Of a stretch of DNA of 64,000 bases, positions 1-64,000 are shown in pieces. Within the stretch, counting starts at the first letter, position 1. Every line of letters begins with the position of its first letter. Origin of the DNA: Eledone cirrhosa. Taxonomy: Eukaryota. The notes beneath the pieces were generated by a model. That model was not told the origin of the DNA, did no database searches, and saw only the letters and a program-made list of their open reading frames with translations. The DNA is taken from contig OZ024742.1 of assembly GCA_964016885.1 (NCBI GenBank), positions 200,136,001 to 200,200,000 of the forward strand, written 5' to 3'. Both the position numbers and the translations under genes were made by a program.

Positions 1-1357
1 TAACTAAAAACTTAAATAATCAAAACTTGGAAAGATTACGTAAAGAGATTAAAATCTTCTTCAATAAACTAGGCCTAGTCATCACTTTCGAACTTAATTC
101 TAAAACATCTAACTTCTTAGATGTATCACTCAACCTAAACACAGGACTAATAGAGCCCTTCCATAAAAATAACGAAAATCTAGCCTACATTAGTTATAAC
201 TCAAACCACCCTCGCTCCATAATTAACTCTATAGCACATAGTGTATCGCTCAGAATTTCACGCTTATCTTCTAACCTAGAGATTTTCAATGAACACACGA
301 ACTACTATAACATAGCTTTACTTAAGGCAGGTCACAAGGAGAGGCTCAAATACATACCAGATACAGACAACAGCAACACACCTAACGACAACAACACCAC
401 CCACACCTATAGAAATAGCAAATATAGGACTAAACATAGAAATAGACAACTAGCACCAGAAATAACTGAACCGAATACTAATATAAAGACCCCTAGGAAC
501 TATAGAAAATACAGAGATAGGAAATACTTATGGTTCAATCTAATATTTAACTCCTCTATAAAAACCAAACTAACTTCTATATTCTTTAAACTAATTGACA
601 AGCACTTCCCTAAACTTCACAAATACCATAAAATCTTTAATAGAAATACTATCAAACTGTCTTACTCTACTGCAGCCAGCATAGAATCACACATACATAA
701 AATTAACTATAGAAGAATCTCTAATGAAAATAACCTACAAACAAACGCCATAACACCAAATACAAAACACAAACACATAACAGCATCGCAACCACACATA
801 CACCAGAACGCATCACAATAAAACACCAACAAACCCAAATCACAGCCCATACATAACAACATACAGAAGCGCATGGAAGAACCGTCACAGAGGAAGGCCT
901 CAAAATGTAACTGTCACTTACCGTATAAGTGCTCACTACAAATTAGATGCCTGGAGTCAAATATAGTGTACCTGTGTACTATAAATTCAGGCAACTTAGC
1001 ATGGCACTGCGTAGGTTCTACGGCTGGGGAGTTAAAAAAAAAAGATGCTACGTCCACAGACATTCTATAAAGAACCGTAGATTAATGAACACAACAACGC
1101 TCGCCAATAAAATCTGGCAGCTTAAAGATACAAACCAAGAATACGGGAATAGCTGGTCGAAACTGTCTGGGGCAAAGGCCTACGAAAATGGAATGTTCCA
1201 CTGCGGACTTTGCAATATGGAGTTGCTTCATATTTTAAAGTATGACAAAATGCTGCTTAACAGCAAAATAGAACGGTCAATTTTCTGTAGGCAGCTACTA
1301 AATTCGCTAATTTCAAACCAACATGATTCGGTCCAACAAGCCCATTATTCAAACTGA
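1..1357 (+). mobile_element. Penelope-like retroelement (Nematis-type, tentative): degenerate RT C-terminus, linker and GIY-YIG endonuclease; runs off the window start
   Basis: ORF 27-821 has FLDVSLNL, YISYNSNHP, SLRISRLSS and LIDKHFPKLHKYHKIFNRNTIKLSYS. Frameshifted ORFs 873-1070 and 947-1357 give CNCxxxxxCxLxxxCL-IVY...(H)CVGST (GIY-YIG remnant), TTLANKIWQLK, CGLCNME and LLNSKIE. Confidence 0.85.
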
Positions 1358-1702
1358 ATCACTTAGAGTCTATTATAATAACCCATTATTAACTGTCAAT
1401 AGATCAACTAATCACTGAATCAACATCATAACCTCCTAACCTTTCTTTCTTTCACTCTCTTTCCCTAAAACTATTTCACCTCTTCCATTATATCCCATCA
1501 TGTTCGCTTCAACTCTCACCTAACTTCTAATTTATTAATTTATCTTTTATTTAGCACTGTACAATTTCTTCATAATGCATGTGTGTGTTTGATGTTTTCA
1601 TGTTTATACCATCACATCTTAATACGTTGACCACCACCACCACAACTGTTTTCGACAATCATATTATGTTCAATTTTTTTTTCACACATACATATATATA
1701 TA

Positions 1703-2707
1703 CTAGCTGACGTACACAGCTTCGCCCGGGTAAACAGATGATAAGAGAAGACAGGTAAAAGAGAAAATGACTGTATTGGATGTTTGTCTGGTTACAGTAT
1801 GGGGCGAGTCCGTGGTGTCTCTGTGATACCAAAAACAGTAAAAAAAATCTTCCAGATATACCAGATTCTTCGTTGTATCGTTTGTGCATAGTATATGAAC
1901 AATTCTAGGTGCTCCCACCTAGAATAGTGACCTCTAGGAGATGGTTCATCTTCTGCCTGACTGTAAAACGTGTATCATTGCATAGACGTGGTTGTTCCAC
2001 GTTTCTCAAAAGGATGATGGAAGTTCCAATCTTTTATATTATATGTAGATATAGATATAGATAATTAATATAAAAGATATCTGTCAATGTAAAAAAGGTC
2101 CCTATTTACTTGAAATGGTTTATACAAATGCCAAATTAATATGGATATGGATAACATGCTTATCTATAAGTGGTCAGCTATAATAATAAAACAACACATT
2201 ATATCACACAAAAATAAATATAAAAAGATGTCCTTCAATGTAAAAAAAGATCCCTATTTACTCCCTTCACAACTATGTGTATGTTAGACTGACAGACAGG
2301 CACACAGACAGATAAACTGCGTGGCGATTGTGGACCGCAGCACGTACACACACATACACGCATGGAAACGCGCACACGCACGCACACTTACACACGCACC
2401 CGGTCACTTACACACACGCACACACTCACACATGTTGATAGTTTTTACTTTCTGTGGAACGCTGCACGCACGCACATGCATAAACATACGCGCACGTACA
2501 TACACACGCACACATGTTAATAGTTATTGCTTTCCTTCCCCTCTTATTTCCACAGACATCACACACACATATGTCTCATTGGTATTATGCATATTAATTT
2601 AAGTTTGGCATCGTTGGGGTGGGCGGAGTCGTTTGAAACCTATGAACCAATGATAATGGAGAATTATGACACACGGAATACTGACATTCTTGAAATTAAT
2701 ATATAGA
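1703..2707 (-). mobile_element. Non-autonomous Helitron, an internal deletion derivative of the adjacent element
   Basis: On the minus strand it starts TC (2707-2706) and ends with an imperfect GC hairpin plus CTAG (1706-1703), followed by T. 1703-2215 nearly duplicates 2708-3220, and 2215-2707 resembles the 5' region 8350-9177. Confidence 0.9.
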
Positions 2708-5700
2708 CTAGCTGACGTACCCAGCTTCGCCCAGATAAGCAAATAATAAGAGAAGACAGGTAAAAGAGAAAATGACTGTATTGGATGTTTGTCTGGTTAC
2801 AGTATGAGGCGAGTCCGTGGTGTCTGTGTGATACCAAAAACAGTAAAAAAAATCTTCCAGATATACCAGATTCTTCGTTGTATCGTTTGTGCATAGTATA
2901 TGAACAATTCTAGGTGCTCCCACCTAGAATAGTGACCTCTAGGAGATGGTTCATCTTCTGCCTGACTGTAAAACGTGTATCATTGCATAGACGTGGTTGT
3001 TCCACGTTTCTCAAAAGGATGATGGAAGTTCCAATATTTTATATTATATGTAGATATAGATATAGATAATTAATATAAAAGATGTCTGTCAATGTAAAAA
3101 AGGTCCCTATTTACTTGAAATGGTTTATACAAATGCCAAATTAATATGGATATGGATAACATGCTTATCTATAAGTGGTCAGCTATAATAATAAAACAAC
3201 AAATTATATGACACAAAAATGTATTCAGTAATTTCCAGGCTCTTAGCCACTGAGTGATAGACAGTCAATGTTGCCCAGAGTTCAACTCGGGGAGGTGGCC
3301 TGGTTTGAACTCCAAATGGCGGATCCTTCAACTTCGAAAATAGAATCGTTTTTCAATATTAATCTAGCCCTGGCCGGCCATAGGATCCAACCTTTTTGCC
3401 AGACTCAGTATATGATGAGGTTTTATTACCACTGCAATCAGAAGCGATAAATTTGAAGGCAATTTCTACCAATACTTGTTGGTTTTTATTGCTCATTATC
3501 GACAATAAATGACATTGAACAGAAATTATAACTCTGTCAAAGCTCACAATACTGATCAAAGGACACCAATGTCTGAATCATTTACGACGAATATTCATAG
3601 CAGTGAAGGCAATTTCTACCAATACTTGTTGGTATTTATTGCGCAACATAGCAGTGAAAGCAATTTTTACCAATACTTGTTTGTTTTATTGCTCATAACG
3701 ACATTAAATGACATTGAACATAAATGATAACTCTGTCAAAGCTCACAATACTGATCAAAAGACACCACTGTCCGAATCATTTACGTCGCTTATTGATAGC
3801 ATTAAAGATATGCATACATCAGCTCAAAGCTTCATTATAGACAATATTCAGGGTTGTTCCTCTGTTAGTGGTATCAATTGCAAATTTTATACCATCAGGA
3901 TCGCACACTCGAGATGCAGCAACATACAGTTGCTCATGGCTGAATGCTGGATCATTCAAGTAGACACTGACTCGGTTGTCCCCCCTGTGCCTTGTTGACA
4001 GTCATGGAGAAGGCCAAATTGACGGGAAACTGTCTCCTTTGCCAAATGAATTGCAGAAGATCTTCACTTGGTCTCAGCATGATCCTCGGATTGAGAACCG
4101 ATTCCTCTCTGCCTGGGAATTTAAATTCTAAAACTCTTCCCTTAATCAATCTCTCAACAATCAATCTGGTACCATTGCAAAGACCCATTTTATGATTGAT
4201 ATTTCTAAGCAATATAATCGGCATACCCTTTTTCAACCTCAAAATATGTGGGGGAAATCCGAGTATTTGAAGTGAATTCAGATACTCAGTCGGAACATCC
4301 ATATTGTTCTGCTGATTAGGCTCCATTGCATCCGCACTGACGCTCAACCATTCCTCTCCAGGAAACATTCCGACTACTTGTGAATTTATTTCATCGACCG
4401 TTGCATTCGTATGAGTTGGAATAACGCGTTCCGATATCCAGGAGATATTCTGCCAAAAGGTATTCAAATTAGGGAACACCCAGTCAATCAATGCTTGGCG
4501 GTCTAGTGGCATGACCAAATGGTCTGGGATTCTTACAGTCTGATTATCACCAACGTGTGGCAATTCATCGTTTCCCAACTGCATCAACCATCGGCCGTAT
4601 GTCTCAGCCTCTTCGTTTTTCCCAAACATACGAAGTCGCATATTATCGTGTAATCGCAAAACGGGGACTTTTTCAGACATGCATCGACAATTTGCGCTCT
4701 TTGGGCATTCCTACAATTGGTAGCACCTGTCTGAAATCGCCAACAAGAACGATAGTGTTACCACCGAATGGCAGGTCACTACCGCAGATATCTCTCAAAG
4801 TTCTGTCCAATGCCTCCAGCAAATATCTGTGTGCCATTGGAGCCTCGTCCCAAATAATCAGAGACGTATTGCGTATAAGGCCGCGAGTTCACTCAACTCA
4901 TCCGGAGCCAATGGAGCCTTGAAGCATGAGTGGAAGGTCCTTCCACCACTCAGCAAAGTGGCAGCGATCCTACTGGAGGCCACAGGGAGAGCAATCTTCC
5001 TCTGAGCTCTGACTGCCGATAACATAGTGTTGAAACAGAATGTCTTTCCGGTGCCTCCTGGAGCATCTATGAAAACACAAAGTTGCTCATTAGTGGAAAT
5101 CGAGTGGAAAACGCCATCGACCAATTCTCTCTGAGATTGGGTCAACATTGGCATACGTTCATCCACAATACGTTGCTGTTCCAGTGGATCAAACTGGAAT
5201 AGTTCCCTCCGATCGAGTAGCAACCGTCTAAGCTGCAATCTCATGTTCAATGCTAAGACACGTTGCCGCATATCTCCATCAGGAATTGGCAAATTGAAAT
5301 CTCTTAAACATTTGAAATGAACTTCAAGCAGTTGCTCAATATTGATCAAAACAATAGCTTTCATCAAATTTTCATCATCGACCTGAAGATGATGCCTAAA
5401 ATCATCAACCATAATTCCCCAATGGCGTTCAAATAACTCTCTTGGAGCGGCAGGATTGCAGAATCCTAGAATCGTGACAAAAAATTGTGGCATCTGTGTT
5501 GTTCCTGCAGATTCCATGGCGTTATTCCATTCAACGTCATCCTGAAGGAGTCCCAGATGCTGACACACAACCTGGTATGTTTCATATTCCACGCCATTGA
5601 TTGTTTTCAAATCAGCGAATTCGGAGATAAAACACATCACCAGATGCTGGATGGACATTACAAACCCGTCCAATAGTCATGAATCTCAACTTTTGTTTTC

Positions 5701-8700
5701 TATCATTCTATTTCTTTCCCTTCTTATCCCGCGTATAGTGCGAAGGGAAATCACAGTAGAGTTGCCTTTGATCCGGGTTCAAAGCATGTTCCCTATTATG
5801 CTTGAACCACTCAGTCAATTCCGTCTTAGGAGGTGGTGCGTTAGCAATTCTTTCGACACCTCTTCTAGTGTCCTGAAAACAGACCATTTGCCTATTCTCT
5901 AAGTGATCCGTCAGTTTCTTAACGCTGGGTTTGTGTTCATTGAGATCAAAATCGAACAATCTCCAGCAAGCTTCGCTAGATCCAATCGAGCGAACATCCT
6001 GGAACCTGCCAACTTCATCTTCTTGGTTCGCTTCCTCATTCCTGACATTGATCATTGCCCGATCATGACCTTTGTAAACATATTTGAATATATATTTGCA
6101 AGCTTTAACTGAGCTACACATTTCCACATTAATATGACAACGATATTTCATAATCAAATATGGATTGTATGGCACAACCCATTGATTTGTAACCTGTCGA
6201 CCGTTTACATTTTCGACCAAACCGCCATCTGCAGGCGACCGTCTTCTGTATGAGGGATGAGCATCCCCAACGTTCCAGGAAGTGTTCGTGACAAAAGATT
6301 TCGGAAAGTGCTTACTGCATTGGCCATTTTTCATGCAAGGCGCTTTCCGATTTTCCACTCCGCATTGGTTGTGCACCATTGACTTTGCCACCAAGTTGCG
6401 TAGTGCCTCATTCTCCGACAGTTCAGCACACACAATGCTGTCGACATCCTCAGCACATCTCAATTTACAATCTCTATGTAAAATGATCAGCAAATGAGCA
6501 TGTGGCAATCCTCTTTTTTGGAATTCAATTATGTATGTAAAAGCAACTATACCTCCAAAGATTCCCCCTTTTTCCACATCATCCATTATCTTTTTCAGAT
6601 ATCCTTTGAATACTCTTGCCACAATATCAGGACGGTCCTTTGGCTGTTGTCCTGGCATAAGTGCATCCTTAATATCAGTCCATTCAGGATTGCATGTAAC
6701 CGTTATAAACAAATCTGGCTTTCCAAACTTTCTGACAATAGCCATTGCATCCTGATAGCGAATGTTCATATATCTCGGGCCGCCGATGAACGACGATGGC
6801 AAAATGATGCGTCGACCAATTTGCTTGTAATTGGCATCATCGGCTGTTATCACATCCTGTATATTATTATACTATTCAGCTCTGATATGTTGCTGATGTG
6901 TAGCTATATAATCTAGCCTTTGATTTTCGATCTTTGCGAATGCCATACAACAGTATTCCTGGAACAATCTGCTGGCTTGAAATAGTACATTTCTCTGTTG
7001 ATTCCTCTCGTTTAAATGGAACGCGTAAAAGTCGCTAATCGAATTATTGTGTCTATTGCTACCTCCCTGTTGATGCTGATTCTCATGATCATCTAAATGA
7101 ACAGACATGTTCCATCCATTTTCACCTTTTGGGAATAAAAGAACATAATGCAATGGATCGTATGCCCTATTTGACTCATTGATAGTCTTGAGACCACCAT
7201 CTCTGCGATTGAGGACGATATCTCTCGATCCAGGCTTATCGTTCATCAAAACAGCAACTTCACGAAATCCTTCAAGGGCATTATATCGCCGTTCATGTTG
7301 ATTCCTTGGCACTGCGTCAGCCTTAATCACCAATGTTTGCTGCTGAACATTTTGCAGTTCAGCCACCAACTTGAAATCCATAACATAAGGATTACACTGT
7401 CTAAGCCATGATTGCAAATCTAGGATCAAATCACTTAACCTTTGCCGTTCCAGTTCAGTTATATTTCCCGGCAACTTCATCCAACCGATCCTGATATCCT
7501 CCTCCGATTCACTATAATCTGGATCGTTAACGTAAATTTGAGTGAATCGAGGCCTCTCTCCTGGGGTAACTTCTAAATTACCGATACAATGATACAAACG
7601 GCCTTGAATGACTACATTCGGTTGCCATGCTCCACTCTCAAACATCTCACTAACTCTCTGCGATGCTAAAGCTAATGAATTGTTAATTTGCCGCCAATAT
7701 TTGCGCAGTAATCTACCTCGGTCTCCTTGATCACTCGACATACTTAGTATTTTAAACTCGGGTGACTCCTCATCATCCGGCATTCGCAAGTGTTCTTGTT
7801 GAATTGCTCCTTTATGGCAGCACATTGTGGTCCACGTCTTTTCGTGCCTCCAAATCAATGCTCCACAATGTAGGCACTCTGCTCGTCCACCAATCTGGAA
7901 ATGACACGGTTGCCATGATCCATTTATAATATCATTCATTCGCCTTCTAGCTTCTTTACTGGAATGAGGAGCACTTTGGCGACACATTCTCTGAACTTCT
8001 GTATTGCACTGGCGCTGTTAAGCCAGCTCCTCTTCATCCATCGCAGCACGCCGTTGCTGCTGAATTCTAGCCATCTGCTGATGGTGCTCAGCCAGTTCGT
8101 CTTCAACCATCGCAGCACGCCGTCGCTGCTTCGTTCCAGTGTTTCGTTGGCGTTGTTCAGCCAGCTCCTTTTCATTCATGGCGGCACGTCTTCGCCTCTG
8201 AAGTTCAGCGTTCCGATGGCGCTGTTCAGCCCCTTTTTCTTCATTGCTGGCTGCACGCCGTCGCCGCTGTATTTCACTGTTTGATAAAGTCGAATTGCTT
8301 TTATTATCAGTATTCATTTCGAGCAATTGTCAAAAAATGAGACAATAATAAATATAAAAGATGTCCGTCAATGTAAAAAAAGGTCCCTATTTACTCCCTT
8401 CACAACTCTGTGTATGTTAGACTGACAGACAGGCACACAGACAGATAAACTGCGTGGCGATTGTGGAACGCCACACACATACACGCATGGAAACGCGAAC
8501 ACGCACGCAAACTTACACACGTATACACTCACACATGTTGATAGTTTTTACTTTCTGTGGAACGATGCACGCACGCACACACACATAAACATACGCGCAC
8601 GTACATACACACGCACACATGTTAATAGTTATTGCTTTCCTTCCCCTCTTATTTCCACACACATCACACACACACATGTCTCTACACTGACACATATGCA

Positions 8701-9177
8701 TAGTGTATAAAACAATGACACAATAATAAATATAAAAGATGTCCGTCAATGTAAAAGAAGGTCCCTATTTACTCCCTTCACAACTCTGTGTATGTTAGAC
8801 TGACAGACAGGCACACAGACAGATAAACTGCGTGGCGATTGTGGAACGCCACACACATACACGCATGGAAACGCGAACACACACGCACGCAAACTAACAC
8901 ACGCACACACTCACACGTGTTGACAGTTTTAACTCTCTGTGGAACGCTGCACGCACGCACACATAAACATACGCGCACGTACATACACACGCACACATAT
9001 TAATAGTTATTGAACGCAGCGTTCACACTCTCCCCTCTGACTCCCTCATTGGCATTATGCATATTAATTTCAGTTTGGCGTCGTTGAGGTGGGCGGAGTC
9101 GTTTGAAACCTATGAACCAATGATAATCGAGAGTTATGATACACGGAGTACTGACGTTCTTGAAATTAATAAATAGA
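2708..9177 (-). mobile_element. Full-length Helitron, decayed autonomous element
   Basis: 5' end TCTATTTATTAATTTCAAGA starts at 9177 after an A. 3' end is hairpin ATCTGGGCGAAGCTGGGT, then ACGTCAG, then CTAG (2711-2708). It encodes RepHel and the array is inserted at an A|T within (TA)n. Confidence 0.93.
3860..8326 (-). pseudogene. Helitron RepHel protein (Zn-finger, HUH Rep and PIF1 helicase), disrupted by stops and frameshifts
   Basis: Zn finger CLHCGA...CCHKG. Rep motifs DLFITVTCNPEW, YIIEFQKRGLPHAHLLI and KYIFKYVYKGHD. Helicase motifs [41 protein letters not shown] and QFPVNLAFSMTVNKAQG. In-frame TAG stops at 6872 and 5708. Confidence 0.95.
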
Positions 9178-9713
9178 TATATATATATATATTTTTTTTT
9201 ACTTATTTTTTTTCATCTTCATTCTAACTTATTTATTATTATTTATTTATTTATTATTATTTTTTGTTTCGTTGTTTTCTTTTTTCTTTTTCTCTCACTC
9301 TTTTTCTTTGTTCTTTTTTCTTTTTCTTTCTTTATACCTGATGTTGTGTTTTGAATTTTCCTAGTATATTAAAAACGCCGTGTATAATTTTAATCAGTTA
9401 TTCTGATGATTTGATTAGGCATACATTATATTTAAAATTGAGTGACACAACTTCAAGTGATTAGCAAATTTTAGACACCCTAATAATACTGTAAATAAAA
9501 GCCTTTTTGTACTGTTGACCATGTTATTCTTCACTCTTTCCCTATTATTACTCCAAGATTAACCTGCATAGGAATTCCCGAGAACTCGCAACCTAACTAA
9601 GGAAACCTCTTGTTGAGTCAAACAAACGCCGTGTGTTAAAACTATTCACAATACGGAGTACTCACAACCTCTAATTGGATTACCTATAGCGATAATTTGT
9701 TATCCCATATACA

Positions 9714-9749
<36 letters not shown>

Positions 9750-9889
9750 GGTTATGCACGAGTGCATTAAGGTTTTCCAGGACACAGTGTTATGTACCGT
9801 GTAGGGGAAGGTCAGCTTACAACAGAGTGGTGCTCAACGAAATGCAGAAAATAGGTGTATATTCCAGTTTAGCTACACTCCGGGGCGTG

Positions 9890-10323
9890 TATAAAGAATC
9901 AAAAAGAACAGAAAGATGCAGTAAAAGAGATTTATTCGGTTCTAACGTACGTTTCAATAGACATCAATTTGCCTAGATCTCGCTGCATCTATAATATTAT
10001 ATAGTTAGTAGAGCATTCGACATCCAATGCGTAATATATTCCATATCATCAGAGATTATATTTACCGTACCAGAATGTACAGGTTTTTATAGGAATTCAT
10101 GTGAAGTTGAAGTAGAATTCCTATAAAAACCTGAACAATCTGGTACGGTAAATATAATCCCTGATGATATGGAATCGATTACGCATTGGATGTCGAATGC
10201 TCTACTAACTATATAATATTATAGATGCAGCGAGATCTAGGCAAATTGATGTCTATTGAAACGTACGTTAGAACCGAATAAATCTCTTTTACTGCATCTT
10301 TCTGTTCTTTTTGATTCTTTATA
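9890..10323. repeat. Fold-back palindrome (about 209-bp arms, 16-nt spacer), PLE pseudo-LTR-like
   Basis: 9890-10098 is the near-perfect reverse complement of 10115-10323. It ends in (TA)n and each arm carries an HHR followed by AATAAA. Confidence 0.9.
10158..10272 (+). ncRNA. Type I hammerhead ribozyme with a 90-nt branched stem II; inverted copy at 9941-10055 (-)
   Basis: CTGATGA (10161), then T-ATGGA-ATCGATT...AATTGAT-G-TCTAT-T, then GAAA-CGTACG-TT. Stem III ACGTACGT is palindromic. Stem I is short (TCT/AGA in the minus copy). Confidence 0.6.
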
Positions 10324-10518
10324 TATATATATATAATGGTTAAAACAGAAAACAAAAACAATAGTGTTAGTATTAGGTTCACGCTTGAGAGTGGAGGCTG
10401 GGGACGACGTTTCGGGCATGAACCCTTCATCAGGAGAAAAGTAGGCAGCAAAAGAGTTCCGAGGATGTGAGGTGGAGTGGTGGAAAGACATTAAAAGGAG
10501 GGGGAAAAAAGAGGGAGG

Positions 10519-10614
<96 letters not shown>

Positions 10615-10616
<2 letters not shown>

Positions 10617-11089
10617 TCAAGTTTGAGGTTCACCACTGTATAGAGCTGGTCTATTCCGTATGGTCAATCGTAATGCAATAATATAGAGAGTACTCAACGT
10701 AAAGCAGTTCAACCGTCTTTGTTTTTGTAGTTGGTGGTGCTATTACGGAGTTAAATATTATAATGAAATGACAGGAGGCTGGATTTGTGTAAATCCTTGA
10801 AAGGTTTATTATACTATGATCATTTCAATGACCGGGTTCCGTATGAATCCGGTGATATCATCAGGTATTCGAAATATAATACGTGAATGTAATAGGTAAA
10901 ATCCATGGGGCTGAAAATCGGGTCTCGATTTTCAGCCCCATGGATTTTACCTATTACATTCACGTATTATATTTCGAATACCTGATGATATCACCGGATT
11001 CATACGGAACCCGGTCATTGAAATGATCATAGTATAATAAACCTTTCAAGGATTTACACAAATCCAGCCTCCTGTCATTTCATTATAAT
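10615..11089. repeat. PLE pseudo-LTR-like element with a fold-back (arms 10757-10920 and 10926-11089)
   Basis: 164-bp inverted arms around the loop GGTCT, flanked by (TA)n on both sides. The same sequence recurs at 32059-32368. Confidence 0.9.
10978..11035 (+). ncRNA. Minimal type I hammerhead ribozyme; identical copies at 10811-10868 (-) and 32116-32173 (+)
   Basis: ATAC-CTGATGA-TATCACCGG...CCGGTCATT-GAAA-TGATCA-TA/GTAT. Stem I ATAC/GTAT, stem II ACCGG/CCGGT, palindromic stem III ATGATCAT, AUA cleavage triplet. Confidence 0.8.
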
Positions 11090-11114
11090 TATATATATAT
11101 ATATATATATATAT

Positions 11115-12480
11115 AGTATTAGTTATACTATTTATGGTTATGTAAATACAAAACCTTATGCAGTTATAAGTATTTTTTATATACACCCTAAATAGTGGTA
11201 GGCAGTAATGTATTACTACCTTATTACCAGTAAGTTAAGTAGCTCAATGTAAAAACATCAGATGATTTACAGAGCAGTTATATGAAATATAAGAATCAAA
11301 GAACTGTTCAAAACAGTATTGTGCTTACAGCTGTTTCCTCCAAACCGAGGTTTGGATTCTTCGGAGCAAGTTATTAATGCATGGACAGTTATATGACCTC
11401 CTTTTCAGCCAAGAGACATACCGATACATATGCAAATATTGTGGGTCAACATTCATTACAGAATTTAGAGTGGCAGTACTCACTTCGAGATTACATTCAT
11501 ATTAAGAGGTACAATCAAAAATCAAAAATACAGGTTAAAATACAACATGAAGATAAGCGGTTATATAGTGCAAATGTTATATGTGTGGTAAGCATGTGCG
11601 TCTTGTTTATATAGTGTGGCAGAGAGATATGTGTGGTAGAGGCACTTAGGTAGGTAAACAAGAGTGTTAGGTTGGTAGATCAGGTGGCAAATTCTTTATA
11701 TGATTGATATAGTCTGTGTGTGGAGAAATGTTATAAGCATTAAAAATAGTGCAAGCATTAAAAGTGTTAAAAGTATTGGAGATGTACAGCGAAGGGATGT
11801 CAAGTATTTCATGTACTTCGACATTTTCATTGTCAGGGGAGTGTATTTTTCGATTGTATGCCCCTCACATAATCCACGACAATTCGATATTGTGAGGGGC
11901 ATACAATCGAAAAATACAGTCCCCTGACCATGAAAATGTCGAAGTACATGAAATACTTGACATCCCTTCGCTGTACATCTCCAATACTTTTAACACCTTT
12001 AATGCTTGCACTATTTTTAATGCTTATAACATTTCTCCACACACAGACTATATCAATCATATAAAGAATTTGCCACCTGATCTACCAACCTAACACTCTT
12101 GTTTACCTACCTAAGTGCCTCTACCACACATATCTCTCTGCCACACTATATAAACAAGACGCACATGCTTGCCACACATATAACATTTGCACTATATAAC
12201 CGCTTATCTTCATGTTGTATTTTAACCTGTATTTTTGATTTTTGATTGTACCTCTTAATATGAATGTAATCTCGAAGTGAGTACTGCCACTCTAAATTCT
12301 GTAATGAATGTTGACCCACAATATTTGCATATGTATCGGTATGTCTCTTGGCTGAAAAGGAGGTCATATAACTGTCCATGCATTAATAACTTGCTCCGAA
12401 GAATCCAAACCTCGGTTTGGAGGAAACAGCTGTAAGCACAATAATGTTTTGAACAGTTCTTTGATTCTTATATTTCATAT
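11115..12480. repeat. PLE pseudo-LTR fold-back with 590-bp arms (11280-11869 and 11891-12480)
   Basis: Near-perfect inverted repeat, which explains the mirrored ORFs 11381/12379 and 11700/12060. Flanked by (TA)n and homologous to 16040-17115 and to 18130-18500/21700-21884. Confidence 0.92.
12392..12438 (+). ncRNA. Minimal type I hammerhead ribozyme, U4C core variant; inverted copy at 11322-11368 (-)
   Basis: TGCT-CCGAAGA-ATCCAAACCTCGGTTTGGAG-GAAA-CAGCTG-TA/AGCA. Stem I TGCT/AGCA, stem II TCCAAACC/GGTTTGGA, palindromic stem III ACAGCTGT, GUA triplet. Confidence 0.75.
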
Positions 12481-12743
12481 ATATATATATATAAATAATT
12501 TGAATAAAAATGGCGTAGGCTTTACAATACATCGGGAGGAAACATAATAGTACCACTGATGATGCCGCAGATGTGTGACGAAAGAACTTTGATAGACTAT
12601 ATATATATATTTACTATATTTACAAATAAATTAACTATGGAGATATAAAAGATACAGAAGCGAAAACCAACCCAAACCAAACAGTGAGTGTGTTCTGTTA
12701 TTATTTCTGGCAATATTATAACAATATAACCCTCCCCAAGTAA

Positions 12744-12780
<37 letters not shown>

Positions 12781-12848
12781 GATATGGTACAAATAACGGT
12801 TTCTGATTTAGGAACATGTCCAGTGGGAATGAAAATATATTATTGATA

Positions 12849-13350
12849 ATTGTTTCTACTTTTGGTACAAGGCCAGCAATTAAATCAGTGCATTACTGGT
12901 ACTTTATTTCATCGACCTTGTAAGGACGAAAGGCAAAATTAACTTCTGTGGTACTTGAACTTAGGCAGTAAAGGGCCGTAACTCTATGCTGCCAATGATA
13001 TTATAATACAGTAGTAATGTATCGCAGATATCGATATTATAATACGGATAAAATAGGGCATTATAAAGATAATGATGATATGAAACAGATAATGATATAA
13101 TAGCATAAATATTAATAATATACTATATATAATGGTTTCTTATATAGGCACAAGGCCAGCAATTCTGGGGGAAGAGGAAAGCCGATTAAAATCGACCCCA
13201 GTGTGTGACTGGTACTTTATTTTATCGACCCGGTAAGGATGAAAGGCAAAGTTAACCTCGGCGGCATTTGATCTCAGAATAGCAAGGGCCGTAACTCTAT
13301 GTGTCAAAGCATGGCGTCCGACCCTCTACCGATACTGCCAATCCACTGTC
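12849..13350 (-). mobile_element. Two tRNA-derived SINE copies (family 1)
   Basis: The minus strand has the A-box-like TGGCAGTATCGG, a B-box-like GAGTTCAAATC-type motif and the core GCCTTTCATCCTT...GGTCGATAAAATAAAGTACCAG. It recurs about ten times in the window. Confidence 0.75.
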
Positions 13351-13669
13351 CTGGTATGATAATATATATAATGATAATATACGTAAAGAGACGTAACTAT
13401 ATACCGCAAAGCATGTTGTCCGATGCTCTATCGATACTACTAAACCAGCAGAGATTGTTAATACTGTAGGTGATTGAGATGTCAAAGTACACCTTTGGTA
13501 GCAAGGTTATAACTGCTATATTGTATATTTGTGTGTATATGGGGGGAAGAGGGGTGTGTGTTTGTGTGCGTGTGTGTTTCTTTATACAAACTGTATGGAT
13601 ACAACATAGTCGAATAGATAGGAACTATGCCTCACAATCATATGGTCCCGGGTTCGATATCACTGCGTG

Positions 13670-13770
13670 GAAGAAGAAGAAGAAGAAGAAGAAGAAGAAG
13701 AAGAAGAAGAAGAAGAAGAAGAAGAAGAAGAAGAAGAAGAAGAAGAAGAAGAAGAAGAAGAAGAAGAAGA
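13670..13770. repeat. (GAA)n microsatellite; a (CTT)n tract also occurs at 24377-24515
   Basis: Perfect trinucleotide runs. Confidence 0.98.
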
Positions 13771-14149
13771 CTGTTTGGAAGGCTGTCAGCTGGGTGCTGC
13801 CAGTAATTCAAAAGGCCAGGATTATCACACACTGCGTCATACTGAATGTTAAGGGTACCCGTGGCTGTGTAATACTCAGCCACAGATTTTGATCTCAAAC
13901 CTTTAGGTAAAAAACTGTTTCTTGTACACCGGGAAATACGGTACTACTGGGAAGATGTGATGGACTCTTCTCGTCATTTTGTGCTCATTTCAGAAATTAA
14001 TACATAATAGTTGTAAGTGATGGGGGGTTGGCAGAAAGGTTGCGATAGCAGTATTGGTAAGGTGTGTGGCAATATGTCATAAACGAAGCCGGCCTTAGGC
14101 TATGAAAGAAAAATACGTATTTGGTGGGGTTCAAATGCTAATTTCAAAT

Positions 14150-14950
14150 CTTGGAAATAAACCCTGTGTGCCTTCACTACACTTGGTCCAGCGATTCTTC
14201 CACTGTTCAACTCTAACCCTAACCCGTTTGTAATGCTTCTTCCAGAACGACCCTTAGCTCCGCTGTCGCAGTCTACATGATGTCTTTTTAGCTCTCAAAG
14301 CAGGAGCCTTTCGGCGGCATCTTCATTTTAGGGAGCAATGCCTGAAGAGTTAGGAGTCGGGCGAATGAACAAAAATGTTTTTCTTTGCCAAAAAATCTTG
14401 GATTTACTTCGACGAATGAGCCGGGTCGTTGTCATGGTGCAGCTGTCAGTTTTGCGAGACACACAGATTCGGTCTCGCGTGCCGAACTACATCACAAAGA
14501 CACCGAAGGACTTCCTGATAATATTCCTGTGTAACTATTTATCCTTCTAGTACATAATCGTAAGGCATAACCTCTCGATAGTCGAGGAAAACAGTCAGCA
14601 TCACCTTGATTTTACATTGCACTGCTATGCTTTTGGGCGCATTGGCAACGCTGAATGATTTCACTGTGATAACTAAGCGTTGGTTTACAGATCTTACCTG
14701 TTCAGCCACGCCTCATTTGCCATTATCATGGTATTCTGGGACTCAGGGTCGTTGCTCCTAACGTTTCGCCGTCACCGGTGAAATGAAAATGAAACACAAA
14801 GAAATTGTACTTCATCTCACAAATTAGCTGTCTGATAGTGTCAGACGCATCCAGTGATCTTGTCAAAAGCACGCATGCGCATGAATGTATACTGCTCCAC
14901 TATGAAAACGTTTGTCTCCCTAGCATCAATACTTCCCACGGGAAAATATG
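14150..14950 (-). mobile_element. Degenerate mariner (DD34D-type) transposase fragment
   Basis: Minus-strand translation gives TGDGET, NDPES, KVMLTVFLD, LHHDNDPAH, HSPD and EQWKNRWTKC, matching the mariner motifs TGDETW, KVMLTVFFD, HDNAPAH and YSPDL. Confidence 0.8.
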
Positions 14951-15317
14951 ACCTAGGATATAAATCATTTTGACTCTAAACATAGTACAAATCACTTGGG
15001 CTCCACATACTATAAATCCCTTTGGTTTCACATACATTATGTATTAAGTCCTTTCTTTTCGACAGCTGTTAATTTTGTTCTCAGCAACTGATTTCTGCAC
15101 CGAATCTTGTTAGTGTGTATAACTAAGAAACCATTTAGAAAGGAGAGCATTTAACATGACATATCTTTGACGGAGTATTCTATCAGATATATATTGACAA
15201 CATTGGCATATTGAATACAGAAGCAGAGACAGACAGTATACATTTCACTCTTGTTCTCTCTCCCTCGCCACCTCTCGCTGTATACATACATACATACATA
15301 CATACATACATACATAC

Positions 15318-15892
15318 ATGGTGGCTGCCAACTCGTTTTCGAGTACGGCCACTACTTTATATCCATGTAGGAGAACCCCTACCGATGCGTTGAACGAGTG
15401 TGAATTTTTAGTCCAGCCAGCGACTTGAAAACTCTGGTTCAAACACTACACTTGTGACAATTATTGACACATAGTGCTGGGCCCATGGTACCATGTGACG
15501 ACAAATGCAGAGAGATCTCCAGATATAAAGCAATGCCTGTGCCGTGAAGCTTTTATAGTGAGCAAAGGCACTGCACAAAGCCAGTCCCACTCTCTTAACC
15601 AAGATGATATTTACCAAAAAGAAGAACAAGTCAACATCATTGGATACCATCAGAGTTGCAGGTGTTATATCAGAGTTTTCCTTCTCCTAGAATTCTGCCT
15701 TGACAAAGGCTAAGGGGTCATCTCTCCCAGTGATTTAGGATGGCCATTGACTCTTAAGAGCTCCTTTGTCCTTTGACAGGTTTTGTTTTTAGTCCTGCAG
15801 GATGTCCAAAGTCACCCTCCTCACCGAGAAACCTTGGTGGGGTTGCCAGTTTAGTCGCCAACGACCCGACCATGAGACAGGTTGTACTGGGA
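15318..15892 (-). mobile_element. About 575-bp interspersed repeat embedded in (CATA)n, probably an RTE-LINE-related non-autonomous element
   Basis: Highly similar inverted copies at 62805-63386 and 62283-62657 and a diverged copy at about 37805-38110. Contains CTAGGAGAAGGAAAACTC, which resembles RTE 5' regions (family assignment from recall). Confidence 0.65.
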
Positions 15893-15944
15893 TACATACA
15901 TACATACATACATACATACATACATACATACATACATACATACA

Positions 15945-15976
<32 letters not shown>

Positions 15977-16039
15977 CACACACATATATATATATATATA
16001 TATACATATATAGCACTATATAATAAGGAGTAATCAACT

Positions 16040-17115
16040 TCCTATAGATACCTTTAATACATTATGATAGAGTAGACTGTATTTAAAATTGAAAATTAAA
16101 TATAAATATATAACCTTTTATATAAGGGACTCAATTGAGGCACCATATAATGTATGTTAGAACAATGAATTTAGTTATGAGAATCAGCTAGTTACCTCCC
16201 CTTACGCATTAACTCCCCTTAATTACACACCTACTTCCGGGTAATAAACCACTGTAAATTATCGCAGCAGTAAGAACCTATTCTATAAATATGGATTAAA
16301 TAACACTGAGCCTCAATACGCTACAATAATTTAATGCATCAAACATTAAATACGGAATCATCGTAACTTATGTGATAGATGTAAAAACTATAACTTCCTT
16401 TTTCTGAATGTGAAAATGGTGGTGGATACGAAAACTATAACTTTCTTTTTTTCTTCTTCTTTTTCTTTTTCTGCACATATACTTTTTTAATCTATACAAA
16501 AAATACCCTACCTCTACAACCACCATAATACTCTTGCTTACCCGCTTAAAGTGCTTGCATTACATGTAACACCTTGCCACATAATAATCGTTTATAAATG
16601 AGACACACTTGCATGCTCCATGTGTAACTAACGCATACACTACCTACTAGATCTGACTGTCAAACTATCCTCTTACATTATCTGTGTTATCTGCCGCATG
16701 TATTTTAATTTTGATTTTGATTTTGATTTTGATTTTGAATTTGAATTGCTGTACAAAGATAGTATAGTATAATATATGTCACTCCACTGTACATCAATAT
16801 ATATATATGTATCTGTATGTCTCTTACGTTGGATAGGAGGTCAATTATATGTACAAACATTGAAAAATGCTCCGAAGAATCCAAGCCTAGGTTTGGATGA
16901 AACAATTGTAAGTGAATAAATTCTTTGAACATAGCTTTGATTCTTGTGAATTCTATATAACTGCTCTGTAGAACAACTGATTTTATTACATTGAGCTATT
17001 TATCTTGCTGGTAATAAAGTAGTAATAAATTACTGACCTTCCTGTTTATGGTTTAAAATATACATAACTATAAAAAGTTTAAAATATACATAACCATAAA
17101 TAGTATCCTTAATAT
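16040..17115 (+). mobile_element. Solo PLE 3' UTR/pseudo-LTR, diverged relative of 20940-21884
   Basis: Shares AATCAGCTAGTTACCTCCCCTTACGCATTAACTCCCC and the downstream HHR with the PLE at 18-22 kb. Ends in (TA)n. Confidence 0.8.
16868..16914 (+). ncRNA. Minimal hammerhead ribozyme, U4C variant
   Basis: TGCT-CCGAAGA-ATCCAAGCCTAGGTTTGGAT-GAAA-CAATTG-TA/AGTG, followed by AATAAA. Confidence 0.72.
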
Positions 17116-17143
17116 TATATACATATATATATGTGTGTATATA

Positions 17144-17188
<45 letters not shown>

Positions 17189-17422
17189 CAAACGGAATAG
17201 AAAATGTTGACAAATTGTTCACAGTGAAAAATAGTTTAATTAGGAATAAGTGAGAATTAGTAATGGTATTGGTTGGTATTAAGTTTTGGTTTTAAGTTTT
17301 ACCGGTTGCGCATTTCTAATGCTTTTCAAAAATAATTTTGAGATAGAGCATCCGTGATGTTTGCTCTGATCTGGCAAACATCATATATATAACACTCATA
17401 TATATGTCTGCCTGTCTAAGTG

Positions 17423-17473
<51 letters not shown>

Positions 17474-17475
<2 letters not shown>

Positions 17476-17678
17476 GTGGGAAAGTAAAAGAATCGGAGAA
17501 TAGACCGTTAAAACATGTTTATTTAAAATATCACCTACGTACGTTTCACCCAGTTGGGCTTCTCAAGGGCATAAATATTTATGCCCTTGAGAAGCCCAAC
17601 TGGGCGAAACGTACGTAGGTGATATTTTAAATAAACATGTTTTAACGGTCTATTCTCCGATTTTTTACTTTCCCACGT
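17474..17678. repeat. 205-bp near-perfect palindrome next to (TA)n
   Basis: ACGTGGGAAAG...GCATAAATATTTATGC...CTTTCCCACGT, with no spacer. Confidence 0.92.
17585..17620 (+). ncRNA. Minimal hammerhead ribozyme, U3-A8 core variant; inverted copy at 17533-17568 (-)
   Basis: CC-TTGAGAA-GCCCAACTGGGC-GAAA-CGTACG-TA/GG. Compensatory C3U/G8A change, palindromic stem III ACGTACGT, short stem I. Confidence 0.65.
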
Positions 17679-17834
17679 GCTTACGCTCTGCTAACTCTCT
17701 AGCCCACTAAATATTAACACTTCAAATATTTAATACTGCCGGCACTAGTATAGAGCACCTTTGGCATACGCTACTTGGCAAATAACTATATGTATCACCT
17801 ATCCCCCCTATTTTTCTCTTTCTCGATACGTAAA

Positions 17835-17933
<99 letters not shown>

Positions 17934-18129
17934 CACACACACATATATCTATCTATATATATATATAAATATAGTAATAATAATAAATTTGAAGACTAAA
18001 ATCCAAAGAGGGCTCGATAAGGATAAATATATATCAAATATATAAGAACCGTAGACCAAATTCCGTAGGGTGAAAGCATCGATTCTTTGCTTAAACTTTA
18101 ATCTGTTATTTTAATAAATATATATAAAT

Positions 18130-21100
18130 ATAGTATTAAGGATACTATTTATGGTTATGTATATACTAAAACCTTTTATAGTTATATATATATTATACCC
18201 TAAATAGTGAAAGACAGTAATGTATTACTATCTTATTACTAGTAAGATAAATAGCTCAATGTAACAACATCAGTTGTTTTACAGAGCAGTTATATAGAGA
18301 TTACATGAAACAAAGTTCTGTTTAAATCATTTATCTGCTTACAATTGTTTCTTCCAAACCGAGGTTTGGAGTCTTCGGAGCAATTATTCGGTGATTTTTA
18401 ACATACTTGACCTCCTTTTCAACACAAGAGTCATATAGAAACATATGTATATATTGACCCACAGTGGGTTGACATCCATTATAATAATATAGCATGGTAA
18501 TTTACATATAACGATTACAGTCATATTAAAGGATAAAATTAAAGTTAAAATTAAAATTAAAAATTAAAATTAAAATAAAACATTGGCAGTCTACTAAGAT
18601 AAAGCAAAAGGAAAGTTTGGAGTAGCCAGTGCATGCAACAGTCACACGTGTGGCATGCACGCGTGTCCTATTTATACAAGATTATAGTGCGGCAAATTGT
18701 TACAAGTAAAACAAGCAGTCAAAGCAGGCAATCAAGAGCATCATGGGGGTGAACTGGTTAAGCATTATTTACACACACCTGTACGATATAGAAGCCCGTG
18801 TGTGGAGAAACACCAAAAATATCAAAAATATTACAAATGAGAAGCAAAACAGCACCACTGTCCTCGCACACACCACCACTCTCACAATTCAGGAAACGCA
18901 ATTTATAGACTACATGCTCATCTCACAATCCACGATGATTCAACATTGGGTGCCTGGTGAACCATGCTAGAACATCACAGCTTGTCGTTCTTTAACTCGA
19001 TTCATAGATCAGGTTGTTTTTGTTGTGATAGATGACATCGTATTATATTCCGGAAGTGTGTGTGTGATTAAGGGGAGTTAATGCGTAAGGGGAGGTAACT
19101 AGCTGATTTTTATAGTTAAATGTATTATCCTAAAGTACATTAATGGTGTCTCAAATGAGTTCCCATCATATAAGGTTATCAACAATTTCTAAATTTAAGT
19201 ATCTTATCTATAAATTACAGTGTAGTCTATCGAGAAGTACTAAAGATGTTCATATTAGGATGAATACCTTTTATCATAGAGTGCCTCCACCGAACATTCC
19301 ACATGAAGAGTCAGATCTCCAAATCAATGATCTTTGTAAGTGTAAATTTAGTAATAGGAATATCAACCACACACACACTAATACGGAAGATGCAAACAAA
19401 AATAACCCACACCACAGAAATACCATAGTACCATAAAAGGAAACAACTCACCAGACATAAAAAACAAAAATAGAAGAAGAAATAACACATTTTCAACCCT
19501 CCTTTCAATCTAAACGTCTCTACCAACCTACCTAGGGCTTTCTTCTCACTACTAGATAAAAACTTCCCATCCGGCCATAAGTACCATAGCCTTTTAAACA
19601 AAAACACTATTAAAATCTCCTACTTTACTACGCTTAACATAGCATACCACATAGCTAGTAGCAATAAAAGAAAAATTAATTCTTACTTCCAGCAAACTAA
19701 ATCACAACAGACGATAAACCTTCAAAATAACATTATAGCAACTAACCCTAATATCAATAGAAATAATAGTAATAACACTAGTGTAAACAATAACGCTGGG
19801 AACGTCAACCCACATAACCATAACCCTATAGCTACCATCCAGACTTCTACACAACATAATAACCGGCAGACTAACACCCAGAATAATTGTAACTGTAGAT
19901 CAAATAGAACCTGCCCTTTAGATAAAAAATGCTTAACCAAGGATATCATATACTCATGCACAGTCACAACTAGCAACTCTTCTGAAACCTATATAGGCTC
20001 TACTTCAAACTGCTTCAAAACCAGATACAATTCGCACCTCCACTCTTTCAAAAAACACAGTCTAGCTACATACACTATCTAAAAACTAAAAATAAACCAT
20101 ATACACTTAAATGGGAAGTGATAGGTAACGCGTCATCGTACAAACCACCTAATAAATTTTGTAACCTCTGTCTACTAGAGACCCATACTATCATCTTCTC
20201 AAACCATAACCTCCTTAACAAAAAATCAGAAGTGTTCGCGTCTTGCCAACACCGCTTCCGACACTCTTTCCTAAACTTTAAACCCAATATATAACAATGT
20301 CAGACTTGAACCCGTCACCACCTCTAGCAGCAATCATCAGGGGCACACCTTACACCTCATCTCCACACCCATTAATCCTCTTTAATGCAAATAGTGACAT
20401 CCTCCTAGTACCTTTTACCTTGGAGATATCCCCATGTACTTCTACTTTTGGTATATTGGCCTTCAATTGCTTAGACTACATTACACCAATGTAAACTTTA
20501 AGCACGGAATTGGTTGTGCTAACATTGTCCTGTGTATGTAGTGCCATCATTGGATAAATGGAAGATTAAGTAATTAATTTATTAACATAAAAGAGCTATA
20601 TAATCTATATGCTGAGTGCAATGAATTATGTACAGGTGATGTATGAGTTATAAATACATGTATGACTTGATGGTCAGATCAGTGTCTTTGTAAGTGAGAA
20701 TTGATCTCTGGACTACCCTAGTGATATTTAACTTTGCCATGCAATCAGTCATGCAATGACCCAGAACTTACCAGGAGTCATATATAGAAGTGATTCTAAT
20801 AAGACCCTGCCAGGTCCTGCGGGTGGACTACACTTACAAAGATCATTGATTTGGATATCTGACTCTTCATGTGGAATGTTCGGTGGAGGCACTCTATGAT
20901 AAAAGGTATTCATCCTAATATGAACACCTTTAGTACTTCTCGATAGACTACACTGTAATTTATAGATAAGATACTTAAATTTAGAAATTGTTTATAACCT
21001 TATATGATGGGAACACATTTGAGACACCATTAATGTACTTTAGGATAATACATTTAACTATAGAAATCAGCTAGTTACCTCCCCTTACGCATTAACTCCC

Positions 21101-21884
21101 CTTAATCACACACACACTTCCGGAATATAATACGATGTCATCTCTCACAACAAAAACAACCTGATCTATGAATCGAGTTAAAGAACGACAAGCTGTGATG
21201 TTCTAGCATGGTTCACCAGGCACCCAATGTTGAATCATCGTGGATTGTGAGATGGGCATGTAGTCTATAAATTGCGTTTCCTGGATTGTGAGAGTGGTGG
21301 TGTGTGCGAGGACAGTGGTGCTGTTTTGCTTCTCATTTGTAATATTTTTGATATTTTTGGTGTTTCTCCACACACGGGCTTCTATATCGTACAGGTGTGT
21401 GTAAATAATGCTTAACCAGTTCACCCCCATGATGCTCTTGATTGCCTGCTTTGACTGCTTGTTTTACTTGTAACAATCTGCCGCACTATAATCTTGTATA
21501 AATAGGACATGCGTGCATGCCACACGTGTGACTGTTGCATGCACTGGCTACTGCAAACTTTCCTTTTGCTTTATCTTAGTAGACTGCCAATGTTTTATTT
21601 TAATTTTACTTTTTAATTTTAATTTTAACTTTAATTTTGTCCTTTAATATGACTGTAATCGTTATATGTAAATTACCATGCTATATTATTATAATGGATA
21701 TCAACCCAATGTGGGTCAATATATACATATGTTTCTATATGTCTCTTGTGTTGAAAAGGAGGTCAAGTATGTTAAAAATCACTGAATAATTGCTCCGAAG
21801 ACTCCAAACCTCGGTTTGGAAGAAACAATTGTAAGCAGATAAATGATTTAAACAGAACTTTGTTTCATGTGATCTCTCTATATA
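18130..21884 (+). mobile_element. 5'-truncated Penelope-like element with an upstream inverted pseudo-LTR
   Basis: 18291-19344 is the reverse complement of 20829-21884. Between the arms, 19490-20280 translates to FNPPFNLNVSTN...LLDKNFPSGHKYHSLLNKNTIKISY, CNCRSNRTCPLDKKCL, IIYSC...TYIGST, CNLCLLE and LLNKKSEVFASCQH (GIY-YIG). Flanked by (TA)n. Confidence 0.9.
21791..21837 (+). ncRNA. Minimal hammerhead ribozyme, U4C variant, in the PLE pseudo-LTR; inverted copy at 18336-18382 (-)
   Basis: TGCT-CCGAAGA-CTCCAAACCTCGGTTTGGAA-GAAA-CAATTG-TA/AGCA. Confidence 0.75.
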
Positions 21885-21889
21885 TATAT

Positions 21890-22060
21890 TTATGTAATAA
21901 ACAACATAAGGCAATTATTCCAATTACCAGTGGTTTCTTAAAAGAAACCACTGGTAAATGGAATAATTGCTTTTAAGAAACCACTGGTAAATGGAATAAT
22001 TGCTTTTAAGAAACCACTGGTAAATGGAATAATTGCCTTATGTTGTTTATTACATAACTA
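21890..22060. repeat. Three tandem 33-bp units plus one inverted unit of a PLE pseudo-LTR end
   Basis: Unit AAGAAACCACTGGTAAATGGAATAATTGCTTTT at about 21942, 21975 and 22008, with an inverted copy at 21890-21938. It matches 51763-51822. Confidence 0.85.
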
Positions 22061-22232
22061 TTAAGCTCTGTTACCTACATAGAGCACTCTTTTTTCCTGG
22101 AATTTTCCGACGGAATTACTTCATAAATTTATATATATATAAATCTCTCCCTATATTTATATAAATACACACACACACACATATATATATATATAATTAT
22201 ATATACATATATATACATATATATATATACGA

Positions 22233-22360
<128 letters not shown>

Positions 22361-23429
22361 ATACATATTTATGTATGTATATACATATATTTATAAATAC
22401 ATACATATATATATATATGTGTGTGTGTGTGTATGTATATATATATATCTGTGTGTGTGTGTATGTATATATATATATGTGTGTATGTATGTATATATAT
22501 ATATGTGTGTGTGTGTATATATATATATGTGTGTGTGTGTGTATGTATGTATATATATATATGTGTATGTATGTATATATATATATGTGTATGTATGTAT
22601 ATATATATGTGTGTGTGTGTGTTTGTGTGTATACATATACATATATATTAACACATATACACATATATCTAAGTGACAAGCGATAGACCGGTATTTAGCA
22701 TTAATCAAATATAATTTGTTGAATTAGAGACATCAGCAAAAAGTGTATGTTACAGTAGGTTATATGTTGAGAAAGCCATAAACAATGTTATGTTGTCGTG
22801 TGAAGCCATGTTATCAAAAGATTACGGCGTGGTGTCTCCTTGCTTTGGATTAGTGACAACTGGGGACACTATAACTGGATGTTAGTCCTCCATCCAGCAA
22901 TTGGTTTAGTCTTTAACTTCTTTTACGGCTTCTAAACCGTACTGGTGTATAAAAGCCGTCCTTGTTTTGAAGGAAAAGTTTGAATAATAATTCATAACAG
23001 TGGAGTTTTCTGGTGTCCTTAGCCCTAAGACCACGTCTCTACTTACCACCATCGGCACGGAGTTCACTACCAGCAGGTGTAAGTCTGGCGAGCTGGAATG
23101 GCTCTTCCGACCCTTTTCCCTCACCATCCTTCGGGGAAACGCAGTCTCTATTCTGTCCACCGGGGTCACGGGGCGGTCAGCGCATGGGCCCCCATTTGCT
23201 TATAATAGTGAGGGATGGAGAGAGCGAGAGAGACGGAGGCAATGACTATACCAGCATTTCTGAGGTATTTTGTAGAGTTAAACATTGTTTTCACTTTTAC
23301 AGCATTGTATTGGAAGGTGTTAGGGAAAAGAAAATTATATAAAGTAGGCTTTTTCCTCATTTATAACAGTATTTAAAAGATTACCCTATATTCACAAATA
23401 ATTTTACCCACGTCCATTACCTATAATTA

Positions 23430-23565
23430 TAGGTGGCGAATTGGCGGAGTCGTTAGAACGTCAGATAGAATGTATTCCTTCAGGCTCTCTGTTCTCTGTG
23501 TTAAAATCCCGCCAACGTCAACTTTGCTTTTCATCCTTCCTAGGTCGATAAAAATGTACCAGTTG
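23430..23565 (+). mobile_element. tRNA-derived SINE (family 1), truncated
   Basis: GGTGGCGAATTGGCGGAGTCGTTAG...TTAAAATCCCGCC...CTTTTCATCCTTCCTAGGTCGATAAAAATGTACCAG. Confidence 0.7.
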
Positions 23566-23921
23566 ATTCTTTCTTCCTCTATATCTCTTTCGCATTTCCT
23601 CTCTTTCACTTTCTATCCTCTGGAAGAAACCTACTGTATTCGGGCCTGGAGAGAGATCGGCTACGCCAGGCTTAAAATAACCAAGAAACGCTTTATGTCA
23701 ATACGGTGCCACTACGACTCCATTAGGAGTTACGGGATCTAAAATTTAAAAAAAATTACCTATATTTACCATACTATGGCATTGACTCATAACTCTTGGT
23801 AGGGGTTACGTCGTGATACAAATCTTAATTACCGTGATGTCGCGGCGTGCACAGGCATAGGTTTAGCCACTTCCTATGAGGTTGTGTCTCATCGCAAGTT
23901 TCTTGGATATCATATTGTTCT

Positions 23922-23961
<40 letters not shown>

Positions 23962-24095
23962 ACATCATCATCACCATCATAGTTTATACCTAGCTGAACG
24001 AATCCCACTCCAGTTTTGAACCCAGTTGATTTTTTGTCAGTGTTTGATCTCGGCGAGATAAGCACAGAGAGCCGAAACGAAGTAATATCGTAAAG

Positions 24096-24303
24096 CAGGC
24101 ATGTCAAACTGAGGGTCCTCCGAGGGTCACATGGGTCACATATGTGTTGTCTGGGGCAACTAATTGCGCATTTTACAATTAATTTTTAAAATTTTATATT
24201 ACGAGGATAAAACATGCTCGCGCTGTAAAAAGATTTGTGCGGGCCGTAGGTGTGTTTGTAAAGGGCCGCATGCGGTCCGCGGGCGGCATGTTTGACCCGC
24301 CTG
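24096..24303. mobile_element. hAT-type MITE
   Basis: TIRs CAGGCATGTCAAAC and GTTTGACCCGCCTG. The 8-bp TSD matches at 7 of 8 positions (TCGTAAAG / TCGAAAAG). Subterminal GGGCCGC motifs are present. Confidence 0.85.
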
Positions 24304-24902
24304 TCGAAAAGCATTCTATTCCACGTTCTAAGTATTCTACCAACTTGTTCTGCTGGCAGTATCACTGTGTGACTAGCTTCTTCTTCTTCTTCTTCTTCTT
24401 CTTCTTCTTCTTCTTCTTCTTCTTCTTCTTCTTCTTCTTCTTCTTCTTCTTCTTCTTCTTCTTCTTCTTCTTCTTCTTCTTCTTCTTCTTCTTCTTCTTC
24501 TTCTTCTTCTTCTTCTGTGTGTGTGTGTGGGGGGGGGGGGGGGTCATGCGTGTAGACTCCTCAGTCACGCCTTCCAGAGCGTCTTTATGACTTATAAGCA
24601 CGCATGCATATATATATATATATAAACACACATACATATGATGTTAACACATCCATAATTATAGACAGTGTCTACAATTTAACTAGAGGGTTAACACATT
24701 ATACATTAACCCAAACTTCCACACAATATTTCTTATGTTATGAAAAAATGAATGTATAAAATAAATAAATAAAGTAGATAAATATAAAATATACCACACT
24801 TCAAACCAAAATGTTTTGATATGCTACATATAACGATTATACGTTATAGATAATGATGATAACATTACAGATGACCATATTATGCTACCGATGATAATAT
24901 GT

Positions 24903-25220
24903 TTTCTTTATTGGCCACAAGGACTAACATGAAGAAAAACATTACAGACGGCACAGAACAGTACAGGACGATACAAAGTGGGTTTTGGCCGTGTGGTAAG
25001 GGTTATAACAAGAAAATAGAAATGTATTAAAACAAATTAAAAATTCAAACAAATTTCCCCAATAGGGAGGAAACCTCCGAGGGTCACTCGTGGCGAAAAC
25101 CACACGAAAGACCACGGCCACCTTGACCACTAGGGCAAGCGCCCTCTCTCAGTTCTCCCACTCCTCAGTCTACAGGCGCATATTCAGAGAGGGCCTGTCC
25201 CGTTCACTCGGACCACAGAT
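24903..25220 (-). mobile_element. 3' tail fragment of an L1/Tx1-type LINE
   Basis: The minus strand resembles the ORF2 end (CGAGTGAACGGG...CGCCTGTAG) and the 3' end TTGTGGCCAATAAAGAAA shared with the copies at 27110 and 48900. Confidence 0.6.
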
Positions 25221-25700
25221 GATATGATACGAATAATGTCTTCTAATTTAGGCACAAGGCCATCAAATTAGGGTAGAGAAAAACCAATTACTCTCTGGTT
25301 CCAAATAACAGGGGGTGAAATAAGTGGGGGTAGGGTTGAGGTTGGAATAGCGTATGACATTTCTAGTAATATACGTTTCGGTTATAAAGAAAAATATTTG
25401 CTGGAGATAGCTTAGCAAAATTTAATAAGCGGAGTGGGACGATTATTCGAGTCCCGAGAGTACATTAAACTCCCGTACTCGATTGATGTATTATTTTATC
25501 GACACGGGGAGGATAAATGGCAAAATTAACCTCTGTGAAGTTTGAACTCTGAAGGTAAAAGAGCTGTCACCAAATGTTGCAAATCGTTTCCGATTCTACC
25601 AGTCAACAGCCATATGATATATATAATGGAAATAAGATGCAGATGATATTAATATACTATAAAGAATACGATACAGATTATTATAACATTCTACTGATAA

Positions 25701-26579
25701 CACTATGTAACAAATATTTTACATTTTTTTGTCTTTGGTCAATAAGTGCTATTTCCTGCTTTCTTCTGCCTAGAAAGCACAAGAAAATATTATTATTCTC
25801 CTCTAACTTTGCTTTTGTGACTTGGACAGCCACTGGTTGATCTCCAAAAGGTATTGTTTCCATCACGTCACTTAAAATTGGGCATTATGCAACAGTTTGT
25901 CACAGCTCTAGATAAGGACTTCTTCCCTAAGCTGTTTGAGGCAAAAGTAAAAGCCAGTCACAAATAAGTAAGATTACGGAGTGCAAGGAATTTCCCAAGA
26001 AGGTCACTGAGACAGAGGAGGCAGCATGGAACAGCTTTCTTGCAGTGGTTCGGGGCTTATTGAAACCCTGGTGAAGAACTTTGGCAAAATGGGTTGCAGG
26101 ATGTCCCTCGAAGTACATATCCTTGATACTCATCTTGATAAATTCAAGTGGAACATGGGAGCATACCAGGAAGAACAAGGCGAGCGCTTCCACCAGGATA
26201 TACTTGACTTTGAACGTCACTACCAAGGATCACGTGATGAAAACATGGTGGGAGACTATATATGGGGGCTGATTCGTGAAAGCAATTTGCAGATTAAGCG
26301 TAAATCCCGAAAACCCACTTACTTTTAAGTTTTTTGTATAATCCTAGAATAGATAAATGCTACTTTTTGAATCATATGCCATTTTATTCCAATTTAGCTT
26401 GAACGGGAATTTTCACAGTTGGCAGTTTTCCCGATGGTATTAGATAAATCTAGAAATATCAATATCATGGCCATAAAAGCAAAGTTTTAAGGAAATATTA
26501 ACCATTTTCATGCTTTCTAGGCATAAGCAAATAGAAAATAATAGTTGCTACCCGAGGACCAAAATCGAGTGACACAGTG
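25701..26579 (+). mobile_element. Chapaev-type (CMC superfamily) DNA transposon, internally deleted
   Basis: ORF 26026-26328 reads MGCRMSLEVHILDTHLDKF...GAYQEEQGERFHQDI...YQG...MVGDYIWGLIRE. Imperfect TIRs of about 90 bp (CACTATGTAAC / GTGACACAGTG) share TGCCTAGAAAGCA. Flanks are TAA and TTA. Confidence 0.8.
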
Positions 26580-26594
26580 TTAAGATAATGATCT

Positions 26595-27070
26595 ATGGTT
26601 AGTGTATGGTAAGTTTGTTGGAGTAACGATCATGATGTCGTGGGTTCTGTTTATGGATTGAGTTGTGTGCTGTGTTCTTGAGCAAGACACTTCATTTCAC
26701 GTTACTCCAGTATACTCAATGAGTACCAGCAATAGCTGTGGGTTTAACGCTGCATTGGACAGGCGTCCTGTCCAGGTGAGTTTTGTAATTTCAGTCGCTT
26801 AGCGCCACGGAAACCTGGATAAGCACCGGTCAAATGAGCCTCCGGGCTCGAGACTATATATATATATATAGGTATAAAGTATATATATGTAATTGTTTCT
26901 ACTTTAGGCACAAGGCATCAATTTGAAGGGGCGGAGAAAGTCGTTCAAATCGACCCCGGTGCATTACTGGTGCTTTGTTTTATCGAGTGAACTCAGAACG
27001 TAAAGGACTGTAACTCTATGCTGCGAAGTATATTGTCCGATGCTCTACCGATACTGCCAGCCACCGCCCT
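26595..27070. mobile_element. SINE family 2 copy (+, 26595-26850) and SINE family 1 copy (-, 26890-27070)
   Basis: Family 2 core TGTGTTCTTGAGCAAGACACTT, and the family 1 sequence as at 13130-13350. Confidence 0.7.
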
Positions 27071-27071
27071 C

Positions 27072-27109
<38 letters not shown>

Positions 27110-27110
<1 letters not shown>

Positions 27111-28657
27111 TGTTTCTTTATTAGCCACAGGGGCACAAAAGAAGGGGACAAATACAGAGGAGGAAGTTTACATACAATAAAAACGTGTAAAATACTATCA
27201 CAAATGCAATTTAAAATTTAATCGATTTTCCCCAATAGGGGGAGACATTTCATATGGGTAACACATACCCCCGAAAAAATGTGCAACCCTCATCTCCAGG
27301 AGTACCAAGAGTTTGTACCCCTTTCCTCTCTTCCTCTTTTTCCTCAACCTACAGGCTGATATAGAGAGAAAGCCCATTCACTCGGGCCATTCTCGCCACT
27401 TTCACCCACCTTTCATAAAACTTGCTGGGGTACAGCACCTCTCTCCCCATCCTGATTCTTCTTCCAAAGTGGTATTTGAAAAAAAGAATCAGTTGTTGGC
27501 CGGAGAGAAAGGTGTCTGACCTCAGCCCTTTTAACCTCGTCCACCATACAACCTCTTTCGCCATAGCTATCACACAAAGGAAAACCGCCTCACCTTCGTT
27601 TTTGAAGGAGGGTGGCGGTTTGATCATGACAATGGACTCTGTGGTCAACCGGATTGGTCCCACCCGCGACAATAGTCGTTCTACATAGCCCCACAGGTCG
27701 GTAACGCCCGGGCAGTGTATGAATGCGTGCGCGATGGTTTCTTTGTCTCGCACGCATCTCGGACAGATCTTTTTCGAAGAGTCCCTGCCCGGGCGCCCAT
27801 GTCTGTAGAGCTTGTCTCGAATTGGTAGAGCTCCTCAGTAGTACTGCCAGGGCAGGGACTTTTGGAAGTTGTCCATTGGTCCCGGGCGGAAGGTCCTACC
27901 GAACAGACTGGCCAGTTCGTCTTCCTCTACGCCTAGAGTTTCTCCGAGCGCGTTGACACACTTGCTGCGGATCAACCCTCTATAGAATGACGAAGTGGAG
28001 TCTCCACTGATCGCCGGGTCAGCCTGCCAGAGGGCTGTGAGCGCCTGAGCACATTCAATGTGCCAGTCGCCCATTTTCCTCGGTCTTTGCTTGACCCAGT
28101 ACTGCAGCTCGGTCAGCGGGACGAGTCGGTTGTCCGGTGAGGAATACGTAGAGATGCCGCAGCCGGAGCGCGTATTTGCGCATCGTCAGCCACGGCATCC
28201 CCAGCACTCCGTTGGAAGGGTGTTGGCAGCAGATGGATCTTCTCACCAAAGGAGCCCGCTTCTTCCAAAGGAATTGGTAGAGCGCGTTTGGTGAGCGTTT
28301 TGGCTGGACAAGGCACGACGGTCAAGCGGTAGTAGATGACGGACGCTATAAAAGTGTTCGCCACCTCCGCTCGACCTTTCAAGGATAGTTTGCACTCGAC
28401 CGACTTCTGGGTGAGTGCAAACACCTTGGCCGCTATCTCGTTCCAGTTCTTCTCCACCTGGAGGTCCGGACCAAACCAGACCCCGAGCAGCTTTACCGGT
28501 CCTTCCGTCCAGCGTCCGACAACGCCATCAGAAGGCATCGGTTTTCCTCTCCACGATCCAATTTGCAAACCGATGAACTTGTCCCGGTTCAGCTTCGCTC
28601 CGGCGAACCTTTCGTATTTCTTCAGTAAGATGCCGACCTCCCCGATTTCCGAGCCGT
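27110..28657 (-). mobile_element. 5'-truncated L1/Tx1-type LINE, same family as 44835-48925
   Basis: ORFs 28113-28709, 27835-28074 and 27349-27753 closely match ORF2 segments 47350-48694 (GPVKLLGVWFG, ETIAHAFIHCP), followed by the 3' UTR. Confidence 0.9.
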
Positions 28658-29489
28658 GTAATACAAATGAATATATATATATACTTGTATCGGTGTTCAT
28701 CCCTCCCATATATTCATTTGTATTACAAGGCTCGGAAATATTCCCTTCTTTGAGCTATTTAATTGTAAAAGACTATTTCGAGTTTATAACTCAATATATG
28801 ATATTGTCGGCTCCATACGTAGAGCTAATTTTAGTCCCATAAAACCGGCTGCTATTTTTAGCGGCACGGCATGAGACATGTCCGTTCAAAAACACATATT
28901 TCTCAGTCTTCTTATGTATTTTGAAGTGAAAGGTACGAATTTCCTGGATACCCGCAGAAGAGTACAGGGATAGTGACTTTCACTTAATAATTGTTGCGAA
29001 ACAGATTTAGAATCTGTCCGGGTATCACGGCCATTGCCAATATAGGTTTGTTATTTTTATTGATTTATTACTTTAAATTAGTATTTTTCAACCTAGCTAA
29101 CTTGGTCATTTGCAATTCGAGCGGGCGTACCGAAGACGATAAATGGAATAGAATGAAACGAAATTTCATTTCTCACTCTTAGTACAGCAGTACTTAAATG
29201 TAAGTATGCATACGTACATACATATATGTATACAGACGTACAGTACTATGTATATATATATACATACATGCACACATATATATATGCACGTATCGGTTTA
29301 CAGAACATTTATTATAATGCTCGGTTTGTTTGTAAACAAACAAACAGTCCGAATTACGCCGTACAGTGTTTAGGCAACCACGTCACCTTTTTGTTCAATA
29401 CTGACACAGGAACGATGTACTAGTTTCAAGCTTATTAGCTATCGTCAACATCGTATACCTTCCTGCCAGATGGTTGAACGTCTGAAAGT

Positions 29490-29945
29490 ATATACTTTCC
29501 TTATGCATATTAACGGCTGAGCATCTCAATTTGCATATCGAGTGAGTTTAATCGGCCGGGCGCACCGAAAACGATAAATGGAATAGAATGAAACGAAATT
29601 TCATTTCTCACTCTTCGTACGGCAGTACTTAAATGTAAGTATGCATGTATGCATACGTACATATATGTATACAGACGTACAGTAGTATGTATATATATAT
29701 ACATACATGCACACATATATATATGCACGTATCGGTTTACCGAACATTTATTATAATGCTCGGTTTGTTTGTAAACAAACAAACAGCCCGAATTACGCCG
29801 TACAGTGTTTAGGCAACCACGTCACCTTTTTGTTCAACACTGACACAGGAACGATGTACTAGTTTCAAGCTTATTAGCTATCGTCAGCATCGATATGCAA
29901 ATTGGTCTTCTCCGCCGTTAATATGCATAAGGAAAGTATATACTC
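29490..29945. mobile_element. MITE-like element with 26-bp or longer TIRs; its interior is duplicated at about 29120-29455
   Basis: ATACTTTCCTTATGCATATTAACGGC ... GCCGTTAATATGCATAAGGAAAGTAT. 29120-29455 is about the same sequence as 29557-29893. Confidence 0.65.
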
Positions 29946-30484
29946 TCTCTCTATTTAATTAAAAGCAACAAGACAAAGGGAAATAAATAAACAAATAAAT
30001 AAAAAGGCAGAAAGAAAAACAGATGAAAGATCGGAAAAGAAAAAAAGAACGATGGGAAGTAACAAAAGAACAACGAAAGAATTAAAAGAAGAAGGAAAGC
30101 AAGAAAGGAAGCAAGAAGGGAATAAAAGGGAAATGAGAAAAAAAGAAAGAAAAAAGAAAGAAAGAAAAAATAAAGAAAATGGTAAGAAAACAAATAGAGA
30201 AAGTGACGAAAAGGCAAAAAAAAAAAATAAAACAGACGAAAATGAAGGAAAGGAGGGAAGGGGAAGGAGGATTGGGATGAACAGTGGATGTACAATAACA
30301 GTTGTAGTTAAAATCCTAAATAATCAGGAAGCATTCAGGTAGAGGTTTTCCTGCGAACCAAATATTTTTTCTAACCAGCTTTCATTTTCCCGCCCACAGT
30401 CAACGGCGATGCTATACTTGACTAACTTATACTGGACTAACTGTTTCGTTTGTCTAGTCCAATAGAAGGCGGTTACAGTTTCAT

Positions 30485-30672
30485 AATTGTTTCTACTTTA
30501 GGCACAAGGCCAGCAATTATCCAGTGCATTACTGGTACTTTATTTTATCGACCCCGTAAGGATGAAAGGCAAAGTCAACCTCGGCGGGATTTGAACTCAG
30601 ATCGTAAAGGGACGTAACTATGCTGGAAAGCATGGCGTCCGACCCTCTACCGATACTGCCAATCCACCGCCA
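30485..30672 (-). mobile_element. tRNA-derived SINE (family 1), near full length; other copies at 49452-49645 (+), 56800-56965 (+), 57120-57332 (-) and 57350-57570 (-)
   Basis: Minus strand reads GGCGGTGGATTGGCAGTATCGGTAGAG...CTGAGTTCAAATCCCGCC (A and B boxes) plus the conserved core. Confidence 0.8.
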
Positions 30673-30719
30673 ATCCACAGTTTCATAATGATGGTGGTTA
30701 ATGTATGTGGGTGTAAGAA

Positions 30720-31440
30720 GAGAGGTTAAAGTTTTATACTAGTGGATGAGCAAGGTGTTGGTATGATTTTATAGAGATGATTGGTTTGGTGAGTGGAGGG
30801 AAGTTACAGTTTTATAGAGATGATGGCATACGTGTGTGGATGGAGGCAAGTTACAGTTTTTAGAGATATATAGATATAATATGTTAAGTGTGTGTGTGTA
30901 TTATGGAAAGTTTTTAGTGATGAAGAGGTGCGTATATGGTGGAAGGTTACAGTTTACTAGAGTTGATGGGATAGATGTGTGTCTGTATATGTGTTTCTGA
31001 AAGGAAATTACAGTGTTAAAGAGATGATGAGGTATGTGTGGAGGGAAGTTAGAGCTGTATAGAGATAATGGGTTACATGTGTTTATACGAAGAGAGGTCA
31101 CAGTTTTATAGAGAAGATGGGTCAGATGTGTGTGTATGAAGGGGAGTTAGAGATGTATGAAGATGATGGATTAGGTGCGTTTATATGGAGAGAGTCGATA
31201 GATTTATTGGAATATGTTAGAGGTGTCTATATGGAGTGAGATGTATAGAGATGATGGGTTAGATGTGTTTATATAGATAGTTCATATTTATAAAGATGAT
31301 AGGTTAGGTGTGTGTGTGTATGGAAGGGTGTTTTATAGTGATGGTGGTGAGGTGTCTGTGTCTATGAAGGAAAATTACAGATGTATAAAGATGATAGGCT
31401 AGGTGTGTGTATTGAGGGAAGTTACACATTTATATACATG
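30720..31440. repeat. Degenerate minisatellite with a unit of about 55-60 bp
   Basis: Recurrent GGAAGTTACAGTTTTATAGAGATGATGGGTTAGATGTGTG-like units. Confidence 0.7.
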
Positions 31441-31556
31441 CAGGCAATCAATCATACACGCACCTGTTAAAAATTAACAGATTTAAAAGGTAAAAGATAA
31501 AAAAAAAATCATAATCACAGTCAAATACAATTATATATATATATAAATCAATAGAC

Positions 31557-31644
31557 GTGTCCGAGGAACCTGCGAGTCTAAAGTCAGGTCGATCCACATA
31601 CAGATCGCACCTGGAGCAGTTCGCCGGGGAAACAATTGTAACAC
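31557..31644 (+). ncRNA. Type I hammerhead ribozyme, U4C variant with extended stem II, in a roughly 145-bp element between (TA)n tracts
   Basis: GTGT-CCGAGGA-ACCTGCGA...(CAGGTCGATC/GATCGCACCTG hairpin)...TCGCCGGG-GAAA-CAATTG-TA/ACAC, then AATAAA. Confidence 0.72.
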
Positions 31645-31685
31645 AATAAATTGAGTTCCGATGCATCACTGATTTTTCGTTTTCC

Positions 31686-31763
<78 letters not shown>

Positions 31764-32058
31764 CCTCCCGCAGACTTATCTTCCTTCCCCCTCATGCTTG
31801 CCTATATCTGACCAGTAGTAGTTGCCTTCCTCTTTTAGCTGACATTAACCCTGGCTTCTCTTCTTCTTTCTTCCCCCTTCTTCTCTCTCCTTCCTTTCTT
31901 TCTTTCTTTTACCCTGTGTCATGGGATCGACGTTAACTTATGCTCCCATCCCTTTCTGTTTTCGTTCATCTGACCGGTAGTAGCATACTATAAAATTTAG
32001 CCACGTCACTCCAGGGCGACCGGCTGAGGTTGAAGGAACAGAATAGCGGTCGCCCTCG

Positions 32059-32463
32059 GGTCTCGATTTTCAGCCCCATGGATTTTACCTATTACATTCA
32101 CGTATTATATTTCGAATACCTGATGATATCACCGGATTCATACGGAACCCGGTCATTGAAATGATCATAGTATAATAAACCTTTCAAGGATTTACACAAA
32201 TCCAGCCTCCTGTCATTTCATTATAATATTTAACTCCGTAATAGCACCACCAACTACAAAAACCAAAGACGGTTGAACTGCTTTACGTTGAGTACTCTCT
32301 ATATTATTGCATTACGATTGACCATACGGAATAGACCAGCTCTATACAGTGGTGAACCTCAAACCTGAACTGATCAATAGCGAAACGCGCGTCACCAATC
32401 AATAAACGTAATGAAGGCTTAACAAATCGCCCTTGTATTGCTACAGTAACTTCACGTTACACT

Positions 32464-32543
<80 letters not shown>

Positions 32544-32700
32544 AGTGTAACGTGAAGTTACTGTAGCAATACAAGGGCGATTTGTTAAGCCTTCATTACG
32601 TTTATTGATTGGTGACGCGCGTTTCGCTATTGATCAGTTCAAGGTTCGATCTGTATCGATCTGGCCCGACTCTGGAATCAAAAGCTCGTTGGATGACTGC
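32059..32700. repeat. Composite pseudo-LTR element with a tail-to-tail inverted repeat around (TA)n
   Basis: 32059-32368 is the reverse complement of 10615-10925. 32364-32467 is inverted at 32541-32644. A decayed HHR lies at 32611-32692 (-), related to 49207-49289. Confidence 0.85.
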
Positions 32701-32771
32701 TGTTGTAATGACAGAATGAACATATAAAGCATAGCAATGTCTGTAACATTTCGCGTTCATATATATATATA

Positions 32772-32885
32772 GGCGCGTGGCTGAGTGGTTAGCGAATAGG
32801 ATTCATAATCTTGTGGTTGTGAATTAGATTCCCAGATGCGTTATGTCCTTGAGCAAGACACTTTATTTCACGTTGCTCCTTCTAC
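32772..32885 (+). mobile_element. tRNA-derived SINE (family 2); other copies at about 35185-35437 (-), 37545-37765 (-) and 55100-55230 (+)
   Basis: A-box GGCGCGTGGCTGAGTGGTTAG, a decayed B-box, and the core GTCCTTGAGCAAGACACTTTATTTCACGTTGCTCC. Confidence 0.7.
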
Positions 32886-32977
32886 TTGGAGTTGCGATCG
32901 ATGGATAGTATTAGCAATTGGAAAGACCAATGGAAATATTGTTTCCTCGGTCCGATTTGACGAAAATCAATCGACTC

Positions 32978-33017
<40 letters not shown>

Positions 33018-33069
33018 ACCTGTTGATCTGATCCAGACTAGTTTTGTCTGTATGGCATGGTGAGCCTGA

Positions 33070-34620
33070 CCCGCCAGACTGAGAAGATGTAATTTTGGTG
33101 ACGATTCACAAGGACAAAGGCTCCAAGTTCCAATGCAGTGATTATTGTGGTTTAAGTCTGCTCGAATCAGTAGAAAAAATTCTAATTGAAGGTCCTGCTG
33201 AATCGTCTAATAAAATGGATCTGCCCTTGGGCCACTCCTGAGACTCATTATGAATTCAGAGCTGGGTGGGGTGCTACGGACACGATATTCTCAGCCCACC
33301 AGCTTATGGAGAAGTGGTTGAGCAATGAGTGCCACTGTATTTGTGAACCTTACTAAAGCCTTCGATACTGTTAAACGTAGTTCTTTGTGGGTTATATTGG
33401 GGAAACTTGGATGCCCCCCTGAATTTGTTGGAATATTAAAAGAAACTACGTCAATATATGAAGGCAAAAGTCAACTTCAATGGGACACTTTCAGAGCCAA
33501 TTTCAAGAGAAAACGATGTCAAACAGGGCGACATACATGCACCCACTCTGTTCTCCATCTATTTCTCTGTGCTGCTGACAAATGCCTCCCAAGACTCCGA
33601 AATCAGTGTTTACTTGCGATTTAGAATCTCTGACAAAGTCTTTAATCTAAGATCATTTTAACACTAAATCCAAAACATTGACACTCTTTTCATGTAGTTT
33701 ATGTATGATGATGATGATGCAGATTTTGTGGCACGCACTGTAGAGGACATACAGTTGATATTGGACATCTTCTCTAATGCATGCACTGCGTCTGGGCTAA
33801 TTATTAGCATAAAAATAACAAAGGCCATGTACACTCCACCAGGTGGAGATGTGTATATGAAGCTAAACATTTTCGTGAAAGGAAAAAGACTAGAGGTGGT
33901 GGACAGCTTTGTGTATCTCGGAAGTACACTTAGTAGAGATGGTTCTCTCGATGCTGAAATAAATCATGAAATAAATCATTGCTGAAATAAATCGGAAAGC
34001 TTGAAAAGCGAGTCTGGTCAGATCGGGGTATCACAAGAAACACAAAGCTCTCTGTGTTTGAGGTCTGTATGCAGATGCGAAAAGTGAATAACTTATAGGC
34101 ATCATATCAGGCAGCTAGAAAGATTTCATCAGCATTGTATTCGACGCATCCTAAATATCAAGTGGTCCTCTTTCACACCTCAGGTTGTACTTGAGAAAGC
34201 GAGTAGCATCATTATTGAGTAGAGAATTATTATAAACCAAATGCGTTGGGTTGGTCTTGTGGTCAGAATGGAAGATAGAAGGTTGCCTAAACAATTATTT
34301 TATGGGGAGCTGACCAGATGAAAAAGGCCATCGCATAAATCAAATAAGCGGTTTTGAGATGTCATGAAAGACGATCCTAGATATCTGAAGATTGATAGAA
34401 AACTGGGAGACATTGGCTGAAGGGCGTACATCATGGAGAATGATCATCAAGTATGAATGTGATAACTTTGAGAAAAAGCGGGTGGAGCATACTGCTTTGA
34501 AGCGTTCACTCTGTAAGCGGGATCCAAGTTCAGTGCCTGCAAAACTCCAGTAGTAATTGAGGTGCAATATATGTTGCCGATTTCTTCTATCAAGAGATGG
34601 ATTTGTCAAATATTTGCCAC
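33070..34620 (+). mobile_element. Degenerate RTE (BovB-like) LINE, RT region and C-terminus
   Basis: FVNLTKAFDTV, ILGKLGCPPEF, VKQGDIHAPTLFSIYFS, MYDDD (YADD), LEVVDSFVYLGSTLSRDGSLDAEI and RMEDRRLPKQLFYGEL, with many frameshifts. Confidence 0.9.
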
Positions 34621-34787
34621 TTGTGAAATAGTTCTAGCATCATAAAAAACCTGTCGTATTGTCTTAATGTATAGAGAAATATGTGTTTAGTAGTTCAATG
34701 GTACAGACTGTTGAACACAACATTCGGTTTCGACAACGGCATGGTCTGTATGGTAACTATTCAATATTTTCTCTGCTTCCAAATAAA

Positions 34788-34884
34788 ATCCCGCTGAAGA
34801 CGGAATAATTCTTCCAATTTTAGTTGCTTTAAATTATTGAGATAATCAATATTGATTCTTGATTCCAGAAACTGCAGTTGGGGA
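34788..34884 (+). ncRNA. Candidate hammerhead ribozyme with a long stem II insertion
   Basis: ATCCCG-CTGAAGA-CGGAAT...ATTCCA-GAAA-CTGCAG-TT/GGGAT. Palindromic stem III ACTGCAGT. Stem I ATCCC/GGGAT is out of register by one nucleotide. Confidence 0.5.
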
Positions 34885-35577
34885 TATCATATAAGTGAAA
34901 CTGACTTAAATTTAGTTTGTCAAACTTATATCCCCACAGTCGAGATTTTTGGCTTAAGTTTAATATGTTTCATTGCTTCTTTTCATTGCGATAACTGACT
35001 ATATTAGAGACAAATCTTCATACTGCAGTATACTCTTCAGAAGGCTTACCACATAGCGAAATCGCTAGGTGACGCGGTCGTGTTTATACCTTCCTTTATA
35101 CCCACTCAGCTCTTTCCCATCCATAGATTACTATGATTTGTATCGGCACCTTATATATATATATGTATATATGTATGTATGTATAAAGACACCCTTCGGT
35201 CACAAATGACCATGGGATTTGCACCTAGAAAGATTCCCCTCCGGGGCACACCACCGATGTCCAAAGGAAAGACAAAGACCAATACAGCTTGGCACAGGTG
35301 ACATATCAATTCATTTCTAGGTTTTAATGAACTGAAGCATCATGAAATAAAGTGTCTTGCTCAAGAATACAACACATCGCTCATACAACCTCACGATTGT
35401 GAATCCGACGTCCTAACCACTCTGCCATACGCCTTCGCTGCTTTATTTGATATAATCAATCATGCCTACACGATCGATCTATCTCTTATTGAAACATGTG
35501 TCGTGATTAAAATGATTGGAAATTTATACCATGCCTTCGGATCTTTATTTTGATATATATATATATATATATATATA

Positions 35578-37504
<1,927 letters not shown>

Positions 37505-38269
37505 TTATATATATATATATATGTGTGTGTGTTTTATAGCTCACACCTATGCAAGTTTAGCTGACCTCCTCCAAGGTATATCTCGCTGGAGGTGTCTTGG
37601 GTAATTTAATGATAAGGACCCCAGTCCTATCATCTCATTTCTACAGCTGCGTAAACTGGAGCAACGTGAAATAAAGTGTCTTGCTCAAGGAAACAACACA
37701 TCACCCGGTACGAGATTTGAACTCACAACCTTTCGATTGCAAGCCCACTAAGCCATGCGCCTTCACATATGTTTTTCTTATACATACATTCATACATATA
37801 TGATGATGGCTGCCCCCTCGTTATCGAGTATGGCCATTGCACGATATACCATTATTAATAATTATTAATTAATTCTATCGTGCAATGCTTGTGCGTGAAG
37901 ATATTTTTTAAAAGTGAGGAAAGACTGTTGCACTGAGCCAATCCCACTCTCTGAGCGACAGTAGCTATAACCCGAAAAGAAGAAAAGATGAACATCATCG
38001 GTAACTACTGAGCCGCAGGTTTTATATCGGAGTTATCCCAGTTTCCTGAGTTGTCTTCTCCTAAATGAATGTCCTGACAAAGGCTAGGGGTCCTTCACTC
38101 CCAGTGGTTTAACCGGGCGGTACATGTCTATATACATATTTACACAATTTCGGATGACTCTTATGAGTTCTTCCGCCGTTTCTTATACATACATATATAT
38201 ATATATATACACACGCACGCACCAATGTGTATGTCTTTCTCTCTCGCTCTCTCTCTCTCTCTCTCTATC

Positions 38270-38313
<44 letters not shown>

Positions 38314-38314
38314 C

Positions 38315-38371
<57 letters not shown>

Positions 38372-38515
38372 CTTTATGATATAGAATGCCGTTAGCTTCT
38401 TGCTAACCTACAATCTCTAACCTCTCACTCCTCTCATTCTCTATACTCTATATATCATATATATATATATATTTATTTTTTTTTATTAACTAGAGGTCTA
38501 TCAACTATATCTATA

Positions 38516-38689
38516 CCGAGGGCAATCCCAAAGTAAGGTCTCCTCCGATATTGTAACTTTTCCGTTAAAATATCGTGGATGGTTCTTCGAGAAACCTCAG
38601 GAACCAAAATGCAGAGAGCATCCAGAGTGGTCCGCCGATCTTTACGCATGTTTCCCTCGGAAGAAGATCTTACTTTTGGGATTGCCCTC
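38516..38689. mobile_element. Tc1/mariner-type MITE
   Basis: TIRs GAGGGCAATCCCAAAGTAAGGTCT and AGATCTTACTTTTGGGATTGCCCTC, flanked by TA on both sides. Confidence 0.75.
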
Positions 38690-38858
38690 TATATAATAAC
38701 TGCGTGAAATTCGCACTTGGGCGGAAGCGTCAACGGGAGCTCCATTCTCAATGGCTGCCAAGCCAAGATTGAGCATCCCAGCGAAGCGCGCACATGCTTG
38801 TTTGGGAGTGAAGGAAGCACCAATCACAACATTGTTGCCAACAGCCGTATGAACAGTT

Positions 38859-39058
38859 NNNNNNNNNNNNNNNNNNNNNNNNNNNNNNNNNNNNNNNNNN
38901 NNNNNNNNNNNNNNNNNNNNNNNNNNNNNNNNNNNNNNNNNNNNNNNNNNNNNNNNNNNNNNNNNNNNNNNNNNNNNNNNNNNNNNNNNNNNNNNNNNNN
39001 NNNNNNNNNNNNNNNNNNNNNNNNNNNNNNNNNNNNNNNNNNNNNNNNNNNNNNNNNN
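38859..39058. other. Assembly gap (200 N)
   Basis: Run of N. Confidence 1.
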
Positions 39059-39255
39059 GGGTTAATATTCATTAATTAATGTTAAATAATGTCTTGTTAC
39101 TTTGTAGTTACGCCTGTTTATCACAGGTTGACTGGTGACCCTGTGATAAACAGGTGAAACTCCAGAGAAACAAGATTCATTATTTAACTATTTAGCCTTA
39201 ATAAATGTATATACATCTCTCTCTCTCTGTATATATATATATATATACATAAGAC

Positions 39256-39368
<113 letters not shown>

Positions 39369-39559
39369 GAGAGAGAGGTCTTATGTTAGGTCGCTCTTCA
39401 GCGCTACTCGTAACATGTAACCCAGTACAGCTTGCGCATGGTCCGATAATTTACGACTAAACCGGCAACTCCACCAGGCTTGATGAAAAACTAGACTCGT
39501 CAAAGGGCGAAGGAACTCAGAAATGTCACCAGCCATCCGGGGGCGGCGTTTGGGAGCAA

Positions 39560-42000
39560 GGTCGCGTTAGGGGGCGTTTGGAGCTTGAGGGGGGGGGCTA
39601 GGGGGCGCTGGAAGACTCTTTACTTTGGTAAGTTTTATAACCCATATTTGTATGTCTTTGAGACAGCCAGTGTGAATGCATTTGAATGAGCTTGCAGACT
39701 GCATAACTATAGTCTGACCGCAGCTGTGAGCAGGTGTGCAGGCGTGTCTAGACATTAACCGGTAATTGAGATCCTAAAAATGAAAAAACCGATAGTCATC
39801 TGGGTCAAAGGACACTTTGAGCGCAGCCAGTTAGAATCTTATTTTTCCTTCACCGATAACAATTTATTTCATGCCTGAAATTATTGACTCAACCGTAACG
39901 AGTTAACACTATGTAGATCTATTTTATTCCCTATTGTATAAATAATATTACAAATTTAAAAAATTAAAAAACACAGAAGCGGGTAGCACACACATCTAGG
40001 ACCACATACAACACATAAGCAGGTAATACACGCATCTAAGACCACATACAACACATAAGCAGGTAATACAAACATCTAGGACCACATACAACACAATCAG
40101 GTAATACATACATCTAGGACCACATACAACACATAAGGAGGTAATACAAACATCTAGGACCCCATACAACACACAAGCAGGTAATACATACAGTTGGGAC
40201 CACATGCAATACATAAGCAGGTAATACATACATCTAAGACTACATACAACACACAGGCAGGTAATACATAGATCTAGGACCATATACAACACACATTGTT
40301 TCATGTGCTACGGACGACGCAGGAGTAATGGCCGGCCAACATAAGGGCTTCGTCACTCTTCTGAAGAGAGAAAATCTATCTGTATTTGCTGTTCATTGTG
40401 TCATTCATCGACAACACTTGGCTGCGAAGAAATTCAGCAAGCCTCTGAGCAAGTCCTTGTAGGTGGCTATTGATGTCATCAATTTTATCAAACGGCATTC
40501 CCTCAATGAACGAATTTTCCAGCAACTGTGCCCAGATAATGACGAAGAATTCGTCAAGTTGCTCCTTCATACTGAAGTGAGGTGGCTTTCAAAGGGCAAG
40601 TGCTTTACTCACTTCTTTGAACTCTTCAACTCTATCATTGAGTTTCTGCGAGGACGCAACACAGAACTGTGCAAGAAAACCCTCGATGTGAGGCAAGACT
40701 GCACCTACCTCACCAACATCTTCGACAAATGCAATAGCGTCATTTTGGCTTTGCAGGGGAAGAAGATCACCTTGCTTAAAAGAAGGAATGCTGGGAAAAC
40801 ATTCCTGGCCAAATTGAATGTCATCGAAAGGAATCTTTGTTGACGGGAATTCTATAATTTTCCTAGTGTCGCCAATGTTCAAAACATTGTAAGCGATGAC
40901 CAACTCCAAATGTATACCGCTCACCTCCGTGCGCTACAAGACAACATGAGAGAACGGTTTGTCGACCTTTTGCCGATGGACATCCCAATGTGGATAGCAG
41001 ATGCCGTCGACGATTTGGACGTTAAATTTCAGGAAGAATTCATTGAACTTCAAGCAGATGACATGATCAAAATTAGATTTCCCAAAATAGGTGAACCCCT
41101 TTTTGGGATGTAAGAGGAAATTCAGCGTTGATTTCCACACCTACATGCAGAGGCTAAGAGATTTGCTCTGCCTTTTCCAAGCTCATACTTAGTCGAGAGG
41201 AGGTTTGGTGTTGTTTCCAGACTACGCAGTAAGGCTTGCAACCGCTACAATGTAATTACACGTAGAGATCTCTGGTTACATCTTAGGAAAATTCAGCCTC
41301 ACGTCAAAGAGTTAGCTAGACTCCATGAAGCTCAAGGGTCCAATTGAAATGAGTGAAAGTTAAAGTAAGTTGATTCATATGAAAACTTGGATATGCTATT
41401 GTTACAAAGCAAACTAACAATTTTTTATTTGTAGTTGCAGTCTGACTGGACTGGAAACCATCTACTACAATTCAATTACTCATTTGTTGTATATATTTTA
41501 CCATTTATTAATAAATATACCCTACCGCGTGGTCATGAAAACCCTCTTCCGTGGTCTCTAAGCTCACAAAGCAGGAGGACATCAAGTTTGATATCAACAT
41601 TTATTCTGTCCGTTTCATTAAAGGGAAAATTGGAAAGCTTTGAAATGATATAATTGCCACTTTCTTCCAGATAAGAACACTCTTGGGATAGACAGAGTTG
41701 CTCTTGTATAAATGTTCAAAATAGCTGGTATCGCCTGGTGGGAATATAACAAATTCAACTGGTCCTTATTCATAAAAAAGAACATTTATGTTCCTTTTTT
41801 TGAAATTTATATATTTCCTTTCAAGGAATGTATTTATACTCTTAACTGCCTGAATATTGTTAATCAATTTTTTAGTAATCTACTGATATCAAAATCAGTA
41901 GTATATTGAAAAATGGAAAAATAGGGTAGAGGGGTGGTGGCGTTTCGTGATTTCAAGGGACAAAAGGGGGCGTTTGACCTAAATGGGTTGAGAACCTGTG
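39560..42000 (+). mobile_element. hAT (Charlie/Buster-like) transposon with a decayed transposase at about 40303-41346
   Basis: CATDDAGVMAG, FAVHCVIHRQHLAAK, LLLHTEVRWLSKG and LPFPSSYLVERRF (hAT dimerization region). 3' TIR-like GGTTGAGAACCTGTG at 41986-42000 and subterminal AGGGGGCG motifs at both ends. Confidence 0.88.
39994..40295. repeat. Minisatellite with a unit of about 39 bp, 7-8 copies
   Basis: Unit CATCTAGGACCACATACAACACATAAGCAGGTAATACA(C/A/T)A, head-to-tail without spacers. Confidence 0.9.
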
Positions 42001-42232
42001 ATGTAGACCAGTTCTTCTTTTGGGGTAAATGCAATCGATGTCCAGAGAGTGGGATTGGCCCCGTGCAAAAAGTCTTTCTTCACTTAAAAAAAGCTTCAAG
42101 CACAGCCACCGCTTGGTTTGTGACATTTCTTTTAGATGTATGGTATGACTGGGCTTAGGAAAGTCCGTAGAAGAACTATAAAACCACGTCCGTGTTGCTC
42201 ATGTCTAAGTATCAAATTGAGTTGCAGCCATC

Positions 42233-43412
<1,180 letters not shown>

Positions 43413-44299
43413 ATAAAAATCTTCTTGATTAGTGCATAATAATTGTCATGCTCTCATTGTGCGTTGCCCCTGAGCGGTTGGTTCTGGTTGGGGTTGGTTG
43501 GCTGAGCAGTTCTGCTCCATCAGAATGACCAGTGCAAGAAGAATTGGCCGATGCAGCTGCAGGTCTCCTCCAAGAATGCACTTCTGGTCCCGCAACACCA
43601 GACGAAGATGGAGAAGACGACCGGGACAAGATGTCGACTCTGACCACCGACTACGGCACCTCCCTCAACCACCGGTCCTCCCTCCCTCTGTCTCGTCATC
43701 CCTCCAGTCCTCCTGCTCCCCCTTCCTGTACCAGAAAGCTGTGGCACGCATTCATCTGGACTGCCGGACTTGAACTCAAGGACAAGATGCAAGGAGAAGA
43801 TGGATGGGTTGGTCAAGATCAAGGATAAGCGGGACGACAAGACCGTCCGCTGCTACTCAAGATCTGTGCTCATGGGCCCATGGGTCCATTCAAATTATGC
43901 ATGACACATGAGGCGTGTCGCCGAATGATGAAATAGGGGTATGGTTATGGCTCAATTGGTGTTCAAACCAGGATCAAATGATCCCCGGTCTGACGACGAC
44001 CTCTGAATGTCGAACCCAGAGCCTATGAATGTGGAACTCGATTTTTTACCAATAAAAATTTTGCCACTAATATTATTGTAAAATTTTTTATTTCTTGTCC
44101 AATTCTTTAAAGTTTTATCTTAGTTTCTTGTCCTATTCTTTTAAAGTTTTATTTTAGTTTCTTGTCCTGTATTTTTAAAGGTTTATATTCCAACAATATT
44201 ACTTTTTTTTGCTGTACGCATTTTTCTATCTGGTACATATATACATATATATACACAGAGAGAGGAGATAGAGAGAGAGAAAGAAGGGGGTTATATACT

Positions 44300-44356
44300 A
44301 AAGGCTTCCTGATGATTTCATATGAATGAAACAGTTCTAGTCTTGTAGAAGTCTTT
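44300..44356 (+). ncRNA. Type I hammerhead ribozyme with a consensus core
   Basis: AAAGGCTTC-CTGATGA-TTTCATATGAAT-GAAA-CAG(TTCTAGTC)TTG-TA/GAAGTCTTT. 9-bp stem I, 4-bp stem III, GUA triplet. Confidence 0.8.
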
Positions 44357-44451
44357 TTTATATAAACCTCTGTCATCTCTGTCATCATTCTGGTTATTTA
44401 TTGAGTACCTTATTTACTGTGGCTACTCCCGTGTCAACTCGGGATCAGCAC

Positions 44452-44834
<383 letters not shown>

Positions 44835-47800
44835 TTCTGCCCACTCCACACACAACAACACAACCACCACCACCACAACAACAACAACAACAACACAAGA
44901 CACTGTCCCACCCAACCCCTCCCCACCTAAAACAAATACAAAAGCAACCATAACAAAATCCCCAAATATACCCTTCCCCAACAACACGGACGATGACGCC
45001 TTATCAACGTCACCCAGTGACGACGAGGGAGAACCCTTTCAACCTGTAAAAAGAAAGAAAAGAATGCACCACATTAACAAAAATGCAACAAACACACAAC
45101 GACCAGCACAAACAGAACAAACATCACAAACAAAAAAACCCACCCCTCCCGAAAACATAACACATACTACAAAACAACAAACAAAAACAAACACAACACA
45201 ACAAAAACAGTATACATACATCAACACAAACAACAAAACACTTGTGCAAACAATAGACAAAGACCCTTCAGTGGAAACCGAAGGGAAAATGTTCACCAAC
45301 GCGGCGACTAAACCGCATTTAAAAATGATTAGGGTCCCAAGGGATCCCTACGCAATGCTCAAACAGAACTTTCCCGAGGACGTCGGGAACCCCTGTACTA
45401 GACCTAGCAACCGCGTCCTCTTGAAATGTTTCCCCACCACCACCCCATACACCCCTCCCCCACCAAACATCGCCACCCCACCACACACTGATGTCCCCAC
45501 CACATCCCAAACCACCACCCCACCAAACAACCCCGCCGACACCTCCATGGAAATTCTGCAGCCTGGTCCCCAGGAGAAGGACAGGTAGGTGTCTTTTCCT
45601 TTTTCTCCACTCTAAACTCTTCACCACCAACGTGGCTGTTATAAGAGTTGGATGTTTAAATGTGCGCGGCCTGGGGATGTCCTGGAAGCAGGGCAAACTC
45701 TTAAATGACCTCAGGTCGCACAGAATGGATGTAATAGCTATTTGCGAGTCCAGGATCAGCAGCGAGCACCAACTGGCCCCCATCTTCGACGACTTTGAGA
45801 TCTATGCATCTCTCTGTCAGCCGGGGGGGGGGGGGGGGGTCGTTCTGCTGCGAAAACAACTGGGCCTCGCAAACGGAGGGTACACCTGGACCCGGAGGGT
45901 CGACTGGTGGTTCTAGACGTAGGCAGTAGTGAAGGCGGAGCCTTCAGGCTGGTGGCAGCGTATGCCCCATCTGGTACACCGCGACCGGACTTCTTCCAAC
46001 GCCTAGAAACTTTTCTGGGAACGTCTCGCTCCTTGCTTTTAGTGGGGGACTGGAATGGTATCCTGGATGCACGTTGGGACTATGTAGGGGCATGTTCCGA
46101 TATAGGGGGGGGGGTAAATCGGCCGATTTGATCTGGCCTATAGATATCGACTAGATTTTCCGACTATGCCACTGTGGACGTGGACTAATCTCAGCTGAAC
46201 ATCTAGGTCGTACCTAGTTAGAAATAAGGAGAGGGACATATTAAGCTGTCCACGAATGTTCATGGTTGACTATTCGGATCACAAGTTGGTGACCGGAGTG
46301 GTCAACCTTGATAGAACCCATAGACAAGGACCCGGTTACTGGAAGCTAAACTTATCCTTACCGACAAACAAAGCTTACAGTAAGCGGATTAGCACTCTAG
46401 CTAAGCAGCGGTTGACGGGGGAAATTGTCAACAGCAGGTGGTGGGGCTCTCTCAAGAGAGAAATTAGAATAGAATCGATAGGTTTTAGTCAGGAATTAGC
46501 ATCAGATAGGAATAGAACTGAAAGGTAATTGATAGATAGAGTAGAAGAGACGATTAGGAGGGGCAACGTGGCCGGCGTGCTGGCGTCAAGCACGGCCCTA
46601 GACCAGTTCTTTGACGCGAAGCACGAGGGCTGTGTTGTCAGGAGTAAAATACGTGCTCTGGGTAACGAGGGAGCCAAAGCTGTTAGCTGGGCCCGAGTGA
46701 CAGAGGCAAAAAGTGGAAACAAGTCCACGATTCGGTCTTTGAAGGACCAGAATGGACGCGTGATCCTTGAACCTGAGCGGATGTGCGCGACCTTTCAACA
46801 GCGCTTTGCACGACTGTTCGGGAGGGGCGGCAAACGCAAATCTGCTGGTCTCGATGGTCTACCATACGAACTTTATGTAGCGATGCCAGACTTGTTCTCC
46901 GATCTCCTCGAGGCGGTCTACTGCAACTGGCAACAGAACGGGAGAATTCCCAGTTCTGTGACCAAGGGCGTAGTCACGCTGGTGAGGAAGGACGAGAACA
47001 AGGGGGATGACATAGATAACTTCAGGCCCATAACTCTTCTAAACACAGAGTTAAAGATTTTGGACAAGGTGTTAGCAAAGAGGTTGGCGCTTGTCGTCGG
47101 GCGGCAGGCTTCGGACCCGTTTTCAGGGGCTGGATTGCTGCAATGCACAGCAGCAACACCTCTCGGAACCGTTCCAAATCGCGCGATCTATCCGACAGGG
47201 ATGCCCTCTCTCCTCCCTTCTTTATGTGCTGGCTCTCGAGCCACTACTGCGGAAGTTGGAGCGGTTGCAGAGAATCCCCTTGGAACCGGGATTGCGGAAA
47301 GCGGTGTCGGCCTACGCCGATGACGTGACAGCAATGGTGTCGTGTGCCTCGGAAATAGGGCAGATCGGCACCTTACTAGAGGAATACAAAAGGTTTACAG
47401 GAGTCAAGCTGAACCGGGACAAGTCCGTCGGTTTGCAACTCGGAACGTGGAGAAGCAAACCGATGCCCTCCGACGGCGTCGTCGGACGCTGGACGGAAGG
47501 ACCGGTGAAACTGCTCGGGGTCTGGTTCGGACCGGACCTCCAGGTGGAGAAAAACTGGGACGAGGTAACGGGCAGGGTGTTTGCACTCGCCCAGAAGTGG
47601 GCCGAGTGCAAACTATCCCTGAAAGGTCGAGCGGAGGTGGCGAACACTTATATAGTGTCCATCATCTACTACCGCTTGACCGTCGTGCCTTGCCCAGCGA
47701 AAACGCTCTCCAAAATGGAGAGCGCGCTCTTCTGATTTCTCTGGAAGAAGCAAGCGCCTTTGGTGAGAAGATCCATCTGCTGTCAACACCATTCGAACGG

Positions 47801-48925
47801 AGGGCTGGGGATGCCGTGGATGACGATGCGTAGACACGCATTAAGGCTACGGCACCTTCAGGTTTTCCTCACCGGTCAGCCGGTGTGGGTCCCTTTTGTG
47901 AGGCGAACTTTTCCGAGACTCGTCTCACTGACCGAGCTGCAATCCTGGGTAAAGCAAAGACCGAGAAAAGTGGGCGACTGGCACATTGAATGTGCCCAGG
48001 CGCTCACGGCCCTCTGGCAAGCGGTCCGGGAATCAGTGAAGACTCAACCTCAACATTCTATAGAGGGTTGGTGCGCAGCAAGTGCGACGACGCTCTCGGA
48101 GAGGCTCTGGGCATGGAAGAAGACGAGCTAGCCAGTCTGTTCGGTAGGACGTTTGGCCCGGGACCGATGGACAATTTCCAAAAGTCCCTGGCTTGGCAGT
48201 GCTACCGAGGAGCTCTACCCGTTCGGGACAAGCTCTACAGACACGGGCGCCCGGGTAGAGACCCTTAGAAAAAGATCTGTCCGCGATGCGTGCGTGACGA
48301 GGAAACCATCTCGCACGCATTCGTACACTGCCCGGGTGTTGCTGACCTGTGGGGCTATGTGGAACGACTACTGTCGCGGGTGGGACCAATCCGGTTGACC
48401 ACCGAGTACATTGTCACGATCAAACCGCCTCCCTCCTTCAAAAACGAAGGAGAGGCGGTTTTCCTCTGTGTGATAGCTATGGCGAAAGAGGTTGTATGGT
48501 GGACGAGGTTGAAAGGGCTGAGGTCAGACACTTTTCTCTCCGGCCAACAACTGGTCCTTTTTTTCAAGTACTATTTTAGAAGAATGATCAGAATGGAGAG
48601 AGGGGTGCTCTACCCCAGCAAGTTTTATGAAAGGTGGGTGAAAGTGGCGAGAATGGCCCGAGAGAATGGGCCTTCTCTCTATATCAGCCTGTAGGTGAGA
48701 GAGGAGAGGAATGAGAAGAGGAAGGGATCACCCGCTCAGGAGGAGGGTTGCACATTTTTTTCGGGTGTGTGTGCGACCCACGTCAACGCCCCCTCCCTAT
48801 TGAGGACTTCGATTGTTGAATTTGATTTGTTATATGTTTTTACACGTCCCTTGAAATGTATGTAAACTCCCCCTCTTGTATTTGTCCCAATCTTTGATGC
48901 CTTGGTGGCAAATAAATAGAAAGTT
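44835..48925 (+). mobile_element. L1/Tx1-clade LINE: ORF1 C-terminal part plus a disrupted ORF2 (APE endonuclease, RT, Zn finger)
   Basis: CLNVRGL, DVIAICESR, AYAPSG, VGDWN, SDHKLV, GPGYWKLN, KSAGLDGLPYELY, FRPITLLNTELKI, IRQGCPLSSLLY, AYADDVT and CPRC...ETISHAFVHCP. 3' end GGCAAATAAATAGAAAG plus (TATC)n. Internal deletions and stops. Confidence 0.93.
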
Positions 48926-49031
48926 ATCTATCTATCTATTTATATATATATATAGATAGATATAGATATATATATATATAGATATATATATATATAGAGA
49001 GAGAGATAACTTTCTATTTATTTGCCACCAG

Positions 49032-49097
<66 letters not shown>

Positions 49098-49159
49098 AAT
49101 AATAATAATGATGATTTCATTTATTAGCCACACGGGCCGACATGTAGGGGAGAATACTA

Positions 49160-49440
49160 ATAATAATAAAGACGATTTGTTATGTCTTCATTACATCTAT
49201 TGAGTAGTGACGCGCGTTTCGCTATTGATCAGCTCACGGTCCGATCTATATCGATCTAGCCCGACTCTGGAATCAAAAGCTCGTCGGACATTACCACAGC
49301 AGAGGTCCGACAAGCTTTTGATTCTAGATCAATACGGGCTAGATCGATACAGATCGAACCTCGAGCAGATCAATAGCGAAATACGCGTCATTACTCAATA
49401 AGCGCAATGAAGACATAAGAAGTCGTCGTTTTTATTATTA
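49160..49440. repeat. Imperfect palindrome carrying two long-stem-II U4C hammerhead motifs (49207-49289 -, 49304-49392 +)
   Basis: Minus copy: GT-CCGACGA-GCTTTTGAT...ATCAATAGC-GAAA-CGCGCG-TC/AC, with palindromic ACGCGCGT and a GUC triplet. The plus copy is decayed (CCGACAA, TACGCG). Confidence 0.7.
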
Positions 49441-49712
49441 TTATTATAACTCTGGATTGATGCGGTTGATTGGCAATATCGGTGGAGGGTCGGACGCCAT
49501 GCTTTCCAGTATAGTTACGTCTCTTTACGATCTGATTTCAAATCCCGCCGAGGTTGACTTTGCCTTTCATCCTTACGGGCTCGATAAAATAAAGTACCAG
49601 TAATGCACTGGGTAATTGCTGGCCTTGTGCCAAATGTAGAAACAATTATTATAATAACTCTGCTTAGTTCTACATTTCTATATCGATTGGAAATTAAGCA
49701 TCGAGTGTTCCC

Positions 49713-51822
<2,110 letters not shown>

Positions 51823-52322
51823 ATATATATATATATTGGTAAAAGGAAAAGAAAATGCTGACAAATTGTTCCCAGTGAAAAATAGTTTAATTAGGAATAA
51901 GTAAAAATTAGTAATAGTATTGGTTAGTATTCAGTTTTGGTTTTAAGTTTCACCGGTTGCGCATTTCTAATGCTTTTCAAAAATAATTTTGAGATAGAGT
52001 GCCCGTAATGTTTGCTCTAATCTGATTAGTTTTGGAAATTCTACCTGTTTTATGTAAAAAAAAGTGGCTCCAGATGTATGAAAAAATTATTGTGGTCAAA
52101 ACAATTTTGATTGGTCGGCAGAGGTCATGTGAATGTTAAAAATTGATTTTGCGCCAAAAGTAGGTTTGTCTCGGCTGATTGAGAAGTCACTGAAAAATAA
52201 GTATTTCAAGACAAATATGTGTGTGTGTGTAGTAGTAGTAAAGAGGTTCGTTGTTGTGATAATGGTCAGCAGGGATGTGTGTGCGAACCGCAGCCTGTTG
52301 ACAGTTCAAATGCCTATTAAGA

Positions 52323-52365
<43 letters not shown>

Positions 52366-52472
52366 CAGAGTAATTCGTGGTAGAGGGATGGTCAGTAGGA
52401 ATGTGTCTGTACGTGTGTGGGGGATATTTTAACATGTTAAAAGATATTTTTCAGCTCTTGTCTTATACGGAG

Positions 52473-52559
<87 letters not shown>

Positions 52560-52627
52560 TCTCTTTGTATGTTAATGTACGCGTGTGTATGTGTGTGTGT
52601 ATCTATATATGTGTGTGTGTATATATA

Positions 52628-52658
<31 letters not shown>

Positions 52659-53111
52659 ATGTGTGTGTGTGGGTGGACCAGTATTTTTGTGATACTGGTA
52701 AAAATGGTGTACATTATTCGATATTTTCAGTAAAAACGATTCTCTCAATAGAACATCAAAAACCTTAATAATAAAAGGTGTGAAATGATATATAGTATTG
52801 GCATAATACCAAGGTGTGTGTGAGTGTCCAGATTGTACGTACCGCAAGGGGAATCCATTAGGCCTTGCCGTATTGGAATATTTGTGTACAAATATGTATG
52901 TGCCCATCAGTGTGCAATGCATGTGTGCGTATATGTATATGTGTGTGTCGGCACGTTTATATCTATAGACATCAAAAGGTATGCAAATTTGTGTATATTT
53001 GTGGTGCACCATAGAACATGTGTGTTTACGTATGTCATTGTGTTTATATGTGGATAGAGATGTATGCTGATGTAGGTATGTATGTTGACGTGTGTATGTT
53101 GTGGGTTCGTC

Positions 53112-54885
53112 TTAGGGAGAAGTGTTTAGACGGGGGTCCGTATTTGTTAATAAAGTGAGATTCCTTGCTGATGCGCTGGGTGTGGGTGGCATTATCTTTA
53201 AATTTGTAGAGGGGAAAGATTCTGAAATTGGGATGATTTTGGGCGGCACAGGTATCAATGTGTTCACTCTGTGGTATTTTCCTGTAACCCGTATTTTAAT
53301 TTTGGATCTATGGACAGTCATGCGTTGGCGGAGGCTGTTTTTTGTCTGCCCTATGTATTGTTCTCGACAACCTGAGCAAGTTAATACATATATTAGATTT
53401 TCTGATGCGCATGTGAAATTGTGTTTTACTATAAAACGTTGTCCTTCTTTGAAATAGAATTCCGAACCCTCTATTAGGTTGATGCATATGCCACAGTTGG
53501 GTCTATCGCATTTTTTTACTGTGGGTTTCGTTGTTGTGGTTGGCAGTACTTTGGCATGTGTTAGGATGTTTTTCATTGACTTAGATTGTCTTTTGCTCTT
53601 TATGATATCGTGTGTTCGTAGGATTTGGTTCATTCTATGGTCCTTTTTCAACAGAAGGATGTTCTGGAGGATGGTGTCAAAGGCCTCATTGTTGAGGGGG
53701 TTGTGTGTGGAGATGTATGGAAGAGCTTTTAGTTTCGATTGATTTACTTTAGGGTGTCTAAGGTCCTGGGTACTGAGTTTTAGGGCACGTTGGATTCCAT
53801 TGTCAATTAATGATGCAGGGTAGTCCCTGCCTATGAGTGTGTCCTTTAGTTCTTGTAGCCGTAAGTAGCAGGTGTTTTTATTGGAGACTATAGTACAGAT
53901 TCTCTTGGCTAAGTTGTAGGGAATATTAATTTTAACGTGTCTAGGGTGGCAAGAGTTGAAAGGAAGATATTGTTTGGAGTCTGTGGGCTTGTAGTATATG
54001 TCTGTTTCTATTTTTTTGTTATGGATCTTAATGAGGATGTCGAGGAAGTGGAGTTGTTGATGGCTGTATTCCATCGTGAAGTTAATATTCGTGTTGAGTC
54101 CATTTATAAGGGTCTGAAATTCTTTAAGTTTCTCGATATTTTCGTGCCAAAGGATGAAGCAGTCATCTAGATATCGCTTCCAGTTCCTTTCTATGTGTAA
54201 GTGGAGAGTGTTTCCAAATTTGTTAAGTACTTTAGTGTAGAGGGTGATTTCCAGGTATCCCATGACTAGGTTGGCATATGTGGGGGCTGTTTTCGGCCCC
54301 ATAGCGGTCCCAGTTTTCTGCCTGTAGGGTTTGTTATTGAAAACGAAGTAATTGTTCTCCAAGATAAATTTGAGTCCCTCTATCACGAATTCTTTTTTGA
54401 TGCGTTGTGGGAGTTCATTGTGGTAATTATCCAGCCAGAATTGGATAGCTTCTATTCCTAGGTTGTGGGGGATGTTGGAGTATAGGTTGACTACATCGAA
54501 CGTCACTAGTAGGGTTTGTTCAGAAAGGGGCATATTAGGGAGGTGATTGAGCATATCTAGGTCGTCCCTTATATAGCTTTTGATGTGTTTGAGAAAAGGC
54601 TTGAGAAGGGTATCAATGAAGTTGCTAAGGCGGTGGGTTTCGAAAGCGGGGCCTGCTATTATAGGTCTTAATTTGAGATCATTGGGTGAGGGGACATTGA
54701 TGACTATGTCTGTGGGGCTTCCTTGCATGCCTTACTTATTAATTCGCTTTTATGTACTTTAGGGATACCGTAGAAAAGGTTGGATTTACTTGTGAAGTCT
54801 GTGATGAAGCTGAATTCCTTGTTAGTGAGTCCTTCTTTGTATTGGTTGATCAGAGTTTTTAGGTTTCTCATAATTTTCTGTTGAT
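53112..54885 (-). mobile_element. Penelope-like element (Neptune-type) RT plus GIY-YIG ORF, 5'-truncated
   Basis: FYGIPKVHK upstream of the ORF, then LRPIIAG, LVTFDVVNLYSNIP, GTAMG, APTYANLVMG, WKRYLDDCF, FLDI, YYKPTD, YLPFNSCHP, linker CxxxxCxxC and NLIYVLTCSGCREQYIGQT. Confidence 0.93.
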
Positions 54886-55659
54886 TGTAGTGTTATATAT
54901 ATATATATACCTACACACACACTCAAGCCAAAACCGCTTGGCGCCGCGGTCGGAATTTTACATATTTCTCTCTATAAATATATTATGTATGTGTGTATGT
55001 GTAGGTGTGTGTGTGTGCGTGTGCATGTGTATGTGTGTGAGGAGAGAAGTAGAGTTTTACAGAGAGGTATACGTGTGTTTCATAGGGAGGTGTATAATGT
55101 ATAGGGGTGGCTCGGGTGTTCCGCTGCCGATTGTAAAATGACGAGGTCGACTCTCCGACCAGGTGGGATGTTGTGTCCTTGAACAGGAAACTTTATTTCA
55201 AGTTGCTCCAGTCCACTAGCTGGGAAATATATGTGGTACATGTAATTCAAGAAGATGGTAATGACGTTGTTTCGACGACGCCGACCATGATGATGATGAT
55301 CATCATCATGGTTATGAGGATGATGGTGATGATGATGATAACATTGACGATGATGATGATAAAAAAGAAGAAACATTAAAAGCAGACGCACATGTGTACA
55401 TAGTTATGATTGTGTGAATGTGTGTATATACATAGATGTTAGTGTGTATTTATGCGTGCATGTGTGTGCGTGTATGTGTGTGTAAGTGTGCATATTAATG
55501 TGTGTATATGTGTATGCGTTTGAAAAATAATATACCTGTGGGTTGTCTAATAGAATGCGTGTGTCAGAATGCATGTCAGTATGTGTGTTCGTGTGTTGCT
55601 GCTTACATACTTGTGTGTGTGTGTGTGTCTGTGTATGAGTGTGTGTGTGTGTATGTGTG

Positions 55660-56050
55660 TGTGTGTGTGTCTGTGTATGTGAGAGTGTGTGGGTGTATGA
55701 GTGTATGTGCATGTGTTTGTGCGTGTATGTGAGCGTATGTGGGTGTGTCAGTGTTTGTGCGTGTATGTGAGCGTGTGTGGGTGTGTGAGTGTGTGTGCGT
55801 GTGTTTGTGCGTGTATGTGAGCGTGTGTGGGTGTATGAGTGTATGTGCGTGTGTGGGTGTGTGAGTGTGTGTGCGTGTGTTTGTGCGTGTATGTGAGCGT
55901 GTGTGGGTGTATGAGTGTGTGTGCGTGTTTGTGCGTGTATGTGAGCGTGTGTGGGTGTGTGAGTGTGTGTGCGTGTGTTTGTGCGTGTATGTGAGAGTGT
56001 GTGGGTGTGTGAGTGTGTGTGCGTGTGTTTGTGCGTGTATGTGAGTGTGC
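55660..56050. repeat. (TG)-rich minisatellite
   Basis: Repeats of GTGTTTGTGCGTGTATGTGAGCGTGTGTGGGTGTGTGAGTGTGTGTGC-like units. Confidence 0.85.
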
Positions 56051-56302
56051 GTGAATGTGTTGTCTGTATAAGTTTTTGAATGTGTTCGATAAATAGAGAA
56101 CGCGCCTGTATGTATGTGTGTGTTTGGGATTGCGTATGAGTTCATGTATACATGTGTGTGTATGTGTGGATGAGCGATTGCATATATATGCAATTGTGCT
56201 TGTGCGTATACTTCTATGTGTGTGCGTGTGCGTGCGTATGTATTCATGTGTGGTGTGTGTGCCTACGTTTATGAATATATATATATATATATATATATGA
56301 TA

Positions 56303-56354
<52 letters not shown>

Positions 56355-57602
56355 ATATATGTATATATATATGCATATATATATATATATATATATGCAT
56401 ATATATATATATATACACATTCATATACAGTATATTTATATATGTGGTGTGTGTGTGTGTGTGTGTGTGTGTGTGGTGTGTATTCAGGCATATGCTTGTG
56501 TGTCTGTGTGAGTGTATGCTCTTGTTCACCCAATCAATGTGAGGCGACATGATGAAGTATTACTGTCAACCAATCATATTCCATTTGGTTCGATTATGAA
56601 GAAGGAAGGTGGGTGGGGATTGTCTTTTGTTTTCTTCTTCTTCTTCTTCTTCTTCTTCTTCTTCTTCTTCTTCTTCTCCTCATCCCCCCCCCCCCACATT
56701 CATGTTGTAACATGACTTTGTAATGCTTTCTTCATCCGAGACCCTTGTGGCAAATAATAGAAATCCCTATCCTTATTGTTGAATAAAGAAATCATTAGCA
56801 TTATTACGGCCCTTTATATTCTGAGTTCAAATCCCGCCGAGGTTAACTTTGCCTTTCATCCTTACGGGATCGATAAAATAAAGTACCAGTAATGTACTGG
56901 GATAGATTTAATCAACCCCCCCCCCCCTTTCAAATTGCTGGCCTTGTGCCTAAAGTAGAAACAATTATTACTATCATCATCATTATCATCATCCTCATCC
57001 TCCTCCTCCTCCTTATCATCATCATCATCATCACCGTCATCATCATCATCATCATCATCACCGTCATCTTTAATATTAAAATGATATAAAACTATGAGAG
57101 AAAAAGTTAATAATATCAATAATTGTTTCTACTTTAGGCACAAGGCCAGCAATTTGAAGGGGGGGGGGTCGATTAAATCTACCCCAGTACATTACTGGTA
57201 CTTTATTTTATCGACCCCCGTAAGGATAAAAGGTCAAGTTAACCTCGGCGGGATTTAAACTCAGAATGGCAAGAGCCGTAACTCTATGCTGCAAAGCATG
57301 GCGTCCGACCCTTTACCGATACTGCCAATCCAGATATAAAAATATTAGTTACTAATTTTGGTACTAGGTCAGCAAAATTTAGGGGGATGAGTACAGTTGA
57401 TTAAATGAACTCCAGTATTTGACTTGCACTTTGTTTTATTGACCCCAGAAAGATAAAAGGCAAAGTCGACCTCGACGGGATTTGAACTCAAAACGCAAAG
57501 AACCAAAACAAACAGTGTTAATCATTTTTTTTTATCAGACGTCCTAACGGTTCTGCCAAACCACCGTGGAAGAAATGATGCATATATGATAATTAATAAA
57601 TA

Positions 57603-57696
57603 ACTACTACTACTGCTGCTGCTGCTGCTACTACTACTACTGCTGCTGCTGCTGCTACTACTACTACTGCTGCTACTACTGCTGCTACTACTACTG

Positions 57697-57748
<52 letters not shown>

Positions 57749-57866
57749 AGTATCAACACCACCGCCACCACCAGCAGCAACAACAACAACTACTACTACT
57801 ACTACTACTACTACTACAGTATCAACACCACCGCCGCCGCCACCACCACCACCAGCAACAACAACA

Positions 57867-57901
<35 letters not shown>

Positions 57902-57971
57902 AGTATCAACACCACCGCCACCACCGCCACCGCCACCGCCGCCGCCACCACCAGCAACAACAACAACAACA

Positions 57972-58027
<56 letters not shown>

Positions 58028-58094
58028 AGTATCAACACCACCGCCACCGCCACCGCCGCCACCGCCGCCGCCACCACCAGCAACAACAACAACA

Positions 58095-58135
<41 letters not shown>

Positions 58136-58274
58136 AGTATCAACACCACCGCCACCGCCGCCGCCACCACCAGCAACAACAACAACAACAACAACTACTA
58201 CTACTACTACTACTACAGTATCAACACCACCGCCACCGCCGCCGCCACCACCACCACCAGCAACAACAACAAGA

Positions 58275-58309
<35 letters not shown>

Positions 58310-58400
58310 AGTATCAACACCACCGCCGCCACCGCCGCCGCCACCACCAGCAACAACAACAACAACAACAACAACTACTACTACTACTACTACTACTACG
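57603..58400. repeat. Compound trinucleotide minisatellite with about ten higher-order units
   Basis: Unit (TAC)n-AGTATCAACAC-(CAC/CGC)n-CAG-(CAA)n. Confidence 0.92.
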
Positions 58401-58530
58401 AATACTAATAATGATCGTTGCCTCTTCAGTGAAATATCGAGATGTGGTTGGGCAGTGATTATTGGTTACTTGCTCTGGTCTGTAGTAGTAGTAATAGTAG
58501 TGGTAGAAGTAGCAGCAGCAGCAGCAGCAT

Positions 58531-58585
<55 letters not shown>

Positions 58586-59069
58586 CGTTGATGTTGTTAT
58601 TGCTGTGGTGGTGGTGGTGGTGGTGGTAGTGATACTTGTTTTTTTTTCCACATAAACATACACAAGCACACACACAGACACACAGACACACACAGACACA
58701 CAGACACACACACACACACAGACTCACAGACACACACAGACACACACAGACACACAGACACACACACAGACTCACAGACACACAGGTACATATACACTCA
58801 GACGCACGTACACATACAGACAGAAACACACACTTGATGCACATACTACACACACATACTTGCTGTAGTCTGTTGTTTCTGTTGTGATTGTTGTGTTTTT
58901 TCGCATATAAATATTATAGACACACACGCATATATACGCTCATACACAGACACGGTTGCGCACACACATACACAAAATGCTGATTTTTTTTCACACAAAC
59001 ATTCACGGATATACATGCATGCAGGGACATAATTGAACACATATATACACACAAAATACACAGACAGGC

Positions 59070-59570
59070 AGACACACATATATATGTACACATACAAACA
59101 CAAACACACTTATATATGTACACATACAAACACAAACACACATATATATGTACACATACAAACACAAACACACTTATATATGTACACATACAAACACAAA
59201 CACACATATATTTATATAAACATACAAACACAAACACACATATATATGTACACATACAAACACAAACACACATATATATGTACACATGCAAACTCAGACA
59301 TACATATATATATACACATACAAACACAAACACATATATATATATATACACATACAAACACAAACACACATATATATGTACACATACAAACACAAACACA
59401 CATATATATGTACACATGCAAACTCAGACATACATATATATATACACATACAAACACAAACACACATATATATGTACACATACAAACTCAGACACACATA
59501 TATATGTACACATGCAAACTCAGACACACATATATATGTACACATACAAACTCAGACACACATATATAAT
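59070..59570. repeat. Minisatellite with a unit of about 32 bp
   Basis: Unit CAAACACAAACACACATATATATGTACACATA, with a CAAACTCAGAC variant. Confidence 0.88.
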
Positions 59571-60410
59571 CGCGCGCAGGTACACATACAAACACATACA
59601 CATATACACAATCGCGTGCAGGTACACATACAAAAACATACTCTTGCACATACAGACACACAAACATTCAGACATTCAGAGGCAGAAAGACACAGTTACA
59701 CATACATATTCACACACACATGCACATACACACACATATAAAGACATACACAGGTACAAATACAAACTAAAACACACACAGATATAAACACACACACTTA
59801 CAGAAATACAGATACACATATATACAAACATACAGAATACAGACACATAAAAACACACAAAAATACGCACACACATACTGACATACAGTCAGACACATAC
59901 ACAGGTACACAAGAACACATACCAACACAAACATACACACGCATACAGATATAAAAAGGCATGGACATATATATATGCACAAATACATACTAACACACAC
60001 GCACACATACATACAAACTCATGCACACATGCGCACTCACACACACACACGCGCGCATAGAAACATACAAAGGTATGGACATAGATACATGCACACATAC
60101 ATACAAACTCACGCACACATGGACACTCACATACAAAGCATGGGCATAGATACATGCACACATACATACTAACACACACACACACATAAACTCACGCACA
60201 CGCGTACACTCACACGCACACATGCATAGACATACAAAGGCATGGGCTTACATACGTGCACACATACATACACACACGCGCACACACAGAAACACTCACA
60301 CACGCACACATACACACGTACATACACACACACACACGTACATACACACACACACACATACACACACGCACACGCAAACAAATATACACAAACACATACA
60401 TCTCCTCCTT

Positions 60411-60490
60411 CGCAAAAATGGCGGCCCACTGTCAACGATTGGGAGGAGTAAAGACAGCTTATAAAGCAACTCTTGTCTGCTATAAAAGAA
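60411..60490 (+). promoter_or_regulatory. Candidate Pol II promoter
   Basis: YY1-like AAAATGGCGG (about 60415-60424), inverted CCAAT (ATTGG, 60438) and TATAAAAG (60481), in unique sequence 280 bp upstream of the ATG. Confidence 0.5.
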
Positions 60491-60760
60491 CGATTTTCCT
60501 CGCAAAACTACAAGACGAAACAACACCAGTGACAACAACAGAACTCATAAGAAGGAAAGACAAGCAAAACCCGGGCCATTAACAGAGGCATATTACGGGT
60601 TTTTTTGTATACTTGGGTTTAATTTTATTTTAAAAAACCCCAAGAAATCAAGAAAAAAAAATTCCATTGAAACTCTATATATTGGCAGTTGAAACTTGGC
60701 TGTCTGCTATTGCGTGATATTTTTTAAAGAGAGAGACACAGAGAAAACTTAGGTGTCATA

Positions 60761-60892
60761 ATGGAACACAGTTTATATAAGAATGTCGTGGTTTTAGTGG
60801 TTTTGTTAAGTGTAGCAGCTGTGATGTTTGAGCCCGTTCAGACGTTGCCAGTAAACGACCGAAGGTCTGAAGATCTACTTCGATGGAGGAAT
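60761..60892 (+). CDS. First coding exon of a secreted protein, possibly a peptide hormone or neuropeptide precursor
   Basis: Kozak-like ATAATGG and MEHSLYKNVVVLVVLLSVAAVMFEPVQT-LPVNDRRSEDLLRWRN (hydrophobic signal peptide, probable VQT|LP cleavage, dibasic RR). A consensus donor GTAAGT at 60893 is in phase 0. Confidence 0.72.
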
Positions 60893-60993
60893 GTAAGTGT
60901 TACCACCCGCTATTTTAAACTATTTCTGTCTCTTGTCATCTGTTTATATCGTACATGTATGTATATATACATGCATGTCAGTATGTATGTACG

Positions 60994-61034
<41 letters not shown>

Positions 61035-61157
61035 GCATGCGTACATACAGATACTGCGGTATTACTTCAAGGGTTTCAGTAGATCATATCAACCCCAGTA
61101 TTTACTATTTCAAATGTAATATATATTTTAGCGGTTTATTTATTGACAACCTCCTAA

Positions 61158-61240
<83 letters not shown>

Positions 61241-61373
61241 ACTGCAATGGATTTGTTCTAATACATTCCAGTAACAATGACTTCATTGTGTTCCCTGAAT
61301 ATTTATTGTCACTATTGGATTGTGAAATGTTATTATTTATAGACACACTGTCGTAGACACACACACACACATG

Positions 61374-61413
<40 letters not shown>

Positions 61414-62282
61414 AAGAGCAAAGAATCAAAGAAGGACAAATAAAACAAATTAATGTTTTACCCAATATATTTCAACATGATATTTCACGGCTTTTACCTT
61501 CTTTTCAAATGTTAAACGAATATGGTTAAAATCAAAACCAAATGATCGAAGTGTTATGCCCCAACTCGTCTACTTATCTGAAATACGCATAACGACTTTC
61601 TTTAGCCGTTGCTCGCACCAACCGGAGGTATATGGTCTTTAAAGCGATGAAATACCGATGATGGTTGGAAGATCACTGATGAAGGACTAACTTTATTCAT
61701 ATATATATATATATATATATATATTAGTACAACACTGGAGCGTTATATCCGTAGTAATAGAGCACTCAATCCATGGGACGAGTTTGGTAGAAGTAGTTCC
61801 ACAACAGTTAATTCACCATAACGAGAAGAAATGTTTCACCTTATGTGGATCCTCAGCTCGGTCTGAACTAACTGTTGTGGAACTACTTCTATATTTATGT
61901 AACATCACCATCGTTCTTAATGTTATTGTTATATATATATAATAGTGAGTATAGCCGAAGATGCATCTGCAAGTAACAGATTCGCATCCGATTTTTGAAG
62001 GCCGTCACAAAGCACTCGATGAGAAAGTAGTTAATAAATTACTCTTCAGAGTGAACACAATCAGTTAGGTAATAGTGACACAATGAAAAATGCGATCAGA
62101 GGCATGTTGCCACCTTAATACTGCAACAACGATATATGTACATATATCTATATCTACATATAAGTATGTTTTTATGTATGAATGTATGTGTGTATGTATG
62201 TATGTATGTATGTATGAATGTGTGTGTGTATGTATGTATGTGTGTATGTGTGTATGTATGTATGTGTGTATGTATGTATGTA

Positions 62283-63386
62283 TTCTAGGAGGAGGAAAAC
62301 TCTGATATAACACCTGCAACTCTGATGGTATCCAATGATGTTGACTTGTTCTTCTTTTTGGTAAATATCATCTTGGTTAAGAGAGTGGGACTGGCTTTGT
62401 GCAGTGCCTTTGCTCACTATAAAAGCTTCACGGCACAGGCATTGCTTTATATCTGGAGATCTCTCTGCACTTGTCGTCATATGGTACCATGGGCCCAGCA
62501 CTATGTGTCAATAATTGTCACAAGTGTAGTGTTTGTACCAGAGTTTTCAAGTCGCTGGCTGGACTAAAAAGCCACACTTGTTTAGCGCATCGGTAGGGGT
62601 TCTCCTAGATGGATATAAAGTAGTGGCCGTACTCGAAAACGAGTTGGCAGCCACCATGTATATATGTATGTATCTATGTATGTATGAATGTATATATGTA
62701 TGATGTATGTATGTATGTATGTATGTATGTATGTATGTATGTATGTATGTATGTATGTATGTATGTATGTACGTGTGTCAGGTCACCAGCTGGTGCTACT
62801 GGTAACATGTATCTCAGTACAACCTGTCTCATGGTCGGGTCGTTGGCGACTAAACTGGCAACCCCACCAAGGTTTCTTGGTGAGGAGGGTGACTTTGGAC
62901 ATCCTGCAGGACTAAAAACAAAACCTGTCAAAGGGTAAAGGAGCTCTTAAGAGTCAATGGCCATCCAAAATCACCGGGAGAGATGACCCCTTAGCCTTTG
63001 TCAAGGCAGAATTATAGGAGAAGGAAAACTCTGATATAACACCTGCAACCCTGATGGTATCCAATGATGTGGACTTGTTCTTCTTTTTGGTAAATATCAT
63101 CTTGGTTAAGAGAGTGGGACTGGCTTTGTGCAGTGCCTTTGCTCACTATAAATGCTTCACGGCACAGGCATTGCTTTATATCTGGAGATCTCTCTGCACT
63201 TGTCGTCACATGGTACCATGGGCCTAGCACTATGTGTCAATAATTGTCACAAGTGTAGTGTTTGTACCAGAGTTTTCAAGTCGCTGGCTGGACTAAAAAG
63301 TCACACTCGTTTAGCGCATCAATAGGGGTTCTCCTACATGGATATAAAGTAGTGGTCGTACTCGAAAACGAGTTGACAGCCACCAT
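62283..63386 (+). mobile_element. Two tandem copies (62283-62657 partial, 62805-63386) of the (CATA)n-associated repeat seen at 15318-15892
   Basis: Direct sequence identity, visible as mirrored ORFs, and each copy ends in (TATG)n. Confidence 0.85.
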
Positions 63387-64000
63387 GTATGTATGTATGT
63401 ATGTATGTATGTATGTATGTATGTATGTATGTATGTATGTATGTATGTATGTATGCATGTGTGTGTATGAATGTATGTATGTATGTATGTATGTATGTAT
63501 GTATGTATGTATGTATGTATTCTTCTGGTTTTATAATTTCACAAAGTTTTACCAATAGAGAGAGAGTCGGTTTCTAACATAGACACAAGACTCTCTCATT
63601 GGAATTTACACAACATCAACTAGGTAGATATGTATGTATGTATGTGTAGATATGGATGTTGTTGTATGTGTGGATGTGTATGTTTTGAGTTGTATGTGTG
63701 CATGTGTATATGCTCTGTATCTGTATATGCAGTTATTAGATGCAACATTTTTGGAATGTTTTACATATTTTTGCTGTTCCATTATGTATGTATGTATGTA
63801 TGTATGCATGTGTGTGTATGTATGTATGTATGTATGTGTGTATGTATGTATGTATGTATGTATGTATGTATGTATGTATGTATGTATGTATGTATGTATG
63901 TATGTATGTATGCATGTGTGTGTATGTATGTATGAATGTATGTGTGTATGTGTGTATGTATGTATGTATGTATGTATGTATGTATGTATGTATGTATGTA

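What the first reader, a model, noticed from the sequence alone, without database searches (positions are those of the whole stretch)
11322..21837. A PLE family fixed for a U4C hammerhead core (CCGAAGA)
Seen: five copies from three clearly diverged subfamilies all read CCGAAGA instead of CUGANGA. Stems I and II are retained, and stem III switches from ACAGCTGT to ACAATTGT, a double change that keeps the palindrome. U4C also appears in the distinct motifs at 31561 (CCGAGGA) and 49287 (CCGACGA). Inference: U4C is a maintained variant rather than decay, and strict consensus searches would miss it. The copy at 21791 ties it to a GIY-YIG PLE ORF.
Basis: partly seen in the sequence, partly recalled or inferred. 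Interest (0 to 1): 0.75.

Follow-up and report, generated by a model that had tools for sequence, protein, structure and literature searches.

The report
Hydra retroelement hammerheads release core U4
These five motifs are the ends of three insertions of an abundant Penelope-type jumping gene whose hammerhead RNA motif carries C instead of a normally fixed U in nearly every copy while the rest of the core stays unchanged, so it likely still cuts itself but slowly, and related families with U, C or A at that place offer natural pairs for testing how much the cutting matters.

Summary
Confirmed. The five CCGAAGA minimal hammerheads are three insertions (two are inverted arm pairs) of a Hydra-clade Penelope-like element. 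Genome-wide, 6,769 of 6,954 motif matches have C4. The 142 U4 copies are scattered and match the mirror change G5A (124), which fits CpG decay after insertion. C4 is also read in three other organisms. The core is unchanged across subfamilies (synonymous divergence up to 0.6) and in a sister family (about 1). The stem III palindrome changes AT, GT, GC and likely pairs only in a dimer. The motifs at 31561 and 49287 are C4 families too, but their sister family is U4, and two small relatives have A4. Position 4 therefore looks released rather than compensated. Copies end 46-47 or 210-211 nt past the cut site and some carry G5 changes at both ends, so templates are likely uncut. Best reading: a slow, probably protein-assisted dimeric ribozyme; cleavage untested. 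U4C is published for a viroid and a zeta virus; I did not find it for Penelope elements (one key paper unreadable). The scan noted C4 Hydra hammerheads before, in this and other genomes.

The parts
11116..11874 (-). Insertion 1, left arm: end of 3' UTR, hammerhead and long 3' end (about 210 nt past the cut site) ending in a TA tract
11322..11368 (-). Hammerhead 1 (C3 11364, C4 11363, palindrome ACAGCTGT, A17 11326)
11886..12481 (+). Insertion 1, right arm: inverted copy, short 3' end (46-47 nt past the cut site) into a TA tract
12392..12438 (+). Hammerhead 2 (C3 12396, C4 12397, ACAGCTGT, A17 12434)
16148..17115 (+). Insertion 2: 5'-truncated 3' UTR, hammerhead and long 3' end; left boundary approximate
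16868..16914 (+). Hammerhead 3 (C3 16872, C4 16873, ACAATTGT, A17 16910; stem I with G.U pairs)
18128..19344 (-). Insertion 3, inverted left arm with long 3' end
18336..18382 (-). Hammerhead 4 (C3 18378, C4 18377, ACAATTGT, A17 18340)
19344..20291 (+). Insertion 3: 5'-truncated, frameshifted reading frame (linker CxCX5C and GIY-YIG endonuclease), 75-87% identical over its two main pieces to the intact 818-aa protein of L063
20292..21882 (+). Insertion 3: 1.5-kb 3' UTR, hammerhead and short 3' end into a TA tract
21791..21837 (+). Hammerhead 5 (C3 21795, C4 21796, ACAATTGT, A17 21833)
31557..31644 (+). Related family D: C4 hammerhead with 61-nt stem II (C3 31561, ACAATTGT, A17 31640); 222 matches, 91 of 100 listed C4
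49206..49290 (-). Related family E: C4 hammerhead with homologous 60-nt stem II (C3 49287, ACGCGCGT, C17 49209); 923 matches, 82 of 100 listed C4
28947..29026 (+). Hammerhead-like motif with A4 (C3 28955), 8-bp stem I; 6 of 6 genomic matches A4; Hydra-like endonuclease remnant about 1 kb upstream in 2 of 5 fetched loci

Best explanation
This is the 3' hammerhead motif of a Hydra-clade Penelope-like retrotransposon family in which core position 4 is C in nearly all copies; it likely works as a slow, dimer-dependent and probably protein-assisted self-cleaving ribozyme, which the element likely tolerates because it is copied from RNA still uncut at that site. Shown: the 4,172-bp unit with an intact 818-aa RT-endonuclease frame; C4 as the lineage state; an unchanged C3, G5, A6, G8, A9, G12-A14, A15.1 and U16.1 while flanks, N7, H17 and the 10.1-11.1 pair change; a stem III palindrome that stays self-complementary; two fixed 3' ends downstream of the cut site. 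Inferred: two motifs pair through the palindrome and each cuts the other after position 17; loss of the U4 contact slows this; reverse transcription starts at the two downstream sites on a tandem transcript; selection keeps some cleavage but not speed, so position 4 drifted from U to C and in two small families to A.
For: Lineage state: 6,769 C4, 142 T4, 43 purine; T4 142 against G5A 124, p 0.30. Raw reads of coded organism B give C4 in 1,166 of 1,238; contigs of E (1 of 1) and G (2 of 2) agree. Constraint: 0 of 11 core columns against 36 of 81 free flank columns vary among five subfamily majorities, naive p 0.002; dS 0.41-0.62 with dN/dS 0.13-0.27 among diverged copies; sister family B at dS 0.9-1.4 differs in the core only at N7 and H17 and is C4 in 89 of 100 listed. 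Dimer: monomer stem III adds about 0 kcal/mol while the 8-bp intermolecular palindrome gives -6.4 to -11.1; central pair AT 30, GC 14, GT 3, other 0 of 47 copies; 35 of 43 stem III words in families B-E pair at all four positions and H17 is never G. Uncut template: all 25 ends of the youngest subfamily that leave the element do so at +46/47 (17) or +210/211 (8) (after a 3-nt offset correction); in a Poseidon element, hammerhead mutants still insert and cleavage needs the protein (PMC11167929, passages). Natural C4 cores can cleave: a viroid U4C is slower but infectious (PMC3088659, passage); a zeta-virus CCGA core self-cleaves (bioRxiv 10.64898/2026.09.16.752053, passages).
Against: No cleavage or expression data were obtained. 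Only 1 of 30 copies found by the start of the reading frame begins within 3 nt of the cut site; 25 of 30 include the whole upstream motif, so there is no genomic footprint of cutting. G5 changes, expected to abolish cleavage, are shared by both ends of single insertions (L066, L067 tandem; L079, L080 inverted; loci picked for this), and G5A is not depleted against T4. A4 lineages spread (44 of 60, in at least two subfamilies 73-83% alike). N7 and most of stem II are also unchanged within the family, so part of the conservation is not core-specific. The palindrome tally includes family B loci whose search pattern fixed most of that word.
Confidence: 0.55

Rival explanations
1. The hammerhead fold is kept as a binding or positioning signal for the element's protein, and cleavage is no longer needed in the C4 and A4 lineages.
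For: Both fixed 3' ends lie just downstream of the motif; G5-changed templates appear to have been copied; A4 lineages spread; hammerhead mutants insert normally in vitro in a Poseidon element.
Against: The conserved letters are the catalytic set, while stem II length (about 12, 20 or 60 nt) and sequence differ between families. H17 changes among A, C and U but is not G in any of 43 copies. No G5-changed lineage has amplified in this family: 155 scattered matches.
Confidence: 0.25
2. C4 is fully compensated (a protonated C rebuilds the U-turn, or the protein replaces the contact); the RNA is cut at both motifs and religated into a circle that is reverse transcribed.
For: A protonated C replaces U in the U-turn of the neomycin riboswitch (PMC4105743, abstract and passages). 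A circle would explain intact motifs at both ends, upstream repeats from 56 nt to over 1,300 nt long and private changes shared by both ends. The circle model is proposed in PMC4209133.
Against: A at position 4 cannot mimic U this way, yet A4 lineages spread. Tandem copies with G5 changed at both ends could not circularise on their own. The viroid U4C is reported as considerably slower.
Confidence: 0.15
3. The motif is an inactive relic that hitchhiked with a successful master element; its uniformity reflects recent amplification.
For: The youngest subfamily is nearly uniform (several copies 99-100% identical); departures at positions 4, 5 and 7 behave like neutral post-insertion changes.
Against: The core is unchanged over dS of 0.6 within the family and about 1 to family B, and across families whose proteins are only 40-50% identical; the palindrome covaries.
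Confidence: 0.05

Closest known systems
Hydra clade of C-terminal-endonuclease Penelope-like elements, including Hydra-1_Obim (Craig et al. 2021, PMC8557442; seen: passages, section 11, supplement parts 2-3)
   Same: Single RT-GIY-YIG frame with RWK-like motif (RVRWR), DKT, CxCX5C linker, CxxC and CxH; TA-tract insertion; tandem and inverted layout; type I hammerhead with palindromic stem III and often a mismatch at 10.1-11.1.
   Different: All 26 Hydra rows in File S2 have U4 (found with a descriptor that demands it). This family is C4, has a 1.4-kb 3' UTR and a 4.2-kb unit (published Hydra elements are generally under 3 kb).
Minimal dimeric type I hammerheads of Penelope-like elements (Cervera and de la Pena 2014, PMC4209133; seen: main text parts 1-2 of 4, whole supplementary PDF text)
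   Same: Short stem I, long stem II, palindromic stem III, dimer model, family-level core variants (U3-A8).
   Different: All 56 motifs of Fig. S3 have U4; the descriptor is 'cuganga'. The described variant is a compensated pair swap, whereas C4 has no visible partner change.
Natural U4C hammerheads: viroid variant (Ambros and Flores 1998, not held; seen only as cited in Perreault et al. 2011, PMC3088659, passages and section 8) and zeta virus ZV1 minus strand (bioRxiv 10.64898/2026.09.16.752053, passages)
   Same: Same core change, compatible with cleavage.
   Different: Single variants in RNA replicons; here it is fixed in thousands of genomic copies, in several families and several organisms.
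PAc Poseidon element of Anolis (Frangieh et al. 2024, PMC11167929; seen: passages)
   Same: Two fixed reverse-transcription starts, AT-rich targets, uncut RNA as main template, protein-assisted hammerhead.
   Different: The passages describe C3 and G8 tests only; the two starts are 30-40 nt apart and inside the frame, against about 164 nt apart and upstream of the frame here.

Membership tests
Hydra-clade Penelope-like element | Single frame with RT and C-terminal GIY-YIG endonuclease | tested here: met
   Intact 818-aa frame in L063 with YRDD, VIYSC and TYVG. Pfam is weak: no hit above cut-off for L063, GIY-YIG E 0.022 for the window remnant.
Hydra-clade Penelope-like element | RWK motif, DKT in place of DKG, CxCX5C linker, CxxC and CxH motifs | tested here: met
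   RVRWR at 35 (R for K), DKT 122, CNCRANRTC 677, CNLC 775, CQH 803 (features). Absence of CCHH read by eye.
Hydra-clade Penelope-like element | Insertion into TA tracts; tandem and inverted copies | tested here: met
   Ends run into TA tracts; tandem 4,172-bp unit and inverted arms.
Hydra-clade Penelope-like element | Placement in a tree with the published Hydra proteins | not tested
   Published sequences were not usable as input; assignment rests on motifs. Nearest named homologue is an Argonauta protein at 38%.
Type I hammerhead ribozyme (minimal, dimeric) | Stems I and II and palindromic stem III around the core in type I order | tested here: met
Type I hammerhead ribozyme (minimal, dimeric) | Consensus core with U4 | tested here: not met
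   C4 in 6,769 of 6,954 matches; so filed as a core variant, not as a canonical member.
Type I hammerhead ribozyme (minimal, dimeric) | G10.1-C11.1 pair | tested here: not met
   A.G, C.A, C.U and others; mismatches here are also common in published Hydra motifs.
Type I hammerhead ribozyme (minimal, dimeric) | Rfam Hammerhead_1 score above cut-off | tested here: not met
   C4 copy: no hit at E up to 10; natural U4 copy: 12.9 bits against 34.
Type I hammerhead ribozyme (minimal, dimeric) | Self-cleavage after H17 | not testable with these tools
   Needs a bench assay.

The most novel reading that the evidence does not exclude
Hydra-clade elements have evolved a hammerhead whose U-turn position is free (U, C or A in spreading lineages) because the element's own protein supplies the missing contact, making cleavage conditional on protein binding and timed after reverse transcription; about half of this genome's hammerheads with an 8-nt stem III word are of this kind and are invisible to U4 descriptors.
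Probability: 0.25. Interest if true: 0.72.

Novelty: new variant of a known kind. Interest (0 to 1): 0.5.

Why it matters
Whether Penelope-like elements need their hammerhead to cut is open. This genome holds natural matched pairs: family D (C4) against its U4 sister with the same long stem II, and C4 against A4 sublineages of family C. It also holds young copies with an intact frame. A generic search gave 11,826 C4 matches (control 512) against 12,467 U4 matches (control 1,262) for this motif type, so U4-only descriptors undercount it by about half here. The element type, the dimer model and U4C as a tolerated change are all already known, which limits the surprise.

Tried and rejected
1) 'Only pyrimidines are allowed at position 4, so a protonated C replaces U': rejected as the main reading after A4 lineages appeared. 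2) An amplified U4 revertant lineage: T4 matches were over-represented on smaller contigs, but all 142 are scattered over subfamilies and a control CpG in loop II shows the same skew (24 against 14). 3) 5' ends at the cut site as a footprint of cleavage: 1 of 30. 4) First conservation test was discarded because it included loci picked for changed cores; repeated without L031-L060, L065-L067 and L074-L080 (5 of 47 copies fell outside clusters). 5) Protein trees: families A and B group together (99%), D lies apart, deep branches are unresolved; L221 and L224 were not family D frames, so no count of origins from proteins. 6) Expression: no RNA holder listed. 7) First read-laying was not decisive for organisms C and D (few contigs, position near contig ends); run X17 laid nothing. 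8) Whole-window Rfam scan showed no hammerhead among the 150 of 216 rows printed. 9) Papers not held: Lunse et al. 2017 (PMC5785218), Ambros and Flores 1998, Nelson and Uhlenbeck 2008. Searches for C4 in Penelope hammerheads found none, but Lunse 2017 and the Terminon paper describe variants that I could not see, and bioRxiv supplements are closed.
Full report
Observation. A structural scan of the window finds the five motifs as described: stem I, CCGAAGA, a 20-nt stem II region, GAA, an 8-nt palindrome, A17 and stem I'. They belong to three insertions. 11364/12396 and 18378/21795 are arms of inverted repeats of 596 and 1,054 nt; the three insertions are 72-78% alike around the motif. All fixed ends run into TA tracts. 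Insertion 3 holds a truncated, frameshifted endonuclease frame 1.5 kb upstream of the motif.

The element. Tandem copies elsewhere in the genome (3.0 Gb) give a 4,172-bp unit with an intact 818-aa frame (L063). It has RVRWR, DKT, YRDD, a CxCX5C linker, a GIY-YIG domain, CxxC and CxH, the features listed for the Hydra clade (PMC8557442, section 11). A tree with published Hydra proteins was not made. The host is probably an octopod; this is my inference from the nearest named homologue (Argonauta, 38%).

C4 is the lineage state. With the rest of the pattern fixed, 6,769 matches have C4, 142 T and 43 a purine. These are motif matches, not insertions. The mirror changes at G5 number 124 (A) and 31 (pyrimidine); neither pair differs (p 0.30 and 0.20). 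Changes at N7 number 50. C4 and G5 form a CpG, so T4 reads as decay after insertion, and no U4 lineage has spread. A search by flanks alone gave 6,374 matches; 97 of the 100 listed have C4 (read by eye) and 30 of 30 copies in the fetched loci do. Laid on a natural T4 copy, raw reads of coded organism B read C4 in 1,166 of 1,238, and contigs of organisms E (1 of 1) and G (2 of 2) agree. One of these labels may be the window's own species.

The rest of the core is constrained. Among five subfamily majorities (42 of 47 copies), 0 of 11 core columns vary against 36 of 81 free flank columns (naive p 0.002); part of this set was found with the core fixed, so the flank-only sample above is the unbiased check. 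Reading frames of diverged copies differ by dS 0.41-0.62 with dN/dS 0.13-0.27, so the subfamilies stayed active while diverging. Sister family B (1,457 matches, 89 of 100 listed C4) lies at dS 0.9-1.4, with frames assigned by adjacency, and differs in the core only at N7 and H17, the two free positions. Caveat: N7 and most of stem II are also fixed within family A.

Stem III argues for a dimer. As a monomer the stem adds about 0 kcal/mol; the intermolecular 8-bp palindrome gives -6.4 to -11.1. In families B-E the word differs (ACGATTGT, ACACGTGT, ACGCGCGT) and pairs fully in 35 of 43 copies; H17 is never G (the B pattern fixed most of its word).

Position 4 across families. The motif at 31561 (family D, 222 matches, 91 of 100 listed C4) and that at 49287 (family E, 923 matches, 82 of 100) share a long stem II with changes on both sides at four pairs. 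A third family with the same stem (1,139 matches) is U4 in 98 of 100 listed; the three are 66-70% alike, so position 4 switched at least once within this trio. Family C is A4 in 44 of 60 matches, C4 in 14, with A4 in at least two subfamilies, Hydra-like endonuclease remnants nearby and the rest of the core present. The motif at 28955 is A4 in 6 of 6. The large U4 family G has only 46 scattered non-U matches of its pattern. A generic pattern gives 11,826 C4 against 12,467 U4 matches (controls 512 and 1,262). Protein trees group A with B and leave deeper branches open. So the position looks released, and C4 is not shown to be favoured.

How the element is copied. In the youngest subfamily, 17 copies end 46-47 nt and 8 end 210-211 nt past the cut site; 18 others run on into the frame (the script's zero lay 3 nt upstream of the site). 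The template therefore contained the motif intact. Of 30 copies found by the start of the frame, 25 include the whole upstream motif and 1 begins within 3 nt of the cut site. Both ends of one insertion often share private changes, including G5 changes in L066, L067, L079 and L080 (picked for this); 12 of the first 100 listed G5-changed matches lie in six such pairs (by eye). Gene conversion between arms is not excluded. This fits the Poseidon element PAc, where reverse transcription starts at two internal sites, hammerhead mutants still insert and cleavage needs the protein (PMC11167929, passages).

Mechanism. Most likely (0.55) the motif is a slow, dimer-dependent, probably protein-assisted ribozyme: selection keeps the catalytic letters but not speed, because the template has to survive uncut. 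The wording 'slow cutter copied from uncut RNA' was seen in an earlier scan note before my tests of the ends. Rivals: fold kept for protein binding without cleavage (0.25); full compensation with a circular template (0.15; a protonated C can rebuild a U-turn, PMC4105743); relic (0.05). Cleavage, dimer formation and expression are untested.

Comparison with print. All 26 Hydra rows of File S2 in PMC8557442 and all 56 motifs of Fig. S3 in PMC4209133 have U4, but were found with a descriptor that demands it. U4C is known from a viroid, slower in vitro but infectious (PMC3088659, passage; the source paper was not held), and from a zeta virus whose CCGA core self-cleaves (bioRxiv 10.64898/2026.09.16.752053, passages). 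CYGANGA descriptors are in use and report C/T variation (PMC13481778, passages). My searches found no report of C4 fixed in Penelope-like elements; Lunse et al. 2017, the likeliest place, could not be read. Also seen: PMC6765202, PMC6155905, PMC7229834, PMC6061696 and PMC3376415 (passages), and bioRxiv 10.64898/2026.07.22.740005 (part 1 of 5); none added a C4 case.

Verdict. A real, well-supported new variant of a known kind. The scan has noted C4 Hydra hammerheads before in this and other genomes. Interest 0.5: the natural U/C/A pairs make the need for cleavage testable, but the element type and the tolerance of U4C are known.

Noticed in passing
window 28947-29026 (+); G000 loci L311-L336: Two small Hydra-like families carry A at core position 4: 6 of 6 matches for the 28955 motif and 44 of 60 in family C, with the rest of the core present.
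   Followed up: partly
G000, contigs C12 and higher: T4 matches are over-represented on the smaller contigs (77 of 142) compared with other changes; a control CpG in loop II shows a similar C-to-T skew. Cause unexplained, probably mutational.
   Followed up: partly
window 29448 (-) and 29887 (-): Two hammerheads 439 nt apart on the same strand, one with U3 and one with C3, palindrome ACTAGT; retrozyme-like spacing.
   Followed up: no
window 10757-11089 and 32120: A U4 hammerhead family (palindrome ATGATCAT) as a perfect 164-nt inverted pair next to insertion 1, with a third copy at 32120.
   Followed up: no
window 21890-22060 and 51739: Three tandem 33-nt copies of the 3' half of another U4 hammerhead family sit directly behind insertion 3; a complete motif of that family is at 51739.
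   Followed up: no
window 32383-32624 and 49310-49400: A fold-back of the 3' half of family E around a TA tract, and a degenerate inverted second copy beside the 49287 motif.
   Followed up: no
window 3-1357 (+): A second, distant Hydra-like element (34% identical to the L063 protein); no hammerhead seen in the 1 kb after it.
   Followed up: partly
window 53112-54731 (-): A 539-aa RT plus GIY-YIG frame of another Penelope-like clade, Neptune-like by recalled motifs.
   Followed up: no
window 3952-8017 (-): Broken frames with motifs recalled as Helitron Rep and PIF1-type helicase; no family search run.
   Followed up: no
window 27349-28842 and 45425-48694: Fragments of a non-LTR retrotransposon (endonuclease and RT motifs by eye).
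   Followed up: no
L078:2454 and 6383 (+): Two tandem copies share the same unrelated sequence upstream of the hammerhead, as if a truncated copy and its flank were duplicated together.
   Followed up: no
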